Of a stretch of 64,000 nucleotides of DNA, positions 1 through 64,000 are shown piece after piece (position 1 is the stretch's first letter; the number at the start of each line of letters is the position of its first letter). The position numbers and the translations under genes were made by a program. The notes under the pieces are model-generated. The model saw only the letters and a list, made by a program, of their open reading frames with translations, was not told the DNA's origin and ran no database searches. Source of the DNA: Candidatus Campbellbacteria bacterium RIFOXYC2_FULL_35_25 (lineage in GTDB: Bacteria; Patescibacteriota; Minisyncoccia; Phycocordibacterales; UBA12079). The stretch is taken from NCBI GenBank assembly GCA_001774495.1, contig MFAE01000014.1:10573-74572 (forward strand), given 5' to 3'.

Positions 1-1
1 A

Positions 2-1966
2 AGAGCATTATTAAGAGAGCAGGGGATACAAGTTCCTGATGAAGTTAGAAAAATAACACAACAAAGTAAAAAATATTTTAAAAATCCTTTAGCTGAATTT
101 ATTTACTACCGTTCTTATTCACGTTGGAGAGAAAAAGACGGCAGAAGAGAGACTTGGATTGAAACTGTGGATAGATATATGGATTTTATGAAGGAAAATG
201 TCGGTAAGAAATTAAATGAAGGAGAATACAAAAAAGTAAGAGAATTTATTTTAACTCAAAAAACAATGCCATCCATGCGTTTAATGTGGAGTGCTGGTAC
301 TGCGGCAAGAAAGACAAATGTTTGTGGCTATAACTGTTCTTTCCTCGCAATTTCTGATCCTCAAGACTTCGGAGAAATCATGTATATCTCAATGTGTGGT
401 GGAGGAGTCGGTTTTAGTGTAGAAAGTCATAATGTTCAAAATCTCCCTCAAATAAAGAAACAAAATGGCGGAAAGATTAAAGCCCATGTCGTTGATGATA
501 GTAAAGAGGGCTGGGCAGATGCTTTTGTTTTAGGTATGAAAGCTTGGTTTGATGGAGGGGATGTTGAGTTTGATTATTCAAAACTTCGTGCTAAAGGAGC
601 AAAATTGAAGACTATGGGGGGGAAGAGTTCTGGACCTGATCCACTAATCGAATTAATGGGTTTTGTGAAGAGAAAGGTTTTAAATAGACAAGGGAAAAGA
701 CTTTCAAACTTGGATGTTCATGACATTGTTTGCAAGATAGGAGAAATCGTCGTGTCTGGTGGAGTAAGAAGAACAGCCTTAATCTCTTTGTCTGATTTAG
801 ATGACAGAGAAATGAGATCTGCGAAATTTGGTCAATTTTATATTACGGAACCTCAAAGAAGTATTGCGAATAATTCCGCTATTTATAATGAAAAGCCAAC
901 CAATCTTGAATTTATGGACGAATGGGTTGCTCTTATGAAGAGTGGTTCTGGAGAAAGAGGAATTTTTAATCGAGGCTCATTAGAAAAACAAATGCCAGAA
1001 AGAAGATGGGCAACTTTTAAGAAAGATTTAGATAGTTCAGGAGTAAATCCTTGCGGTGAAATTGTTTTAAAGTCAAAACAGTTTTGTAATCTATCAGAAA
1101 TAGTCGCGCGAGTAGACGATACCGAAAAAACACTTATTGAAAAAGCTAAAATTGCCGCGATTTTAGGAACATATCAATCAACCCTAACTAACTTTGGTTA
1201 TTTGTCTAAAGATTGGGAAAAGAATTGTAAGGAGGAAAGGTTGTTGGGAGTTTCGATTACTGGGCAATGGGATTGCAAGATTTTAAGAAACAATGATGCT
1301 TTGTTGAGAAAATTAAAAAATCAGATAATAAAAACAAACAGAGAATATGCAAAGAAGTTCGGGGTTAACGCTTCAACCGCCACTACTTGTGTTAAACCTT
1401 CAGGAACAGTTTCTCAACTAGTAGACTCTTCTTCAGGTATGCATCCAAGACACTCAGAATATTATATAAGAAGAGTTCGAATTTCATCTACGGACAGTTT
1501 GTTCGAAATGCTGAAAGACCAAGGAGTTCCTTATTACCCAGAAGTTGGGCAAAGTATGGAAACTGCAAATACCTATGTATTAGAGTTCCCAGTAAAGGCT
1601 CCACTTAAATCAGTTTTTAAAAATGACCTAACAGGTATTCAACAATTGGAACAATGGAAAGAGGTAAAGGTTAATTTTACAGAACACAATCCTTCGGTAA
1701 CGGTTTCTGTTGGGGAAAATGAATGGATAGAAGTAGGGAATTGGGTTTATGAAAATTGGGAAATTGTTGGAGGACTTTCATTTTTGCCTCGCTCCAACCA
1801 TGTTTACAAAATGGCTCCGTATGAAGAGATAGACAAGAAGACTTATGAAGAAATGTTAAAAAGATTCAAGAACATAGATTTCTCCAAGATTGTTACTTAC
1901 GAAAAAGAAGACGAGACCGAGGGAGCAAAAGAGATGGCTTGTGTAGCAGGGCTTTGTGAGGTGTAA
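2..1966 (+). CDS. nrdJ: Class II (adenosylcobalamin-dependent) ribonucleotide reductase, 5' end outside window
   Basis: Frame open from base 2 (RALLREQ...YYRSYSRW...RETWIETVDRY). Motifs NCSF, VSGGVRRTA, NPCGEI, TCVKPSGTVS and C-terminal ACVAGLCEV. Confidence 0.93.
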   Translation, partial: RALLREQGIQVPDEVRKITQQSKKYFKNPLAEFIYYRSYSRWREKDGRRETWIETVDRYMDFMKENVGKKLNEGEYKKVREFILTQKTMPSMRLMWSAGTAARKTNVCGYNCSFLAISDPQDFGEIMYISMCGGGVGFSVESHNVQNLPQIKKQNGGKIKAHVVDDSKEGWADAFVLGMKAWFDGGDVEFDYSKLRAKGAKLKTMGGKSSGPDPLIELMGFVKRKVLNRQGKRLSNLDVHDIVCKIGEIVVSGGVRRTALISLSDLDDREMRSAKFGQFYITEPQRSIANNSAIYNEKPTNLEFMDEWVALMKSGSGERGIFNRGSLEKQMPERRWATFKKDLDSSGVNPCGEIVLKSKQFCNLSEIVARVDDTEKTLIEKAKIAAILGTYQSTLTNFGYLSKDWEKNCKEERLLGVSITGQWDCKILRNNDALLRKLKNQIIKTNREYAKKFGVNASTATTCVKPSGTVSQLVDSSSGMHPRHSEYYIRRVRISSTDSLFEMLKDQGVPYYPEVGQSMETANTYVLEFPVKAPLKSVFKNDLTGIQQLEQWKEVKVNFTEHNPSVTVSVGENEWIEVGNWVYENWEIVGGLSFLPRSNHVYKMAPYEEIDKKTYEEMLKRFKNIDFSKIVTYEKEDETEGAKEMACVAGLCEV

Positions 1967-1997
1967 GTAAGATTTAAGATTTAAGATTTAGGAATAA

Positions 1998-2042
1998 AAA
2001 ACAAATGGCTCAAATTGCTTCGCAATTTGAGCCATTTGTTTT
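1998..2042. terminator. Intrinsic terminator after nrdJ
   Basis: Inverted repeat aaaacaaatggctcaaattgc / gcaatttgagccatttgtttt. Confidence 0.8.
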
Positions 2043-2221
2043 CTTTGTGGAGGCAAGGTATGAAGTAATTTAGAGGTAAAGACTCCATTGAGAAGGTTCG
2101 TATAGGTAAGTTACTTAAATTTTAGCTATTTTGTTTGACAAATACTTTTGTTTGTTATATAATTAATAATAGAAATAGAGTTGGCATAAGGCTGACTCTG
2201 AAAAATCACGGGGGTGATAAG

Positions 2222-2395
2222 ATGGCTCGACAGGTTGTTATTATAGAAAAAAACGGAAGCAAGACTACCCAAAGGGTAATTTGGGTAGAAGAAGGCAGAA
2301 GGGCTTCTCAGGTGAGCGCCGAAACCTTCTTTTCAACTTCGGCTGGGAGGGGAAGTAACCCCAAACGACTTCGTCAATCTGCTCGTATTCGCTAG
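2222..2395 (+). CDS. Small basic hypothetical protein (57 aa, MARQVVIIEK...)
   Basis: GGGGGTGA SD-like sequence before ATG 2222, TTGACA/TATAAT promoter upstream, hairpin terminator at ~2411-2448. Confidence 0.55.
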   Translation: MARQVVIIEKNGSKTTQRVIWVEEGRRASQVSAETFFSTSAGRGSNPKRLRQSARIR

Positions 2396-2581
2396 CGCTA
2401 ACATGAGCACAAAAAGCCCTGGGAGGATTCACATCTCCCGGGGCTTTCATTTTTATTTGATTTTTTTTAGAAATCGTGTAATATATAGTGATTATATGGA
2501 GCGAGCATATAATTACGTCACTCGGATTATATAAAAACACATTATTATCATAATCGTTTTTACAAATCCTCGCTAGAAATT

Positions 2582-2899
2582 ATGAAATTTGCAGTAATAG
2601 AAACAGGAGGAAAACAATATAAGGTATCAGAAGGTGATATCATTAAGATTGAGAAACTTTCCGATGAAAATAAAGTAGGAGATAAGATAACTTTTGATAA
2701 GGTGCTTCTTATTGATGATGGAAAAACAACAAAGATAGGTTCTCCTTATATAGCAAAAGCTGTTGTTTCCGCAACACTTGAAGAAGAAGGAAAAGACAAA
2801 AAAATTCACATCATAAAATTTAAATCAAAGAGTAACTATTCAAAGAAGATAGGACACCGACAACCTTTTAATAAGGTAAAAGTTGAGAAGATTGCTTAA
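2582..2899 (+). CDS. rplU: 50S ribosomal protein L21
   Basis: MKFAVIETGGKQYKV...GHRQ signature. Confidence 0.97.
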   Translation: MKFAVIETGGKQYKVSEGDIIKIEKLSDENKVGDKITFDKVLLIDDGKTTKIGSPYIAKAVVSATLEEEGKDKKIHIIKFKSKSNYSKKIGHRQPFNKVKVEKIA

Positions 2900-2904
2900 A
2901 TGAT

Positions 2905-2928
2905 AAAATCCCCGCAAGGGGATTTTTT
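2905..2928. terminator. Bidirectional intrinsic terminator
   Basis: aaaatcccc-gcaa-ggggattttt. Confidence 0.8.
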
Positions 2929-2951
2929 AGTAGGTTCTATGGAAAGTAAGT

Positions 2952-3107
2952 TTATTTCCTCGTCCTTATTATGAGAGGAAGTTTTGAAAAAAGATTTCTT
3001 TTGAGAGACTGCACTCTCCTGAATAATTTGCTAAAGTGAGATTTCTCCTTTAAAAAATTTTTACGTTCTTGGCGGGTGAAAGGAAATACTTTTCTTTTTG
3101 TAGGCAT
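2952..3107 (-). CDS. Small Lys/Arg-rich protein (51 aa, MPTKRKVFPFTRQERKNFLKEKSHFSKLFRRVQSLKRNLFSKLPLIIRTRK), not in ORF track
   Basis: Hand translation; GAGGAGG SD 4 nt before ATG; ends next to the rplU terminator. Confidence 0.5.
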   Translation of the reverse strand: MPTKRKVFPFTRQERKNFLKEKSHFSKLFRRVQSLKRNLFSKLPLIIRTRK

Positions 3108-3224
3108 AGAACCTCCTCGTAAGTTGAAAGGACCATTATTTTTCTAAATAAACAATAGCAAAGGTATGTTTAGTTTACAAGTTTTTAGGTAGCAAAAGCG
3201 CTAGAATTTTTATCCTTTTTGTAT

Positions 3225-3331
3225 TATAATTGCGAGCGAGGATAAATAAGAATAAATCTAAATTTATTCTTATTATATCCGAGCGAAGGAATTATATGCT
3301 TCGCATATAATTGCGAGCGAGGATAAATAAG
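3225..3331. repeat. 26-bp direct repeat (tataattgcgagcgaggataaataag x2) enclosing hairpins, upstream of tRNA-Cys
   Basis: Copies at 3225-3250 and 3306-3331. Confidence 0.75.
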
Positions 3332-3347
3332 GGGGAATCGGATAAAA

Positions 3348-3419
3348 GGCGTAGTGGCGAAGTGGTAACGCTGTGGTTTGCAAAACCACCATGCGCCGGT
3401 TCGATTCCGGCCTACGCCT
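3348..3419 (+). tRNA. tRNA-Cys(GCA)
   Basis: Acceptor ggcgtag/ctacgcc, anticodon loop ttGCAaa, T-loop GGTTCGATTCC. Confidence 0.95.
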
Positions 3420-3436
3420 CAGTTGTTCTTTAAATT

Positions 3437-3518
3437 GCCTAGGTGGCGGAATTGGTATACGCGCACGACTTAAAATCGTGTCTCTCACGGGATGCGGGTT
3501 CGACTCCCGCCCTAGGCA
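3437..3518 (+). tRNA. tRNA-Leu(TAA)
   Basis: Acceptor gcctagg/cctaggc, loop ctTAAaa, long variable arm, GGTTCGACTCC. Confidence 0.95.
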
Positions 3519-3900
3519 CATTAGAAATACTAAATATAATTTATTAAAAATTATATTTAGTATTTCTAATTCGTAAGTTGAGGGAGTCGAACAGAACTTT
3601 TTAAAAGCAAATTTCTTTGCTTTTAAAAAGTCCGAGGCTTCGGAGGAAAAAATTTTGATGTCGTTTCACGACCAAAAATTTTTGGAGGAGAAGGACTCCC
3701 GCCCTAGGCACATTAGAAACATTGAATATATTTTTTGTGGGGTATATTCAATGTTTCTAATCCGTAGGTTGCGGGAGTCGAACAGAACTTTTTAAAAGCA
3801 AATTTTTTTGCTTTTAAAAAGTCCGAGGCTTCGGAGGAAAAAGTTTTCTTTATCGCTTTGCGATTGAAAACTTTTGAGGGAGAAGGACTCCCGCCCTAGG
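3502..3900 (+). repeat. Two tandem 192-bp structured units, each ending in a copy of the tRNA-Leu 3' end
   Basis: gactcccgccctagg at 3502, 3694 and 3886; internal hairpins; antisense T-arm gggagtcgaac in each unit. Confidence 0.9.
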
Positions 3901-3914
3901 AAAATTAGAAATAT

Positions 3915-3987
3915 CCGTTCGTAGCTCAGTTGGTAGAGCAACCGGCTCTTAACCGGTAGGTCGAAGGTTCGAACCCTTCCGAGCGGA
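3915..3987 (+). tRNA. tRNA-Lys(CTT)
   Basis: Acceptor ccgttcg/cgagcgg, TAGCTCAGTTGG D-arm, loop ctCTTaa, GGTTCGAACCC. Confidence 0.93.
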
Positions 3988-4181
3988 CAAGTGAGCCCTT
4001 TTTGGGCGAGCGCGGAAGTTCGGAGAAAAGCAAACAATTTTGCTTTTCGTAAGGGTTCGAACGACGGAACATGTCGAGCAGAGCGAGACAGTGAGTCGCG
4101 TCCAGTAGTACTTAAATTTTTACGAGCGAAGCGAAGTAAAAAGTTTAGTAACTATGGGACGAACCCTTCCGAGCGGACAAG
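3988..4181 (+). repeat. Structured element ending in a duplicate of the tRNA-Lys 3' end
   Basis: cgaacccttccgagcggacaag at 3970 and 4160; antisense T-arm aagggttcgaac at 4051-4062. Confidence 0.85.
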
Positions 4182-4245
4182 CGAGTCTTTATTAGATGAG
4201 CATAAAAAAAGTACAAAAACATTTATAAATTAAAAAATAATAAGT

Positions 4246-4404
4246 ATGTCACAAGATCAATTGATAAAACTAGCATGCCAGGATTGTAAAAGGATTAATT
4301 ACTGGAGCAGGAAAAACAAAAAACTTGTCACCAAAAAGATAGAACTTAAAAAGTTTTGTAAGTGGTGTAAGAAGCAGACTAATCACAAAGAAGTTAAGAA
4401 ATAA
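4246..4404 (+). CDS. rpmG: 50S ribosomal protein L33 (zinc-binding type), not in ORF track
   Basis: Hand translation MSQDQLIKLACQDCKRINYWSRKNKKLVTKKIELKKFCKWCKKQTNHKEVKK. Confidence 0.95.
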   Translation: MSQDQLIKLACQDCKRINYWSRKNKKLVTKKIELKKFCKWCKKQTNHKEVKK

Positions 4405-4409
4405 ACTTA

Positions 4410-4512
4410 AATTTAGCGCAGGGCTTTGTCGGTTTCAGAAAAATTTGTTTCACCGTATTTGTAATACGTTTCAAAAAATTTTTCCTTACCTCCTCGCCCT
4501 GCATCTAAATTA
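4410..4512. repeat. ~100-bp palindromic REP/MITE-like element
   Basis: Terminal inverted repeats aatttagcgcagggc / gccctgcatctaaatt with an inner hairpin. Confidence 0.6.
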
Positions 4513-4567
4513 AAATTTATTTAACGATTTTGTAATTTGGTGATTGAAATTTGTTATTTTAAACACT

Positions 4568-4639
4568 GGGTCTATAGTTTCAATGGTAAAACATCGGTTT
4601 CCAAAACCGCAGTTCGAGGTTCGAGTCCTCGTGGACCCG
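4568..4639 (+). tRNA. tRNA-Trp(CCA)
   Basis: Acceptor gggtcta/tggaccc, loop ttCCAaa, GGTTCGAGTCC. Confidence 0.92.
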
Positions 4640-4872
4640 CAAAATAAAAGCCCCCTAAGGGGGCTTTTATTTTGCGGGTCCACAGCAAAGTGCCTGCGCA
4701 CTTTGCGTGAGGACTCGAACGGCGGAGACATGTTTTGCAAAGCAAAACAGTCGAGCCGCGTCCAGCGATACTTTGTAAATTTTGAGGTACGAAAAAATTT
4801 ACTTAGTAATCGCGGGACGAGTCCTCGTGAAAGTGCCTGCGCACTTTGCGTGAGGGCTCGAACGGCGGAGCA
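4640..4872 (+). repeat. Structured element duplicating part of the tRNA-Trp 3' end, plus a partial second unit
   Basis: cgagtcctcgtg at 4622 and 4818; antisense gaggactcgaac at 4709; aaagtgcctgcgcactttgcgtgagg occurs twice. Confidence 0.85.
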
Positions 4873-4940
4873 GTTTTGTGAATATAAAAAAGAGGTGTGC
4901 CCATCACGAGCACACCTCCTTGTTCTTAAACCCAGAGCCA

Positions 4941-5504
4941 TTAGTTTGGCCATGCTTCAATCAAAGCTTCGAGAATTCTTGCCATTTCCATACTGCCACC
5001 ACATTGCCCAGTGACGATTGCTTCGTCGACAAACCCATGTTTTTTGAGGTTCTGTAGACTCGGAAATTTATCCTTAAGGCCACAATCGCAAGTTAGCGTC
5101 GCGATGTAAGCATCCGGGAAGTCATCCCTTAAGGACTCGGTAAAATGAGTGGCTTCAGAAAAGCCAGACAGCCCGAGGTAAATCATGAAAAATAGGTTCT
5201 CGTGCAGGACAACTTCTGGATGTTCCCCGAGCAAACATTGTTCTACGTTTTGCTGGCAAATACTGGCCCTCATCTCCATTTGTGAAGGAGATGACCATTC
5301 CGAAACTCGTTCTCTGTGTCCATTTTCCGTTTCGCTCGCCGAGTAAACACTCAAACCTTGTTTCCCCGTGTCCACTTGGCCCCTATAACCCTGAATGCTG
5401 TTATAGGAGGTGAAGACGGCCGATAATTGACTTTTGCCTTTAATAATTTCTGGTATCTTCGCAATAAAATCTTCGGGTTTGATTAGCATCTCGGATTCCT
5501 CCAC
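4941..5504 (-). CDS. Hypothetical protein (GC-richer than flanks)
   Basis: 187-aa ORF; no family recognised; start uncertain. Confidence 0.6.
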   Translation of the reverse strand: MEESEMLIKPEDFIAKIPEIIKGKSQLSAVFTSYNSIQGYRGQVDTGKQGLSVYSASETENGHRERVSEWSSPSQMEMRASICQQNVEQCLLGEHPEVVLHENLFFMIYLGLSGFSEATHFTESLRDDFPDAYIATLTCDCGLKDKFPSLQNLKKHGFVDEAIVTGQCGGSMEMARILEALIEAWPN

Positions 5505-5606
5505 AGAGAAGATTAATATAAAAGACTACCTACTCGAAATCTACGGTAAAAGGTACCAGGAAAAAATATTTTTGTCAACAAAAAACCCCTTACGGGGTTC
5601 CTCAAA

Positions 5607-5936
5607 CTAAGACCGGCTTTCCTTAGATATTTCATCAATCCTTTGCCTATTTTTTTCTCCTTTATCTATTTCAAAATCAAAAAAGGGAACTGATTTCATC
5701 TTTAATTTACTCTTTGCAAAACTCTTGAAGTCTTTCCTTTTTCTCTTTACGAAATTTAGCGCCGATTCTTCTCCAGCAGTTGGATAAACTGTTATAAAAA
5801 TTGTAGCACGTTTTAAGTCTTTTGAAACATCCGCGCTTGTAACCGTAATCAAAGAAGTATAGTTAGATTCGTTCTGCAAAAACTGTGCCGCCAAGCTCTT
5901 TAATAATTCTGTTACTTTTTCTTGTCTTTGGGTCAT
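5607..5936 (-). CDS. rbfA: Ribosome-binding factor A
   Basis: ITVTSADVSKDLKRATIF...VPFFDFEID; downstream of infB. Confidence 0.92.
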   Translation of the reverse strand: MTQRQEKVTELLKSLAAQFLQNESNYTSLITVTSADVSKDLKRATIFITVYPTAGEESALNFVKRKRKDFKSFAKSKLKMKSVPFFDFEIDKGEKNRQRIDEISKESRS

Positions 5937-6026
5937 AAATTAGTTTTTAGTCTATAGTTTTTAGTTTTTAGATTTGGGAATTAAATTAAATATTAATAAT
6001 TTGTATTCTTATTAGAAATTTATTTT

Positions 6027-7562
6027 CTATTCTTCAACTACGATAAATGCTTCTAGTATATCTCCTGGGGCAATTTCTTTTTTTGATTCAACTACCGAGC
6101 CAAATTCTTCTCCTTCTCTAACTTCTTTGGTTTCGATTTTTTGAGACTGTAAACCAAGAACCTTTCCTTCTCCTATTTCATGCTCTCTTCTTGATATTTT
6201 AACTTTTGCACCGACAGAGATGGTTCCTTCTAATATTTTTCCTCCAATCACTTGCTTGTCTTTTGTTTGGCTAAAAATTCTTATTATTTTCGCCTTACCT
6301 ATAACTTTATTTGTCTTTACCTTGGGAGTTTTTTCTTTTATTTTTTCTTCTAACCACTCAGTCAATTTATATATTATATTGAAAGTATTTGTTTGAATTT
6401 TCATTTTCTCTGAAGAATCCTTGGCCTCTCTGTCTATTTTTACATTGAATCCAACTACGATAGTATTTGGGTCTCCTCCCGCTGTTTGGATATCATTTTC
6501 TGTTACATTTCCGACTCCCGCTTTAATTATTTTTACTGTAACTCGTTCATTTTTGATTTTCTCTATTTCGTGTTGAATTGCCTCTAGGGTTCCGAGAACA
6601 TCCACTTTTATGATTATTGGGATTATGGCTTTTTCTCCAGTAAAATCTGTTTCAGTGGCTCCCTGTTCTTTTGTCCCTTTGTTTTCTTTTATTTCTTTAC
6701 TTGCTATATATTCAAGTGCTTTTTTTTCAGCATCTTTTTTGGAACTGAAAGAATAAAAAGGGGAACCCACGGTGGGGATCTCCTTAAACCCTGTGACTTT
6801 TATTGGGCTCGAGAAAGAAGCTTCTTTTATTGGTTCGCCCAAGAAATTATTCATTGTCCTGACTGGTGCATATTTATCTTCGCAAACAATGAAAGAACCT
6901 GTTTTTAATGTTCCATCTTTAACCACCAAAGTAACACAAACTCCTTTTTTGGAATCGTGGTTGGCTTCAAGAACAATCCCTTCAGCTAATTTACTCTCAT
7001 CACTCCTTAATTCTTCCATTTCTGCCATTAAAAGGACGTTATCAAGCAATTCAGACACTCCTTCTCCTGTCTTGGCTGATATCGGGTTGTAGGGGATATC
7101 CCCACCATAACCTTCCAAATATATTTCATTTTCAATTAAGTTCTGTTTTACTTTCTCAACATTGGCTCCGGGTCTGTCTATTTTATTAATAGCCACAATA
7201 AAAGGAATCCCGGCTTCTTTTATGGACTTCAGAGCCTCTAGTGTTTGTGGCTTTGGTCCTTCTTCGGCTGATATGATAAGAATAGCAATATCAGCTATAT
7301 TTGCCCCTCTTAGACGCATAGCAGTAAAGGCCGCGTGTCCTGGGGTGTCGAGAAAAGTTATTTTTTTATTTTTTCCATCCTTGGTTTTATGGACAACTTC
7401 ATAGGCTGAAATATGCTGGGTAATTCCTCCCGCTTCTCCCTCAACAATATTTGATTTTCTTATGTAGTCTAGGAGGGCAGATTTTCCATGGTCAATATGC
7501 CCCATAATAGCAATTACAGGCGGTCTCTCAACAGTATTGTTTTTTTCTGCATTTTTATCCAT
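6027..7562 (-). CDS. infB: Translation initiation factor IF-2 (short form)
   Basis: RPPVIAIMGHIDHGKS, EAGGITQHI, DTPGH, NKID. Confidence 0.97.
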   Translation of the reverse strand: MDKNAEKNNTVERPPVIAIMGHIDHGKSALLDYIRKSNIVEGEAGGITQHISAYEVVHKTKDGKNKKITFLDTPGHAAFTAMRLRGANIADIAILIISAEEGPKPQTLEALKSIKEAGIPFIVAINKIDRPGANVEKVKQNLIENEIYLEGYGGDIPYNPISAKTGEGVSELLDNVLLMAEMEELRSDESKLAEGIVLEANHDSKKGVCVTLVVKDGTLKTGSFIVCEDKYAPVRTMNNFLGEPIKEASFSSPIKVTGFKEIPTVGSPFYSFSSKKDAEKKALEYIASKEIKENKGTKEQGATETDFTGEKAIIPIIIKVDVLGTLEAIQHEIEKIKNERVTVKIIKAGVGNVTENDIQTAGGDPNTIVVGFNVKIDREAKDSSEKMKIQTNTFNIIYKLTEWLEEKIKEKTPKVKTNKVIGKAKIIRIFSQTKDKQVIGGKILEGTISVGAKVKISRREHEIGEGKVLGLQSQKIETKEVREGEEFGSVVESKKEIAPGDILEAFIVVEE

Positions 7563-7601
7563 ATTATTTTTTTTGAAATGTGAAGCCTCTTCATAAAAGT
7601 A

Positions 7602-8069
7602 TTACTTACCTTTATTCAATTTCACCTTTTGCAAAACCTCTTTTTCTTCTCCTGACAACTCATGTTCACAAAGCCAATTCTTTATTGGTTTCGCAAAAAC
7701 ACTGACCTTTTCTCTAGAATAAAGACTTGATATAACAACTCCGTTTCCATTGTTGTCGATCATGGCTGTAGCAAAGCTTTGATTTCCGCCGATGCCATCT
7801 CCTTTGAAAGGATTAAATCTTACTGTTTCAATTCCTTGAATAGATTTGTCTATTTCTACATCTATACTTTGAATTTTATTATTTGTGGCATTCTTAAATT
7901 CATTTAGAATATTTGTATTTTTTTGAAGAGCTCCAATTTGGTCATTCAAATTCTGATTATTTTTTACAGAAGGAATGTTCTTAATTTTTACTTCAAGTCG
8001 AATAATCCACAAAATCAGTAAAAAACTGATAGCAATTAGGGAATAAATCATTATTTCTTCTGTTGACAT
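7602..8069 (-). CDS. DUF4446-family membrane-anchored protein
   Basis: N-terminal TM, coiled coil, VRFNPF..GGNQSFATA...GVVISSLYSRE, LSGEEKE. Confidence 0.8.
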   Translation of the reverse strand: MSTEEIMIYSLIAISFLLILWIIRLEVKIKNIPSVKNNQNLNDQIGALQKNTNILNEFKNATNNKIQSIDVEIDKSIQGIETVRFNPFKGDGIGGNQSFATAMIDNNGNGVVISSLYSREKVSVFAKPIKNWLCEHELSGEEKEVLQKVKLNKGK

Positions 8070-8145
8070 AACTATAAAAATTAACTTATATACTTAAAGA
8101 TTATACATTTTTAATGCTTTTTTGCAATTTTATGTAATTTATAAT

Positions 8146-8910
8146 TTATATTACTTCGATTGTGTAATTATAATTTGCGAAATGTTTTTCAACCATTTTT
8201 CTGAAATTCGGAGAATCTTGGGAAATTATAAATTTTAGTTCACCATCTCCAACATTATTATTAAACTTTGAGAGAGCGGTTTCGGCTACAACAGAAGCTG
8301 GGTCAAAGATTTCAACTTTTCTCCCAATTTTTTTAAAAGATTGCTCAAATTTATCTAGGAAGAAAGGATAGTGAGTACAACATAAAATAACCTTATCAAA
8401 ATTATCTTGGGAGACCCCTGTTGTTGCCTCATCGATTATTCTTTCAATTTCATTTTCATCTGCTCCAAATTCAATTGCTCCAGCTAACTCGGCAATCGGA
8501 AATGTTTTTATTTCTACGTTATGTTTTCTAAAATTTTCTTGGTATGCCCCTGACTCTATTGTGGCTGGTGTAGCAAAGATCAAGATTTCCCCAGAATGAT
8601 TTTTAAATTCTGATACGGTTGGGTTTATCATCTCAACTATTCCAAACGGAACATCCGACAAGAGTCCAATTTCTTCAAGAACCATAAAAGCGGAAACACT
8701 ATTGCAAGCGCTTAAAATATTTGTTGCCCCATTTTCAAGAAGTTTTTTTACTCCAAGAGCGGTTAATATTTTTAAATCGTCTTGCGTTTTTATTCCATAA
8801 GGAGCATTTTTTATATCACCAAAATAAACCACATCTGTTTGCGGAGATTTTTCTTTGAGAGCTTTTAAAACAGTAAGCCCTCCGATTCCTGAATCAAAAA
8901 TACCAATCAT
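8146..8910 (-). CDS. murI: Glutamate racemase
   Basis: IGIFDSGIGGLTV, PYG, ACNS, LCCTHYP. Confidence 0.92.
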   Translation of the reverse strand: MIGIFDSGIGGLTVLKALKEKSPQTDVVYFGDIKNAPYGIKTQDDLKILTALGVKKLLENGATNILSACNSVSAFMVLEEIGLLSDVPFGIVEMINPTVSEFKNHSGEILIFATPATIESGAYQENFRKHNVEIKTFPIAELAGAIEFGADENEIERIIDEATTGVSQDNFDKVILCCTHYPFFLDKFEQSFKKIGRKVEIFDPASVVAETALSKFNNNVGDGELKFIISQDSPNFRKMVEKHFANYNYTIEVI

Positions 8911-8982
8911 GAGGATAATTATACTCTGAGAGTCAAAAAGTTAAAAGTTTAAGAGCTCTTTTTATGAAAAGAGAGGTTGAGG

Positions 8983-9537
8983 TTATTCTTGCGCTAAAAT
9001 AAGAATAATGTCATCAGAATTATATAAATTAAGACCTATTCCATCTGGACCGTATGATCCAAGAGCAACGGCGTTTTCTCCTGCTACAGTATAGTCCGTG
9101 TCGAGAAAATAAGGATGTCCCCATGGGTCAATTATATTTGCATTGATATAAGGTCCCCGCCATCCTGAGTAAGGAGTGATAGGGTCGTTAGCTGTTAGAC
9201 CAGCCGATGCAACTGTAATATCTTCTACCTCATTACTTCCACAGGCACCACAAACACTGTAGGGAGTCTGGTGCCCTGGCCATTCTCCAGTATCCATTTC
9301 CATTACTTCCATTGCTGTGCGTATATTACCAAGTTCAGCTATTGCTTTGGCAGTACGGGCTTTTGCTCGGGCACCATTTAAGGAAGCCATGACCACAGAG
9401 GATAAAATACCAATAATTGCGATAACCACTAGGAGTTCGATTAAAGTGAAACCAAAGTTATTTGATAGTTGATAGTTTTTAGTTTTTAGTAATAAAAATT
9501 TGCTACGTAAATTTTTATCTTTTTTATTCTTTAACAT
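8983..9537 (-). CDS. Type IV pilin / GspG-like pseudopilin
   Basis: GFTLIELLVVIAIIGIL N-methylation motif; WRGPY, DPWGHPY, SYGPDG, SDDI. Confidence 0.9.
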   Translation of the reverse strand: MLKNKKDKNLRSKFLLLKTKNYQLSNNFGFTLIELLVVIAIIGILSSVVMASLNGARAKARTAKAIAELGNIRTAMEVMEMDTGEWPGHQTPYSVCGACGSNEVEDITVASAGLTANDPITPYSGWRGPYINANIIDPWGHPYFLDTDYTVAGENAVALGSYGPDGIGLNLYNSDDIILILAQE

Positions 9538-9657
9538 TTTTTTATTATATCAATTTTTTTGTTTTTTGTTTTCAACAGAATAGAGGATTGTTCCTAATTC
9601 TTTATTTTTTGATTCGCGTATAGTTTTATGCGATAATGAATCTAATTATAACTCATT

Positions 9658-10839
9658 ATGTTTAAAATAAGAAAAACAAGAATATTTATGGACTATGCTA
9701 CATCTACTCCTATCAGAAAGGAGGTTTTGAAAGCGATGCAACCTTACTGGATCGAAAAATACGGTAATCCCGGAACCATTCATCAATTTGGGGTAGAAGC
9801 AAAAAAGGCACTGGATGATTCTCGAAAAAAAATATCTCAGATTTTGAAATGCCATTCTGATGAAATAATTTTTACTGCGAGCGGAACAGAATCAAATAGC
9901 ATGGCTATTTTCGGTGTAATAGAAAAATTAGCAGAAAAAGGGGCTGATTTAAATAAATTACACATGATAACAACTGTTATGGAGCACCCATCTATTTTGG
10001 AGTGGTTTGCTCGATATGAAAAAAAAGGAGTGAGAGTGAATTACATTGGAATAGACGAAGAGGGAATCATTGATTTAAAAGAATTGCGGAAAGTTCTTTG
10101 TCCAGAAACATTTTTTGTGTCTGTTATGTATGTAAATAATGAAATCGGAACAATTCAGCCTATTACAAAAATAGCCCATATAATAAAAGACCATAATAAA
10201 AAATTTACAGGCGTGAAGCGGTTACCAACTATTTTTCATACTGATGCGAGCCAAGCCCCTTTGTATCTACCTTTGGATATTCACAGCTTGGGGGTGGATA
10301 TGCTTACTATTGATGGACAAAAAATTTATGGGCCAAAAGGAGTGGGAGTTTTATTTAAGAAAAGGGAAGTAGAAATAAGTCCGTTGGTTGTAGGAGGGAG
10401 CCAAGAAGGAGGTTTGAGAGCGGGAACAGAAAATATTCCTCTTATTGTTGGGTTGGCAAAAGCATTAGAATTAGCTAATGAAGACAGGGAGAAAGAATCT
10501 GCCCGTCTTACAAAAATAAGAAATGGTTTTATAGATAGGGTTCTGAAAGAGATTTCTGGCTCCGTGTTAAACGGTAGTAGAGAAAAAAGATTACCCAACA
10601 GTGTTAACGTTTCAATCCCCAATATTGATACAGAATTTACCATTATAAAATTAGACAGTAAAGGAATCGCTTGTTCCTCAAAAAGTGCCTGTATGGGAAA
10701 ATCAAAAAAAGATTCTTACGTTGTAGAGGCTTTGGGAAATAATATGGGTAATTCTTTAAGATTTACTCTCGGGAGAAGCACCTCCAAAAAAGATGTAGAT
10801 TATGTGGTTGATATGATAAAGCGAAGTATTGGCAAATGA
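9658..10839 (+). CDS. iscS: Cysteine desulfurase (IscS/NifS family)
   Basis: DYATSTP, VNNEIGTIQ, HTDASQ, KIYGPKG, RAGTEN, SSKSAC. Confidence 0.92.
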   Translation: MFKIRKTRIFMDYATSTPIRKEVLKAMQPYWIEKYGNPGTIHQFGVEAKKALDDSRKKISQILKCHSDEIIFTASGTESNSMAIFGVIEKLAEKGADLNKLHMITTVMEHPSILEWFARYEKKGVRVNYIGIDEEGIIDLKELRKVLCPETFFVSVMYVNNEIGTIQPITKIAHIIKDHNKKFTGVKRLPTIFHTDASQAPLYLPLDIHSLGVDMLTIDGQKIYGPKGVGVLFKKREVEISPLVVGGSQEGGLRAGTENIPLIVGLAKALELANEDREKESARLTKIRNGFIDRVLKEISGSVLNGSREKRLPNSVNVSIPNIDTEFTIIKLDSKGIACSSKSACMGKSKKDSYVVEALGNNMGNSLRFTLGRSTSKKDVDYVVDMIKRSIGK

Positions 10840-10846
10840 ATTTCAC

Positions 10847-11920
10847 ATGAAAAATTATCTTATAAACAAAAAAGAGAGATTGAAGGGACACTTCTCTACT
10901 TCAAAAAATTGGGTGGAAAAAAATGACAAATATTTATCACCCGCTTTTTTTATTGCTGGTTTTATCTTAGATAATTTGACTCTGACAAGGATTGATATGT
11001 TTTTTGATAATGCTATTCTTTTTGGTTATTTATCCTTAGTTGCTTTCAGCATAATTATGATGAGAGCAGTTAAGCGAGAGGGAATCGTTAAATATTTACC
11101 ATTTGTTTTGCAGTTTGCTTTTGGAGGTTTGTTCAGCGGTTATGTGATTTTTTATACAAAAAGCGCTTCTTTGGCATCAAGTTGGATTTTTCTCTTTCTT
11201 TTGTATGGGTTATTTTTAGGGAACGAAAGACTTAGGCATTATTATAAAAAATCAGATTTTCAGATAATAATTTTCTTTGTCGCAATTTTCTCTTTTATGA
11301 TTTTCTTTATTCCAGTTTTATTGAAGGAAATGGGCTGGCAAATCTTTATTCTTAGTGGACTCGTAAGTTTATTAGTTATTTATCTGTTCATTTTTTTCAC
11401 TTTAAAATTTTCTGAGGTTAGAGGAAAAAGAGACTTTAGAAATATATTGGTTGTTTACATTATTTTTAATATTCTTTATTTTACAAATATCATTCCTCCG
11501 GTACCATTATCTTTAAAAAACCTAGAACTTTATCATTCTGTTGAGAAAAGTTTTTCTGGAAATTATATCGTGCAAAAGGAAGTAGGGGCTTGGAGTTTGT
11601 TTAATAAATTCACAAAAACACAAAATAGTTCTATTTATGTTTATAGCTCTGTTTTTGCTCCCACTGATTTAAACATCGATGTTGTTAATGTTTGGCGAAA
11701 ATATGATGAGAAAAAAGGCGAGTGGGTGACGAGAGAAAGAATAACGTATTCAATAAAAGGGGGGAGGTCCGAAGGATACCGAGGTTACTCTTTCATTTCA
11801 AATGTTGAGACCGGAAAATGGAAGGTTAGTATCGAGACAGAAAGGGGGCAAACTTTGGGAGTAATAAAATTTAAAGTAATAGAAGGAAAACCAGAACTGG
11901 AAACAGAGGAAATAAGATAA
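10847..11920 (+). CDS. DUF2914-domain multi-pass membrane protein
   Basis: Many TM segments, then SSVFAPTDL...GGRSEGYRGYS...GKWKVSIET. Confidence 0.8.
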   Translation: MKNYLINKKERLKGHFSTSKNWVEKNDKYLSPAFFIAGFILDNLTLTRIDMFFDNAILFGYLSLVAFSIIMMRAVKREGIVKYLPFVLQFAFGGLFSGYVIFYTKSASLASSWIFLFLLYGLFLGNERLRHYYKKSDFQIIIFFVAIFSFMIFFIPVLLKEMGWQIFILSGLVSLLVIYLFIFFTLKFSEVRGKRDFRNILVVYIIFNILYFTNIIPPVPLSLKNLELYHSVEKSFSGNYIVQKEVGAWSLFNKFTKTQNSSIYVYSSVFAPTDLNIDVVNVWRKYDEKKGEWVTRERITYSIKGGRSEGYRGYSFISNVETGKWKVSIETERGQTLGVIKFKVIEGKPELETEEIR

Positions 11921-12028
11921 AGAATAAAGAGTTAACTTAGGTGGTGTGGTTGACATCTGGCATAGTTTTGTTATCCTATCCTAGGAAATGTTACCATTTT
12001 TTTTAAATTTTAGAGTTGGAGGAGCAGA

Positions 12029-12448
12029 ATGATGAAGAGAGTGTGGAGTATTTGTTTGCTTATTGGGTTGATGTTGTGGTGTTCTACATCCACGGCTTCA
12101 ACCCTGACCCCCGCAGTTTCAGGTCTTTCATTTCACCAGGGTGAAACAGGAGACTTTGAATGGGAAATTTTAAAAAAAGGAGGGAAGGAACACAAGAGCG
12201 AATCAGTTCGCTTTGAGGACAAAAAAAATGAACGGGAGGGGTCTTTTTGGATGACGGGGGGGCATTATGGCGTCGACGATTTTAAAAAAGAAAAAATTCG
12301 TTTTGATAAAAAAGGAAAAGGTCATCACTACGGACGGGGAAAGAATCCCCCTCGTTGTGAAGTCCCTGCACCCTCGAGTATTCTTTTGCTCACCGCCGGC
12401 TTGGTTGGTCTAGCCAGTTTTGGGGCAATCTTAAAAAAGAAGGCGTAA
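12029..12448 (+). CDS. Secreted protein with PEP-CTERM-like sorting signal
   Basis: Signal peptide; C-terminus VPAPSSILLLTAGLVGLASFGAILKKKA; GGAGGAG SD; TTGACA promoter. Confidence 0.75.
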   Translation: MMKRVWSICLLIGLMLWCSTSTASTLTPAVSGLSFHQGETGDFEWEILKKGGKEHKSESVRFEDKKNEREGSFWMTGGHYGVDDFKKEKIRFDKKGKGHHYGRGKNPPRCEVPAPSSILLLTAGLVGLASFGAILKKKA

Positions 12449-12599
12449 TTTTTTATGCACGCCTTCGCGCAATAACCTTGTCGTCTCTTTGTGAGATGAC
12501 GAGGTTATTTTTTTATTTGAAATCTATTGACAGACAGGCAATAAGAGTGTAAGTTTATAGAGAAATTTTGCAGTTCTTCGAAGTTTAGAGGGGGGCGTT

Positions 12600-13307
12600 T
12601 TGCCTAAAATTAAGAACACAAGGAGAGAACAGATGCAACAAACGAAGAGGGTAAGTATGGCCGATTTTCTTGCCGGGATGGTTGGTAACGACGAATCGTT
12701 CATTTTTGGGGTACCCCGTGAGACGATGGCAAGGGAAAGCCCTAAAGATCGTCTTCTGCGAAAAGCAGTGACCGACGGAGAGGCTGCCAAACCGATTGAC
12801 CTCCTTTCTGTCCATGCGGAAACCGTTTCGGCCCTTGCCGCGGCCGACTATTTCCAGGAGCTCTTGGATCTGTCACTCGCGACGAGTGAAGATCTTCGAA
12901 ACAAACTCGAGGTGATGACTCATATCAAGAATGTTCAGGAGAAAAGGGCGAACTCTTTATTCAAAAGGCTGAAGGGGCTCTCTGAGGAAGAGCCTCTCAA
13001 GCAGGCGGTAGTCACGCGGATGAAGAGCCGGATAGCATCTCTGGAGGAGATCACAAACGCCCTTGCCGAGGAAAACGAGCTTCTTATGGAAGCTCTCGAC
13101 ACAATCTCTGCACTCATTGCCTCTCCTCCCAAGTGTTCCCCTCCGGCGAAGAAGGATCGGGTACCTTTAATCAAGCGGATTAAGGAAATCTCGGATGCCT
13201 TTGGTAGTTCCTTCATTCCGTTGGATCAGGCTCCTAAGCCAGGCTGGGTGGAACCGGAAAAAGATTGGCCTCGGTTGCCCATCGACAAACCGAAGTCCGA
13301 GTGTTAG
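12600..13307 (+). CDS. Hypothetical coiled-coil protein, GC-rich relative to window
   Basis: 235-aa ORF with upstream TTGACA promoter and downstream hairpin. Confidence 0.65.
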   Translation: MPKIKNTRREQMQQTKRVSMADFLAGMVGNDESFIFGVPRETMARESPKDRLLRKAVTDGEAAKPIDLLSVHAETVSALAAADYFQELLDLSLATSEDLRNKLEVMTHIKNVQEKRANSLFKRLKGLSEEEPLKQAVVTRMKSRIASLEEITNALAEENELLMEALDTISALIASPPKCSPPAKKDRVPLIKRIKEISDAFGSSFIPLDQAPKPGWVEPEKDWPRLPIDKPKSEC

Positions 13308-13513
13308 GGGAAATCCGGCTATAGCCGTTTTCCCAAGAGTTTCACGCCGCGCGCCCTTCACAGGGTTGCGCGGTGTTTTTTATTTAAAATCATCTTTTAT
13401 AAACTCACCCTTTTATTTTATCTGTTGATTTATAAAATTATTTATAATACAATAGTTCTTGCCTATATTTTGGGTTAGTTTCATTTTGAAATTAGTTGAT
13501 TTGTTTACGTTTT

Positions 13514-13587
13514 GGGCCAGTAGCTCAGTTGGCTAGAGCGCCTCATTTGCACTGAGGAGGTCGGGGGTTCGATTCCTCTCTGGTCCA
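13514..13587 (+). tRNA. tRNA-Ala(TGC)
   Basis: Acceptor gggccag/ctggtcc, loop ttTGCac, GGTTCGATTCC. Confidence 0.94.
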
Positions 13588-13848
13588 CACAACCAAAATA
13601 AAACACCATTTTTTTAGATGGTGTTTTATTTTGTGTTGCTGTGCCAGAAGAAAGCAAACTGCTTTGCTTTCGTGAGGAATCGAAAGGCGGAATCATGTTT
13701 TGCGAAGCAAAACAGACGAGCCGGGGTCGCGAGCACTTAATAGATTTCGAGCCGAAGACGAAGAAATATATTTAGTGACTCGTGACCGATTCCTCTCTGG
13801 TCCATATTTTTACTTAGAACTGGGGACCGATTCCTCTCTGGTCCACCA
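13588..13848 (+). repeat. Structured element with two extra copies of the tRNA-Ala 3' end
   Basis: cgattcctctctggtcca at 13570, 13787 and 13828 (last followed by CCA); antisense gaggaatcgaa at 13674. Confidence 0.88.
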
Positions 13849-14074
13849 AAATCTAGACCCAAAAGCGACAGCTTTCGGGCCTAGATTTTGGTGGAATATT
13901 CTAGACTTTGCGCGAAATTATTTTGAGAACGAATGAAGCTTACGCTCCGATTTCTTCTAAACTTTAAACCGCCTGCTACGCCCCACTAAAGCGGAAGTTT
14001 CGGCGAAACGACTTGTCGCCTCCGTAAACTCTGGCGACAACCAACACCAAAAAAATTCTTTTCCTTTTCTCTCT

Positions 14075-14275
14075 AGGGTCTGTTCAAGATTTCACCGCAA
14101 ACATATATTATTTACTACTCTAAAGAGTAGAGTTTGCTTGTCGGCTAAAACTTCATAATTTTGGCTACAAATTTTTAAAATTTCGTCAGTATATCTTGAT
14201 ATACTTCTTCAATTTTTAAAATTTTCGCACAAAATTCTGAAGTTTTATCTCGACATGAAATCTTGAACAAACTCT
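14075..14275. mobile_element. MITE-like element (201 bp)
   Basis: Terminal inverted repeats agggtctgttcaagatttca / tgaaatcttgaacaaactct (18/20 match), internal palindromes, no ORF. Confidence 0.65.
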
Positions 14276-14400
14276 TGAAATTTGGGGGGGGCGAAAAAAG
14301 AAAGGAAAAAACGCAAAGAAATTTTTTTGGGTTGGTTTCGAACTTATAGGCAGTATCTTAATACTTTAAGATGCTGCCCGCTTCTAGCCATTTTTTGTTC

Positions 14401-14426
14401 CAACGGCTCAACGACTTGAGCCGTTG
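14401..14426. repeat. Palindrome caacggctcaa-cgac-ttgagccgttg, copy 1 of 3
   Basis: Near-identical copies at 18387-18410 and 20755-20780. Confidence 0.85.
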
Positions 14427-14496
14427 GTTTATCGACATACCGTTATATTATAATATAACATTGTGGTATACTATAACAAGCGATATACTGTTGATA

Positions 14497-14703
14497 ATGA
14501 ATGGTGAATCTGAAAAACTTGGTAAAAATTTAAATAAAATTAGAACAAGTAAAAAAATATCGCAAGGTGATATTGCTCGCTCGTTAGGAGTTAGCCGTGG
14601 TTTTATTAGTAACATAGAAAATGGTAAAACTAACCCTACACTTGCAACGATTAGTAAAATAGCAAAAGCTGTTGGTGTTTCTACTGACGAATTATTAAAA
14701 TAA
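14497..14703 (+). CDS. XRE-family HTH regulator (possible RM controller protein)
   Basis: ISQGDIARSLGVSRGFISNIENGKTNPTL; stop codon 2 nt before the methyltransferase start. Confidence 0.88.
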   Translation: MNGESEKLGKNLNKIRTSKKISQGDIARSLGVSRGFISNIENGKTNPTLATISKIAKAVGVSTDELLK

Positions 14704-14705
14704 TT

Positions 14706-15776
14706 ATGAGTAAAGAAAAAACAAGTTCAAATAGTAACCTACATAAAGCTAATAGGGCAAAAAAAGACGAGTTTTATACTCAGCTTATTGATATTGAAAA
14801 GGAGTTAAAACACTACAAAGAACAATTTCGTGACAAGGTAGTATATTGTAACTGCGATGACCCCTTTGAAAGTAATTTTTTCAAATATTTTGCCTCAAAC
14901 TTTAATGTTCTGGGCTTAAAAAAACTCATTGCCACCAGTTACAAACCATCCCCAATTGCTAATACTCAATTAGGATTATTTGGTGATGACAAAAAACTCT
15001 CAAAATCAAAAGGTCGCCCAAAAACAACAGCTAATAAATTTATCATCAACGAAGCTAGTGATTTTGATGGTGATGGTGCATTTGACCTTCATGATATAGC
15101 AGAACAACTAAAGGCTAATAAAAATAATGAGTGGGCTCCTCTTAAAGGTGATGGGGATTTTAAAAGCCCAGAAAGTATAGAACTTTTAAAACAAGCAGAT
15201 ATTGTCGTAACTAATCCACCTTTTTCATTATTTAGGGAATATGTTGCTCAATTAGTTGAGTATGATAAAAAATTTTTAATATTAGGTCAGCAGGGAGCGG
15301 TGATCTATAAAGAATTTATTCCTCTAATCAAAGAAAATAAAGTTTGGCTCGGACATGATAATGGTGGAACAAAATGGTTTCAAGTTCCTATGGATTATGA
15401 CATCCCAACAGAATCAAGAAAAAAAAATGTTGACGGTGTAAAATATTTCAGCATGGGAAGTGTTAATTGGTATACAAATCTCGAAGTTGCTCGTCGCCAC
15501 AATGATCTTGTATTATATAAAAAATATAATCCTAAGGAATATTTTAAATATGATAATTATGATGGAATTAACGTAAATAGATATATCGATATCCCAATGG
15601 ATTATGAAGGAGTAATGGGTGTACCAATTACTTTTCTTAACTACCATAACCCTGATCAGTTTGAGATTATAGGATTAGATAGGTACACGGGAAAGAATGG
15701 AGATAAAGATTTTACTATTAACGGGAAAATGTTGTTTCGTCGTATATTAATTAAAAATAAAAGACCACAAAAATAA
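14706..15776 (+). CDS. Adenine DNA methyltransferase, EcoRI-methylase-like family
   Basis: AKKDEFYT, VYCNCDDP, GDGDFKS, VVTNPPFSLFREY, MGVPITF. Confidence 0.9.
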   Translation: MSKEKTSSNSNLHKANRAKKDEFYTQLIDIEKELKHYKEQFRDKVVYCNCDDPFESNFFKYFASNFNVLGLKKLIATSYKPSPIANTQLGLFGDDKKLSKSKGRPKTTANKFIINEASDFDGDGAFDLHDIAEQLKANKNNEWAPLKGDGDFKSPESIELLKQADIVVTNPPFSLFREYVAQLVEYDKKFLILGQQGAVIYKEFIPLIKENKVWLGHDNGGTKWFQVPMDYDIPTESRKKNVDGVKYFSMGSVNWYTNLEVARRHNDLVLYKKYNPKEYFKYDNYDGINVNRYIDIPMDYEGVMGVPITFLNYHNPDQFEIIGLDRYTGKNGDKDFTINGKMLFRRILIKNKRPQK

Positions 15777-15780
15777 TGAT

Positions 15781-16884
15781 ATGATAATAAATTTACATAA
15801 GATTAAAATCTCTGAGATTGTAAAGGATTATAAGGACAGCGATGAAGAAGGGGTGTCTGCTTTTGGTGGTAAATTAGATATTCGTCCTAAGTATCAAAGA
15901 GAGTTTGTATATAGTGGTAAACAAAGAGATGAAGTGATCAGAACTGTCAAAAATGGTTTTCCTTTAAATGTTATGTATTGGGTGAAAAAAGAAGACAAAA
16001 ATTTTGAAGTACTTGATGGACAACAAAGGACAATTAGTATCGCCCAATTTGTAAATGGAGATTTTTCAATTGAATTTAACGGAAGAATCGCAATGTTTCA
16101 TAATCTAACTAAAGAAGAACAAGAGCAGATTATGAATTATGATCTTATGATTTATCACTGTGAAGGAACCGATAAGGAAAAGCTCGACTGGTTTAAGATT
16201 ATTAATATTGCTGGTGAGAAATTGTTTCCTCAAGAGCTACGAAATGCTGTGTATACTGGCCCATGGCTTTCAGATGCAAAGCTGAAGTTTAGTAAATCAA
16301 ATTGTGCGTCTTATTTGTTAGCAAATGACGGTGGTCAATTAATAACAGGTTCTCCTATAAGACAAGAGTATCTAGAAACTGCATTATCATGGATAAACAA
16401 TGATGAAATAGAACAATATATGGCACAACATCAACATGACAAAGATGCAGATGAGTTGTGGCAGTATTTTCAAAATGTAATCCATTGGGTACGGAAAACT
16501 TTTCCTCATTATAGAAAAGAGATGTCAGGCGTAAATTGGGGCGAACTCTATAACGCATTTAAAAACAAAAAACTTAATCCAGAAAAATTAGAGAAAGAAA
16601 TTAAAAGATTGATGCAAGATGAAGACGTCACAAAAAAATCTGGGATCTATTCATATATATTAACTCTCAAGGAGCGATACCTTTCTATACGGGCATTCAC
16701 ACCAAATATGAAACGTGAAGCATATGAAAGACAAAATGGTGTTTGCCCTGAATGTAATAAAGATTTTTCACTTTCAGAAATGGAAACGGATCATATTGAT
16801 CCGTGGCATGAAGGTGGAAGAACAATAGCAGAAAATTGCCAGATGTTATGCAAAGAATGTAATAGACGAAAATCTGGAAAATAA
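15781..16884 (+). CDS. DUF262 (GmrS-like) + HNH endonuclease
   Basis: PKYQREFVY, LDGQQR, FKIINIAG; C-terminal CPEC...DHIDPWHEGG...NCQMLCKECN. Confidence 0.9.
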   Translation: MIINLHKIKISEIVKDYKDSDEEGVSAFGGKLDIRPKYQREFVYSGKQRDEVIRTVKNGFPLNVMYWVKKEDKNFEVLDGQQRTISIAQFVNGDFSIEFNGRIAMFHNLTKEEQEQIMNYDLMIYHCEGTDKEKLDWFKIINIAGEKLFPQELRNAVYTGPWLSDAKLKFSKSNCASYLLANDGGQLITGSPIRQEYLETALSWINNDEIEQYMAQHQHDKDADELWQYFQNVIHWVRKTFPHYRKEMSGVNWGELYNAFKNKKLNPEKLEKEIKRLMQDEDVTKKSGIYSYILTLKERYLSIRAFTPNMKREAYERQNGVCPECNKDFSLSEMETDHIDPWHEGGRTIAENCQMLCKECNRRKSGK

Positions 16885-16888
16885 AATT

Positions 16889-17998
16889 ATGAAAAAAATC
16901 GAAGTAAAAATCACAGAAAAAGATAAGGGTACAAAAGACCTGTCCTTGCTTAACCTACGCGATGAAGTTGTTAATTTTCTATATAAAGATACCGTTGCTA
17001 ATTCAACAAAAACAGACATGCAATTCTTCGTTTTGCTTTTCTTTGCGTCTATTCAAGTTGAACAAAAGACCTTTTTGGAAAAAATTTTAGAAGACGGTGT
17101 GCCGAAATTCAAAAAGCTAAATGCAGTATTTTCAAACAGAAAAGGATATTTACATGCAGGAGAGTATAAAAAGATGGTTGACGAACATGGGCTTACTGAG
17201 TTGTTTAAAAACGATATTTTCTTTGTAATTATTGAAGCCGTTTTAAATATTGACGAAATAAAAAGTCGTTTCTCTGAGCTTTTTGAAAAACATAAAAAAT
17301 TAGGAGATTCCATAATTTCAATCGGAGAAAAATATTCAAGAGATTTAGAAGAAAGTTTCAAAGATTTCCAGACCTCAAGAATTCAGGACGATAGATACGA
17401 TGAGCACGGAAATTATCATGATTTAAGCAAAAGCGTATATAGGACTGTTAGGATGCGAAATTCTAGGAACCTTGATTTAAATCTTCAGCGATATACCTCA
17501 ATAAAGAAGATTACCAGTGAATCGCCAGTTGATTTAACCTTTCTTCAACATATTGATCCACAAATCATTTTTGATTTGTGGGATAAGTATCAAGTTGCTG
17601 AATACATGAAGTCAATGTGGAGTACAGCAAATAATAGCCCGATAATCGCTAATACAGTTGGGGGTATTTTTGGTGGATTGGTTGTGCTGTATGCTCAATG
17701 GAAACTTATCGACGGAAGAAAAAATAGAACAGAAAAAAAGAAAGCGAAGCAAAAATTCGAAAAATCAAAAACAGAGAACGGACATATTCTTGATGATCTT
17801 ACACTTAGGCTTGTTGATTCTGTGTTAAAGGCAAACGAAAGATTAGAAAAAGAGGTTGAGGTAAATAGAACAAAAGTTCGAGAACTTTCGAGTGAAAATC
17901 TCCTGATTCAAGATAAAGATAAAATAAAAAAGCTTGAAGAGCGAATTGCTCAACTTGAAAACTTATCTGTACAAGCAAAAGTTATTGACTATAAGTAG
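16889..17998 (+). CDS. Hypothetical protein with one predicted TM helix and C-terminal coiled coil
   Basis: 369-aa ORF starting 4 nt after the HNH gene. Confidence 0.75.
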   Translation: MKKIEVKITEKDKGTKDLSLLNLRDEVVNFLYKDTVANSTKTDMQFFVLLFFASIQVEQKTFLEKILEDGVPKFKKLNAVFSNRKGYLHAGEYKKMVDEHGLTELFKNDIFFVIIEAVLNIDEIKSRFSELFEKHKKLGDSIISIGEKYSRDLEESFKDFQTSRIQDDRYDEHGNYHDLSKSVYRTVRMRNSRNLDLNLQRYTSIKKITSESPVDLTFLQHIDPQIIFDLWDKYQVAEYMKSMWSTANNSPIIANTVGGIFGGLVVLYAQWKLIDGRKNRTEKKKAKQKFEKSKTENGHILDDLTLRLVDSVLKANERLEKEVEVNRTKVRELSSENLLIQDKDKIKKLEERIAQLENLSVQAKVIDYK

Positions 17999-18081
17999 AT
18001 GATAGGGAGCCACGCTTGCGCGCTTATGAGCAGGTGAGGCAATCACAATATGATTTGTTTATGGTGTGTTAAAATAAACTT

Positions 18082-18372
18082 ATGAATTTTATACTTTTAA
18101 TAATAGTTGCAATAGCAGGAATAATTATCGGAAGTTATTTTGGTGTGAAAAAAGATGGTTTGATTTTTGGGCAAACGAAGAAAAAGAAAGAAAACAAGGA
18201 AAGAATATTGAAATTTTTGGAAACTAATGAAAAAGTGACAAATAATGATATTGAGAAATTATTAGGAGTATCTGATGCAACTGCAACAAGGTATCTAAAT
18301 GAATTAGAAAAAGAGCAAAAAATCAAACAAATCGGCACGGTCGGTCATGCCGTATATTATCGCTTAATGTAG
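18082..18372 (+). CDS. Membrane-anchored winged-helix protein
   Basis: N-terminal TM; VTNNDIEKLLGVSDATATRYLNELEK. Confidence 0.8.
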   Translation: MNFILLIIVAIAGIIIGSYFGVKKDGLIFGQTKKKKENKERILKFLETNEKVTNNDIEKLLGVSDATATRYLNELEKEQKIKQIGTVGHAVYYRLM

Positions 18373-18420
18373 CCACGAAGTGGCTGAACGGCTCAACGAG
18401 TTGAGCCGTTGAAAAGATTT

Positions 18421-20061
18421 ATGAAAGACAAAGAATATTATTCAAATTTTGAAAACCAGCGTGATGAACACACTCAGAATATTTTAGGTTCGGAAAGCAA
18501 AAATAAAATTATTCTTGCTGGACCAGGAACTGGAAAAAGTTATTTATTTCAACAAATATGTAAAAACAATATTGAAAATGATCTTAACAACAATTTGACT
18601 CTATCTTTTATCAACGAATTAGTTAATGATTTATCAAAAGATTTACACGGACTTTCTGATGTAAAAACATTACACAGTTTTGCCTTAAAAAACATCTCTA
18701 AAAATACTAATTTTTTTATGAATTTAGGTGATGTAATTCAAGAAGATTATAAAATTATAAAAAATAAAGAAGTTAGTTTTAAAGATATATTTTATAACCT
18801 TGAGGAAGAAAAAGAAGACGAATTAAATTTTTATTCAGAAAGGAGAAAATTTTATAATTTCTTTGGTCCAAACTGTTCTATATATACATTAATAAAAATA
18901 TTTGAAAATAATGAAGAAAAAATTCCAAAATATTCTCAAATTTTAATAGATGAATTTCAAGACTTTAATAAATTAGAAAGCCGCCTGATAGACTTATTGG
19001 CAGAAAAAAACTCAATGGTCATTGCTGGGGACGATGACCAATCATTATATTCTTTCAAAAATGCAAATCCTCAAGAAATAAGAGACAAACACAAATCAGA
19101 AGAATATACATCTTTTGAGTTACCTTTTTGTTCAAGATGTCCTGAAGTTATAATAAATTCTTTTCATAATATAGTCGACAAAGCTAAGGCAGAAGGTTTT
19201 TTGAAAGATAGAATTTCAAAAGAATACAAGTATTTTCCTTCAGTAGAAAAAGACCTACTATCATCGCAAAACCCTAAACTCATAATAAATAAAGGGGTAT
19301 ATCAAAACCAAATTGCTTTTAACATTGAAAAAGAAATAAAAAGCATATCTGATTCAGGAAAAAAAGATTTTTCTGTTTTAGTAATATGTTCTTTAAAATC
19401 ACAAATAAAAAGCTTAGAGAAAGCTTTGCGTAAAAAAGGCTTTAATAATATTGAATCACCTCAAGAAAAGAAAGGAGGTGATTTAATTGACGGGCTAAAA
19501 TTGTTACAAAAAGATAAAGAATGTAATTTAGGGTGGAGAATTGTCTCAAAAATAATTTTAGAAAATAATAATAAAGATATTAAAGATATTATTAAAAAAA
19601 GCCACTCTAATTTAAATAAAAAATTTTATGAATTATTAGATAAAAATGATGTTAAATATATAAAACAAGTACTCGCAATATTTAAAAAAGTTAATGAAAA
19701 TAAATCATTAAAAAAAGAAGAGTATCAAAAAATTTTAGATTGTTTCGGTTATAATCAAGAAAATATTGTGTTAGAAAAATTAAAAGAAGATTTTCAAGAT
19801 AACAATAATCAAAAAACAAATTACAAGAATATACCTATAAAAATAACAACCATTCTCGGCTCAAAAGGGCTGACCAATGATTATGTCTTTCTTGTCAATT
19901 TTGATGATGGATATCTTTTTGGAAAAGAGAAAAAAATAACTGATGAAAATATTTGTAAATTTTTAGTTGCGTTAACAAGAGCAAAGAAAAAAATCTATCT
20001 TTATGCAAACAACAACAAGTTACCTACTTTTGTAAATTGGATTGATAAAAATAATTATTAA
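18421..20061 (+). CDS. UvrD/Rep-family SF1 helicase
   Basis: AGPGTGKS, TLHSF, IDEFQD, GDDDQSLYSF, SKGL, VALTRAK. Confidence 0.9.
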   Translation: MKDKEYYSNFENQRDEHTQNILGSESKNKIILAGPGTGKSYLFQQICKNNIENDLNNNLTLSFINELVNDLSKDLHGLSDVKTLHSFALKNISKNTNFFMNLGDVIQEDYKIIKNKEVSFKDIFYNLEEEKEDELNFYSERRKFYNFFGPNCSIYTLIKIFENNEEKIPKYSQILIDEFQDFNKLESRLIDLLAEKNSMVIAGDDDQSLYSFKNANPQEIRDKHKSEEYTSFELPFCSRCPEVIINSFHNIVDKAKAEGFLKDRISKEYKYFPSVEKDLLSSQNPKLIINKGVYQNQIAFNIEKEIKSISDSGKKDFSVLVICSLKSQIKSLEKALRKKGFNNIESPQEKKGGDLIDGLKLLQKDKECNLGWRIVSKIILENNNKDIKDIIKKSHSNLNKKFYELLDKNDVKYIKQVLAIFKKVNENKSLKKEEYQKILDCFGYNQENIVLEKLKEDFQDNNNQKTNYKNIPIKITTILGSKGLTNDYVFLVNFDDGYLFGKEKKITDENICKFLVALTRAKKKIYLYANNNKLPTFVNWIDKNNY

Positions 20062-20063
20062 AA

Positions 20064-20735
20064 ATGCCACCAGAAGAAAATCAAAAAAATACAGTTGAAG
20101 AAATTCCTGTTTCGGCTCCGCCGAAACAGGAAGTCGTTGAAAATGTTCCCGTTGTTGAAGAAACCCCTGCTCCAATTGAAACTCTTGTGGAAGAACAAAC
20201 TGAAAATATTGAAAATATTGAAAATGTTGAAACTGAAGTCGTTGAGCCAATAATAATTGAGTCTGTAACAGAAACGCCGATTATTGAAACGACTGAACCG
20301 ATAGAACAAATAGAAAACGAAGAAACTGGATTGCTTCACTTTGTTCGCAAAGACGAAGCTGTTGAAGAAATTCCACAAGTTGAAGAAGTGAAACAGTCTC
20401 AATCTGTTCAACAAGAACAACCTCAACCGCAGTCAGAACCTCAACCACAACAAACTCAAACTGTTGAAAAAATTATTTATCAAACTCCGCCTAATTTGAT
20501 TCAAAATCTCTTAACCAAAGCGAGAGCAAAAATTCAAGAAAGGAAAAATAAGAAGTTGAATAAAATAATGTCACTTTTTGAATCAAATTCAAATATTTCT
20601 AACTCGGATGTTCAAAAATTGCTACGAACTACTAAAAGAAGTGCAACAAGATATTTAAATATTCTTGAAAAAGAGCAAAAGATAATTCAAGTTGGAAATG
20701 CTGGCAGAGGTGTAAAATACATCAAAAAACCTTAA
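20064..20735 (+). CDS. Acidic low-complexity protein with C-terminal winged helix
   Basis: E/P/Q/V-rich N-terminus; ISNSDVQKLLRTTKRSATRYLNILEK resembles the 18082 gene. Confidence 0.75.
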   Translation: MPPEENQKNTVEEIPVSAPPKQEVVENVPVVEETPAPIETLVEEQTENIENIENVETEVVEPIIIESVTETPIIETTEPIEQIENEETGLLHFVRKDEAVEEIPQVEEVKQSQSVQQEQPQPQSEPQPQQTQTVEKIIYQTPPNLIQNLLTKARAKIQERKNKKLNKIMSLFESNSNISNSDVQKLLRTTKRSATRYLNILEKEQKIIQVGNAGRGVKYIKKP

Positions 20736-21036
20736 GATAGAATATAATTGCGAGCAACGGCTCAACGAGTTGAGCCGTTGATTTAAATCAATTTTATATT
20801 TTTTAACATCATATAGATTAAATTTGCACAATCTGTTTTCTTAATATAAAATCTACCTTAGATTTGTTCTCGAAATTTGAATAGTTGTAAAAACTAAAAC
20901 CGAAAGCAATAACCGTTTTTACGGTTTTTTAATTTTACTGAAAAAAGGAGGTGATTAAATTGGTGTAATTAACGAAGTACCTGACAAGAAATAGGAAGTT
21001 CAGCATGACAAACAAAAAAGACCTAAGGAGGTCAAG

Positions 21037-22245
21037 ATGAAAAGACTGATTTTTCTTTCTCTAATTTTGTTGGGAATAACATTTTCCCAGCATGTGTTCG
21101 CTTCAACTGTAAACTACCAGCCGACACCATATCCTCTTTTGGATAAAAACGGGGATTCAATGTCTCAAGATTTGGACAAGGTTCACCTCTGGGACGGATG
21201 GCTTCCAAGTTACTACTATAACCAAGAGTTTACTCGCGACGATAAACTGCAACTCGGTGGTTGGGGTGACCAGTATCGTATTTATGTCAAATTTGATATT
21301 GAAGGACTTCCTTACGATCCCGATGACGTAATTATGTTTATGAAATCGTTTGACCGTGGAGATTCTTCAACGGCTACACCTTTTGCTTTTTGCCAGGCGA
21401 GTAGTTCGTGGGATTTGTCGTTAACGTGGAATACTCAACCCTCGTTTTCTGGATGTTGGGGTTGGTATAGCGCACCTACACCAGGCGATTGGTGGGGGCG
21501 GTATATAACACCAATGTACTCTGATTGGAAAGATGGGACATCGACAAATTATGGAGTAATGATGTATCCTCAAAACACAAATAATAACTTTAACGTGTTT
21601 AGGAGCTCTCGGTATTCAACCGCAAGTTATCGCCCTGTTTTGCAATTTGTTTTTACTCCAACGATTGAACTCAAAATGCCACTTCCTGGAAATCACACAT
21701 GGTTGGTAACAACCGAAACTGGTGGTTGGGATTGTATGGGTGATTACGACCAATATCATGACGGCACGAATTATTTCTCTCTAGATTTTTCTTGGAGAAA
21801 CCAAGCTGATGCTGGAGCGGCAGTGTATGACGAATCAACTGATGATATTCCTATTCTCGCCGCTGGTGGAGGAAAGGTCTACCAAGCAACGTACTCATCA
21901 GCAAATGGCTATTACGTTGTGATTGATCATGACGGAGACGGTAATATTAACACAGGAGTGTCTACCAGATATCTTCATCTTAAATATTCCCCCTCCGTAA
22001 CAGCTGGTAATACCGTTCAGCAAGGAGCTCTCATCGGTTATATGGGAGATACCGGCTTAAGTAATGGTGTTCATCTTCATTTTGGGGTTCGCTATCAAGA
22101 TAGTGGTTCATCGAGTGTTAACCAGCTTAGTAAAGTAACCGTGGATGGTCAAATTCTGAAAGGATACCAGACAAAATGCTCGGAGAGCAACGGCATCCCA
22201 ACAGATTGGATTCGTTATTATCGTTCTTACAACACAGCTTATTAG
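21037..22245 (+). CDS. Secreted DNRLRE/CBM-like domain + M23 peptidase
   Basis: Signal peptide; YVKFD, LTWNTQP, NYGVMM, RPVL; then GYYVVIDH, TRYLHL, GDTGLSNGVHLHF. Confidence 0.82.
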   Translation: MKRLIFLSLILLGITFSQHVFASTVNYQPTPYPLLDKNGDSMSQDLDKVHLWDGWLPSYYYNQEFTRDDKLQLGGWGDQYRIYVKFDIEGLPYDPDDVIMFMKSFDRGDSSTATPFAFCQASSSWDLSLTWNTQPSFSGCWGWYSAPTPGDWWGRYITPMYSDWKDGTSTNYGVMMYPQNTNNNFNVFRSSRYSTASYRPVLQFVFTPTIELKMPLPGNHTWLVTTETGGWDCMGDYDQYHDGTNYFSLDFSWRNQADAGAAVYDESTDDIPILAAGGGKVYQATYSSANGYYVVIDHDGDGNINTGVSTRYLHLKYSPSVTAGNTVQQGALIGYMGDTGLSNGVHLHFGVRYQDSGSSSVNQLSKVTVDGQILKGYQTKCSESNGIPTDWIRYYRSYNTAY

Positions 22246-22334
22246 ATTTAATCTCGTAAGTTTTACACAGCGGGGCTTTTTGCCTCGCTGTTTTTGTATT
22301 GGAATTATTTAAATTTAATATATAATAATAGATT

Positions 22335-22874
22335 ATGAAAAACAAAAAAATTCTTTTAATTCTTATTATTATCTTAATAATCTTAGGTTTCTTTTATTTT
22401 ACAAAATACGATAAAAATAATAGCGAAGTAATTATTTTGAATGACAACCAAGATGGAACAAAACATCTTGAAACTTATTCAAACGAGAAATATGGTTTTA
22501 TTTTTTCTTACCCTCAAGATTGGAATGCTAAAGCAGAAAATTCTGAATTGATACAACTTTATAATTATTCAAAAATAGGAGACCAAACACTTTCTGAAAA
22601 TGTTTTAAATAAAGTTGAAGTTGTTATTATTGAAGAAATAAATTATGAAGAATCCAGCGATTATCCAGAAGAAAATAAATCTATATCTGATACAGTCATC
22701 GGAGGACAAAATGCGAAGAAAGTTGAGGTAGAACTTATTGGGGGAGAAAAAATTAACTCTTATTATGTTCAAATTCCTTCAATAAACAAATATATTTCTT
22801 TGAGTATTTACGGAGATTCAAAGAATTTCTATGTTCTCGATAATATAGCCAATAGTTTGAGATGGACAAAATAA
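22335..22874 (+). CDS. Membrane-anchored PsbP-like protein
   Basis: N-terminal TM; YSNEKYGFIFSYPQDW. Confidence 0.7.
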   Translation: MKNKKILLILIIILIILGFFYFTKYDKNNSEVIILNDNQDGTKHLETYSNEKYGFIFSYPQDWNAKAENSELIQLYNYSKIGDQTLSENVLNKVEVVIIEEINYEESSDYPEENKSISDTVIGGQNAKKVEVELIGGEKINSYYVQIPSINKYISLSIYGDSKNFYVLDNIANSLRWTK

Positions 22875-23040
22875 TTTAATAAATCTACAAAGCCAAAAGG
22901 GACAAATACACCATTTGTCCCTTTTATCATACAAAACCACACGAAGTGTGGTTTTGGTTGTTTAGGGAGCTTTTTTGTGTGCGCTGGGAGGGTTGGGGCA
23001 AACACAAGATAGAAAGCGTTTTAGTTTTGTTTTGTTTTTC

Positions 23041-23154
23041 TTTGGAGCATATTATAAGGCAATAAAAGAAGAAAGATTGTTAACAAAACATTTTTCTAAT
23101 GAATATTCTGAATATAAAAAACAAGTAAGGGCTTTAATTCCTTTTATTTTCTAG
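23041..23154 (+). pseudogene. 3' remnant of an ICMT/PEMT-family membrane methyltransferase
   Basis: Hand translation FGAYYKAIKEERLLTKHFSNEYSEYKKQVRALIPFIF*; no N-terminal part. Confidence 0.65.
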
Positions 23155-23401
23155 CTCAAAAGAAGAAATAATTTACAGCAACTTTAACTTATTGGTTATT
23201 TGGTTTAGGCCTATTCTAGTTATCCACAATTCATCTAAAAAAGCTTGCTTTTTTTTCTGAGTTTAGTATACTAATTAAAGTACTTATTATTTAGCTTGCT
23301 ACTTAATAGGTACTATGAAAGAAATCGCTTCGGCGGTTTTTTTCATATCTACTGAAGCCATTTTGAGTAGAGGTGAAAAAAACTGACGGTGGTTTAAAAA
23401 C

Positions 23402-23640
23402 AAAAATCCACAGTAGCCAGGCTACTGTGGATTTTTGTTTAGTAACTAAAAACTATCGACTATAAACTATAAACTAAAAACTATTCTTTCTCCTCTTTCA
23501 ACTGTACAAAGAATGTTGAACCTTTTCCTTCTCCTTCCGATTCTGCCCCTATCTTAACATCCTTTTCGGATGTTCGGGCGAACATTTTACCACTAAAACA
23601 ATTTATAAAATTGTTTTAGTGGTAAAATGTTTTAGCCAAA
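23402..23640 (-). repeat. Histidine kinase 3'-end repeat, copy 1 (terminator + heptamers + HK tail + 87-bp palindromic insert)
   Basis: 23481-23548 matches 36506-36573; terminator aatccacagtagccaggctactgtggatt. Confidence 0.92.
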
Positions 23641-23713
23641 TTGTTCCAGGTTCAGTGTTGAATTCAAGATTTATGTTTATAGAAACTTGTTTTTGGGGTA
23701 TAATGATAAAATT

Positions 23714-25003
23714 ATGAAAAAACATATTATTATTGCCACCTATGATGGAATCGGTACTTATTATTCAGGAGTGGGGACCATTGCAAAAAATATCGTTGAT
23801 TCACTTACCATTCTTTCAGATAAAATAGACATAAAAGTCAGTATTGCTTATGTGAGTATGGATAAACAATCAGATGTTTTTAATAAAGGATGTTTTGATA
23901 CAGCAAATAATCTAACCATAAAAACTGGAGGTAAAATGATTCCTTTGTGTAACACCACAAAAGGTCAGAGTGAATGGGATATGTGGAGGAGTTTTGATGA
24001 ATGGAGATTTACTTGTGTGTCACTTGTAACTGCTTTAAACCTTATATTAGATGAGAAAGATGACAATATCATTATTCTTAATGACACGCCATTTTTATTT
24101 TTTTCTAAGTATAAAGACTTGGTTTTAGACAAAAATTTAAAATGTTTCTATTTCCCTTTGAGTACCGGGAAAAATCATGCTTTTGGCGATGAAGATTGGA
24201 GAAATCATAGAATTAAAGCCGAAGAAAGGTGTTTCGAAATAGTTCAAAAGGATCCAAATTCAAAAGTAATATCTTTGGGTGAAAAATTTGCTGAGAGAAT
24301 GAATCAAGATTATGGGTTGAAGTTTGGAGAAGTTGACTATTTGCAAAATGGCTTATGTTTTGATAAATATAAAGATTTTCTTGATACTAAGTTTTCTAAT
24401 AAAGATTTACAAAAATATGGGATTAAAATAGAAGAAGACAAAAAAATAATTTTTGCTTGGGGTAGATGTTCTATCGCAAAAGGATTTAAGGAACTTGCAT
24501 TGGCTTGGGTTAAAGCACATAATTTTTTACCAAATCATTATTTACTTTTACAAATACCAAATAATTCAGGCGAGACTGATTACTTCGATGAGATTAAAGG
24601 AATTCTGAAGAATATTCCTAGGGTTATTATTTTAGACAATTTTAATCCAAATATTTGGAAAACAGTTTTAAGGTCAGTAAATACTGAAATTGTTTGCATC
24701 CCCTCATTAATGGACCCTTTTCCTCACACTTCTATAGAAGCAAAACTTTTCTCAAAAGGAATGAATTATATCACTTTAATTAGCGATATCGACGGAGCCG
24801 TAGACGCTTTCCACGAAGATGAGTGTATATATGTTGATCCTAGGGATACAAAAACTTTTACTGATAAAATTATCGAAGTAGCTAATTTAGATAATTCACA
24901 AAAGAGAGAAATGATTGATAAAAACATTCAGACAATTCAAAATTTCAATTTTCCTAAAATCCTTGAAAAATTTATAAATTCGAATTTATTTAAAAGCAAA
25001 TAG
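23714..25003 (+). CDS. GT-B (GT4-like) glycosyltransferase
   Basis: SGVGT, WGRCSIAKG, IPSLMDPFPHTSIEA, SDIDG. Confidence 0.8.
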   Translation: MKKHIIIATYDGIGTYYSGVGTIAKNIVDSLTILSDKIDIKVSIAYVSMDKQSDVFNKGCFDTANNLTIKTGGKMIPLCNTTKGQSEWDMWRSFDEWRFTCVSLVTALNLILDEKDDNIIILNDTPFLFFSKYKDLVLDKNLKCFYFPLSTGKNHAFGDEDWRNHRIKAEERCFEIVQKDPNSKVISLGEKFAERMNQDYGLKFGEVDYLQNGLCFDKYKDFLDTKFSNKDLQKYGIKIEEDKKIIFAWGRCSIAKGFKELALAWVKAHNFLPNHYLLLQIPNNSGETDYFDEIKGILKNIPRVIILDNFNPNIWKTVLRSVNTEIVCIPSLMDPFPHTSIEAKLFSKGMNYITLISDIDGAVDAFHEDECIYVDPRDTKTFTDKIIEVANLDNSQKREMIDKNIQTIQNFNFPKILEKFINSNLFKSK

Positions 25004-25024
25004 ATATTATTTTAAATTATAAGT

Positions 25025-25777
25025 ATGATATTTAGATGGACAATATGGGGGGAATATAAATTAAAAAATATTGAATTATTAAAATATAGTATTCTTTCAT
25101 TTAAAAAACAATTTGGTGAGAGTCATAATTATGTAGTTTATACAGATGATGAAAAAACTCTTAAAGAGAATCTTAGAGGAATTGCTGAAATTTTTAATAT
25201 TAACTCTTGTGTTGAAAATAAATACAACATTAAATCCAAGGCTACTTGGATGAAATGGTGCCCTTTGGTTAAATTAGATATTGATAAAACTGAGATTTAT
25301 GTTGATTCTGATGTTTTTTTGTTAAAATATCCCATTGAAATTGAAAATTTCATTACTAATCCTAAATTAAAATTTGCAATTATGGATGAGTTTTACGGTC
25401 AGCCATGGCAACATGGAGCTATGCAAAAAAGGGCAACAAAAGTTACTCCTTTTGTTAATGCTGGCCTTTTTATTCAAAAAGCTGGATATAGTATTTCCGG
25501 TGAACTTTCGGAAGAATTTGATTGGTGGGTACAAAATATTTCAAAAGATGAACAGACTCATCATGATGAACAGGGAGCACTGGCAGTAGCCTTAACTAAT
25601 TATTTAGAAAAACAAGAGTTATATATTTTACCTAAAGATAAATATATGTTAATTGGTCCAAACGAGAACAAAGGTATAAAAGATCTAGAGCAAGTTATAT
25701 TATTTCATGCGGTTTATCCTGATCACCCAGCTTTTTATAAATTTAAAGATTATCTCGATAAAATACTTAATTTATAA
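25025..25777 (+). CDS. GT-A fold (GT8-like) glycosyltransferase
   Basis: YVDSDVF, VNAGLF, DEQGAL, late His. Confidence 0.7.
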   Translation: MIFRWTIWGEYKLKNIELLKYSILSFKKQFGESHNYVVYTDDEKTLKENLRGIAEIFNINSCVENKYNIKSKATWMKWCPLVKLDIDKTEIYVDSDVFLLKYPIEIENFITNPKLKFAIMDEFYGQPWQHGAMQKRATKVTPFVNAGLFIQKAGYSISGELSEEFDWWVQNISKDEQTHHDEQGALAVALTNYLEKQELYILPKDKYMLIGPNENKGIKDLEQVILFHAVYPDHPAFYKFKDYLDKILNL

Positions 25778-25806
25778 GTAAAGGTTGTAAATGATATAAT
25801 GTAAAT

Positions 25807-27507
25807 ATGAAAAATAAGTCTAAAGTTGCAATTTTAATGTCTGTAAGAAATGAAGAGATTTTGGTTGATTTTAATATTGCATACCATTTAGATTTAGGTT
25901 TCGACTATATTTTTGTTGCAAACCATTGCTCCACTGATCAAACTAATGAGATTTTAAATTCTTACAAGGATAATCCTCGGGTTGTTGTTATTAATGAAGT
26001 TAACCATGTTTTTGATCATGCTAAAATAATCAATAAACTTTTGAATTTTGCAAATAAAAACTTTAAGATTGATTGGCTCGCTTTTTTGGATGTGGATGAA
26101 TTTCTTTCTATTAAAGAGAAAAACATTCATGAATTTGTTGCAAGGTTAGATTCAAAAAGAATTCCTTATGCGACAATAGGATGGGCAAATGCACTATTCG
26201 ATTATACTCATTCAGATTACACATGTTCTCCTGTGAATAAAATAGATACATTAAAATTTTATTATCCTTGGCCAGAAAAAAACTGGCAAGAATATGGACA
26301 TTTCAGAAAGACGATTGTTAAAAACCATAAAAATATTGAAGTAGTTGCTGGAGGTCACTACGTAAAAACTGAAAATAATCTGAGTTTTTTTGGTGAATTT
26401 GATTGGAATCCTTTCGCTATTCCTTTTGAAGAAGCAAAATTATTACATTTTGAATTTAGAGATACCGCGGAAGCTTTATATGAAAAGTGGCAAAAACTCG
26501 CAGAATTTGAAAATGACACTACCTCAAGTAATAGTGCCCCTTGGTTAGAAAGAATTCAGACAATAAGAAAGTATGTAAAATATTATAAAGATGACATTGA
26601 GAGTATAAATAAAAAATGGTTTTATAATCACAGTACTTTTTGGGGGACTACTATCCCAGAAAATAAAATAATTTATGATAATACTTTAGCTTTATGGTAT
26701 GGTAAATATTTAAGAAATAAAATAAAAAAAGGAAAAATAAAATCTTTGTGTTTATTGCGAAGTGGTAATCTGGGGGATGTTATAATGACTGAACCAATTG
26801 CCAGATTTTTATTAAAATATGTTGACGAAATAGTGCTGGCAACTGATGTAGTAAATTTTAATTTAATCAATAAGACTTATAAAAAAATCATTCCGTTTAA
26901 AAGTGCCTTTATAAATAATAGCTTTGACGCAACAATAAGGCTTGCTTATGAATTCAGTGATAATCAAAAAACATATATTCAAGGATTTATGGAGTCTATA
27001 GGTTTCGGAGATATTGTGATTAATGATATCCCTAGTTTGAATAATAATTTTGAGAATATTGTTAATGAAAAATATGTATTAATTGCTCCTCATATTAGTA
27101 GTTGGGAGGATAAGAAGCGAAATTGGGGTTACTTAAAATTTATTGAGTTAGCTGATCTTATCGAAAAAAATTTAAACATTAAAACCATTATTTTAGAAAA
27201 CACCCATACTTTTAAGGAAATGTTATCTTTGATCTATCATTGTGAATACTTTATAGGAAACGATTCTGGCCCAGGAATAATTTCTCAAAGTTTTAATAAA
27301 AAATCTTTTTTAATTTTTGGAGCAACTCACCCTAAATATTTGCATTTATTAAAATCTACTGTATATATATATGATAAGAATAGACACGCTTTATGCCAAC
27401 ATAAAACACGTCAAGAAGAAATTGATTGCTGCGAATCGTTTTGTATGGATAAATTAAGGGTTAATAGAGTATTTGAAATAATAAAAAACAATTATGAACA
27501 AAAATAA
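25807..27507 (+). CDS. GT2 + GT9 (heptosyltransferase-like) fusion
   Basis: SVRNEE, STDQT, FLDVDEFL, LLHF; then GNLGDVIMT, KRNWG, FIGNDSGP, IFGAT. Confidence 0.82.
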   Translation: MKNKSKVAILMSVRNEEILVDFNIAYHLDLGFDYIFVANHCSTDQTNEILNSYKDNPRVVVINEVNHVFDHAKIINKLLNFANKNFKIDWLAFLDVDEFLSIKEKNIHEFVARLDSKRIPYATIGWANALFDYTHSDYTCSPVNKIDTLKFYYPWPEKNWQEYGHFRKTIVKNHKNIEVVAGGHYVKTENNLSFFGEFDWNPFAIPFEEAKLLHFEFRDTAEALYEKWQKLAEFENDTTSSNSAPWLERIQTIRKYVKYYKDDIESINKKWFYNHSTFWGTTIPENKIIYDNTLALWYGKYLRNKIKKGKIKSLCLLRSGNLGDVIMTEPIARFLLKYVDEIVLATDVVNFNLINKTYKKIIPFKSAFINNSFDATIRLAYEFSDNQKTYIQGFMESIGFGDIVINDIPSLNNNFENIVNEKYVLIAPHISSWEDKKRNWGYLKFIELADLIEKNLNIKTIILENTHTFKEMLSLIYHCEYFIGNDSGPGIISQSFNKKSFLIFGATHPKYLHLLKSTVYIYDKNRHALCQHKTRQEEIDCCESFCMDKLRVNRVFEIIKNNYEQK

Positions 27508-28519
27508 TTTTAAAATAAAACTTTCTTTTGTTAAAGGTTTAAACAAAATTGTTGTAAAAGAAGTCAAAGAAAAAACATCTTATAAAATACTTGAACAAGG
27601 TGTTGATTTTGTTTATTTAAATTTTGATAAAAACTTTGGAAAATTATTTGTTTTAAAAAGTATAGGGTCAGTGAGTATCGTATTAAATGATTTATTGTAT
27701 AATCCTGCGTATTTGTCAAAGCACAAATCTATTTTGAAAGAAGTAATTGATGAAATAATAAATAAAAAGATAGATAAATTTTCTACTTTTAAAGTTTCTT
27801 GCGCTGGTTTAGATTCTCCAGAGGTAAAAAGTATTTCAAAATATATTGGAGATGAGTTTAAATTAAAGGAAAATGTAGAAGCAGATTTAAAAATTAATAT
27901 CGCTAAGGTTAACGATTTATGGGAAGTATCTGTTCAAGCCACAAGAAGGCCACTTTCTTTTAGAAGCTATAAAATTGTTAATATGAGTGGAGCCATGGAT
28001 CCTACAATCGCCTATGCTCTGAATGAGTATTGTAATGTAAAGAAAAAGAAAACATATCTGAATGCTTTTTCTGGAAGTGCGACTTTGTTGATTGAAGCTG
28101 GGTTAAGTAGCCAAGATTTAGAAACTTTAGTTGGTTTCGATAATGATAAATCACATTTGACATTGGCTTATCAAAATATAAAACAAGCAGGTTTAATTAG
28201 AAGGATAAAACTTCTTGAGCATGATATATATGAACAGCCAAAAATAGGGAAATTTGATGTTATCGTAGCAGATTTACCCTTTGGTATGGTTATTTCAAAA
28301 AATGAAGACTTGGAAAAAATGTATACCGCTTTTGTAAATTTTGCCGAAAATTCTTTAGAGGAGAAGGGTGTCTTAGGGGTTTATACTAATGAGTATAGGT
28401 TGTTTAAAGAGGTGTTAGATTTATCTAAATGGAAAATTATCGAAGAAGTTGACTTAAAGCTACCAACAAATGTTAATTCATATTTATATCCAAAAATATT
28501 CGTATGCAAGAAAATATAA
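27494..28519 (+). CDS. SAM-dependent RNA methyltransferase (THUMP/Trm14-RlmL-like)
   Basis: PLSFRSY, GAMDPTIA, FSGSATLLIEA, ADLPFG. Confidence 0.8.
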   Translation: MNKNNFKIKLSFVKGLNKIVVKEVKEKTSYKILEQGVDFVYLNFDKNFGKLFVLKSIGSVSIVLNDLLYNPAYLSKHKSILKEVIDEIINKKIDKFSTFKVSCAGLDSPEVKSISKYIGDEFKLKENVEADLKINIAKVNDLWEVSVQATRRPLSFRSYKIVNMSGAMDPTIAYALNEYCNVKKKKTYLNAFSGSATLLIEAGLSSQDLETLVGFDNDKSHLTLAYQNIKQAGLIRRIKLLEHDIYEQPKIGKFDVIVADLPFGMVISKNEDLEKMYTAFVNFAENSLEEKGVLGVYTNEYRLFKEVLDLSKWKIIEEVDLKLPTNVNSYLYPKIFVCKKI

Positions 28520-29844
28520 TCGAATTAGATTTAAAAAAATACTTATTGCAATTTTCAGATAGCAAGGTTGATTTTTATCGTTTCCCTGGAAATTATGGAG
28601 ATTCTTTGATTTATCACGGAACAAAAACTTTATTAGATGAGTTAAATATAGGCATTGATCTTGTTGAAATAGATTCTGATGTTATTAATGATATTTTATT
28701 TATCGATGGTGGAGGGAATTTTGTGGATGAGTATGACGATGTTTATAATTTTCTAGTTAAAAAACACAGAATGTATAAAAAAATCGTATTATTACCTCAT
28801 ACAATTAGAGGAGAAAAAGAAGCTAGACTTATTCAGTCTTTGGATTCGAATGCAACTATTTTTTGTAGGGAAAAAATCACCTATGAATTTGTTAAAAAGA
28901 ATGCAAAAAAAGCAGAGTATTATCTTTGGAGTGATTGTGCTTTTTACAACGATTTAATAAATTACTTAGAAGTTGGTGAGGGAATTTTAAATTCTTTTAG
29001 AGTAGATGTTGAATCAAGCAAAAAAGAATTACCTGCTGATAATGAAGATATCTCATATGACGGATGGTGTATGAAGCCTTTGAAAGACTTTCTTGGAAAA
29101 ATACAAAAATATGAAGAGATTAGAACTGATAGATTACATGTTGCTATAGCTAGTGCTATGCTCGGTAAGAGAGTATTGTTTTATTCTAACTCGTATTATA
29201 AAAATAAGGCAGTTTACGAGTATTCGCTAAAAAAATACCCACAAGTCATATTTGTATATGAAAATGATTATAATCTAATTTCCTATAATCAAATCCGTTC
29301 TGTATTTTTGGAACATCTTAATAGTGAGACTGTTAAAACAAAAGATAATGTTTTGGATTTATTTAGTGAATTAATTTCTATAAACCATAAATTATGGCAC
29401 TTTGAGGACCTAGCAAGAAATTTAGAATCAACTGATAAATTAGTGAGAGAAATTAAAAAAAATATTGATAAATCAAATCAATCAAGAAATGATCTTATCA
29501 GAAAAATTGATTTTAATTTAATTGATCTACTAAACAACAAAGAGAGTAAGGATATAGAAAAGTTTATCTCTGAAAGTCCTGCTGTATTTATAGATAGGCT
29601 TTCAATTATGTTTATAAGAAAGTTTGAGATAGAAAGGCTTGTGTTTTGTATAAATGATAATCAAAATTTGAATGATATTTATATTCAAAAATTAGATGTA
29701 ATTAATAGTCAGATTAATTTTAATGGCAAGTTTTTAGAATCTCTTTTTAATAAGATAAGATTAGGAACAATATTTTTCAAAATATTTAATCCTGTAAAAA
29801 TATATAATGATCATAGAATCCAAAAATATATAGCTAAAACATAA
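28504..29844 (+). CDS. Polysaccharide pyruvyltransferase + DUF4254 fusion
   Basis: GNYGDSLI, GGGNF, CRE, TDRLHVAI, NSYYKN; then LWHFEDLAR, IDKSNQSRND, ESPAVFIDRLSI. Confidence 0.8.
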   Translation: MQENIIELDLKKYLLQFSDSKVDFYRFPGNYGDSLIYHGTKTLLDELNIGIDLVEIDSDVINDILFIDGGGNFVDEYDDVYNFLVKKHRMYKKIVLLPHTIRGEKEARLIQSLDSNATIFCREKITYEFVKKNAKKAEYYLWSDCAFYNDLINYLEVGEGILNSFRVDVESSKKELPADNEDISYDGWCMKPLKDFLGKIQKYEEIRTDRLHVAIASAMLGKRVLFYSNSYYKNKAVYEYSLKKYPQVIFVYENDYNLISYNQIRSVFLEHLNSETVKTKDNVLDLFSELISINHKLWHFEDLARNLESTDKLVREIKKNIDKSNQSRNDLIRKIDFNLIDLLNNKESKDIEKFISESPAVFIDRLSIMFIRKFEIERLVFCINDNQNLNDIYIQKLDVINSQINFNGKFLESLFNKIRLGTIFFKIFNPVKIYNDHRIQKYIAKT

Positions 29845-29851
29845 AAAGAGG

Positions 29852-30058
29852 GTAGACCTAAGGCACAAAGCATTTTTTACAGATAAAATAAGAGTTGATG
29901 AAAACAAACCTCAATTATATGGGGCACAAGTTAGAAAAAAAGAAAACGGAGAAATAGAATTAATTGAAATAGAAGACAGAGAAAATGTAAATAAAAGGAG
30001 AAAGGAACTTGGGATGGAATCGCTAGAGAAGTATTTGGAACAATTTGGTGTTAAGTAA
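29852..30058 (+). pseudogene. 3' remnant of a DUF6624-like gene
   Basis: Hand translation VDLRHKAFFTDKIRVDENKPQLYGAQV...IEDRENVNKRRKELGMESLEKY...*; no start codon. Confidence 0.7.
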
Positions 30059-30129
30059 AAAATTAATAGAAATTCTATTTTTAATTAGATTTATTTAAAA
30101 GTAACTTAAAATTTTAATAATCTCCTACA

Positions 30130-30325
30130 CCTGTGGATTTTTATTTAGTAACTATCGACTATAAACTATAAACTAAAAACTATTCTTTCTCCTCTTTCAA
30201 CTGCACAAAGAAAGTAGAACCTTTTCCTTCTCCTTCCGATTCTGCCCAAACTTTTCCTCCGTGAGCTTTTACGATTTCTTTTATATTTTAACATAATTTT
30301 AAAAATTTTTAGTTTTTTATTGACA
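30130..30325 (-). repeat. Histidine kinase 3'-end repeat, copy 2, plus common arm
   Basis: 30180-30283 matches 36506-36609 with 2 synonymous changes; followed by atattttaacataattttaaaaatttttagttttttattgaca. Confidence 0.92.
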
Positions 30326-30442
30326 TTTTTATTGACAGTTACAAGACTTTTGCTTGACAAAATAGTTTAGGTTGTTATTATTTAAGTAAACACAGTTCTT
30401 TATGGTAAAGTAGTCTTAATTTAAGAAAATAAGGAGAATGCA

Positions 30443-30529
30443 ATGAATACAGAGATGACAATCGAAGAAGTTTTTAAAAAGGAACGTCGCGGGCCAAAGG
30501 GTGGTTGTTCTAACGGAATCGCGGTGTAA
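30443..30529 (+). CDS. Putative RiPP precursor (28 aa, MNTEMTIEEVFKKERRGPKGGCSNGIAV), not in ORF track
   Basis: AAGGAG SD, TTGACA promoter, downstream hairpin, directly upstream of an ATP-grasp gene. Confidence 0.65.
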   Translation: MNTEMTIEEVFKKERRGPKGGCSNGIAV

Positions 30530-30616
30530 TAACACCAAGCTCTTTTTTAGCAGAGAGGTGACGCAAGTCACCTCTTAACTTTTTTAGAAATCAGATTTTA
30601 ACAAAAGGAGCTTAGA

Positions 30617-31576
30617 ATGTTATTAATATTTTCTAGTACCTTGTCAAAGAAAAGTTTTCAACTCCAATTATTTGTAGAGGAAATGAAAAGAAGAGGTCTT
30701 CCTTGTGTTGTTGTTGATGTTCATGACATCGCTACTAATACAAAATTCTCAATTCAGCATAGTAATGATGGTGCATTTTTGTTTGAAGATGGTCAAAAAA
30801 TAATATCACCCCAAAAAGTTTATGTCATGAATGTTTGGAGAACTGATTCAATTATACGTTTACCCCCAGATTTTGATAAACCTCAATTGATTAGAAACAG
30901 AGTCTCTCAATTCGTAAATGATATTCGTTTTATTTTTGAAGATTGCATGTGGGTTCCTGGGAGAATTGAGGATATTGAGCGGGCTGATTCAAAAATGAGG
31001 CTATTCAAAGAAGCAGTTAGTTGTGGCCTCAATGTTCCTCGTTTTACAATCGATTCGCCTCATTACGATGGTAAGTTTGGAATTCCCGTCTATAAAAAAA
31101 GTCTTGGGTACCCATTTTCTATTTCTTACTCTAAGCAAAAGAAAAAAGAGGTTGCAGTTATTACGACAAATCTTCTTGTTGACAAGGAAAGTGATTCTGT
31201 GGGAGATGGTTTATTGTGGCAGTGGCAAGCTCCAATTTTGTCGAGCAAACAGATTCGGTGTCATGTTGTTGGAAACAAAATTTGGTCGGTAATGTGGGAT
31301 CGTGGTGTTTGTGGCGTTGAAGATTACAGGCATACATCCAACATAAAAAATGAAGTCATCAATTGGAAGCCCCACTCTCTTCCGGCGGAGATTTCTTCTC
31401 AAATTTTAAAATTAATGAAAAACCTTTCTGTGTGTATGGCAAGCCCAGAGTTTCTCGTTGATAAAAACGGGGATTACATATTAATTGACCTTAATCCTTG
31501 TGGTGATTGGTATGGGTTCTTCTCTAAAATTCAACGCAAAGAAATTTTGGACTCGATTATCCAGTTGTGTTGTTAG
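30617..31576 (+). CDS. ATP-grasp ligase resembling graspetide (MvdC/MvdD-type) maturases
   Basis: RADSKMR, GLNVP, YKKSLG, WQWQ, IRCHVVG, EDYR, IDLNPCGDWYGF. Confidence 0.78.
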   Translation: MLLIFSSTLSKKSFQLQLFVEEMKRRGLPCVVVDVHDIATNTKFSIQHSNDGAFLFEDGQKIISPQKVYVMNVWRTDSIIRLPPDFDKPQLIRNRVSQFVNDIRFIFEDCMWVPGRIEDIERADSKMRLFKEAVSCGLNVPRFTIDSPHYDGKFGIPVYKKSLGYPFSISYSKQKKKEVAVITTNLLVDKESDSVGDGLLWQWQAPILSSKQIRCHVVGNKIWSVMWDRGVCGVEDYRHTSNIKNEVINWKPHSLPAEISSQILKLMKNLSVCMASPEFLVDKNGDYILIDLNPCGDWYGFFSKIQRKEILDSIIQLCC

Positions 31577-31631
31577 GGAAAAATTTTTGTTCGAAACTTG
31601 TTGTAACCAGATAAAGGTTGCAACAAGTTTT

Positions 31632-32195
31632 TTAAAAATATTTTTTAACTTTTTCCGTATAATTTGGGTCTGATATATTGTGGTTAACATCGGGAATTAT
31701 AAAAATCTCTTTTTTAGGAGCAATGATTTTTTTGTAAGAAATTTTTGAACGACGAATTGTTAGTGGCCATTCATTACTACCAACTAAAAAAGTTGTTTTT
31801 GCAGATATTTGTTTTGGAAGTCTTGTAGATTTAAATTCCAACATTCTTCTTTTGCCAAGTATTTTAAAAGCCAAATCTGGTAATTTATTAATATCATCTT
31901 CAAAATAAGGGGATAAAGAGCAAGATATAATTTTGTCTATTTTCGTCTTTTCACTTGCTAATAATGCAATGAAAGCACCAAAAGAAAAACCTATCACTGT
32001 TGTATTTTGATGACTAGAACCAACTTTTTTTGAAAAATCACTCACCCAATCAGACATTTTTTTGTATTTCCATTCGGGTTCCCAAAAAACAACATCGTAC
32101 CCCTTTTCTTTTCCAGATTTTATTAGTTGTTTGTATCCTAGATTTTTTGGGGATTCATGATACCCAGGAATTATATATAATTTTTCTTTTTGCAT
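31632..32195 (-). CDS. Small alpha/beta-hydrolase-like protein (paralog 1)
   Basis: YIIPG, GFSFGA nucleophile elbow, SLSP, C-terminal His. Confidence 0.75.
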   Translation of the reverse strand: MQKEKLYIIPGYHESPKNLGYKQLIKSGKEKGYDVVFWEPEWKYKKMSDWVSDFSKKVGSSHQNTTVIGFSFGAFIALLASEKTKIDKIISCSLSPYFEDDINKLPDLAFKILGKRRMLEFKSTRLPKQISAKTTFLVGSNEWPLTIRRSKISYKKIIAPKKEIFIIPDVNHNISDPNYTEKVKKYF

Positions 32196-32241
32196 AATAA
32201 TTACTACTTACTACTTAATACCCAATACTTGATACTTGATA

Positions 32242-32476
32242 CTATTCTTTCTCCTCCTTCAACTGTACAAAGAATGTTGAACCTTTTCCTTCTCCTTCCG
32301 ATTCTGACCCTATCTTAACATCCTTTTCGGATGTTCGGGCGAACATTTTACAACTAAAACAATTTATAAAATTGTTTTAGTGGTAAAATGTTTTAGCCAA
32401 ACCTTTCCTCCAGGGGCTTTTACTATTTCCTTTATATTTTAACATAATTTTAAAAATTTTTAGTTTTTTATTGACA
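32242..32476 (-). repeat. Histidine kinase 3'-end repeat, copy 3, with 87-bp insert and common arm
   Basis: HK match 32242-32309 and 32397-32434; insert nearly identical to copy 1. Confidence 0.92.
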
Positions 32477-32580
32477 GTATGCTTAAACGAGAGTAGCATT
32501 CAAGCGTAAGAGTTTGTATAGGATAAACTCTGTTCTTTGAGTATTTTTCAGATGGAAACTTGTTTTAAGGAGGTTTCGTT

Positions 32581-32796
32581 ATGTCAAAGTGGACAGACAA
32601 GGATACGTCGGATTATTCGGGGGATTCCCCGAGTAAGGTTTCATCAGCAGAACATCAGGCTCGCGACGATGCCGAAAGGGCTGGATTATTTGAACGTGGT
32701 AATTCTGAGAAAAACAGGGAGCGTTTCAGCCACACAGATGAATCTGGTAAGGAGGCGACAAGTTTTTGGGAATCCATTTTCGGATCCAAAAAATAA
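32581..32796 (+). CDS. Small hydrophilic protein (71 aa)
   Basis: AAGGAGG SD; promoter homologous to 34006-34078; hairpin after stop. Confidence 0.7.
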   Translation: MSKWTDKDTSDYSGDSPSKVSSAEHQARDDAERAGLFERGNSEKNRERFSHTDESGKEATSFWESIFGSKK

Positions 32797-32974
32797 GAAG
32801 TGTGGTGTTGATTTACGGCGGGCAAATGGAAAAAATGCCCGCCACTTTTAATTTATCTTGTTTTTGTTGTATTATATTAAGATAAATCATGAACCATAAA
32901 ATGGTTTCTTATAATTAATTTAATGGCGAATAAGTTAAAATTACAAATCATTTTTATAATTTAAAGCAATTAAT

Positions 32975-33511
32975 ATGAATAGAATTTATAATATAAAATA
33001 TACAGATGCCTATTATATTGATTTATCTTACGGGCATAACAAAAAATTACATAAGACAAAATTATCAGAGCATGAGGCTTATGGGTATGCAGAAAAATAT
33101 GGTAATAATATCGTAATTGCTTTTATAAAAGAAGAAAAAGACGATAGAAAAATCTCAGATAAAATAAAAAGAAAGGAGCATCTCATTAAAGGGATTATTG
33201 TTCCGGATACATCCATTCTATCTAAATTAACAAGTTTTAAAAGAAATATTTTCAAAAATATTCCTTTGGGATCAGAGGTGGTTGTTAATTGGAGAGATAT
33301 AGTTATTGTTGCAAATCAATCAAGATATGACTGTTCCACTATGTATACAGAGGGAGTATTTTTTAGAAACGAAGAAGATCATATTGTTTTAAAAAATCCA
33401 GAAACTATTCGTACCTATCCGACACCAGTTACAAATCATCCGATGGAAAAACCTCTTTTTTATGTTATTCCGAAGTCGTTTATCGTTGATATTTCTCCTG
33501 TAAATAATTAG
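32975..33511 (+). CDS. Hypothetical protein with two repeats of a possible Sm-like beta-barrel
   Basis: Repeat pattern [VI]x[WY]xD...G...IP..I. Confidence 0.6.
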   Translation: MNRIYNIKYTDAYYIDLSYGHNKKLHKTKLSEHEAYGYAEKYGNNIVIAFIKEEKDDRKISDKIKRKEHLIKGIIVPDTSILSKLTSFKRNIFKNIPLGSEVVVNWRDIVIVANQSRYDCSTMYTEGVFFRNEEDHIVLKNPETIRTYPTPVTNHPMEKPLFYVIPKSFIVDISPVNN

Positions 33512-33512
33512 A

Positions 33513-33758
33513 ATGGAAAAAAATAATTTAAAAAAAGAGAGAGAAGAAAACCAAATTGTAGAAATTATTCTGCACGATGATTCAAATACAATAAAAAAGT
33601 ATAAATGTGTTGGTGTTCTGATGAAAGAAAATGAAAAAACGTTAAGAATTGGATTTAACGCTGTTGAAAATGTTGTTAAAGATTATTTAGATATTAAGAA
33701 AAAAAATATAGTGGATATAAAAACAATTAATCCGAAAGAAATTTCTTCTTTATTTTGA
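33513..33758 (+). CDS. Hypothetical protein, possible single Sm-like domain
   Basis: IVEIILHD...CVGVLMKENE...IKKKNIVDI. Confidence 0.6.
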   Translation: MEKNNLKKEREENQIVEIILHDDSNTIKKYKCVGVLMKENEKTLRIGFNAVENVVKDYLDIKKKNIVDIKTINPKEISSLF

Positions 33759-33785
33759 GGTTAAATTTATTTCTATCAATGCCTA

Positions 33786-34011
33786 AAAAATCCACAGTAG
33801 CCAGGCTACTGTGGATTTTTGTTTAGTAACTAAAAACTATCGACTATAAACTATAAACTAAAAACTATTCTTTCTCTTCCTTCAACTGCACAAAGAAAGT
33901 AGAACCTTTTCCTTCTCCTTCCGATTCTGCCCAAACTTTTCCTCCATGAGCTTTTACGATTTCTTTTATATTTTAACATAATTTTAAAAATTTTTAGTTT
34001 TTTTATTGACA
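33786..34011 (-). repeat. Histidine kinase 3'-end repeat, copy 4, with terminator and common arm
   Basis: 33865-33968 matches the HK tail with only synonymous changes. Confidence 0.92.
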
Positions 34012-34123
34012 GTATACTTAAATGAGGGTAATATTTAAGTGTAAAAGTTTGTATAGTACAAACTTTGTTCTTTGAGTAGCTTTTACTCTAAATTTTTTTG
34101 TGCCAAAAAAGGAGGTGGGAGAA

Positions 34124-34237
34124 TTGGGCAAAGATATTATTGAGAAGATTATTCGTGATTCCTGTTATTTGGATAATTATTGTGACACACCGGGATATAA
34201 TGATCATTCCGGAAGTGATGAACATAACAAAAATTGA
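34124..34237 (+). CDS. Putative RiPP precursor with three YxD motifs (37 aa, MGKDIIEKIIRDSCYLDNYCDTPGYNDHSGSDEHNKN), not in ORF track
   Basis: AAGGAGGTGG SD before TTG 34124; directly upstream of a radical SAM/SPASM gene. Confidence 0.72.
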   Translation: MGKDIIEKIIRDSCYLDNYCDTPGYNDHSGSDEHNKN

Positions 34238-34310
34238 TGGAGGAAAAGTTGAAGGAGGGTGTGGTAAAAACACCCTCCTTCTTTAATAAAAAAGGTAATG
34301 AGGTGTTACC

Positions 34311-35399
34311 ATGTTTTATCCGACGCTTAAAGTTGTTTCTAGTAATTGTAATTTAAGATGCGTTTATTGTTATTACAAAGGAATTCACAGAAAAAAACCA
34401 ATAAGGATGAATGATATAACTTTAAAGAGCATAATTCAAAAATTATTAGCACTTAGCGGCGAAGAGAAAGAAGTTCATTTTTACTGGCACGGAGGAGAGC
34501 CTCTTTTAGCCGGAATAGATTTTTATCAAAAGATTATTTTACTGGAAAATGAATTAAATGTGTATGGTAAGAAAATCTGTAACCATATTCAAACAAATGC
34601 CACTTTGTTAACCGATAATTGGGTAGATTTTTTAGTGGGCAATGATTTTAATGTTGGAATTAGTCTTGATGGTCCAAAAGAAATTCAAGACGTCAATCGG
34701 CCAACTATTTCTGGGGGAGGGAGTTTTGATTCTGTGATGAAAGGTTTGAAACTTTTTCAAGAAAGAGAAAAATTTCCTAGTATCATTTCGGTTGTAACCA
34801 ACGAATCCCTCGGTAATGCTAACAAAATCTTTGATTTTTTTGTTGAAAACAAAATTAAAAGATTTTTACCAAAGGATTGCTGTGAAAGAGATGAAACTGG
34901 TAAATTTCTTCCTTTTTCAACAACTCCCGATGAGTATGTTGATTTTTTGATTGAATTATTTGAGTGTTGGATGAGTAAAAACGATCCAACTATCGAAATT
35001 AGAAATCTCTACCAAATAATCAGGGGTGTTGTTGGAGGGAAGACAACCCTTTGTGAGTATAGTGGGAGGTGCCATTTGTTCTTGACGATTGAGTATGATG
35101 GAACAATTGGCGGTTGTGACAGTTTCCCTGTAAAAAATTATCCAATGGGGAACATAAATGATTCCGCTGTTAGCAGTATTTTCGGGAGTCATGGTTATAA
35201 ATCTTTTTTAAGGGATATGGAATCAACAAGATTAGACTGTCACCATTGTGAGTGGTTTGGCAATGTTTGTGGTGGTGGGTGTTTGGGTCATTCCTATTCC
35301 GAACAAAATTCTGCTTGGGGGAAAAATATTTTTTGTACTCCCAAAAAGAGACTCTTTGAATATATAAAAAGAAGAGTCTCCGAAATACAAAATAATTGA
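34311..35399 (+). CDS. Radical SAM/SPASM peptide maturase (anSME/cyclophane-synthase-like)
   Basis: CNLRCVYC, WHGGEPLL, QTNATL, ISLDG; SPASM cysteines CEYSGRC...GGCD...CHHCEWFGNVCGGGC...C. Confidence 0.9.
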   Translation: MFYPTLKVVSSNCNLRCVYCYYKGIHRKKPIRMNDITLKSIIQKLLALSGEEKEVHFYWHGGEPLLAGIDFYQKIILLENELNVYGKKICNHIQTNATLLTDNWVDFLVGNDFNVGISLDGPKEIQDVNRPTISGGGSFDSVMKGLKLFQEREKFPSIISVVTNESLGNANKIFDFFVENKIKRFLPKDCCERDETGKFLPFSTTPDEYVDFLIELFECWMSKNDPTIEIRNLYQIIRGVVGGKTTLCEYSGRCHLFLTIEYDGTIGGCDSFPVKNYPMGNINDSAVSSIFGSHGYKSFLRDMESTRLDCHHCEWFGNVCGGGCLGHSYSEQNSAWGKNIFCTPKKRLFEYIKRRVSEIQNN

Positions 35400-35453
35400 G
35401 TGAAACGGCAGGTAAACACATTGTTGCCTGTCGTTTTTTAATAAGATTTTAAA

Positions 35454-36434
35454 TTACCTTATTATTTTAATAATTTCACTTATAAAGTGTTTATCTATTT
35501 TTTTATTATCGTTTAAATATTCTTTGATCAGAGGATGTAGGTTTATCGCTATAAAAAAGTACACACCTATTTCATCATTTCTAGTTATGTTGCTTTTGTT
35601 ATTTTTAACAGATATAAAAGTATTTTTGTATTTTTTGAGATTTGAAGACGTTGTTTCTTTCGGGTGTTTGTAAAAATATTTATTTGACAAAAATCCGTGG
35701 TAAGAAAACAAAGAATGAACGACAATTTCTTCCATGGTATTTCTCAGGTCACGATAGGGTATTATTTTACTCTTCCCATTCTCTTCATAGAAATGACTGC
35801 TAATTATTCTAATTTTTTTTCCAAATAGCATGTGTAAAAATTCATGGTAAACAACAGATATTGCGTTGTTCAAAATCTCTTTTCCTGTCTCTGAAAGGTC
35901 GTTGCATTCAATTGTTATCCCTTTGTTTTTTAAGTTAGCTCCACCAGATACAATCTTATTTTTGTAAGGGTGTTGCAGTAGATAAATATCAAATTTTCTT
36001 CTTCTAATTTTACCGAATAAAGTTTCTAAAGCATTTATTATTTTTGGTAAAGTCTTATTAATTTCTTTTGTTAATATTTTAATATTTTTTTCTAAAATCT
36101 GGGAATTCCAGATTTCTTTGAATTTATCTTCAAAAATATCAAAAATTTCTTTTAATTCTCCTAGCTCTGTTTTTGTGACAATCTTTGAAAGATTTTTCCA
36201 AACCTTTTTTTCTTTACTTGTGATAAAAAATAATCCTAAATAATTTGCAAAATTATATTTTTGTAAAATTTTTTTAAATTGTTCTAGTGAATTTTTTTCT
36301 TTTTTTGATAAATCGCCGATTTTATTCAGCCAAACTTCATTATAATTTTTTCTGCAAGAAAAATGCCATTCTGTTAAATTTGAAACAAAGAAAAATTTAT
36401 TACCCATTCTGCTATATTTAATATTAAATTGCAT
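35454..36434 (-). CDS. HEXXH (zincin-like) protein
   Basis: SGGA...VYHEFLH...MEEIVV. Confidence 0.65.
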   Translation of the reverse strand: MQFNIKYSRMGNKFFFVSNLTEWHFSCRKNYNEVWLNKIGDLSKKEKNSLEQFKKILQKYNFANYLGLFFITSKEKKVWKNLSKIVTKTELGELKEIFDIFEDKFKEIWNSQILEKNIKILTKEINKTLPKIINALETLFGKIRRRKFDIYLLQHPYKNKIVSGGANLKNKGITIECNDLSETGKEILNNAISVVYHEFLHMLFGKKIRIISSHFYEENGKSKIIPYRDLRNTMEEIVVHSLFSYHGFLSNKYFYKHPKETTSSNLKKYKNTFISVKNNKSNITRNDEIGVYFFIAINLHPLIKEYLNDNKKIDKHFISEIIKIIR

Positions 36435-36505
36435 ATCTATACCTGTGGATTTTTATTTAGTAACTACAAACTAAAAACTATCGACTATAAACTATAAACT
36501 AAAAA

Positions 36506-38092
36506 CTATTCTTTCTCCTCTTTCAACTGCACAAAGAAAGTTGAACCTTTTCCTTCTCCTTCCGATTCTGCCCAAACTTTTCCTCCGTGTGCTTTTACGA
36601 TTTCTTTTACTAAATAGAGACCCAAGCCCGTTCCCATCACACTAACGCTGTTGGCATTTTCGAGTCTGATAAATTTCTTGAAGATTTTGTGAGCTTCCTT
36701 CTTTGGTAATCCGATACCAGTATCTTGTATTTTTAATAGTATTTTATGAGCTTTTTTTGATAGGCTAATATGAATAGAACCCTTCGGAGTATATTTGATT
36801 GAATTATCAATCAAATTGGTGACAATTTGTCTTATTTTTTCTGGGTCAATTTGTGAAAAGAATATTCCTTCTTGTAATTCAAATTTCATTTTTAGGCCTT
36901 TTTCTTCAATAACATGTTTCATGTCATTAACGACTTCTTGAACTATGGGTTTAATATCGGCTTTAACAAAATTAAATTCAATTTTACCTCTCTCTATCCT
37001 TGAAAGGTTAAGGAAGTCGTCTACGATAAAAGCTAGATTGCTACTTGATTGAAAAATTCTTTTAATTATTTCAGAAATTTTTTCAGATGTCGGTCCGTAT
37101 GATCCTTCCATCACCATTGAAGAGTAGCCCTTTATGGAAGCAATAGGGGCTCTTAATTGGTGAGAGGCAACGGAAACAAAATCAGATTTTTGTTGGTCAA
37201 GTTTTTTAAGTCTAATATTCGCTTTTTCAAGTTCCTCTGCAAGTAATTCGATTTTTCTTTTCGCTTGTATTTCTTTGAAAATACTTCTGTTCAGGAGAAC
37301 CACAAAAATGACCATCATGACAAATAAGGCAAAATTTATCATCCATTCATCTACCGAATTCGTTGGCTTCAAAAAATTAAACAAGAAGATTAAGGCCATT
37401 GCTCCAGAAAAAAGTTGAGCAGAGATTATTTTTGTATTTAAAAATTTGTATTTAAGGATAGCGTAACTTACAAAAAATACATATAAGATTATAAAATAAT
37501 TTCCAAAAGGATAAATATTGAAAAGTTGAGGAAAAAAGTTTGTAATTCCCCCACTGAAACCAATAAATCCAGCAATTATTTGGTTTCTTATCTGCCCACG
37601 GTAAAGATAATCTTTTTTATTTTTTAAGTATGTTTTTATTAGATACAGTAAAGAGATTATTATTATAATTATAAAAAAGGTCGGAAATAAAAAATAATAT
37701 TTTCCGGGATCTACCCAATAAAAATCAAAAGTTTTTACCACTCCTAGTTTGAACAATGGAGAAAAACTAAAAATTGCTAATAATCCAGTGAGAAAAAGGA
37801 CAGCTTTTTTAAAATTAGTTTTTTTTATTTCTAAAAAATTAAAAATAAAATTAAGATATAGAATAGGAATAAAAATTGCTGTAAAGTCTAAGCAATATAA
37901 CCATAATAAAGCTGAATTTTCTGTTTGGGAGTAAGCCCCTTTGTAAAGAAAAATGCTCCAAAAAGCAATAAATATAGATAAAATTAACCAAGATTTATTT
38001 AGTTTTGATCTTCTGTTGCTAGAGTATACAATTAAACCAAAACCGATACTGGTAAAAAAAGTTATAATACTTGTTATTCCAAATAATGTCAT
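36506..38092 (-). CDS. 7TM sensor histidine kinase
   Basis: Multi-TM N-terminus; ASHQLRAP, NLIDNSIKYT, DTGIG, GTGLGL, GKGSTF. Confidence 0.93.
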   Translation of the reverse strand: MTLFGITSIITFFTSIGFGLIVYSSNRRSKLNKSWLILSIFIAFWSIFLYKGAYSQTENSALLWLYCLDFTAIFIPILYLNFIFNFLEIKKTNFKKAVLFLTGLLAIFSFSPLFKLGVVKTFDFYWVDPGKYYFLFPTFFIIIIIISLLYLIKTYLKNKKDYLYRGQIRNQIIAGFIGFSGGITNFFPQLFNIYPFGNYFIILYVFFVSYAILKYKFLNTKIISAQLFSGAMALIFLFNFLKPTNSVDEWMINFALFVMMVIFVVLLNRSIFKEIQAKRKIELLAEELEKANIRLKKLDQQKSDFVSVASHQLRAPIASIKGYSSMVMEGSYGPTSEKISEIIKRIFQSSSNLAFIVDDFLNLSRIERGKIEFNFVKADIKPIVQEVVNDMKHVIEEKGLKMKFELQEGIFFSQIDPEKIRQIVTNLIDNSIKYTPKGSIHISLSKKAHKILLKIQDTGIGLPKKEAHKIFKKFIRLENANSVSVMGTGLGLYLVKEIVKAHGGKVWAESEGEGKGSTFFVQLKEEKE

Positions 38093-38769
38093 TTTATTTT
38101 TTTAAATTCTAATATTTGCCAACCTCTTTTTTTTGCTTCTTTTTTTAATTTTGTGCTCGGGTTAACAATAAAAGGATATTTAACTAATTCTAGCACAAAA
38201 ATATCTGAAAAATGATCACCGTATCCCCAACTTTCTTGGTCTTCTAAAGAGATACCTTTTTCCTGTAAGAAATCTAGCATTTTTTTTACTTTATTTTTGC
38301 CATATGTGACATTTCCACTTATTTTTCCTGTAAAAAAACCATCTTTTGTTTCTAGTTTTGTGCAAATATAATCATTAATAGTTAGATGGTTGGCCACTTC
38401 TTTGATTATAATCTCAATAGCGTTGGAGAGTAAAATTATTCTTCTTCCTTTTTCTTTATGTTCTTTTAGTAAGTTCAAAGCCTCTTCGTAGAAATATTTA
38501 GATAGATTATTATCAAAAAAATCTTTGGAAATTTTTTCTATATCGCTCACATTTTTATCTTTAAATAACTCGAAAGAGTATTCGGCAATTTTTTGAGGAT
38601 CACTAACAAAACCTAGTTTATAAAAAATAAACCAAATCATTATTTTAAAATATTTAAGATAAGATAAAAGACCTTTTTTGAGAAGGTATTTTATAAATAA
38701 TTGCTGACTCTGAGTTTTAATCAAAGTATCATCAACATCTAAGATAACTATGCCGTTATTGATTCCCAT
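38089..38769 (-). CDS. HAD-IB family hydrolase
   Basis: LDVDDTL, LLSNA, GYGDHFSD, VNP. Confidence 0.88.
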   Translation of the reverse strand: MGINNGIVILDVDDTLIKTQSQQLFIKYLLKKGLLSYLKYFKIMIWFIFYKLGFVSDPQKIAEYSFELFKDKNVSDIEKISKDFFDNNLSKYFYEEALNLLKEHKEKGRRIILLSNAIEIIIKEVANHLTINDYICTKLETKDGFFTGKISGNVTYGKNKVKKMLDFLQEKGISLEDQESWGYGDHFSDIFVLELVKYPFIVNPSTKLKKEAKKRGWQILEFKKIK

Positions 38770-39491
38770 TTTTCTCTGTGTGGATAAGGTTTATCTGATA
38801 ATTTTTCTATTCTGAGCATTATTTTTGTGGTCAATGTTCTTAATGCTTTTTTATTTAATTTTGCTTTCTCAGTATATGATGAAAGGTGAAGAGGTTCTCC
38901 AATATGTATTTCAATAATTTTTTTAAACTTTGGTTTCTTGTCATATCTAGTCATAACTTTTTCCGCATGCTTAATCCCCACAGGAACAACAGGAATATTG
39001 TTGAGTGTCGCATATTTTGCCACCCCAGTAAAAGCTTTTATCATTTGTGTTTCATCTGGGTTCCTTGTTCCCTCTGGGAAAATGCCGATCATAAATCCTC
39101 TGCTCAGGTGTTCGCTTACTAGGTTGTGAACCTCTCTTTTATCTTTACTTGTTCTCTTCACTTCGATTTGTCCCGTTATTCGCATTAGAGGAAGCCAAAA
39201 TCTATTTGTGAAAAATTTTTCGGCAGATAAGTAATGAATATTTCTAGGAGAGATAGCAATAAAACAGATAAAATCAAAATAGCTTTGATGGTTAAAGGCA
39301 ATAAGAACCGCTCCTTTTTTTGGTATATTTTCTAACCCGGTTATTTTTTTAACCCAAATTAATCTAACAATAGGGCCAAATATTTTTCTGATAAGGAAGT
39401 AAGAAAATTTAACAAAAGTAGTGTCACTTTTACAATTTATATGGGTATTTTTTTTCTGTTTATCGTTCTCGTCCGCTATATTTTCTTTCAT
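38748..39491 (-). CDS. plsC: 1-acyl-sn-glycerol-3-phosphate acyltransferase family
   Basis: NHQSYFD, FPEGTR, PVVPVGI. Confidence 0.85.
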   Translation of the reverse strand: MKENIADENDKQKKNTHINCKSDTTFVKFSYFLIRKIFGPIVRLIWVKKITGLENIPKKGAVLIAFNHQSYFDFICFIAISPRNIHYLSAEKFFTNRFWLPLMRITGQIEVKRTSKDKREVHNLVSEHLSRGFMIGIFPEGTRNPDETQMIKAFTGVAKYATLNNIPVVPVGIKHAEKVMTRYDKKPKFKKIIEIHIGEPLHLSSYTEKAKLNKKALRTLTTKIMLRIEKLSDKPYPHREKWESITA

Positions 39492-39552
39492 ATTTAAAAT
39501 TATACCCCAAAATTTGATATTAAAAAGTATTATAAAAAATTAGAAACAATTA

Positions 39553-40725
39553 TTATATTATTTCAAAACCTTCTATTGTATTATTCTCAATTTTTGATAT
39601 AGACTTATCTTTTTTAGGATATATATGAAGTCCGTTAGGTATTGATCTACCAGGTGCCACAATACATCCTGACCCGAGATAAACTCCGTTACCCAAACAA
39701 CTTCCTAAAAATATGTTTCCCGTATCAATTAAATGATTATCTTTTTTTGTTAAAACATTCTTATTATCAAGCCGAAGGTCGGTTAATATAACGCCAGCCC
39801 CAATAAAGACATCTTTCCCGATGATACTTGCTGATATCATTTGGTTTGCAATTTGTGCGTTTGAATAAATAGTTGAATAAAGAATATGTCCATCAACTAT
39901 TGTGCAGTTATTTCCTATAACTGAATATTCGATGGTTATTCCATTTCCAATAAATGAATCATTCCCGATTACAGATTCCCTTATTATCGTTCCGGCTCCT
40001 ATTGTTACATTATCACCTATGACGCTACATTCAACGATGGCTGTTGGGTGTATATCACATTTTTTTCCTATTTTGTTTAATGAACCTGCTATTTTCCATC
40101 TATTGAAAGAAAAATTTTTAATTGCAAGTAGCAATAAAAGTATTTTATTAGTTTTATTTGCTTGCTCAATTATTGTTATAACAAAAGCAAGATTTGCCGC
40201 CCATAGGTTACTCCAATGATCTATTTGTATGATCGATTTGGTCGTTAATGGTATAAAATATTTACCACTTTTTGATAAATGTTTAGGTAATGGCAAATAC
40301 TCAAATTTTTGGTTTAAATCAAAAATAATTTTTTTTGTTTCGCCCCTTAATTCTTTTGGTGGAAAATAAAATAAATTATAATTAAAATAATCTTTTTTAT
40401 TTTCAACATTTTGCAAATTAATGAAAGTTCTTTCTGTAAAAATTCCTTTTTTCATAGAACATACAGTATTAGATTTAATTTTTTTGGAATTCTGAATAAA
40501 CTCTTTCAAAAGTTCATATTCAAAATATATGTTGTCGTTTATTACCAGATGTTCCTCCTCATCTCTGATTTCAGATAAATTATCAACAATAACGGGGTTT
40601 AGATTAAGTTTCAAGAAATTATCATTCTGTATCTCGTTCAATTTTCTGTTTCCAATTTTTAAATCTTTAGACAACTTTTGAAAAGGTTCTATTAATTCCT
40701 GTTTTTTTATTACATAAATTTTCAT
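39553..40725 (-). CDS. Left-handed beta-helix (hexapeptide repeat) protein, GlmU-C-like
   Basis: IHPTAIVE, IGDNVTIGAG, IGKDVFIGAG, LGNGVYLGSG. Confidence 0.75.
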   Translation of the reverse strand: MKIYVIKKQELIEPFQKLSKDLKIGNRKLNEIQNDNFLKLNLNPVIVDNLSEIRDEEEHLVINDNIYFEYELLKEFIQNSKKIKSNTVCSMKKGIFTERTFINLQNVENKKDYFNYNLFYFPPKELRGETKKIIFDLNQKFEYLPLPKHLSKSGKYFIPLTTKSIIQIDHWSNLWAANLAFVITIIEQANKTNKILLLLLAIKNFSFNRWKIAGSLNKIGKKCDIHPTAIVECSVIGDNVTIGAGTIIRESVIGNDSFIGNGITIEYSVIGNNCTIVDGHILYSTIYSNAQIANQMISASIIGKDVFIGAGVILTDLRLDNKNVLTKKDNHLIDTGNIFLGSCLGNGVYLGSGCIVAPGRSIPNGLHIYPKKDKSISKIENNTIEGFEII

Positions 40726-40805
40726 ACTAAAATTATACCTTAAAACCTTTTATCGTAGAATGTTAAAGAGGGGATATTTATTAATTTTTTATCTGTTTTC
40801 GAAAC

Positions 40806-40977
40806 AAAACCCCAAAAACCTTTGTTGAATTAAATTTTCTTTTATTTAAAAAAATGTTTAGCTGGAGCGGGGGATTAAAGAGAAAACCGTTGACATACAG
40901 GTCTGTTCTGTTACCATTAAGTCGATAGTTCTTAGGTAGTTTGCCTGTAATCTTTGGAAAAAAAGGAGGTGGTAAAA
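40806..40977 (+). promoter_or_regulatory. Reusable promoter/5'UTR/RBS module, copy A
   Basis: TTGACA 40890, TGnTACCAT, gatagttctt, AAGGAGGTGG; homologous to 49075, 49939 and 51640. Confidence 0.85.
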
Positions 40978-41139
40978 GTGAAAGAGTTGTTGGGTAACAA
41001 CGGAGAAAGAGGAACCCCTTTCCTGTTAGGGTTTCTTGAGAAGATTGAGGTTCCACCAACTGGCTCAGCAAATTGCGCCACATATGTTGGAGCCACCCCA
41101 ACTCCAAGCGGAGACGCTTACGATTACGATCAAGATTAA
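40978..41139 (+). CDS. Putative graspetide-like precursor (53 aa, MKELLGNNGERGTPFLLGFLEKIEVPPTGSANCATYVGATPTPSGDAYDYDQD)
   Basis: GTG after a strong SD; PFLLGFLE leader; Thr/Ser then Asp-rich core; terminator 41165-41197. Confidence 0.72.
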   Translation: MKELLGNNGERGTPFLLGFLEKIEVPPTGSANCATYVGATPTPSGDAYDYDQD

Positions 41140-41196
41140 TCGTCTTTCTAACCCGCGCAAAGGAAAAGATGCTGGTACACCGCCGGCATCTCTTTA

Positions 41197-41844
41197 TTAT
41201 TTATTTTTCAAGATTTTACGCATCGATTTGCTTTCCAAGCTATCCCCTAGAATGAGTTTTAATGTTTGATTTTTATATACTTCTGCTTTTCCATTTTCAC
41301 CAATTTTTTTATAGAAATTTGATAAACCCTGTTTTGCTAAAATTAATTCGTCTTTATTTTTTTTATCAGAAATTTTTTCTGTGTTTTTATACCACCAGAG
41401 TGCTTTATTGTTTTGGTTAAGTCTATCGTATATGTCAGCTAATCTATTTGAAGTTACTGGGTTTTTTTTAATTTTGTAATTTTCCTTTCCTAATTTTATG
41501 GCTTTTTTACTGTTGTTCAAAATAGCATATATTTGTGCTAGGTAAATTCGAGAGTTGAAGGTGATCGAATTTTTTATTTGGGGATCTTTTTTAATTATTT
41601 TTTCTAAAATTTTAATTGATTCGTTAAAATAATCTTTGATATTTCCGGTTTCCTTTTTGCTTTTCTTGTTTTGATATAATCGTTGGGTGGCATCATGATA
41701 CAGAAAAAAAGCTAATTGAAGCATAAGAGTATCTGCCGGAGGGTTTTTTTCTAGATATTTTCTTATAAGAAGAATAGCTCCTGACCGGTCACCCGACATA
41801 TTTAATTTTTTAAGTTTTTTCTCTAATTGGTTTGTTTTTTTCAT
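41197..41844 (-). CDS. TPR-like helical repeat protein
   Basis: YLAQIYA...KAIK, RLADIY...KALWWY, GLSNFY...KAEVY. Confidence 0.7.
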   Translation of the reverse strand: MKKTNQLEKKLKKLNMSGDRSGAILLIRKYLEKNPPADTLMLQLAFFLYHDATQRLYQNKKSKKETGNIKDYFNESIKILEKIIKKDPQIKNSITFNSRIYLAQIYAILNNSKKAIKLGKENYKIKKNPVTSNRLADIYDRLNQNNKALWWYKNTEKISDKKNKDELILAKQGLSNFYKKIGENGKAEVYKNQTLKLILGDSLESKSMRKILKNK

Positions 41845-41847
41845 ATG

Positions 41848-42279
41848 CTAATTTATTAAATTTAAGCCGTTTTTTATTGATTCTTTTTCTTGTTCAAAAG
41901 CCAAATATGAATCAACTAAATCAAAAGAAACCCATTCTGCTTTTTCTATTGTAAAACCACCTTCGTTTTTAGAGTCTACTTTAATTTCATCATTTTTTGT
42001 ATTTTCAACAAGAAAAACTCGTACTTTATGTAATATTTCTCCAGCTTGGTACGAATATTTCTCTAATTCATCCATCAAAAGTAAATTTTCCAAACCTGTT
42101 TCCTCTTTTATTTCTCGTATAATAGTTTCCTCAGGTATCTCTCCTGTTTCTATTCCACCTTTTACCAAACGGTAATCAGTTCTGTCTCGCTCTTCGTCAT
42201 ATCTTTTCAATAGTAAAAATTCTACACGTCCTGTGTTTTTTTTAAAAATGACAGCTTGGGCATCTTTACTTATTTCCAT
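41848..42279 (-). CDS. NUDIX hydrolase
   Basis: KGGIETGEIPEETIIREIKEETG. Confidence 0.9.
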   Translation of the reverse strand: MEISKDAQAVIFKKNTGRVEFLLLKRYDEERDRTDYRLVKGGIETGEIPEETIIREIKEETGLENLLLMDELEKYSYQAGEILHKVRVFLVENTKNDEIKVDSKNEGGFTIEKAEWVSFDLVDSYLAFEQEKESIKNGLNLIN

Positions 42280-42370
42280 AATATTTTTAATTTAAATATA
42301 ACTTTCTAAATAATAACACATAGGATGCCGTTCTTTGATTTTAAAACAAAATGTTAGTATTATTATAACA

Positions 42371-43651
42371 ATGAGTATTTTAAATACATTTAATGTAGTT
42401 CGCTTTGAGAAAAAGCTTAGAAATGGCATTAAGGTTGTTTTATTTTACCGTCCCGGATCTCCCATTACAACACATGCTGTGCTTAATTCTGGCTCAAGAT
42501 TTGACCCTGTAGGTATGTTTGGGGTTGCTCATTTTTTGGAACATCTTGTGGTTGGAGGGTCAGCAGAATTTCCTACTAAAGATTTACTTGCTGAACACAT
42601 CGAATCAATCGGGGGGAGTTTTGGAGCAAGGACAGGTCAGGACTCTTTAATTATTGCAACAGAGGTTCCAGACAAATCTGATTATGGCAGGGTAGTCGAC
42701 ATCTTTAAAGCAACTCTTTGTGAGCCATTGATAGATAAAAAATTTTTTGAAAATGAAAAAAAGGTTGTTGTAAAAGAAGTTAATAGAAGTAATTCAAATC
42801 CTGCTCAGGTTTTAATTAAGACCTGCCGAGATTTATTTTTTAAGGGAACTTCTTTTTCACACGAGGTTCTCGGTGATGCGGAGAGTATTCAGGAACTTGA
42901 TTATGAAAAAGTTGTTGCTATCCATAAAAGAATGTTTGATAAAACAAGGATTACTTTTATCGTATCAGGAGATATTTCTATTGAAGAGCTTGTTTTAAAT
43001 TTAGAAAAACTTAATTTTTTAGAAGGGAATGATTTTTTTGAAAAAAGTTATGAACCTAAGGTTATTTATGAAAAGAGGATTTCATCTTCCCCCCTTGATA
43101 TTCCTCAAACATATATCTGTTTTGGGATTCCGGCACCTAAGCTGTTTAGCAAAGAGTTAGTCCATTTGAATCTAGCGGGAGACATACTAGCCGGTGGTCG
43201 CTCTTCTCGGTTAACAAAGCGTCTTCGTTATGATAAAGGGCTTGTTTACGGTGTAAGATACGGCAGAGTTGGTGGTTTAGAGCTTGGTTTTTGGGGATTT
43301 TTTACTGACACAGCAAGCGAGAATGTTAATGATTTGATGAGTGAAATTTCTGAGGAAATAAAAAATATTAGAACTAATGGAATTAAAGCCTCTGAATTAG
43401 AGTTTGTAAAAAACAAAAATATAAAGTCTCTTAAACGGACGATGCAAACATCAAATAGTTGGGTAGATTTTCATAATCTTTCAGAAGCGTTTTCATCAGA
43501 ACCTTATGATATAGATAATTTCGCAAAATATATTGAGGAAGCAACAGTAGAAGATATTGAAAATATTATTAATAAATACTTTCAAACAAACAATTGGAGA
43601 TTAGCTACTTGTGGGAAAACAGAAGAAGAATCCGTGATTTATAAAATATAG
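42371..43651 (+). CDS. M16 (insulinase-family) peptidase
   Basis: GSRFD, GVAHFLEHL, EKKVVVKE, SSRLTKRLRYDKGLVY. Confidence 0.9.
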   Translation: MSILNTFNVVRFEKKLRNGIKVVLFYRPGSPITTHAVLNSGSRFDPVGMFGVAHFLEHLVVGGSAEFPTKDLLAEHIESIGGSFGARTGQDSLIIATEVPDKSDYGRVVDIFKATLCEPLIDKKFFENEKKVVVKEVNRSNSNPAQVLIKTCRDLFFKGTSFSHEVLGDAESIQELDYEKVVAIHKRMFDKTRITFIVSGDISIEELVLNLEKLNFLEGNDFFEKSYEPKVIYEKRISSSPLDIPQTYICFGIPAPKLFSKELVHLNLAGDILAGGRSSRLTKRLRYDKGLVYGVRYGRVGGLELGFWGFFTDTASENVNDLMSEISEEIKNIRTNGIKASELEFVKNKNIKSLKRTMQTSNSWVDFHNLSEAFSSEPYDIDNFAKYIEEATVEDIENIINKYFQTNNWRLATCGKTEEESVIYKI

Positions 43652-43814
43652 AGAAATAATTTAAGAAAATAAAAACTCAAAAATCTGGTGGGGTCGATTT
43701 TACTTGACGAAACGCTTGAGGGGGGTAAAATATAGATGAAAGTTTACTTTATGTGAACTTAGTCCTTGGGCGATATTGTCCGTAAAATTCACTAACTACT
43801 AAGGAGGTAGAAAA

Positions 43815-44027
43815 GTGAAGCATAAAAAGAATTTTGCAGTTAATGATGGGGATTTTAAAAAATCATCTTGGTCAAAGAATAACCCCAAAACCTGTGTCAT
43901 GGTTGCTGTTAAACCGGAGGGGGTTGCTGTTCGGGATAGTAAAGATCCGGCTAAACAGACATTATTTTTTGATCATGATGAGTGGACCGCCTTTGTTAAG
44001 GGCGTGGAAGGTGGTGAATTCCGCTGA
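43815..44027 (+). CDS. DUF397-family protein
   Basis: FKKSSWS...CVMVA...VAVRDSKDP...EWTAFVKGVEGGEF; AAGGAGG SD, own promoter and terminator. Confidence 0.88.
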   Translation: MKHKKNFAVNDGDFKKSSWSKNNPKTCVMVAVKPEGVAVRDSKDPAKQTLFFDHDEWTAFVKGVEGGEFR

Positions 44028-44102
44028 GTTCTGCATCATCACTGTTGTCGAGACGGATAGGTGTTAAATCTATCCGTCTTTTATTAGATAAAATATAGTA
44101 TT

Positions 44103-44585
44103 ATGGAAAAAACTTTATATATTATTCCAGGGCTTGGAGAAACTTGTCGGCGTAAACCATATCAATTATTAGCAAAAAAAGCCAAAGAGAAGGGTTATGA
44201 AGTAATCTTTAAGAATGTAGATTGGAATCAAAAATTATCTTTACAAACTTTTTCTGTATCCAAAGACGACATAATTTTTGGTTTTTCTTTGGGGGCTGTT
44301 TTGGCATGGTTGGTAGCACAGGATTATAAATGTAGACACATAATTTTAGCTTCAATGACACCTCATTATTCTTGGAAAGATAAAGAAATAAAAAAAGCAC
44401 TAATTGATTTATTAGGCTTAAAATTTGTAAATGATGTTATAAAAAAACTTGATTCAAAACATCAGGCCAAAAGACAAACAATAATGTATGGGGATCTTGA
44501 GAATGAAAAAGGTGATATTATTGTATCTAAAACAGAGCATGAATTAACTGAAAATTATCTTAAGGAAATTGAGCAAATAATTTAA
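44103..44585 (+). CDS. Small alpha/beta-hydrolase-like protein (paralog 2)
   Basis: YIIPGLGE, GFSLGA, ASMTP, TEHEL. Confidence 0.75.
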   Translation: MEKTLYIIPGLGETCRRKPYQLLAKKAKEKGYEVIFKNVDWNQKLSLQTFSVSKDDIIFGFSLGAVLAWLVAQDYKCRHIILASMTPHYSWKDKEIKKALIDLLGLKFVNDVIKKLDSKHQAKRQTIMYGDLENEKGDIIVSKTEHELTENYLKEIEQII

Positions 44586-44588
44586 GAA

Positions 44589-45404
44589 ATGAAAATTAAA
44601 GACTTAACACAAAATTATATAACAAACATTTTAGAGAAAGATAATTTGGACTTATATAAAAAAAGTATGCCCGAGTTATTTTCTCATTATTTTGAGTATT
44701 GGGCTTTGGAAGATTACTTTCATAAATCGTTAAAAATAAAAGAAGAAGTTGAAGAAAAAACGGATTTGATAAAATCTCGTTTAGATTTTATTGAAGAAAA
44801 ACTTAAAGATTTTGGTTTTGATACTTCTGATGTAGAAATACTTTTGTTTGTTGGGCAAAACTGCACAAACGGACACGCTTTTGAAAAAGATGGAAAGTTT
44901 ATTGTCTGGCTACCGATTGAGGCTTATGAGAGTAAAGAAGATATTGATATTTTTGTAACCCACGAGATAATCCATGCTTTGCATTATTCTGTAAACCCCG
45001 ATTTTTATTTCAAAACAAAAGAAGAAAAAATGAATGTTGGTAGACAAATAATAACCGAGGGCCTTGCAACTTATCTTACATCAAAAGTTTTGAATATAAA
45101 CGAAGGAAAAGCCTTGTGGGCGGATTTTCTTAATAAAGATGAATTGAAAAATTGGTTTGATAGTTGTGAAGATAAACGATATGAGTTATATGATTTTGTT
45201 TTGAAAAATTTTAATTTTTCAAATAAAGATATTCAGATTTTTTGGGCAAATGATCCAAAAGACGTCTATAAGTATAGAGCGGGTTACTTTGTGGGGTCAG
45301 AATTAATAAAAGATTTTATAAAAAACAATAAGATAGAAGATAAGGACTTATTGTCTTTAGATAGGGTAAAATTTGAAAAAAAAATTACTGAGATGTTGAA
45401 ATAA
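44589..45404 (+). CDS. DUF2268-like Zn-dependent protease
   Basis: THEIIH, EGLATY, AGYFVG. Confidence 0.8.
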   Translation: MKIKDLTQNYITNILEKDNLDLYKKSMPELFSHYFEYWALEDYFHKSLKIKEEVEEKTDLIKSRLDFIEEKLKDFGFDTSDVEILLFVGQNCTNGHAFEKDGKFIVWLPIEAYESKEDIDIFVTHEIIHALHYSVNPDFYFKTKEEKMNVGRQIITEGLATYLTSKVLNINEGKALWADFLNKDELKNWFDSCEDKRYELYDFVLKNFNFSNKDIQIFWANDPKDVYKYRAGYFVGSELIKDFIKNNKIEDKDLLSLDRVKFEKKITEMLK

Positions 45405-45450
45405 AACCCCCAAAAACTGTTGTTGGTTTAGAGCTTATTTTATTTTAAAA
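45403..45450 (+). repeat. Cassette-boundary repeat cccaaaaactgttgttggtttaga
   Basis: Also at 46648 and (truncated) 49940; diverged copy at 40810. Confidence 0.8.
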
Positions 45451-45502
45451 GGCAAATAAAGAGGGCTGTTCTGCAGTCCTCTTTAAATATATAATAATAA
45501 TT

Positions 45503-46030
45503 ATGGAAAAAATCATTTATATCATTCCAGGATTGGGAGAAAATTGTAATTTGTTAAGATATAAAAAGTTAGCAGAGGCTTTACAATTTAGTGGTTACAA
45601 AGTGAATTGTGTTAACCCTGATTGGTACATGCCTATTTCTGGACAAGTTTTCAAAATCGAAAAAGAAGCTATTTTGCTCGGTTTTTCTTTCGGTGCCATT
45701 CTCGCTTACCTTGTTGCACAAAAATATCCTTGTAAAAAGGTTATTTTTGCTTCTATGTCACCAATACAGAAGTTTTCTTTTAAAGAACTCGAAAAAGATT
45801 TTAGGAGAGATATTGCCCCTAAGTTAGGAAAAAAGCTTGCTAAGGAAAGAGGGACTGAGTTGGCCAGAGATATAAAAAATATAAAAATTTCCTTGAAGGA
45901 ATTACAGACACCTTTTATTACATTAGTAGGAGAAAAAGAAGAGGAAATGATGCCCGCTGATTTTATTGTTCCACAAACAGGACATATTATGACGAATAGG
46001 TATATAAAATGTATTCAAAAATTAGTTTAA
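45503..46030 (+). CDS. Small alpha/beta-hydrolase-like protein (paralog 3)
   Basis: YIIPGLGE, GFSFGA, ASMSP, TGHIM. Confidence 0.75.
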   Translation: MEKIIYIIPGLGENCNLLRYKKLAEALQFSGYKVNCVNPDWYMPISGQVFKIEKEAILLGFSFGAILAYLVAQKYPCKKVIFASMSPIQKFSFKELEKDFRRDIAPKLGKKLAKERGTELARDIKNIKISLKELQTPFITLVGEKEEEMMPADFIVPQTGHIMTNRYIKCIQKLV

Positions 46031-46060
46031 ATTTTATCAAATAATTTTAAAATAAACCCA

Positions 46061-46549
46061 ATGACTAAATTTTATATTATCCCTGGACTGGGGGAAAAGA
46101 GAGAAAACTATCGGTGGCTAATATCAGAGGCAAAAAAGAAATATGATGTAGAATTTCTTAATTTACAACTAAAAAATAATTCTTTTTTAAAACTCACTCA
46201 AACAAAAATAGAACCAAATTCAGTAGTGTTTGGTTTTTCTGTGGGTGCACTTATCGCATATAAATTAAAAACTTATATACAGAAAGGAATTTATTGCTCA
46301 ATGTCTGATTTTTTGGGCAGTGATAGCAAGAAAGTGTTTAAAGATTTGGTTGATTTTTTTGGTGAAGAAACTGCTAATGAATTAAAAAAATTGAGGTATG
46401 GAAAACCAAAAGCAAAAGAAGTTTTTTTGTTTTGTGGAGATAGAGAGATGAGTGAAAGGATGAATAAGATCGGTGGTGTTAAAATTATTAAAAACACAGA
46501 ACACAAATTTACAAAGAACTATAAAAAAGCTGTTCTAGATGTTATTTGA
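46061..46549 (+). CDS. Small alpha/beta-hydrolase-like protein (paralog 4)
   Basis: YIIPGLGE, GFSVGA, CSMS, TEHKF. Confidence 0.75.
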   Translation: MTKFYIIPGLGEKRENYRWLISEAKKKYDVEFLNLQLKNNSFLKLTQTKIEPNSVVFGFSVGALIAYKLKTYIQKGIYCSMSDFLGSDSKKVFKDLVDFFGEETANELKKLRYGKPKAKEVFLFCGDREMSERMNKIGGVKIIKNTEHKFTKNYKKAVLDVI

Positions 46550-46781
46550 ATTAAGAAAAAATAAATAAAAATTGTTTTTAAATTATAACATTATAATTTA
46601 AAAAACTAAAAAAAAGCAGGGGATTAGGGGTTATTTGGTTTCTAACTCCCAAAAACTGTTGTTGGTTTAGATTTCCTTTTATTTTAAAAAATTTCGGTTG
46701 GGGTGGGGTTATTGACTTTTCGCTTATAAAAGAGCATTTTCTAATTAGGTTGAACCTTTAATAATAGAGAGGAGGTTGGTG

Positions 46782-47423
46782 ATGTCACTAAAGGGAATAT
46801 TCATTGTAAGACATGCTGAGTCAGATGAAGATATTAATCCTAATTTAAATGGCGAAGTGGTAGACTCGGAGATATCTATCACCACGCTTGGTCAAAAGCA
46901 GGCTTTCGAAATAAAATCTCAACTCCAAAAAATCCTTCCAGTATTCAGAGGGTTGAGGGTTATTGTCTCTACGTCGAATCGAGCAATTGAAACAGCTAGA
47001 ATTTTAACTGAAGGATTTGTTGATGAGGGGAATAAGTATTATTCTTTCGAAAATTCGATACGGAACCTTAATTGGGGAGATGTTAATCAAACTAATGTTA
47101 GACAGATAGAAAAGGAGAGATATGAAGTGGGAGTTTTATTCTATAGTTTCCTTGGTGGGGACCATACTCCTGAGTATGTGAAAAACATCCAGTCTTTTAC
47201 CGACAGATGTCTAAAGGAAGGTTTGCAATCCAATCATCCAGAAGCATTACTGATTGTTGCTCATGGTTTTTCCATGAGAGTCATTGTGAAATGCTTTCTA
47301 GGTATGAGCGATGATGAATTCAAATGGCTAGCAAATCCCCACAACTGTTTTATTGTAAATCTTGCAGTGGATGGTGAACACATTAACCTTAAGACAAAGA
47401 TGCCTATCTATAAAGCAAGATAA
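46782..47423 (+). CDS. Histidine phosphatase family protein
   Basis: IVRHAES, GQKQA, RAIETA, VAHG; GGAGG SD. Confidence 0.85.
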   Translation: MSLKGIFIVRHAESDEDINPNLNGEVVDSEISITTLGQKQAFEIKSQLQKILPVFRGLRVIVSTSNRAIETARILTEGFVDEGNKYYSFENSIRNLNWGDVNQTNVRQIEKERYEVGVLFYSFLGGDHTPEYVKNIQSFTDRCLKEGLQSNHPEALLIVAHGFSMRVIVKCFLGMSDDEFKWLANPHNCFIVNLAVDGEHINLKTKMPIYKAR

Positions 47424-47484
47424 ATAATGGCGAAAAGCCTGTCTCTGGTTTCATTTAGAGCAGGCTTTTGTTATAATAATTTGT

Positions 47485-48015
47485 ATGAATAAATTAGATT
47501 TAGTACTTACAGACTTGTTAATATTTCCCACAAAAGAATATCCTAATCCAGAAAAATACGAAGAAAGAGTAACAGTAAAAGCGATTGTTGAGAACGGAGA
47601 AGGTAAAATTGCATTTGTTACAAATCCAGTACATGGATTTTATATTTTGCCTGGGGGTGGTGCCGAGTCAGACAATTTGATTGAAGAGGTTAAAAGAGAA
47701 TGTGATGAAGAAATAAATTGGGAAGTTGCTGAAGTTGCTGAAGTTGCAAGCATAGAAGAGTTTAGAAATAGAAATGCTAAACATTACATGACATATTGTT
47801 ATAGTGCAAAACCTACTAAAGAACTTCCTAGTGACACAAGAACTGATGACGAAAAAGAAAATGGACTTGAGGTTGTTTGGTTAGAAAAAAATGAGGCTAT
47901 TAAAAAATTATTGTCACAGACAGAATCTCTTAAAAGAGGTGAGGTAGAATTTTATAATACAGGATTTAACATACTTAGAGATTGCATGTTTCTACAGAAG
48001 TACTTAGATAATTAA
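47485..48015 (+). CDS. NUDIX hydrolase
   Basis: LPGGGAE...VKRECDEE. Confidence 0.85.
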   Translation: MNKLDLVLTDLLIFPTKEYPNPEKYEERVTVKAIVENGEGKIAFVTNPVHGFYILPGGGAESDNLIEEVKRECDEEINWEVAEVAEVASIEEFRNRNAKHYMTYCYSAKPTKELPSDTRTDDEKENGLEVVWLEKNEAIKKLLSQTESLKRGEVEFYNTGFNILRDCMFLQKYLDN

Positions 48016-48016
48016 T

Positions 48017-49033
48017 TTATTTTTTGATAAAGTCTATAATAGTTTTAGTGACCTCTCTCTCTAAGTCTGGTTTTTCGTAAACTCTTTTCCAAGAGCTGTT
48101 GTTTTGTTTGTAGTGAAAGCTAGATTTTTCTAGAGTATATTGCCCTAGACATAAACATTGGAATTCAAATAAGTAAAACTTGCCATCTCTATAGCCAATA
48201 TCTAAAGACATAAACGGGGTGTTAAATTTCTCATATATTTTCTTTGAATAGTCCAACAAACCTTTTGGTGGAGTTATTTCAAAATTTAATTTACCACTCC
48301 CACTAGCTCTGAAATCATCTTTTCTATTTTCTCTGTACACACAGTAATATTTATCTCCATAGGCTAAAATCCTATAATCACCTTTTAAATCTGGTATAAA
48401 ATTTTGAATAATAAATTTACATCGATTATTAGACATAGGAGTGTATCTTCTACCTGTTTTAATTTTGGAGACCCACAATTTAAAATTTTCAAAAGTAAAA
48501 GACCTCGATATTTTATGGGCATATTTTCTCTTTTTTGATTGAGTATTTAGAAGTTCGATATTAGAACTTCTTGTTCCAGATCCAGGTTTAATTATTGTTA
48601 ATTTATTGGATTTGAATAGGTCACTTTTAGAATATTCTTCAAAGGTACCAAAACCTCGTGATTGTATATTTTTAATTTCATCAATATTCATAGAATCGCG
48701 AAGTATCTCCATAAAAACCTTGTTATGATGTGCTCTAAAATATGGAAAATTTGGAATAAGTTTTGCACCCTGTAATTCTAGAGCTAATACAATATCTTCT
48801 ATGTAACTTTTATATAGTAGATTAGGATCTTCTGACGATTGGTATAGTACCCATTCATTAGTGTAATTCTCTGTTCGGAAGTTTATTTCATGGAAATTTT
48901 TAATAATTAGGTCAAAACCAGCTTTTTTGAAATTAGCTTTAAGTTTATTAATATCTATACAAGCACCACGATATCGAGTTGAGAAATAAAACTGATCTCG
49001 GTAGTCTATTAGTAAGTAAATTTTATTATTCAT
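48017..49033 (-). CDS. RimK-like ATP-grasp protein
   Basis: HNKV, IIKPGSG, IIQNFIP, DYRI, DFRASGSG, SLDIG, LFEF. Confidence 0.8.
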   Translation of the reverse strand: MNNKIYLLIDYRDQFYFSTRYRGACIDINKLKANFKKAGFDLIIKNFHEINFRTENYTNEWVLYQSSEDPNLLYKSYIEDIVLALELQGAKLIPNFPYFRAHHNKVFMEILRDSMNIDEIKNIQSRGFGTFEEYSKSDLFKSNKLTIIKPGSGTRSSNIELLNTQSKKRKYAHKISRSFTFENFKLWVSKIKTGRRYTPMSNNRCKFIIQNFIPDLKGDYRILAYGDKYYCVYRENRKDDFRASGSGKLNFEITPPKGLLDYSKKIYEKFNTPFMSLDIGYRDGKFYLFEFQCLCLGQYTLEKSSFHYKQNNSSWKRVYEKPDLEREVTKTIIDFIKK

Positions 49034-49074
49034 ATGAATAATAAAACTTTACCCATAATAAAGCTCTTTGTCTA

Positions 49075-49171
49075 GTAAAATCGTTGACAGATTAAGCAAC
49101 TTTGTTACTATTAAGTTGATAGCTCTTAGGTAGTTTGTCTGTAATCTTTTGAAAGAAAGGAGGTGGTAAGA
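49075..49171 (+). promoter_or_regulatory. Reusable promoter/5'UTR/RBS module, copy B
   Basis: TTGACA 49084, TGnTACTAT, gatagctcttaggtagtttgtctgtaatcttt, AAGGAGGTGG. Confidence 0.85.
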
Positions 49172-49240
49172 ATGTCTGGTAACGGTGGAAACCATCAAGG
49201 TGGTGGAACTGGAGGGGGCGGCGGCGGCCGGAAGCAGTAA
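49172..49240 (+). CDS. Gly-rich micropeptide (22 aa, MSGNGGNHQGGGTGGGGGGRKQ), not in ORF track
   Basis: ATG at the module's start position after the SD; terminator 49256-49285. Confidence 0.68.
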   Translation: MSGNGGNHQGGGTGGGGGGRKQ

Positions 49241-49298
49241 CCTTCGGTTTTTTCTAAAAGGGGTGGCTGTTGCCACTCCCTTTTTATATAATAAAGAC

Positions 49299-49940
49299 AT
49301 GAAAAAAATACCATTTTATTCTAATTTAAAAGATAATAATCATTGCATCCAAGCTTGTTTGAAGATGGTTATTAAGTATTACTTTCCAGCAAAAAATTAC
49401 TCTTTTAAAGAGTTAGACAAAATGTCAAAACATAAAAAAGGAATGTGGACTTGGCAGGGAGCTTCTTTGCTCGCTCTCGCAGATATGGGTCTTGAAGTTG
49501 TAAATATTGAAAATATAGATTACAAAAAATTTGCTGAGCAGGGGGAAATGTATTTACAAAATATTTGGAGTGAAGAGGTTTTTGCAACACAAGATAAATA
49601 TTCAGATTTAAAGCAAGAAAAGAAAATTGCACAAAAAATGGTTGAGAGTAAAAAAATGAAATTGGCAAATAGGGATGCAAAATTTTCTGATGTTGAGGGT
49701 TATTTTGCCAAGGATTATTTGGTTTTAGTTTCTGTGAATCCTTGTGTTTTTGAAAATAAAAAGTGTTATTGGAGTCACATTGTTTTAATTACCGATATAA
49801 ATGACCGCTGGGTCACATTTCATGATGTCGGTTTACCTCCTGTCGAAAATAGAAAAATCAGTAGAAAAATTTTTGAAAAAGCGATGACTAAACCTTGGAA
49901 AGAGGACACTAATGTCATTGCTTTAAAATATGAAAAATAA
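49299..49940 (+). CDS. Papain-fold (C39-like) cysteine peptidase
   Basis: PFYSN...HCIQACLKM...SHIVLI...FHD; the track's start at 49185 runs through the peptide and terminator, so 49299 is preferred. Confidence 0.78.
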   Translation: MKKIPFYSNLKDNNHCIQACLKMVIKYYFPAKNYSFKELDKMSKHKKGMWTWQGASLLALADMGLEVVNIENIDYKKFAEQGEMYLQNIWSEEVFATQDKYSDLKQEKKIAQKMVESKKMKLANRDAKFSDVEGYFAKDYLVLVSVNPCVFENKKCYWSHIVLITDINDRWVTFHDVGLPPVENRKISRKIFEKAMTKPWKEDTNVIALKYEK

Positions 49941-50110
49941 AAACTGTTGTTGGTTTAGATTTTTTTTATTTTAATTATATTTAAAAAATGTTTAGCTAGG
50001 GTGGGTGATTATGCAAAACCGTTGACATACAGGTCTGTTCTGTTACCATTAAGTCGATAGTTCTTGGGCAGTTTTCTTTAATCTCTTGTGAAGAAAAGGA
50101 GGTGGTAATA
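49939..50110 (+). promoter_or_regulatory. Reusable promoter/5'UTR/RBS module, copy C
   Basis: aaaaccgttgacatacaggtctgttctgttaccattaagtcgatagttctt identical to copy A. Confidence 0.88.
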
Positions 50111-50302
50111 GTGGGTTGGTTTACTGGAAACAGTGACGATGGATCAAAGGTGAAGGTTACGGATTCTGGGGATACTCACAAGACGGAAAAGATATCTTCC
50201 TCTGACCGTCCTCATTCTCATGACATCGTGAAGATTGATAAGCCCTCAGGATCTGTGAAGGAAATAAGTATTGGGCCTAATGCTTCACGAAGAGGCAAGT
50301 AA
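50111..50302 (+). CDS. Small Ser/Asp/Lys-rich protein (63 aa, MGWFTGNSDDGSKVK...RRGK)
   Basis: GTG after AAGGAGGTGG; terminator 50317-50343. Confidence 0.7.
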   Translation: MGWFTGNSDDGSKVKVTDSGDTHKTEKISSSDRPHSHDIVKIDKPSGSVKEISIGPNASRRGK

Positions 50303-50410
50303 GCTTTTTATGTGGCAAGACACAGCCCTCACGGCTGTGTTTCATTTTATATTTATTCTATAATATAAAATGTAAGAAATTTAATTTTTTAGTAATATTT
50401 ATATAAATAA

Positions 50411-51637
50411 ATGAAAGCCCCATTCCAAAAAAAAGACAATGACTTATATGTCGTTAATTTCCCTCAAAAAACCAAGGATATTTTTTTTGATATTTATCTG
50501 AGAACTGGTTATTCTGAAGAATCAAATAATGAGTTTGGTATTGGCCATTTGCTAGAACATTATTTGGTAGAATCTCTAACTGATAATATGAAATTTGTTA
50601 ATGGTTCTACTGGACAAGATTTTACCAATTATTATTTACAGTCAGATTCTAAAAGAATAGTAAAAGATGTTAAAATTTTTTTGAATACTATTTTAAATTC
50701 AAATTTTAGCGACGAGAAATTATTTAAAAGAGAAAAAGAAGTAATTGAAAATGAAATTCGCAACAAAAAAAATATTAAAGAAGAATCTCTTAATTTTATT
50801 TTAAAAAAATTTTTTGGTAGTAATTTCCCCTACGCTAGAGAAAAAGTAAATCAAATTTCAAATATTAAAAAATTCAAATTTGGCGATATTAAGAAACACC
50901 ATAATAAGATTTTTTGTAGCGGAAATATTTTTTTTGTTCTTTCTGGTTTTAATATTGATGGGAAAATGGAAAATAATATTTTAAATATTATTAAAGAACA
51001 TAAACTTGCTAAAATTAAAAAAAATAAAAGAATAGAGTATTCTTTTTCGGGGGAAAAGTTTGTTAAAAACTCAAAATATTACTGGAATGACGAATTGATA
51101 GTTAATGTTTCTTTTGATTTTTCGAAGAAAATTAGAAAAAATACAAAAAACATAAAAGCTATAAACATGCTTAGAAAATATTTTGAAGATTTAGATTTTT
51201 ATTGTGCAAAAAATATGAGAGATTTGGGGATCTACTCTAGTTCTTTCGAATGGATGATTTGGGATAACGCGGGAATAGTTATTTTGTCTTCTATGTTAAA
51301 TGGAGGGAAGGCGAATATTATTTTGGGAGAGTTTTTAAAATTTTTAGAAAAAGTTAAAAAAGATGGAATTTCAAATGGCGATTTAGTCAAATTGAGGAGA
51401 AAAGAAAAAGAGGGGCTTACCAAAGCCTTCGGGAATAATGCAAGAAGATTAAGTTGGGTTGTAAATGATTTGCTCTCCTATGGCGATGTGACTTTATTAA
51501 AAGATGATATTAAAGAATTAAAGAGTATTGATTCCAATTATATAAAAAAAATTGCTAAAAAACTTTTTGATTTTGATAAGATGAATATAACTATCTTAGG
51601 AAAGGATGCTGGAAAGACTAAAATTAAACTGGACTAA
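50411..51637 (+). CDS. M16-family peptidase (divergent)
   Basis: GIGHLLEHY, NGST, EKEVIENE. Confidence 0.82.
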   Translation: MKAPFQKKDNDLYVVNFPQKTKDIFFDIYLRTGYSEESNNEFGIGHLLEHYLVESLTDNMKFVNGSTGQDFTNYYLQSDSKRIVKDVKIFLNTILNSNFSDEKLFKREKEVIENEIRNKKNIKEESLNFILKKFFGSNFPYAREKVNQISNIKKFKFGDIKKHHNKIFCSGNIFFVLSGFNIDGKMENNILNIIKEHKLAKIKKNKRIEYSFSGEKFVKNSKYYWNDELIVNVSFDFSKKIRKNTKNIKAINMLRKYFEDLDFYCAKNMRDLGIYSSSFEWMIWDNAGIVILSSMLNGGKANIILGEFLKFLEKVKKDGISNGDLVKLRRKEKEGLTKAFGNNARRLSWVVNDLLSYGDVTLLKDDIKELKSIDSNYIKKIAKKLFDFDKMNITILGKDAGKTKIKLD

Positions 51638-51639
51638 AT

Positions 51640-51797
51640 AATTTTAATTATATTTTTAAAAATGCTTGGTTGGAGTGGGGTATTAAAGAGAAAACCGTTG
51701 ACACAAGTAGTCGTTTTGTTATTATTAATGGGATAGTACTTTGTTTTTCGGTTCTAATTTTACAATTGGATATTTCCAAAAAAGGAGGTGGTGATCT
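51640..51797 (+). promoter_or_regulatory. Reusable promoter/5'UTR/RBS module, copy D
   Basis: attaaagagaaaaccgttgaca shared with copy A; TGnTATTAT; AAGGAGGTGG. Confidence 0.8.
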
Positions 51798-51959
51798 GTG
51801 AATATCCCCGAAATAATGGTAACGGGTATTAACCCAGGTAAAAAACCCACTGGCTTTTATCTTGATGTTTCGCAAGGTTATAATGAATGTGAAAATGATA
51901 ATTGCGGTGGCGGTTTTGGGGATTGCTCTGATTGTGGAGCTGATCCAGATCCAAACTAA
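51798..51959 (+). CDS. Putative Cys/Asp-rich RiPP precursor (53 aa, MNIPEIMVTGINPGKKPTGFYLDVSQGYNECENDNCGGGFGDCSDCGADPDPN), not in ORF track
   Basis: GTG after a strong SD; 4 Cys in the C-terminal half; terminator 51976-52017; radical SAM gene 0.9 kb downstream. Confidence 0.72.
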   Translation: MNIPEIMVTGINPGKKPTGFYLDVSQGYNECENDNCGGGFGDCSDCGADPDPN

Positions 51960-52072
51960 TTATCAAATTGTTTTTAAGCACCTTATCCCTGATACAATTG
52001 GGGATGAGGTGTTTTTTGTGGTAATATACTTAATAATATAATGTCTAAAGTTAATAATTTTTAAATAAAAAT

Positions 52073-52696
52073 ATGAAATTTAATATATATTATTCCATTG
52101 ATTTTGATGTTGATCGGGTCTTAGAAACTATAAATAAATTTGAATGGTTTAAATCCAATAATTATAGTGTAATTTTACCTAAATACCTTGATTTATCTGA
52201 TATAAAAAAAATAACAAAAGAGGATGTCAAAAAAGTAATACTAAAAGAATATAACGAGCAAGATTATTTAAAACAAAAAGAGTATTTAGAAAATAATTTA
52301 GAAAAGTTGATATTAAATGAAAATATTGAAGAAAAAATTAAAAGCACAACCCTTGTTTTATCAAAAGACTATAATATCTATTTTACAAAATATGGTGTTG
52401 GTGGGAGTTACCATTTGCCAAATAAAATAGTAATAAACATAAATCGTTGTTTCGAATTTGGTTTACTTAGGACGATAATTCATGAAATTATTCATCTCTC
52501 AATCCAGCTTTTTGTTGAAAAATATAATATTAATCATTGGACAAAAGAAAGATTGGTTGATTTGTTATTTGATAAATTTGCTCCCAAAATAAATAAAATT
52601 CAAACGATTTCTATTGATACAAATTTAATTGATGAAAGTTTTGAAAAAAATTATCCAAATGTAGAAAAAATAATAAGTGAGATAAGAGAAAAATAG
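52073..52696 (+). CDS. HEXXH (zincin-like) protein
   Basis: YGVGGSY...IIHEIIHL...HWTKERLVD. Confidence 0.7.
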   Translation: MKFNIYYSIDFDVDRVLETINKFEWFKSNNYSVILPKYLDLSDIKKITKEDVKKVILKEYNEQDYLKQKEYLENNLEKLILNENIEEKIKSTTLVLSKDYNIYFTKYGVGGSYHLPNKIVININRCFEFGLLRTIIHEIIHLSIQLFVEKYNINHWTKERLVDLLFDKFAPKINKIQTISIDTNLIDESFEKNYPNVEKIISEIREK

Positions 52697-52861
52697 TATT
52701 GTTCGGTGAAATTTATTTTTTTTAACTCTTTCCTTGACTCTTATTAGTGTTTTTTGATATCCTTTTCTAGGAGGTATGGTGATGTTTATATTTTAGTTCT
52801 TTAAAATAAAACTCATTAATTAAGCAATATACAAAGATTTACAGACAAAAGGAGATAAGCA

Positions 52862-53908
52862 ATGACTGCTATAAGAAAAGTAGATCAAAACAATGAAATT
52901 ATTCCCCGCTCCGCTTGGATAACAGTTAATCGTGCTTGCAATTTTCGTTGTAGCGGATGCTATGCTAAAAATACAGGGTATGGTTTAAAGCAAAGCATGA
53001 GTTTTGAACTTTCAAAAAAGATCGCAAACCTTGTTTCATCGTTAGGGATTTCAAGAATTACAATAATTGGAGGAGAACCTACTTTATGGAATAATTTATC
53101 TAATTTCAATAAATTTTGTATAGATAAAGGTTTGCAAACTAGAATTGTTACAAATGCAATGAGATTTGGAGATGATAATTTTTGGTTAGATTATACAAAA
53201 AGCCCAAATACAAGAGCCGGAGTATCTATAAAAGCTTTTGATAAGAAAAGCTTAAAGGATATTACGGGAATTGATTCATTTGAATTTGTTAAAAAAGGTT
53301 TGCAGAGAGCTATTTCACATTTTAAATGTGGGGTTAGCACTGTTTATTCTACAACTTCGGCTAGTCATATACTTAATATTACTAAATTCGCTATGGATTG
53401 TGGGGCAAAAAGTATAAGTATAAGCCCTTGTACGCCAAGATTTTGTAATGGAAAAGTAGACGGCGCTTATGTTGTAGAGCCAGTAGCAATGACAAAACAT
53501 CTTATTAAAATCTATCCAAAACTTGTTGAGATCACTAATGGTAATATTGTATTTTTAATGAAATTACCTCTGTGTTTGTGGCCGGATGATTTTGTTAAAA
53601 ATCTAATAGAGGAAAATCAAATTAACACTATTTGCCAATTACAACATAGGAGTGGCATTATTTTTGATGTTGATGGAAAACTTATGTTATGTAATAGTCT
53701 TTTCGATTACCCTGTTGGTAAATATGGGGTTGATTTTTTTAACAAAAAATCGTTAATTGCTTTATTAAACAACCGGAAGACTCTTGATGTTTATGATAGG
53801 TTAACATCTTATCCATCAAAAAAATGTATGAATTGTAATCGTTACGATGTTTGTGCCGGTGGATGTCCTTTATTTTGGGCTCTTTTTGACCCAGAAAGTT
53901 TAATTTAA
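52862..53908 (+). CDS. Radical SAM/SPASM protein
   Basis: CNFRCSGC, GGEPTL, VTNA, LPLC, C...GKLMLC, CMNC...CAGGC. Confidence 0.9.
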   Translation: MTAIRKVDQNNEIIPRSAWITVNRACNFRCSGCYAKNTGYGLKQSMSFELSKKIANLVSSLGISRITIIGGEPTLWNNLSNFNKFCIDKGLQTRIVTNAMRFGDDNFWLDYTKSPNTRAGVSIKAFDKKSLKDITGIDSFEFVKKGLQRAISHFKCGVSTVYSTTSASHILNITKFAMDCGAKSISISPCTPRFCNGKVDGAYVVEPVAMTKHLIKIYPKLVEITNGNIVFLMKLPLCLWPDDFVKNLIEENQINTICQLQHRSGIIFDVDGKLMLCNSLFDYPVGKYGVDFFNKKSLIALLNNRKTLDVYDRLTSYPSKKCMNCNRYDVCAGGCPLFWALFDPESLI

Positions 53909-54011
53909 TTTTTTTAACACGAAAAAATTACTGATCAAAAATAAAGAAGGGTGGCTTTTGCTACCCTTCTTATTTTTTATACATTTTTATGTATAATATA
54001 CTCACAAAAAC

Positions 54012-56288
54012 ATGTCAGATAAAAATATTTTTAGAATAGGGAAGGGGCTTGTTGGGCTTTGGATAATCATAACCGTTGTTTTTTCTTTTTTTGTGATGAT
54101 GGGTTTTTTTGTAAGTATTCCCCAAGCTTCGATGGATCCTAAACACGAGATATTTGTCGCTCAGGAAAGAATAGATAAAGAGTTTCCTAATTCCGTCCAT
54201 CCTATACCTTTTGTGATATTAGGGGAAAATGGGGAAGACGTGCTTACAAAAGATGTTTTAGCAGAACTATACGAGAAGAGTCAGTCTTTAAGAGTCTCTG
54301 AATTAGGAAAAGAATATTTAAATGATTTTGCTCTTCCATTTTTGGGGAACACAGGGACTTTGGGATTATTTTCTCTCGCAGATATCACAGAATCTTTTTT
54401 AAACAAACAAGGTTCTTCATTAAAAGAAGCCACAGACGGTGAGGTAAAAAATGCTATTAGCATTTTGTTGGAAGACCCTCAGTACGGGAGTTTTCTTCAA
54501 GCTCAATTATCGAGTGAGGCTGAGTTTAAAAACGGAGAATGGCTTTCTCCCACTCTCGCTTTTTTTGTTAGTGCTAATAATGAGAAATTGGGTGGAGGGG
54601 TTTTTAGACGGACAGTTGGTGGTGACGAGGTCATGTTAGAAAAAGAAGAGTTTAACAGAAAGATAGAAGCTTCTCTCCAAGGAGAAAATTATAAACTTTT
54701 AGGGATCGGGATTGATCTCAATATTGAATCTGAAGAAGAGGGATATTCTCCTTCAATTTTAATTTTAATTTCTACGCTTTTGTTTACCTTGGCTATTTTT
54801 ACAGGCGTTCTATTTTCATCATTTCGTCTATTTTTACTCACTATGTTTGGTTTGCTCAGTGTTTTCATTTGGGTGAGAGGTTTTCCTCTTGCTACCTTTG
54901 GTTTGGTGAAGCCGTCTCTGACTACTGATGTAATTCTTCCAATCGCATTTATGTCGTTTGGTGTTGATTTTTTAATTCATGTCGTTCACCAGTACAAAGA
55001 AAAGTTAAAAACTTCTAGCCAGGGTTTTGAAAAATCTTTTATAGAGTCGTTTAGAAAAGTAAATCTAGCCCTTTTCTTGGCGATGTTTACTACCGCGATA
55101 GCTTTTGCTGCTAATTATGTTTCTAGTGTTGAGGCGGTTAAGGCTTTTGCGATAACGGGTTTCTTTGCTTCATTTGCTTCTTATTTCATTATGGGAATGA
55201 TTATTCCTTTTTTGTTTGCACTTTGGGAAAAAGATAAAACAAGCTCTAAAAGCTATCAACTAAAAACTAAAAACTATTTTAATATGGGAGCTTTAATGAA
55301 CTCTGTAATAAAAAATAAAAGCTTTGTCGTTATTTTATTATTTATAGCAACAGTTTTCTTTGGTTCAAATGTGTTCTTGGTAGAAAAAAGTCTTGATCCT
55401 ATAGATTTCATAAATTCAGAATCTAATTTTGTCGTCAGCTTAGACCAGCGTGATATTCATTATGGTGATACTCGGGGGGAAGAGGCTTCAATTTATATTA
55501 AAGGAAATTTCACTGATGCCAAGGTTCAAAGAGCGTTAGAAGATATTTTGGTTTTATTAAACAATAATTCTTATTTAGCTCATACTAAAGAAGGACAGTT
55601 GGTTTTGCCTTATGGTCTTCCAGAGGTCAACAAAATTGATGAGGAAACCTATTCTGAGAGAATTATTTTTGAAGTTATAGGAACAAGAGAGCAAAAGACA
55701 GTGAAGGAAGCTTTTGCAAGTTTAGAGTCAGACTTAAAAGTCTTTGACGGGATTGCTTCTTACGAGATAGTCGGGTCTCCATTTACAAGAGACGCCAGCT
55801 TAGAGGCTGTTACTGATTCATTGATAAGTACAATTATTACAGCATTGTTAATAATCTTTCTCGTTCTTTTGATTGTATTTCGCTCTTTCTTCTACGCCAT
55901 TATTACTCTTATTCCTATGCTTTTGGTTGTTGTTTGGATTTATGGATTAATGGGAATTTTTAATCTTTCACTCAATTTTATTACAGCCACCGTCGCAGCG
56001 GTTTCTTTGGGAGTGGGGATTGATTATTCAGTTCACCTCGTTCAGAGATTCAGACAAGAATACAAAAAAGAGATTTCTTTTGAAGAGACCCTAATGAGAG
56101 TTGGAAAGACAACAGGGTTTGCTCTTTTTGTTTCCGCTTTATCTAGTACTATTGGCTTTATGTTTCTTGCTCAAGCTCAAATGCCACTTTTTGCAACTTA
56201 TGGATTATTAGCAACTGCGATGATAATTTTTTCTTTCTTTGCTACTTTTTTTGTTCTCCCTCTTCTCCTCGCTTTAAAAAAGAAATAA
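54012..56288 (+). CDS. MMPL/RND-family transporter
   Basis: Two TM bundles with FGVDFLIH and GVGIDYSVHL; extracellular loops. Confidence 0.85.
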   Translation: MSDKNIFRIGKGLVGLWIIITVVFSFFVMMGFFVSIPQASMDPKHEIFVAQERIDKEFPNSVHPIPFVILGENGEDVLTKDVLAELYEKSQSLRVSELGKEYLNDFALPFLGNTGTLGLFSLADITESFLNKQGSSLKEATDGEVKNAISILLEDPQYGSFLQAQLSSEAEFKNGEWLSPTLAFFVSANNEKLGGGVFRRTVGGDEVMLEKEEFNRKIEASLQGENYKLLGIGIDLNIESEEEGYSPSILILISTLLFTLAIFTGVLFSSFRLFLLTMFGLLSVFIWVRGFPLATFGLVKPSLTTDVILPIAFMSFGVDFLIHVVHQYKEKLKTSSQGFEKSFIESFRKVNLALFLAMFTTAIAFAANYVSSVEAVKAFAITGFFASFASYFIMGMIIPFLFALWEKDKTSSKSYQLKTKNYFNMGALMNSVIKNKSFVVILLFIATVFFGSNVFLVEKSLDPIDFINSESNFVVSLDQRDIHYGDTRGEEASIYIKGNFTDAKVQRALEDILVLLNNNSYLAHTKEGQLVLPYGLPEVNKIDEETYSERIIFEVIGTREQKTVKEAFASLESDLKVFDGIASYEIVGSPFTRDASLEAVTDSLISTIITALLIIFLVLLIVFRSFFYAIITLIPMLLVVVWIYGLMGIFNLSLNFITATVAAVSLGVGIDYSVHLVQRFRQEYKKEISFEETLMRVGKTTGFALFVSALSSTIGFMFLAQAQMPLFATYGLLATAMIIFSFFATFFVLPLLLALKKK

Positions 56289-56401
56289 TTTAAAAATAAA
56301 AACCCAAAAATCTATGGAGTAGTGGATTAAATTAAAAAAGTTCCCCATATGCATACTACATACAATAGAGAACTTTACTCTTGTCTGCTTCTTAGGGGCA
56401 T

Positions 56402-56653
56402 TCAATGCCCAGCAGTACATTTCAGCGGGCAATTATTACTCTTAGGGAAGATGCTCCCACATTTGATGCACTGCAACTTGTTTCCTGGACTTAGCAGATT
56501 CCTCCCGTCGGTTCTTCCTTTTTTGCATACTGGGCAAAAAGCTTGTTCTGCTTTTATTCCAGAAAAAGTTAGACGACAATGAGGACAAAAAATCCTCTCT
56601 AAACTACTAGGCCATTCGCCGATTATTCTTATTGTTGTTCCTGTCACAACCAT
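56402..56653 (-). CDS. Small multi-zinc-ribbon protein
   Basis: CPHC, CPVC, CIKC, CPLKC; AAGGAGG SD; TTGACA promoter on the minus strand. Confidence 0.7.
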   Translation of the reverse strand: MVVTGTTIRIIGEWPSSLERIFCPHCRLTFSGIKAEQAFCPVCKKGRTDGRNLLSPGNKLQCIKCGSIFPKSNNCPLKCTAGH

Positions 56654-56810
56654 TTGCTACCTCCTTTTTCTAGGGCGCATAGTGATTAATAAGAAGATAA
56701 AGCATCAGCATTTCTTTTTACATATTATGTAAAAAACACCACACTGTCAATTCTTTTTTGATTCTTTTTGAAATTGACTTCTTTTGAACATTATGTGAAA
56801 ATACAAGTAT

Positions 56811-56916
56811 ATGAGAAGCAAAATAAATTCATCTTGGTGGTCTATTTTTTAAGGATTGTTAAGTCTGAAGTTTTTTATTTTGTTTTTTGAAATCTCTGAC
56901 TTAACAGGGGTTTTTT
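56811..56916 (+). promoter_or_regulatory. Trp attenuator: leader peptide MRSKINSSWWSIF (56811-56852) with antiterminator and terminator
   Basis: Tandem TGG TGG; tgttaagtc (56857) pairs with gacttaaca (56898), which overlaps terminator aatctctg/caggggtt + U tract. Confidence 0.75.
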
Positions 56917-56923
56917 AATTATT

Positions 56924-57886
56924 ATGAAGATACCAAATAACATATATCATATAAAAGGAAATAACGGCGGGCCTAATGTTATGGTCTTGGGGGGGACTCA
57001 TGGAGATGAGGTTGTTGGTGTTGAGGTGGTTAGAAAACTTCTTGATTTTTTTGGGGTTAAAGGAGAGTCTGGAAAAACTTACGAAAATGAAATTATTTCT
57101 GGAAATTTGTATCTTGGTTTTGGTAATCCAGAGGCCATCAAGAAGGGGACTCGGGGGGCTGGTGTCGGTCCTGACCTAAATAGGTCTTTTCAAATTGATG
57201 AATTGAATACTCCTGCCTCTGAAGACGATAGGTATGATTTAGTAAGAGCCAGAGAACTTTTCCCACTTCTTGAAAATATGGATTATCTTTTTGATTTGCA
57301 TAGCACTTATACCCCGTCAGAACCTTTTATCTGTATGGGTAATTATAATTCTGAGAATCAAAATTTATATAATGTTGTTCCTTCAAAATATATTTTGGCT
57401 GACCCCGATAATGTTTTACCAAAAGATTTTAATAAAAAAGAATTGGGTACTACTGATTATGTTGTGAATACCAGCGGGGGAAGTGATTGGAGTGTTAAAA
57501 AATATGGAAAAAGAAAAGGGGTTGCTTTTGCATATGAGTCTGGCTCAAAGGAAGATTTGGGTAAAAGCGATAAGGTTTTTGAGACAGTGTTATTATTGCT
57601 GGGAGAAATTTCTTTGTTAAATAATAAAAGAGATTTGGCTGAAAATAATAAGCAGGAAGTGTACAAACTTTCTAAAATAATAAAAGCAAATAATACAGGC
57701 AAGTTTTCTTTTTATGATGAATTTAAAGATGGTTGGGTAGCTGTTAAGAAGGGTGATGCTATAGGTTTTTATTCTGAAAGTAATCAAAAAGAGATAGCCC
57801 CTTGTGAAGGTAGATTATTATTTCAAAAAGAAAAAGATGGCTTTGATAAAGGGGAGTCTCTCTGTTATTTAGCTACTTTGTTGTAA
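56924..57886 (+). CDS. Succinylglutamate desuccinylase/aspartoacylase family (M14-like) hydrolase
   Basis: GGTHGDE, GNPEA, DLNRSF, DLHS, YESG. Confidence 0.88.
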   Translation: MKIPNNIYHIKGNNGGPNVMVLGGTHGDEVVGVEVVRKLLDFFGVKGESGKTYENEIISGNLYLGFGNPEAIKKGTRGAGVGPDLNRSFQIDELNTPASEDDRYDLVRARELFPLLENMDYLFDLHSTYTPSEPFICMGNYNSENQNLYNVVPSKYILADPDNVLPKDFNKKELGTTDYVVNTSGGSDWSVKKYGKRKGVAFAYESGSKEDLGKSDKVFETVLLLLGEISLLNNKRDLAENNKQEVYKLSKIIKANNTGKFSFYDEFKDGWVAVKKGDAIGFYSESNQKEIAPCEGRLLFQKEKDGFDKGESLCYLATLL

Positions 57887-57983
57887 TGTTTTTATCCTCT
57901 TGACTCATTTTTTTTAAAAAAGTACTATTAAGGAAACTGAGTCCTTTTTTAAATTGATGGTAAAAACAAAGGAGGTTCGAATC

Positions 57984-58679
57984 GTGAGAATTCAAAAAGT
58001 TCCATGGCAATGGCCCCAAAGGAGGAAAGGACAAATCAACATCAGTATTTTGGATGACCCACAGAAGCAACTCTCTCTCTACGAAGGTTTTTTTGACCAA
58101 GTGGTAGAGCAGGCAGACGATGTCGTCAGTAGGAGTTTCGGCTCATGCCTGAAGGGGTGCGATAGCACAAGAGAACATTTGTTAAATGTCGACTTGATCG
58201 CTATTGCGTATTCAGACAAAATTTTAGGTTTTGTCTCAGCTAAGATTTTTAAACCTCACAATCTGCTTTATATCCACGGTGTGGTAGTTGACCCTAGTGT
58301 CAAAGGAAAAGGAGTTTGTCGATTTTTGATTGATTCCTTGATTAAGAAAGAAGGTGTTGACTGGTTGTCTTTTACAACACAAAACCCAGTAATGTTTAAG
58401 GTATTAAATTCTTTTTGTGGCGAAGAAGTTTATCCTTCTCCAAACTCTTCTGCCCCATCTTCACTGGAAGGCTTAGCAAAAAACATAATCCAAGGTAGGG
58501 AAGGAACCTTCGATGCTCAAACTTTTGTTGTCAGCAACTTATATCAAGAATGCCTGTACGACAGCATTCCTTCTGTCACGGACCAAGATTTACACCAATG
58601 GTTTAACGATTCTCTTTGTATTGATGAGCTTAGAAAAAGTAATCATGGATTTTTATTTTTTGGAAAAATTTACCATTGA
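57984..58679 (+). CDS. GNAT-family acetyltransferase
   Basis: LYIHGVVVDPSVKGKGV, TQNP; AAGGAGG before GTG 57984. Confidence 0.75.
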   Translation: MRIQKVPWQWPQRRKGQINISILDDPQKQLSLYEGFFDQVVEQADDVVSRSFGSCLKGCDSTREHLLNVDLIAIAYSDKILGFVSAKIFKPHNLLYIHGVVVDPSVKGKGVCRFLIDSLIKKEGVDWLSFTTQNPVMFKVLNSFCGEEVYPSPNSSAPSSLEGLAKNIIQGREGTFDAQTFVVSNLYQECLYDSIPSVTDQDLHQWFNDSLCIDELRKSNHGFLFFGKIYH

Positions 58680-58800
58680 AATTTCGGAACCCGCACTCTG
58701 CTGTTTTAAAGAGGCGGGTTTTTTAGTATCGCAAGAAATCTTTACAATTAAAGAAACAAACTCTTGCTTGTTACCATTAAGTAGATATAATTAATTTATT

Positions 58801-60219
58801 ATGCAGAGAATTTATATTAAAGATTTAAAAGAACATATAGGGAAAGAAGTTACTATTAAAGGTTGGGTTGATACGGTTAGACACCAAGGGAAGATGGCAT
58901 TTTTTGATTTTCGAGACACAACCGGAAAAATTCAAGGAGTAGTTTTTGGCAAGCCAGAAGTGTTAGAAAAAACAAAAGAAATGAGAGACGAATTTGTTGT
59001 TGAGGTATCAGGAATTGTTAATGAACGACCTGAAAAATCAAGAACAGAAGCTCAAAATGGCAGTATTGAATTGGAGGTTACTAATATAGAAGTTTTAAAT
59101 AAAGCCGAGACCCCTGTTTTTGATACAAAGGAAGATACTCGAAAAATAAGTGAGGAGGTTCGTTTAAAGAACCGTTATTTAGATTTGCGTTCCGAAAGAA
59201 TGCAAAAAAATCTTATTAATAGACATAAAGTAATTAAATTTATTCGCGACTTTTTAGATAAAGAAAATTTTATTGAAGTTGAAACTCCGATGCTTACGAA
59301 ATCAACTCCCGAAGGGGCAAGAGATTATCTTGTGCCTTCCCGATTGTATCCCGGAAGATTTTTTGCTCTTCCACAATCACCACAACAATACAAACAACTG
59401 TTGATGGCATCTGGTGTTGAAAAATATTTTCAAATTGCCCGATGTATGCGAGATGAAGACATGAGAGGGGACAGACAGCCAGAATTTACTCAATTAGATA
59501 TGGAAATGGCTTTTGTTAAAGAAGAAGATGTCTTGCAACTAAACGAAAAACTTTTAATCGAGATTGTTGAAAAATTGTATCCAGAAAAAAGAATTCAGCA
59601 AGTTCCTTTTCCTAGGATCACTTATAAAGAGTCGATGGAAAAACATGGAAATGATAGGCCGGATATAAGGGAAGATAAAGAAGATAAAAATTTATTAGCT
59701 TTTTGTTGGGTAGTAGATTTTCCATTTTTTGAAAAAACAGCAAATTCTGATGACCCCCAAGCAAAAGGGGAATGGACTTTTACCCACAATCCTTTTTCTC
59801 TCGCAAAAACAGAGGATATTGAAAAGTTAAAGAATGGGGAAGAGATTGGTTCTATTACAGCGGCTCAATATGATATTGCTTTGAATGGTTCTGAAATCGG
59901 GGGTGGAAGTATTAGAGCCCATGACCCAGAGATTTTAAAATCTATCTTGGGTATCTTGGGGCATTCTGAAGAAAAGATTGAAGAAAATTTTGGTCATATG
60001 CTGAAAGCTTTGGGTTCCGGGACACCACCACATGGGGGGATCGCTTGGGGCTTGGACAGGCTCTTAACTATTCTACAAGGGGAAGAAAGTATTAGAGAGG
60101 TAATCGCTTTTCCAAAGACTCGAGAAGCTCGGGATCTATTAATGGAAGCACCTGCAGAAGTTTCATCAGAACAACTTAACGAATTAGGGATTACGATAAA
60201 AAAAGATTCTAAAAAATAA
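58801..60219 (+). CDS. aspS: Aspartate--tRNA ligase (compact form)
   Basis: RYLDLR, STPEGARDYLVP, LPQSPQQYKQ, DRQPEFTQLD, PPHGGIAWGLDRL. Confidence 0.96.
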   Translation: MQRIYIKDLKEHIGKEVTIKGWVDTVRHQGKMAFFDFRDTTGKIQGVVFGKPEVLEKTKEMRDEFVVEVSGIVNERPEKSRTEAQNGSIELEVTNIEVLNKAETPVFDTKEDTRKISEEVRLKNRYLDLRSERMQKNLINRHKVIKFIRDFLDKENFIEVETPMLTKSTPEGARDYLVPSRLYPGRFFALPQSPQQYKQLLMASGVEKYFQIARCMRDEDMRGDRQPEFTQLDMEMAFVKEEDVLQLNEKLLIEIVEKLYPEKRIQQVPFPRITYKESMEKHGNDRPDIREDKEDKNLLAFCWVVDFPFFEKTANSDDPQAKGEWTFTHNPFSLAKTEDIEKLKNGEEIGSITAAQYDIALNGSEIGGGSIRAHDPEILKSILGILGHSEEKIEENFGHMLKALGSGTPPHGGIAWGLDRLLTILQGEESIREVIAFPKTREARDLLMEAPAEVSSEQLNELGITIKKDSKK

Positions 60220-60364
60220 TAATTGAAAAAAAACAAACTATACTAAAATTTATGCGGTCGCATAAATTTTAGTATAGTTTCTTTTTTATGTTTCTTTTCT
60301 ATAAAAAAACTCCCCAGTCGACGTGAGTTGACTGAAGAGTTTGTACAGGGGAGGGGGAAAGCTT

Positions 60365-60700
60365 TTAGTATCTCCCGTGAGGTTTGGGGACAAGTCTCCC
60401 TCCTCGGTATGGCCGGTCTTGATGCCTTACATTGCAAGGCCGGTGGTTGTAGTAAACCATGCGTGGCTGGTAGTAAACTACCGGCGGTGCATAGTAGACA
60501 GGGGGCACAGGTCGTTCATAGTAGTCACCGTTGCTGACTACCATCGGGGCTATCATCGGCCGACCGGTGATGATGGTCGTCAATGCATTGATTCCGAAAA
60601 CCCCGAGGATGACGGCTCCTGCATCGGATGCCTGACTCTTGGGAGCACTGGCTCCCAAAATTGCCATAACCATTACTGCAATTACCAGAATCCGTTTCAT
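60365..60700 (-). CDS. Secreted Pro/Tyr/Val-rich hypothetical protein
   Basis: Signal peptide, PVPPVYYAPPVVYYQP, GGAGG SD. Confidence 0.65.
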   Translation of the reverse strand: MKRILVIAVMVMAILGASAPKSQASDAGAVILGVFGINALTTIITGRPMIAPMVVSNGDYYERPVPPVYYAPPVVYYQPRMVYYNHRPCNVRHQDRPYRGGRLVPKPHGRY

Positions 60701-60860
60701 AGCTTCCTCCTTATTGTGGGTGCTTGACCCACTTTTTTTGTTTTGATGAACTCCTAACTCCTATATAAATATTATACCATTTTATGATATTTGTCAAGAC
60801 TTATAGATTGGTTAATTTTAAAAATATTACACCTTAAGAAAGTAACTGTTTTTATCTTGT

Positions 60861-60912
60861 CTATCAACTAAAAACTACAAACTATAAACTACAAACCACA
60901 AACCACAAACCC
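60861..60912. repeat. Degenerate heptamer tract (ctaaaaa/ctacaaa/ctataaa/ccacaaa)
   Basis: Similar tracts at ~5941-5970, 9465-9490, 23445, 30150, 33830, 36464, 55253 and 61600. Confidence 0.7.
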
Positions 60913-61020
60913 TATTTTGGCTTTGATAAAACAACGCTTTGTTGTTAACTGTAAGCTGTCAGCTGTGAGCTTTTTTAATAACTATTGCTTAATATTCCGT
61001 CTTTTGTTAGTATATTGACT

Positions 61021-61536
61021 ATGTTGAAAATACGATTACAAAGAGTTGGGAGAAAGCACGATCCTTCATTCAGGGTTGTTTTAACTGATTCAAAAAATGG
61101 ACCTAAAAGTGGAAAGTTTTTAGAGGTACTTGGAAATTATGATCCTAAGAAAGATGTCAGAAAAGTGAATGGTGAAAGAGTAAAAGAATTAATGTCTCAG
61201 GGAGCTCAAATATCTGATACCCTTCATAATATTTTGGTAAGTGAAAAAGTAATTATTGGAAAGAAAATAAACGTTCTTCCTAAAAAATCTCCAGTGGTGA
61301 ATGAAAAAGCAGTAGCAGAAGCTAAAGCCAAAGAAGAAGCTGAAGCAAAAGCTAAGGCTGAAGCAAAGATAAGAGAAGAAGGAGAAGCTAAGGAAAAAGC
61401 TGAAGAAGAAAACAAAGAAACTGAAGAACAAAAGAACATAGAAACAAAGACGGAAGAAAAGATTGAAGAAACTCCAGTAGTAGAAGTTGAAGAAATCGCA
61501 AAAACAGAAGAAGCTCCTGTTGAAGAAGTTAAATAA
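61021..61536 (+). CDS. rpsP: 30S ribosomal protein S16 with acidic C-terminal extension
   Basis: MLKIRLQRVGRKHDPSFRVV...GNYDP...GAQISDT. Confidence 0.95.
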   Translation: MLKIRLQRVGRKHDPSFRVVLTDSKNGPKSGKFLEVLGNYDPKKDVRKVNGERVKELMSQGAQISDTLHNILVSEKVIIGKKINVLPKKSPVVNEKAVAEAKAKEEAEAKAKAEAKIREEGEAKEKAEEENKETEEQKNIETKTEEKIEETPVVEVEEIAKTEEAPVEEVK

Positions 61537-61544
61537 TAAAATCA

Positions 61545-61590
61545 AAATTAAAAATCCACAGTAGCCTTGCTACTGTGGATTTTTAATTTC
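61545..61590. terminator. Intrinsic terminator of the same family as the HK-array hairpin
   Basis: aaaatccacagtagc-ctt-gctactgtggatttt. Confidence 0.85.
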
Positions 61591-61998
61591 TTTTTTAAGC
61601 TGTAGGCTGTCAGCTGTAAACTGTAAACTTTTTTTACCACTTACTACTTACTACTTATTACTGAATAACCCAGTTTAACCTTAACCCTTGTTAAGCTGGG
61701 TTATCCACAATTGACAAAACGGCCTGTTGACAAACTATTTTGTTTAGTATAAACTTTCCCTTAATCGTATATAGGAATTTGTTTTTGGCAACAAATTCTT
61801 TTTTCTGTTATATATTAGTTGCTGTTGAATTCTGAATAGATTATTTTTTAATAGTTAAGATGTCATCGAAATGGTCATAAAAAAGATGATATTAAATTTT
61901 TTGTTTGAATACAACAATAAAAAATAATTAAAAATTAAGGAAGACCTACTTTTTTGTGTGGTTTTTTTGTTTTTTAATTTTAATTTATTTAAATCAAT

Positions 61999-64000
61999 AT
62001 GAGTAATATGAATAACACACCTATAGAAAAGAAGTATTTTGGTAAATTCAAAGAACCTTTGGCAGATTTGCCTAACTTAATTGAAGCACAAACAACTTCC
62101 AATAAATGGTTTCTTGAGGAGGGTATAAAAGAAGTTTTAAAAGAATTTGGTCCTATTAGGGATTATTCTGAAAAGAAATTCGAATTAGAGTTTAAAGGCT
62201 TTAGTCTTGCAAAACCTGAGCACGATGAGTTTTATGCAAAAGAAAATAAACTAACTTATGACGCTTCTTTAAAAGTAAAAGTAAAACTAAAGAACATAAC
62301 ATTAAACTCAGAGAAGGAACAGGATATTTTCTTTCTTGATTTGCCTTTGATGACTGACCACGGAACATTTATCATAAATGGAGTTGAAAGAGTTGTTGTC
62401 CCACAGTTAACCCGTTCTTTCGGTGTTTTCTTTACATCCCAAGAAATTAAAGGGAAAAAATATTTTGGTTCAAAAATAATTCCTCAAAGAGGTGCTTGGA
62501 TAGAGTTTGAATCAGACTCAGATGGAGTGATTTATGTAAGAATAGATAGAAAGAGAAAATTCCCAGTAACTTCGTTATTGCGAATCATAACTAATTCAGA
62601 TGATTTGAAATCAGTAATCAGTGATAAAAATATTAAAGCTATTTTAGAACCTTCTTTTGCAAAAGACCCAGCTAAGACATTGAATGAGTCTTATGTTGAA
62701 GTTTACAGAAGATTGAGAGACGGCGGAATGGTAGCTCCTAGTCATGCTAGAGAGTTTGTTGATTCTGTTTTTAGTTCTGAAAAGTATGACTTGTCTGAGG
62801 TAGGAAGATACAATTTCAATAATAGATTTAAAAGATCTTTAGAAAAGAAGGATCTTGCCCTACGATTGATAACCGAAGAAGATATTAAAATTATTATTGA
62901 GAGGATTGTTAAGTTAAACAGTACTCCTAATTCTGTTGAGGATGATATCGACCACTTGGGAATGAGAAGAGTTAGATATTATGGAGAAATGATTCAACAA
63001 AAGTTTCGAGTTGGAATGTTGCAAATGAAAAGAAATATTCAGGACAGAATGTCTATCATTGATGCTGAATCTGTTTTGCCTGTTCAATTTATAAGTGCGA
63101 GACCTCTTCAAGCAAGAATTAAAGAATTCTTTACGACTAACCAGTTGTCTCAGTTCATGCCACAAGATAACATTTTGTATGAGCTAGAAAGTTTGAGAAC
63201 CGTTTCCGCTCTTGGCCCCGGTGGTCTTGTTAGAGAAAGAGCCAGCTTCGAAGTTCGAGACGTTCACACTTCTCACTATGGAAGATTGTGTCCAATCCAG
63301 ACTCCAGAAGGACCAAACATCGGTCTTATTCTAAGATTGGCTAGTTATGCTAGAGTAAATCCTTACGGGATGATTGAAACTCCTTTTGCAAAAGTAAAAA
63401 ATGGTAAAATAACAAATGAAATCGTTTTCCTAAATGCTTTGGAAGAAGAAGAAAAAAATATTGCTCACTCTGCGATTGGCTATGATAAAAATGGTGTGAT
63501 TTTGGATAAATTCGTTGAAGTAAGAAACACCGGGAAACCAGCTTTGGTTGATAAAAATGATGTTGATTACATCGACGTCGCAACTAACCAAGCCTTTTCT
63601 ATCGGAACCACAATGATTCCTTTCGTGAACCACGATGATGCCAACAGAGCTTTGATGGGTTCAAACATGCAGAAACAAGCAGTTCCTTGTCTTATCCCAG
63701 AGGCTCCTTTGGTAGCTACCGGTATAGAAGAAAAGGCTGCAAAAGATGTAGGAAGACTTGTCTTCGCTAAAGAAGGAGGAGTTGTTTCATATGTTGACGC
63801 TAAAAAAATAAAAGTAAAAAATTCTTCAGGTAAAGAAGACGAATATAACCTTGTTAACTTTTCTAGAACTAACAATTTTTCAGCCTTCCACCAAAGACCT
63901 TCTGTTGATTTAGATCAAAAAGTAAAGAAAGGGGATGTGTTAGCTGATGTTACATCTAGTGATAAAGGACAGATCGCCGTTGGGCAAAATATGTTGGTAG
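61999..64000 (+). CDS. rpoB: RNA polymerase beta subunit, 3' end outside window (not in ORF track)
   Basis: LPNLIEAQ, GTFIINGVERVVV, DDIDHLGMRRVR, SALGPGG, VRDVHTSHYGRLCPIQTPEGPNIG, DDANRALMGSNM. Confidence 0.97.
   Translation, partial: MSNMNNTPIEKKYFGKFKEPLADLPNLIEAQTTSNKWFLEEGIKEVLKEFGPIRDYSEKKFELEFKGFSLAKPEHDEFYAKENKLTYDASLKVKVKLKNITLNSEKEQDIFFLDLPLMTDHGTFIINGVERVVVPQLTRSFGVFFTSQEIKGKKYFGSKIIPQRGAWIEFESDSDGVIYVRIDRKRKFPVTSLLRIITNSDDLKSVISDKNIKAILEPSFAKDPAKTLNESYVEVYRRLRDGGMVAPSHAREFVDSVFSSEKYDLSEVGRYNFNNRFKRSLEKKDLALRLITEEDIKIIIERIVKLNSTPNSVEDDIDHLGMRRVRYYGEMIQQKFRVGMLQMKRNIQDRMSIIDAESVLPVQFISARPLQARIKEFFTTNQLSQFMPQDNILYELESLRTVSALGPGGLVRERASFEVRDVHTSHYGRLCPIQTPEGPNIGLILRLASYARVNPYGMIETPFAKVKNGKITNEIVFLNALEEEEKNIAHSAIGYDKNGVILDKFVEVRNTGKPALVDKNDVDYIDVATNQAFSIGTTMIPFVNHDDANRALMGSNMQKQAVPCLIPEAPLVATGIEEKAAKDVGRLVFAKEGGVVSYVDAKKIKVKNSSGKEDEYNLVNFSRTNNFSAFHQRPSVDLDQKVKKGDVLADVTSSDKGQIAVGQNMLV

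Follow-up and report, generated by a model that had tools for sequence, protein, structure and literature searches.

A sensor-kinase 3' end as a likely landing pad for tandem accessory-gene blocks in a Campbellbacteria genome and its class

Tandem accretion of CIMEs and IMEs was reportedly described by Pavlovic in 2004. In such elements, and in the islands that gather at ssrA in Dehalococcoides, integrase-less units lie in tandem at the 3' end of a gene between direct repeats; in the cited parts of these papers the repeats are short, fixed att sites and some members encode an integrase (PMC5704250, PMC3146451). The additive flexible genomic islands of Ca. Actinomarinales are described as targeting tRNA genes (PMC7771536, part cited). 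Vibrio T6SS effector-immunity arrays grow in an integron-like manner without a known integrase and shunt 3' gene ends back, old effectors being replaced while immunity genes are kept; homology-facilitated illegitimate recombination was proposed for them (PMC5361080, part cited). At rhs loci, an intact gene is followed by a row of conserved fragments of its 3' end, of variable length and with intervening low-GC genes, fed by a common pool without an integrase, and a two-step model of C-terminal displacement was put forward, in which homologous recombination drives both excision and insertion via a circular form (PMC2935791, Jackson et al. 2009, part cited). Patescibacteria are stated to take up DNA and to hold many islands (PMC12455944, part cited). 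Our literature search found no earlier description of a kinase-tail array.

We analysed a 64,000-nt stretch of Candidatus Campbellbacteria bacterium RIFOXYC2_FULL_35_25 (contig MFAE01000014.1; hereafter the window), in which a sensor-kinase gene is followed by four cargo blocks, each edged by a displaced copy of the kinase 3' end (Table 1). An earlier note, made from the sequence alone, had proposed five copies (the live end and those at 33865, 32242, 30180 and 23481), and all were recovered at those positions; a whole-assembly search showed the rest of the 782-kb assembly to be free of them. The note's block labels (radical SAM enzyme (rSAM), peptide and HEXXH protein; small ORFs; ATP-grasp enzyme, peptide and hydrolase; glycosyltransferases) hold up on domain annotation, which likewise gave no integrase among the window's cargo genes, as the note had said.

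Table 1. Features of the kinase-tail array, in window coordinates.
Feature	Coordinates	Strand	Remarks
Live sensor histidine kinase	36506..38092	-	528 aa; HisKA_7TM, HisKA, HATPase_c; conserved 3' end is the anchor
Live 3' end	36437..36609	-	104 nt, with downstream heptamer repeats and half terminator common to copies
HEXXH protein	35454..36434	-	326 aa; HEFLH motif; no Pfam/NCBIfam match
Radical SAM/SPASM enzyme	34311..35399	+	anSME/DynA-like, below family cut-offs
45-aa ORF	34100..34237	+	putative precursor peptide, from position
Arm A	33969..34078	+	end motif, A/T tract, TTGACA-17-TAATAT promoter match at 34006-34034, two hairpins
Displaced tail 33865	33865..33968	-	plain 104-nt copy; 5 synonymous, 0 non-synonymous changes
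Terminator-like repeat	33786..33864		complete palindrome with heptamer repeats; follows copy 33865
Three small ORFs	32581..33758	+	71, 178 and 81 aa; no confident family
Arm A, second copy	32435..32548	+	TTGACA-17-TAGCAT at 32471-32499
Displaced tail 32242	32242..32434	-	split by 87-nt insert (68 + 36 nt); 8 synonymous, 2 non-synonymous changes
87-nt insert	32310..32396		two hairpins; between doubled CC; z -9
Alpha/beta hydrolase	31632..32195	-	same direction as copy 32242
ATP-grasp enzyme	30617..31576	+	MvdC/MvdD-like, below cut-offs
28-aa ORF	30443..30529	+	putative precursor peptide
Arm A, third copy	30284..30381	+	first ~42 nt common; region's best promoter match at 30354-30381
Displaced tail 30180	30125..30283	-	tail at 30180-30283, plain 104 nt; 2 synonymous, 0 non-synonymous changes; live-gene-type downstream flank
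DUF6624 gene remnant	29846..30058	+	without start
Glycosyltransferase-block cargo	23711..29844	+	GT4, unknown 250 aa, GT2/GT9, RNA methyltransferase, pyruvyl transferase-DUF4254
87-nt insert, second copy	23549..23635		two hairpins; z -12.5
Outermost displaced tail 23481	23398..23548	-	tail at 23481-23548, 68 nt; 2 synonymous, 0 non-synonymous changes; full terminator-like palindrome

Nearly all differences between the copies and the live gene had been called synonymous, and alignment and counting bore this out: 17:2 synonymous to non-synonymous over the four copies pooled and 11:2 when each distinct allele is counted once (p = 1.2e-6 with 20% of sites taken as synonymous). Apart from copy 32242, which has a different downstream flank, the copies match the live gene for 55-80 nt past the stop codon. 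The copies are recombinant among themselves, with all four gametes at 5 site pairs. The search for empty sites that the note had suggested found empty kinase-aspS junctions in the relatives G005, L040 and L041. Together with the 17:2 ratio, these junctions support its view that the copies were once functional gene ends, moved by successive insertions, and the outermost tail is presumably the oldest end of the array. For that tail the recorded length of 68 nt was correct, but an adjoining 87-nt insert, present also in copy 32242, had been overlooked. Both inserts sit at the same base of the kinase tail and differ at 1 of 87 positions; in copy 32242 the insert and the doubled CC are followed by the last 36 nt of the tail, and in copy 23481 by unrelated DNA. 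A REP/REPIN-like miniature element was considered for the insert and rejected, as there are only two copies and they do not resemble the palindromes found next to the six Y1 genes.

Comparison of the junctions confirmed that copies 33865, 32242 and 30180 break at the same base and continue into a common arm of ~43 nt ending in TTGACA (arm A; ~42 nt in the note), while 23481 breaks elsewhere, giving two breakpoint positions within the window. The arms of 33865 and 32242 remain alike over ~115 nt, and hairpins are conserved in two arms. Arm A appears to be the promoter region of the cargo, a call that rests on position and top-scoring rank because the promoter scan overall was at chance (69 vs 70.4). 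An end motif, AAAANNATGTTAARATA, is common to arm A and the 87-nt insert (14/17 match, equalled by 54 of 200,000 random genomic 22-mers), and all five of its genomic copies abut kinase fragments. Across 18 family genomes the motif had four matches, none of them beside kinase fragments, and neither arm A nor the insert had a real match in these genomes, phages or plasmids. Comparison with 130 viral pattern loci gave weak A/T-rich matches only, a search of metagenome contigs for the arm junction pattern gave 0 matches and Rfam returned only chance miRNA-type matches. In the set of genomes examined, the fixed breakpoint that had suggested an att site is a peculiarity of this one.

We verified displaced kinase tails in 15 further class genomes (G006, G563, G508, G632, G685, G304, G046, G281, G151, G049, G301, G367, G285, G111 and G110), several as arrays of 2-5; such tails occur in at least 10 of 280 sampled class genomes, some as arrays. 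Candidates at a contig edge or without a second copy (G584, G227, G155, G150, G260), at a contig edge (G259, G055) or with a full-length frame carrying an internal stop (G507) were dropped before counting, and two lone interior kinase fragments (G203, G121) were counted apart. The synonymous excess recurs in the five genomes counted (10:4, 14:3, 12:4, 20:3 and 27:17). Kinase remnants are 3'-terminal and mostly < 400 nt; the relatives' fragments measure 37-268 nt and are 75-99% identical to the intact gene. The 23 junctions measured in the relatives are spread over 20 positions, which lie 37-268 nt ahead of the end of codon 523 (approximate for 75-90% identical copies, whose breakpoints are alignment-defined), with neither a common upstream arm (best 12/17) nor an ATGTTAA motif at these 23 junctions; G632 and G685 have a breakpoint in common with different flanks. 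No integrase, resolvase or transposase was found among 109 cargo ORFs at the 15 loci. Because the pattern recurs in many relatives without an integrase among the cargo, the kinase tail is likely a common landing pad. The neighbouring gene aspS gave 1 orphan tail in 136 genomes among the matches listed, a contrast with the kinase that reaches p = 0.003 among those matches and p = 0.057 with a wider denominator, kin not being independent. The G006 cargo, which contains a tRNA-His and a foreign hisS additional to the genome's own (32% between the two), is chromosomal DNA, and one cargo gene loses its stop at the join. A wholly foreign live kinase in G006 was considered, but the displaced tail (131/159) is no closer to G005 than the live tail (135/159).

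The genome carries recA, comEC and dprA. A genome-wide recombinase search found, as candidates that could act in trans, six Y1 transposases, one intact large serine recombinase and a single tyrosine recombinase, which is Xer-like and lies on another contig; searches of the genome for IS110 and MobP-type relaxase families found none. Reads were checked over 20500-33500, the rSAM block and the live-gene junction lying outside. Blocks in this span are present in X1, possibly the source run, at a depth of 28-42, a contig of another study (X2; 30217-30804) joins kinase tail, arm and ATP-grasp block, and every junction checked is bridged in X1 or X2. No circle junction and no empty allele of this species was observed; contigs (Logan) break at the kinase-tail repeats and cannot show either. 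None of those listed runs across the whole array. A joint at 20735-22887 is accounted for by a copy on C8, and one at 23346-30159 (X10) was not counted as an empty allele because one of its sides measures just 24 nt and 23238-23346 is repeated on C5. Missing cover in X2, X4 and X10 was not taken as evidence, and cluster members, being re-assemblies, gave no alleles.

We consider it probable that the blocks were added successively when the resident kinase tail underwent RecA-type recombination with a tail on DNA that was likely imported by competence, for which no integrase is predicted to be necessary. One illegitimate join would set cargo beside a kinase tail; the tail-flanked cargo could then be released as a circle or, in linear form, pair in a shifted register, and a crossover in the conserved ATP-binding end would restore an intact kinase with the donor tail and shunt the old tail downstream, which are the products observed. 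The three arm-A junctions would derive from one copied join, with cargo swapped between tail and promoter arm, and dead tails would subsequently gather the hairpin mini-inserts seen here. The displacement and RecA/competence parts of the earlier interpretation are thus supported, the latter fitting the class-wide junction and cargo data and the presence of recA, comEC and dprA, while its alternative, non-autonomous elements served by a site-specific integrase, is not, since other genomes have their breakpoints at scattered positions and do not have the arm. Stretches of 68-104 nt are short for RecA. Homologous recombination gives no explanation for one fixed breakpoint used three times and an end motif common to arm A and the insert; these two features make a site-specific helper possible in this genome.

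Illegitimate recombination assisted by homology might instead have acted in one step, a linear donor pairing further upstream within or ahead of the kinase while its foreign end joins illegitimately inside the resident gene, so that each orphan tail would be an independent join and no tail-flanked cassette would travel. The scattered, armless breakpoints across genomes fit this scheme, as do the clipped stop and chromosomal cargo of G006 and its proposal for T6SS arrays, but it cannot account for a single base and a single arm recurring in three joins of this window, and it predicts remnants along the whole gene, where nearly all are < 400 nt. It is moreover given as orders of magnitude rarer than homologous recombination (PMC5361080, part cited). 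We hold it unlikely, and it probably makes the first join only. Accretion of the CIME type, with a trans-acting recombinase or HUH enzyme reading the end motif and inserting non-autonomous cassettes at fixed kinase points, would account for the thrice-used breakpoint, the shared motif, the doubled CC and the conserved hairpins; candidate enzymes are encoded, and Dehalococcoides offers a precedent in its integrase-less ssrA islands (PMC3146451, part cited). Against it stand the variable, motif-free junctions elsewhere, the motif matches away from kinase fragments in the family, the recombinase-free cargo, an arm accounted for as cargo promoter, and a junction with no dyad, where a XerD-like box is in the wrong orientation and missing from the live gene; we judge it improbable. 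That the gene end was duplicated locally and then decayed, or that the array is an artefact of assembly, is very improbable: uneven X1 depths and the lack of a listed contig over the whole array would agree with it, but the synonymous differences fit a functional history only, the checked junctions are bridged and the pattern appears in 15 independent assemblies.

Three known module types were also rejected. A Xer/dif module (IMEX, pdif) does not fit a XerD-like box, judged against the dif consensus (an 11-6-11 dif-like site), that occurs in the arm only, with the junction outside it and none in the live gene. An integron does not fit the absence of intI/attI, a sole tyrosine recombinase on another contig and cassettes with their own promoters, and the 87-nt insert is without attC cores, judged against the attC consensus. 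A tyrosine-integrase dyad in the arm was ruled out on geometry.

With an intact gene followed by its own 3' fragments (104 and 68 nt) and genes between them, the locus is best read as the mechanism put forward for rhs displacement, anchored on a kinase tail and taking general cargo from a class-wide pool. Unlike rhs as presented in the cited part of PMC2935791, the anchor is a sensor kinase (HisKA/HATPase_c) and not an Rhs/polymorphic-toxin core; the displaced piece is a conserved end whose tails encode the same peptide, leaving the kinase protein essentially unchanged, and the varying part is not a toxin tip with immunity but unrelated cargo (RiPP-type maturases, glycosyltransferases, extra tRNA synthetases). 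In contrast to the Vibrio arrays, cargo blocks persist entire here, and it is a kinase tail that serves as the marker. Compared with CIMEs/IMEs, the repeats are 40-400 nt, breakpoints vary, and neither a fixed attL/attR crossover nor a recombinase in any member was found at the 15 loci; compared with the Actinomarinales islands, the target is a protein-coding gene. The rhs displacement model would thereby extend from toxins to a signalling gene as neutral anchor. One speculative and rather unlikely extension is that Paceibacteria possess an integrase-free counterpart of the integron, in which kinase-tail-tagged circular cassettes from a class-wide pool would all use a single sensor kinase as docking site and, in this lineage, have their ends generated at a defined motif by an enzyme that recognises hairpins; if true, a recombination scar would have become a dedicated capture system.

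The kinase tail would provide a defined, recurrent entry point for accessory genes in an ultra-small groundwater bacterium and its class. Since the tails record the order of the insertions and show where each gain begins and ends, the locus is a resource for mining CPR accessory biology, including peptide maturases, spare tRNA synthetases and surface-sugar enzymes. The ATP-grasp gene, used as query, was not found in 400 class genomes or viral contigs, and has 34 distant homologues without gene context. The rSAM and HEXXH genes of the window recur in G046 (43% and 37%) and in G151, and the methyltransferase and DUF6624 genes in G046, suggesting a cargo pool common to class members. In both G046 and G151, the HEXXH-protein homologues adjoin rSAM genes and lie behind kinase tails.

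The tandem kinase-tail array is real. Across the 782-kb assembly (15 contigs; the window is C14:10573-74572), the 3' end of the kinase gene recurs at the four places reported in the earlier note and nowhere else, and an 87-nt insert can now be added at two of them. The differences from the live gene had been described as nearly all synonymous, and our count agrees: 17 are synonymous and 2 non-synonymous (11:2 when each distinct allele is counted once, p = 1.2e-6). This excess indicates that the copies were formerly translated. All four gametes occur at 5 site pairs among the tail copies, which thus recombined or mutated recurrently. Cargo blocks measure 1.3-6.5 kb, with a GC content of 28-34% vs 35-36% in core stretches.

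Kinase gene, displaced tails and putative arm promoters in the window
Feature	Position	Strand	Description
Kinase gene	36506-38092	minus	Array anchor
Displaced tail	33865		Final 104 nt of kinase gene repeated
Displaced tail	32242		Kinase 3' end divided 68 + 36 by 87-nt insert, CC doubled
Displaced tail	30180		Final 104 nt of kinase gene repeated
Displaced tail	23481		Final 68 nt of kinase gene, then same 87-nt insert as at 32242
Sigma-70 match in arm	34006-34034		Directed into cargo
Sigma-70 match in arm	32471-32499		Directed into cargo
Sigma-70 match in arm	30354-30381		Directed into cargo

A larger island holding the array likely starts at 13514-18000, where genes for an XRE regulator, a methyltransferase-like protein and an HNH-type protein (labels judged from sequence) come after a tRNA-Ala. 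The outer flank is a promoter-plus-hairpin segment (23238-23379, z -3.1), possibly a small RNA or leader, present three times in the genome (also at C5:66747-66855 and 71071-71213), once directly behind mraY. The 3' end (20583-20735) of a 223-aa gene at 20064-20735 is repeated as an orphan near a tRNA-Ser (C8:55794-56112; L045 9795-10113), one of the few further orphan 3' ends among 533 ORFs. There it joins a segment matching window 22881-23038, 2.1 kb further along in the window, whose intervening M23 peptidase and PsbP-like genes are absent from the C8 locus.

Part of the stretch was found in 13 sequencing runs from 7 studies; four of the runs were compared over window 20500-33500, a range that ends short of the rSAM block and the live junction. 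Every block in this range is covered in X1, the possible source run; one X2 contig spans tail 30180, arm and ATP-grasp block, and X10 contains parts of both the ATP-grasp block and the small-ORF block. Contigs of these runs end at the repeats and are hence uninformative on circles. X1 depth over 23611-33500 was 36-42 in the glycosyltransferase block, 28-30 in the ATP-grasp and small-ORF blocks and 31-32 in the flank; a branch near 28300 may point to another strain or organism that has part of the block at that point in common.

The empty sites that the earlier note proposed to seek in relatives exist, in separate species rather than strains: in G005, L040 and L041, the kinase orthologue (65-67%) directly faces aspS with zero genes between. 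In G006, a displaced tail of 177 nt, 92% like its own live gene, lies behind 4.8 kb of cargo that includes tRNA-His and an additional hisS (32% to the native hisS of G006, 62% to that of G002); its breakpoint is unlike the window's and the arm is absent. Compared with L043, L040 and L041, where the kinase faces aspS beside mraY, the block at 36506-60219 is relocated, aspS lying on the far side past 17 kb more accessory genes (small hydrolase paralogues at 44103, 45503 and 46061, a pair of M16 peptidases and another rSAM). Upstream of the kinase, L039, L040 and L041 are mosaics of 76-99% identity, through either recombination or chimeric assembly.

An order-level search with the last 60 aa of the kinase gave 922 matches in 301 genomes, the unpublished G636 entering the analysis solely as one of these; true displaced tails were present at 4/6 loci inspected from the best 150 (G563, G508, G632, G685). 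With the last 36 aa, the class-level search gave 518 matches in 281 genomes, the best 150 representing 117 other genomes (hand count). Ten of the 16 loci inspected carry a displaced tail plus another copy on the same contig, several as arrays (five tails in G304, four to five in G151, four in G281, three in G046, two in G049), and two more have lone interior tails. The aspS control yielded no orphan-plus-live pair among the best 150 of 254 rows, and one candidate in 136 genomes in a second search covering all rows. Preference for the kinase is suggested but not proven (Fisher test, p = 0.003 for 10/117 against 1/136; p = 0.057 for 10/221), because search thresholds are unequal, kinases are multi-copy and kin are non-independent.

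Cargo is drawn from a common pool of rSAM/SPASM, ATP-grasp with DUF6624, NUDIX, toxin-antitoxin pairs and tRNA synthetases, and the window's rSAM-HEXXH pair is present again in G046 and G151. Among 109 of 123 called ORFs (14 kinase-fragment, shadow or flanking ORFs set aside), we found no integrase, resolvase or transposase and one reverse transcriptase. A 265-aa reverse transcriptase ORF lies immediately past a displaced tail in G110 (L218 5024-5821). Synthetases between kinase tails (L042 2199-3682 in G006, L209 in G151, L208 in G281, L204 in G632) comprise HisRS with tRNA-His, ArgRS, ValRS and class II enzymes, the G006 HisRS being a second, foreign copy. G281 has an in-frame fusion between a kinase fragment and a NUDIX-methyltransferase ORF (L208 1482-2711).

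Kinase remnants are 3'-terminal and mostly <400 nt. Leaving out copies bounded by a contig edge, 23 junctions in 14 genomes occupy 20 positions, 37-268 nt ahead of the end of codon 523; they share no upstream arm and lack the window's end motif. The window's own junctions lie 92 nt (three) and 56 nt ahead; the three are cut off at the same base and run on into an identical stretch of ~43 nt ending in TTGACA, much as the earlier note described (~42 nt), and most plausibly all derive from a single join. The arm sigma-70 matches rank among the region's best in a scan that is, as a whole, at chance level. Two hairpins, in which changes are paired, are common to two of the arms. Arm and insert abut the kinase via the same motif (14/17 bases, equalled by 54/200,000 random genomic 22-mers), all 5/5 genomic copies being located at such junctions. 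No other observation hints as strongly at an end set by an enzyme; it would favour a site-specific helper, an explanation we nonetheless consider unlikely. Short hairpin inserts, like the 87-nt one, also break displaced tails in G151 (L209 14095-14123, 16024-16064) and G304 (L206 9007-9031).

Altogether, the tails are allelic and were once functional, insertion is additive, breakpoints vary, no recombinase is linked and cargo is shared. Serial homologous recombination of tail-flanked cargo units is the best mechanism, and a probable one. An initial illegitimate join would place cargo between two kinase tails; the tail-flanked units could then travel, as a circle or in an out-of-register exchange, when homologous recombination takes place in the conserved ATP-binding end, every new arrival pushing the old tail downstream. 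That illegitimate recombination did it all in one step is unlikely, and duplication or artefact is highly improbable. The window array is one instance of an integrase-free hot spot of gene capture that recurs in Paceibacteria.

We found no description of kinase-tail arrays in the literature, mostly open-access main texts; supplementary island tables might list such loci. Islands and competence are described in Patescibacteria, in a main text without 'cassette' or 'integrase' (PMC12455944). For rhs C-terminal displacement, a two-step circle model has been proposed that predicts variable fragment lengths, and the kinase-tail array works alike, yet is not an rhs locus (PMC2935791); T6SS arrays (PMC5361080) and additive islands at tRNAs (PMC7771536) are similar, as is CIME accretion, but the array shows neither its fixed site nor its integrase (PMC5704250, PMC3146451).

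The genome-wide recombinase search that had been proposed returned one Xer-like tyrosine recombinase, one large serine recombinase and six Y1 transposases, all outside the window's contig; recA, comEC and dprA are present. The serine recombinase is intact (548 aa, C13:2080-3726), and its 3' end recurs as a 77% identical relic at C10:1048-1312. Genome-wide, 161 perfect inverted repeats have stems of at least 14, and several families of them neighbour the six Y1 genes, an arrangement like that of RAYT-REP systems.

Follow-up and report, generated by a model that had tools for sequence, protein, structure and literature searches.

Four copies (A to D) of a block consisting of a promoter, a leader and a Shine-Dalgarno (SD) sequence, each preceding its own peptide gene, are present in the chromosome of Candidatus Campbellbacteria bacterium RIFOXYC2_FULL_35_25, a small groundwater bacterium, within the 64,000-nucleotide stretch analysed here (the window). 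Comparison with related genomes makes it fairly probable that these copies mark a chromosomal hot spot, in which RecA-type recombination between nearby block copies shuffles accessory genes on a Patescibacteria chromosome. Such a design would be one already known from the promoter-early stem-loop (PeSL) cassettes of the T4-type phages RB49/phi1, as they are described in the available text of Arbiol et al. 2010 (PMC2839356). If verified, the locus would show that PeSL-type shuffling is not confined to phages but also occurs on a cell chromosome, and its three species would illustrate how Patescibacteria with reduced genomes acquire accessory genes and re-wire them in the absence of integrases.

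All four copies are located on the plus strand and can be aligned with each other. Each contains TTGACA, a 16-nt spacer, TG and a -10 box, followed by GATAG(T/C)(T/A)CTT and AAGGAGGTGGT. Copy A (40806..40977) comprises an upstream repeat, a G-rich segment, the promoter (-35 at 40890, -10 at 40912-40917), a leader of class alpha and the SD (40963-40973). Copy B (49077..49171) contains only the promoter, an alpha leader and the SD, and copies C (49939..50110) and D (51636..51797), the latter with a leader of class gamma, begin at the stop codon of the preceding gene. Local alignments of copies B, C and D to copy A scored 121, 210 and 134, respectively, versus maxima of 40-44 for 100 shuffles, and copies A and C share a 51-nt core without a mismatch (40883..40933). 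The sequence-only reading, which had described four copies with shared motifs and an A/C core of ~50 nt, was thus accurate on these points. In the likely source run, contig breaks were found only at this identical core. Similar stretches at 43665 and 56289 scored at the level of shuffles. Since a whole promoter scan performed at chance level (51 found versus 49.4 expected), the evidence for the block lies in its being repeated and not in its match to a consensus. An Rfam search gave nothing at the gathering score and three weak matches, all far below the cut-off.

The four peptides, of 53, 22, 63 and 53 aa for A to D, are unrelated: the DNA of their coding regions and terminators is no more similar than shuffles in 6/6 pairs. 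The plus-strand hits of the terminator scan were four, exactly those behind the four peptide genes, as had been claimed from the sequence. These terminators are located behind the payload and not inside the block. The earlier proposal that payloads are exchanged at shared flanks needs restricting: sharing is limited to the 5' head, and each terminator travels with its payload, so that the units lack the second fixed flank of a true cassette.

Peptide A (40978..41139, plus strand; terminator-like hairpin at 41167..41191) is likely a graspetide-type precursor, judging from its PFLL..FLE leader, which has the Phh-type motif, and from a Thr/Asp-rich core with conserved Thr and Asp that is invariant in two homologues (three sequences only). 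A first homologue search recovered only the peptide itself; a later one gave four matches, of which one of 944 aa was discarded as a repeat artefact. No ATP-grasp ligase adjoins peptide A, which has a TPR protein encoded next to it; a single MvdC/D-like ligase was found, encoded 10 kb away, at 30617, together with its own small ORF. The CPR graspetide loci of branch 1, in the available text of PMC8939145, likewise combine a leader motif of Phh type and a Thr...DxD core with a neighbouring TPR protein, although their Thr spacing is TxxxT versus TxxxxT in peptide A. Peptide B (49172..49240, plus strand; terminator 49260-49279) is Gly-rich. Peptide C (50111..50302, plus strand; terminator 50318-50342) belongs to a conserved orphan family with identities of 86% in G005, 84% in G016 and 70-85% in seven metagenome loci; a search of the Atlas gave no usable match. 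Peptide D (51798..51959, plus strand; terminator 51976-52014) is Cys-rich and has one homologue, with the same core; a radical-SAM/SPASM gene is found at 52862-53908. A single 15-residue match to peptide D in viral contigs was discarded. The payloads resemble accessory genes that existed beforehand, among them likely precursors of modified peptides.

The upstream repeat is found at 40807, 45405, 46644 and 49939, in agreement with the gene junctions at which it had been noted. The partial copy at 45405..45450 (plus strand) consists of the upstream repeat only, begins at the preceding stop codon and fronts a hydrolase gene. The longer one at 46644..46713 (plus strand), with the upstream repeat and the G-rich segment, is joined to a different promoter and SD in front of a histidine phosphatase gene (46782-47423). 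The bin of the histidine phosphatase is uncovered in two of four runs, which at a depth of 2-6 proves nothing. An element at 43761..44027 (plus strand) combines a leader of class beta and an SD with a different promoter before a DUF397 gene (43815-44027). As the partial copies front a hydrolase and a histidine phosphatase, the block is not peptide-specific; the description of a module with peptide payloads is right for the four peptides, but too narrow, since enzymes and DUF397 are fronted as well.

The block is confined to this locus, on a chromosomal contig that carries aspS. Blastn detected no further copy beyond the window in the 782-kb assembly, so that the module does not stand genome-wide before ordinary genes, a pattern that the sequence-only reading had named as speaking against it. 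In 60 relatives, blastn of copy A gave matches of 18-44 nt only, none of them to the promoter core, a search that also failed to pick up the block of G005, a genome of the same genus. The motif AAAYCGTTGAY-N14-TGTTAYYATT occurs four times in the genome studied here; G005 has it twice, again at this locus, and 0/399 other genomes of the order contain it. An exact block pattern had one match in genome contigs, on a Pseudomonas contig, which was discarded as chance, and a pattern allowing two mismatches, with two matches in five genomes of the genus versus one control match, was not used.

Evidence of exchange comes from a comparison of the present genome with those of G005 and G006, both of the same genus; of these three, one is represented by a 3.4-kb contig. 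Their arrays all adjoin the same anchor operon (36506..40725, minus strand; hexapeptide-repeat protein, acyltransferase, HAD hydrolase and 7TM histidine kinase), and their contents differ. In G005 the order is anchor, block, DUF397, hydrolase, other genes, another peptide, block, peptide C, M16 peptidase and tyrS, with the DUF397 gene behind a full block; in G006 it is anchor, edge copy, the G005 peptide, edge copy and a Cys-rich peptide. Only 4/19 array genes tested (peptide B left out) have an orthologue at the G005 locus, and the far flank is aspS here and tyrS in G005. Order and content are thus not identical in relatives, the second circumstance that had been named as adverse. For G005 and G006, the start of the repeat coincides with the -10 box in the leftward promoter of the anchor itself, a promoter that the upstream repeat of the present genome resembles weakly. 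The acyltransferase has 15 homologues in other families, which were viewed with 1.5-kb flanks only. A second strain (~98-99% identical) is colinear at every junction covered by its contigs. No circle, excision or within-population variant was seen in the contigs of four runs, which drop rare variants, and the short sides of the joints listed in the run contigs are all of ≤25 letters.

The leaders fall into three classes, with likenesses of 80-89% within alpha (A/B/C), 74-84% within beta and 71-77% within gamma. Peptide C, whose coding DNA is 78% identical in the two genomes, has an alpha leader here and a beta leader in G005 (62% between the two), and the gamma leader that fronts D here fronts a different peptide in G005 and G006. 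Leaders and genes have therefore been re-paired, up to the start codon, and the view that payloads are swappable gains support from the relatives. It is rather unlikely that the array instead arose when the anchor edge was duplicated in tandem long ago, the duplicates having since decayed and been homogenised through gene conversion, so that heads were overwritten while the genes rarely moved. This would agree with the presence of peptide C and its M16-type peptidase neighbour (50411..51637, plus strand) together behind a block in both genomes, with DNA identities (C 78%, M16 66%) near those of core genes (72-79%), and with block copies that are more alike within than between genomes. It is at odds with the 15/19 tested array genes without an orthologue at the G005 locus, with the gamma leader on different peptides and with the occurrence of C behind other promoters at other loci; moreover, repeated cargo types share only 22-37% protein identity, and hence are not recent tandem duplicates.

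The copies have ragged left ends, which on the scale of copy A lie at 40883 (B), 40814 (C) and 40828 (D), and the partial copies end at 40852 and 40872. Of the five copies other than A, three have their start no more than 1 nt from a stop codon. Integron arrays, with attC, attI and IntI, contain serial unrelated small genes and repeats near stop codons. The present locus shares the serial small genes and the repeats near stop codons, but it has no attC, attI or IntI, and every unit carries a promoter of its own. In 16 intergenic gaps, RYYYAAC..GTTRRRY pairs were absent; the upstream repeat forms no hairpin (z -0.3 to +1.35), and the upstream half of the block folds no better than shuffles; the only tyrosine recombinase found is XerC/D-like (141.9 versus an integron integrase cut-off of 265). 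Ragged ends and the lack of attC and integron integrase show that this is not an integron; the earlier reading was correct in seeing neither, and its integron-like logic does not agree with the ragged ends. It is also highly improbable that the upstream repeat serves as the insertion site of a site-specific system encoded elsewhere, of Xer type or a large serine recombinase. Copy starts are often at stop codons and the genome has one recombinase of each kind; however, both are encoded on other contigs, the repeat sequence is not the same across species, and the ragged ends suggest variable crossover points.

We favour, instead, recombination by the general RecA pathway acting on taken-up DNA (RecA and ComEC are encoded in the genome), by which accessory genes would be added, removed and re-paired without a dedicated recombinase. 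A donor unit would enter in front of the resident one if one crossover fell in the conserved anchor operon and another, out of register, in a block copy; both borders would then carry a truncated copy. An old head could be joined to a new gene by crossing over in the few nucleotides that the copies share around the SD, and exchange between neighbouring copies would raise their similarity inside each genome above that between genomes, although gene conversion alone would give equal within-genome similarity, which would argue against this model. Unrelated blocks, likewise local and on one strand, occur in G005 as three copies 4-10.6 kb apart and, in both G005 and the present genome, as pairs 0.5-0.8 kb apart; the local-repeat pattern was absent from four 200-kb samples of other families.

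The closest known system, in the available text of PMC2839356, likewise consists of intergenic repeats. Each begins at the stop codon of the gene before it, contains AT-rich DNA, then a sigma-70 promoter and then an SD, and ends where an orphan gene starts. The repeats lie in variable regions and are shuffled by recombination of nearby copies, no dedicated recombinase being identified there. The locus studied here has a repeated sigma-70 consensus promoter with AT-rich DNA upstream and an SD and orphan start codon on its 3' side, and gene content at the copies differs among relatives. As given in the same source, PeSL cassettes differ in containing the terminator stem-loop and in numbering ~50 copies in a phage genome, versus two to six local copies of a sequence private to each locus in a cell chromosome; in addition, the host cell lacks an anti-SD to pair with the SD described here. 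Neighbouring PeSL copies also form mini-circles, for which the contigs of the four runs gave no credible joint. The minimal mobile elements of Neisseria, according to the available text of PMC3898611, also have varied whole-gene cassettes at a single site next to conserved genes. They move by homologous recombination alone, as is proposed for the present units, but have both flanks conserved, whereas here only one flank is, and the units are serial with internal repeats. Homology-facilitated illegitimate recombination, a RecA-dependent process with one homologous end and a micro-homology joint of 3-10 bp (PMC3240628, available text), agrees with the raggedness of the copy ends and with joints close to the SD, although it usually deletes resident DNA and is a mechanism rather than a repeated regulatory unit.

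The 16S rRNA tail of this genome lacks CCTCCT (anti-SD), most genes have no SD, and uL1 was not found in the genome, which matches an anti-SD-less, uL1-less subgroup of Parcubacteria (PMC9297842, available text). The SD nevertheless is kept in 6/10 orthologue pairs versus 0/289, and 2/54 of its positions differ versus 66/282 in the rest of the leader. The distance from GGAGG to ATG peaks (79 versus 22 expected), a peak not seen in this genome for complements of the cell's own tail. The block's SD pairs weakly with that tail (-5.7 kcal/mol) and strongly with a canonical one (-18.5 kcal/mol). As judged from conservation, the SD is under selection, yet unmatched to the cell's own 16S tail. The motif termed RBS in the sequence-only reading, which missed the lack of an anti-SD, therefore does not by itself indicate strong translation in this cell. 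Anti-SD-less organisms are generally without SDs, as far as the available text of PMC6107228 goes; in contrast, an accessory gene class here keeps canonical SDs at the right spacing. In the literature covered (subscription papers and bioRxiv supplements being outside its scope), we found no publication on this type of locus or on SDs in anti-SD-less CPR bacteria. The chances are roughly even that the SD is read in this cell, via weak wobble pairing or by a protein that recognises it as part of a folded leader. Three leader classes, one natural leader variant having a decayed SD, offer test pieces for why anti-SD-less bacteria retain perfect SDs on one gene class.

Two other origins of the SD may be considered. 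The array may have originated as PeSL or moron units in a phage or other mobile element, from which it arrived piecemeal, the SD being a relic of donors with an anti-SD. SD-led genes do have a higher GC content (0.42 versus 0.35) and more often lack a G005 homologue (63/87 versus 182/604), and about half of Parcubacteria have kept the anti-SD (PMC9297842, available text). We consider this origin unlikely, because viral contigs gave no match for the block motif or for peptide C, the repeat of G005 and G006 begins in the promoter of the chromosome's own operon, and the SD has outlasted changes in the leader in the positions and orthologue pairs given above. A very unlikely reading is that the heads are signals for a host ribosome, the swappable genes of an anti-SD-less epibiont, modified-peptide precursors included, being translated after DNA or mRNA passes to the host, with the canonical promoter, SD and terminator all part of the signal. 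It draws on the spacing peak, the lack of an own-tail peak and the SD outlasting the leader; no evidence was obtained for transfer of DNA or mRNA to a host.

The leaders also contain a GTTCTT box, a possible boxA (antitermination), resembling a site in the rRNA leader of this genome. NusB is present, but as Rho was not found in the genome, a role in antitermination is a lead only. The idea that this box pairs with the SD was dropped (0.00-0.36 of five possible pairs in 17 leaders of 18, one placed 1 nt off), and RNAalifold gave no consensus structure for ten leaders. The SD is often locally paired (0.19-0.97, values without shuffle control), and a script allowing variable loops identified a 5-bp leader hairpin, with 46/50 cells paired versus a shuffle maximum of 41 in leaders picked by eye.

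The repeated promoter-leader-Shine-Dalgarno (SD) block is real: its four copies A-D (window 40806-51797) score far above shuffled sequence. Other claims of the sequence-only reading held as well: the related upstream repeat lies well above shuffle scores, the core of about 50 nt common to copies A and C is present (51 identical nt), each copy is followed by a different peptide and its own terminator, and peptides A-D are unrelated at the DNA level. A check against the whole genome placed no occurrence of the block outside this locus. Two partial copies head enzymes. The order of the assembly is supported by the likely source run, although that run is not independent of it: the run's contigs break solely at the identical A/C core. 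In a second strain, substitutions are concentrated in repeat copies (window 46627-46657 and 49996-50013; single low-depth contigs), as exchange among copies would predict. The assembly (782 kb, 35% GC; window on contig C14) has its sequence contained in groundwater and soil sequencing runs, and its small size, 16S tail and missing uL1, which was not found in the genome, would place it, within the Patescibacteria, in the Parcubacteria (Paceibacteria) subgroup that the excerpt of PMC9297842 describes.

Judging by sequence, at least three of the payloads (A, C and D) are real families. Peptide C has homologues in the same-genus relative G005, in a further genome and at seven metagenome loci (five distinct); they occur at other loci, behind other promoters, and the metagenome upstream regions show weak likeness to ours in one of five. 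Peptide A, which has two homologues with an invariant core (TYVGATPTP..GD.YDYDQD), looks similar to the graspetide precursors in the excerpt of PMC8939145. Peptide D has one homologue with the same Cys-rich core, and a radical-SAM/SPASM gene lies 0.9 kb downstream. Modification and function of the three are putative.

The array adjoins an anchor operon (window 36506-40725, minus strand) whose acyltransferase-HAD-kinase genes have close orthologues in two of six other genus genomes. G005, a single contig, has its array on that side too; it is shorter, and a homologous block (88% alike over 154 nt) stands in it twice, heading DUF397 and peptide C. In G006, also of the genus, the genome's own anchor-edge sequence occurs twice, ahead of two other peptides. 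The promoter motif is shared by our genome and G005 and occurs in 0 of 399 others. The leaders form three classes (alpha, beta and gamma) whose partner genes differ between genomes, which, as a comparison of sequences, testifies directly to re-pairing at the start codon or close to it; the proposal of swappable payloads is borne out by differing arrays and differently paired leaders. The window's SD-led DUF397 gene (43815-44027), of a family that we take to be mainly actinobacterial, is 80% identical in G005. Three other genomes (L058-L060) have ATP-grasp plus hydrolase units beside a related 7TM histidine kinase, and an M16 peptidase adjoins the anchor operon at L066; peptide cassettes may regularly lie next to such kinases.

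The block had been called integron-like in logic, with neither attC nor integrase visible. These absences stood. An integron is excluded because copy ends are ragged and tests for integron features found no attC, hairpin or integron integrase (IntI). Recent whole-unit duplication is excluded by low cargo identity. Other promoter-SD blocks also repeat locally on the same strand in our genome and G005, and RecA and ComEC are present, which fits recombination between nearby copies; we infer that the block copies would recombine in this way, a mechanism that we regard as moderately probable overall. Many non-SD genes also share upstream DNA (30/464 in our genome, 29/466 in G005; almost all dispersed, far apart), so such sharing is not special to SD-led genes (9/145 and 5/127), whose distinguishing feature is locality. 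By analogy, the block would work like the promoter-early stem-loop (PeSL) cassettes of T4-type phages, but it has no internal terminator and is not in a phage, and it is therefore classed as a variant rather than a member.

On the anchor's other side (window 23400-36620), the 3' end of the histidine-kinase gene stands in five copies, along with downstream repeats. Three of the copies are fused to one TTGACA promoter and head small peptides, the MvdC/D-like ATP-grasp at 30617 and the radical-SAM/SPASM gene at 34311; this family follows the same logic as the block family. An unrelated terminator-promoter-leader-SD block occurs three times among core genes of G005 (C1 573.6k, 580.3k, 584.3k; L035, L036), each copy preceding a different orphan. 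Two of them also agree at 92% over 123 nt of 3' flank and so form a cassette conserved on either side. On our contig C5 (60064-61509), a perfect 471-nt direct repeat, either a recent duplication or an assembly artefact, has doubled an 81-aa gene led by an SD, with a 32-aa SD-led ORF between the two copies. Dispersed palindromic repeat families (window 3500-4900, 13500-13840) also occur on other contigs and in G005.

The single 16S of our genome ends GGATTATTTCAAA, without CCTCC, as do 38 of 40 tails recovered from 39 of 201 order genomes, both tails found in five genus genomes, and G005. SDs are generally missing in anti-SD-less organisms, according to the excerpt of PMC6107228. An SD-like motif accompanies just 32 of our genome's 552 long ORFs, yet intergenic GGAGG 5-9 nt before ATG numbers 79 vs 22 expected (in G005, 49 vs 14). 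Four 200-kb samples gave ratios of 1.7-2.9, of which one is not significant. Motifs suited to the own tail (TGAAA, GAAAT, TGAGG) are flat in our genome; TGAGG rises 2.2-fold in G005, and the control CCTCC is itself up 1.5-1.9-fold; the motif controls are accordingly not perfectly flat. Among 299 orthologue pairs with matched N-termini (out of 446 with a homologue), G005 keeps a strict SD in 6/10 SD-led genes vs 0/289 others. In six chosen, non-independent leader pairs, 2 of 54 SD positions differ vs 66 of 282 elsewhere; both lie in G005's peptide C leader, so SD decay does occur. The block SD pairs with the own tail over 8 bp with wobbles (-5.7 kcal/mol), and with a canonical tail at -18.5 kcal/mol. 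That a host's ribosome reads the SDs of shuffled heads seems very unlikely.

Two further SD-led genes encode a predicted secreted protein (window 12029-12448), weakly matching an exosortase-dependent family, and a protein with a signal-like N-terminus and CxxCH motif (C10 31885, minus strand), presumably cytochrome c-like, in a genome where heme synthesis is not expected. The genome yielded no exosortase, despite the former's C-terminal tail, which we assume to be PEP-CTERM-like. At window 40927-40949 and in homologous leaders, a GTTCTT box, resembling a site in the genome's rRNA leader, precedes a 5-bp hairpin with compensatory changes (10 hand-picked leaders).
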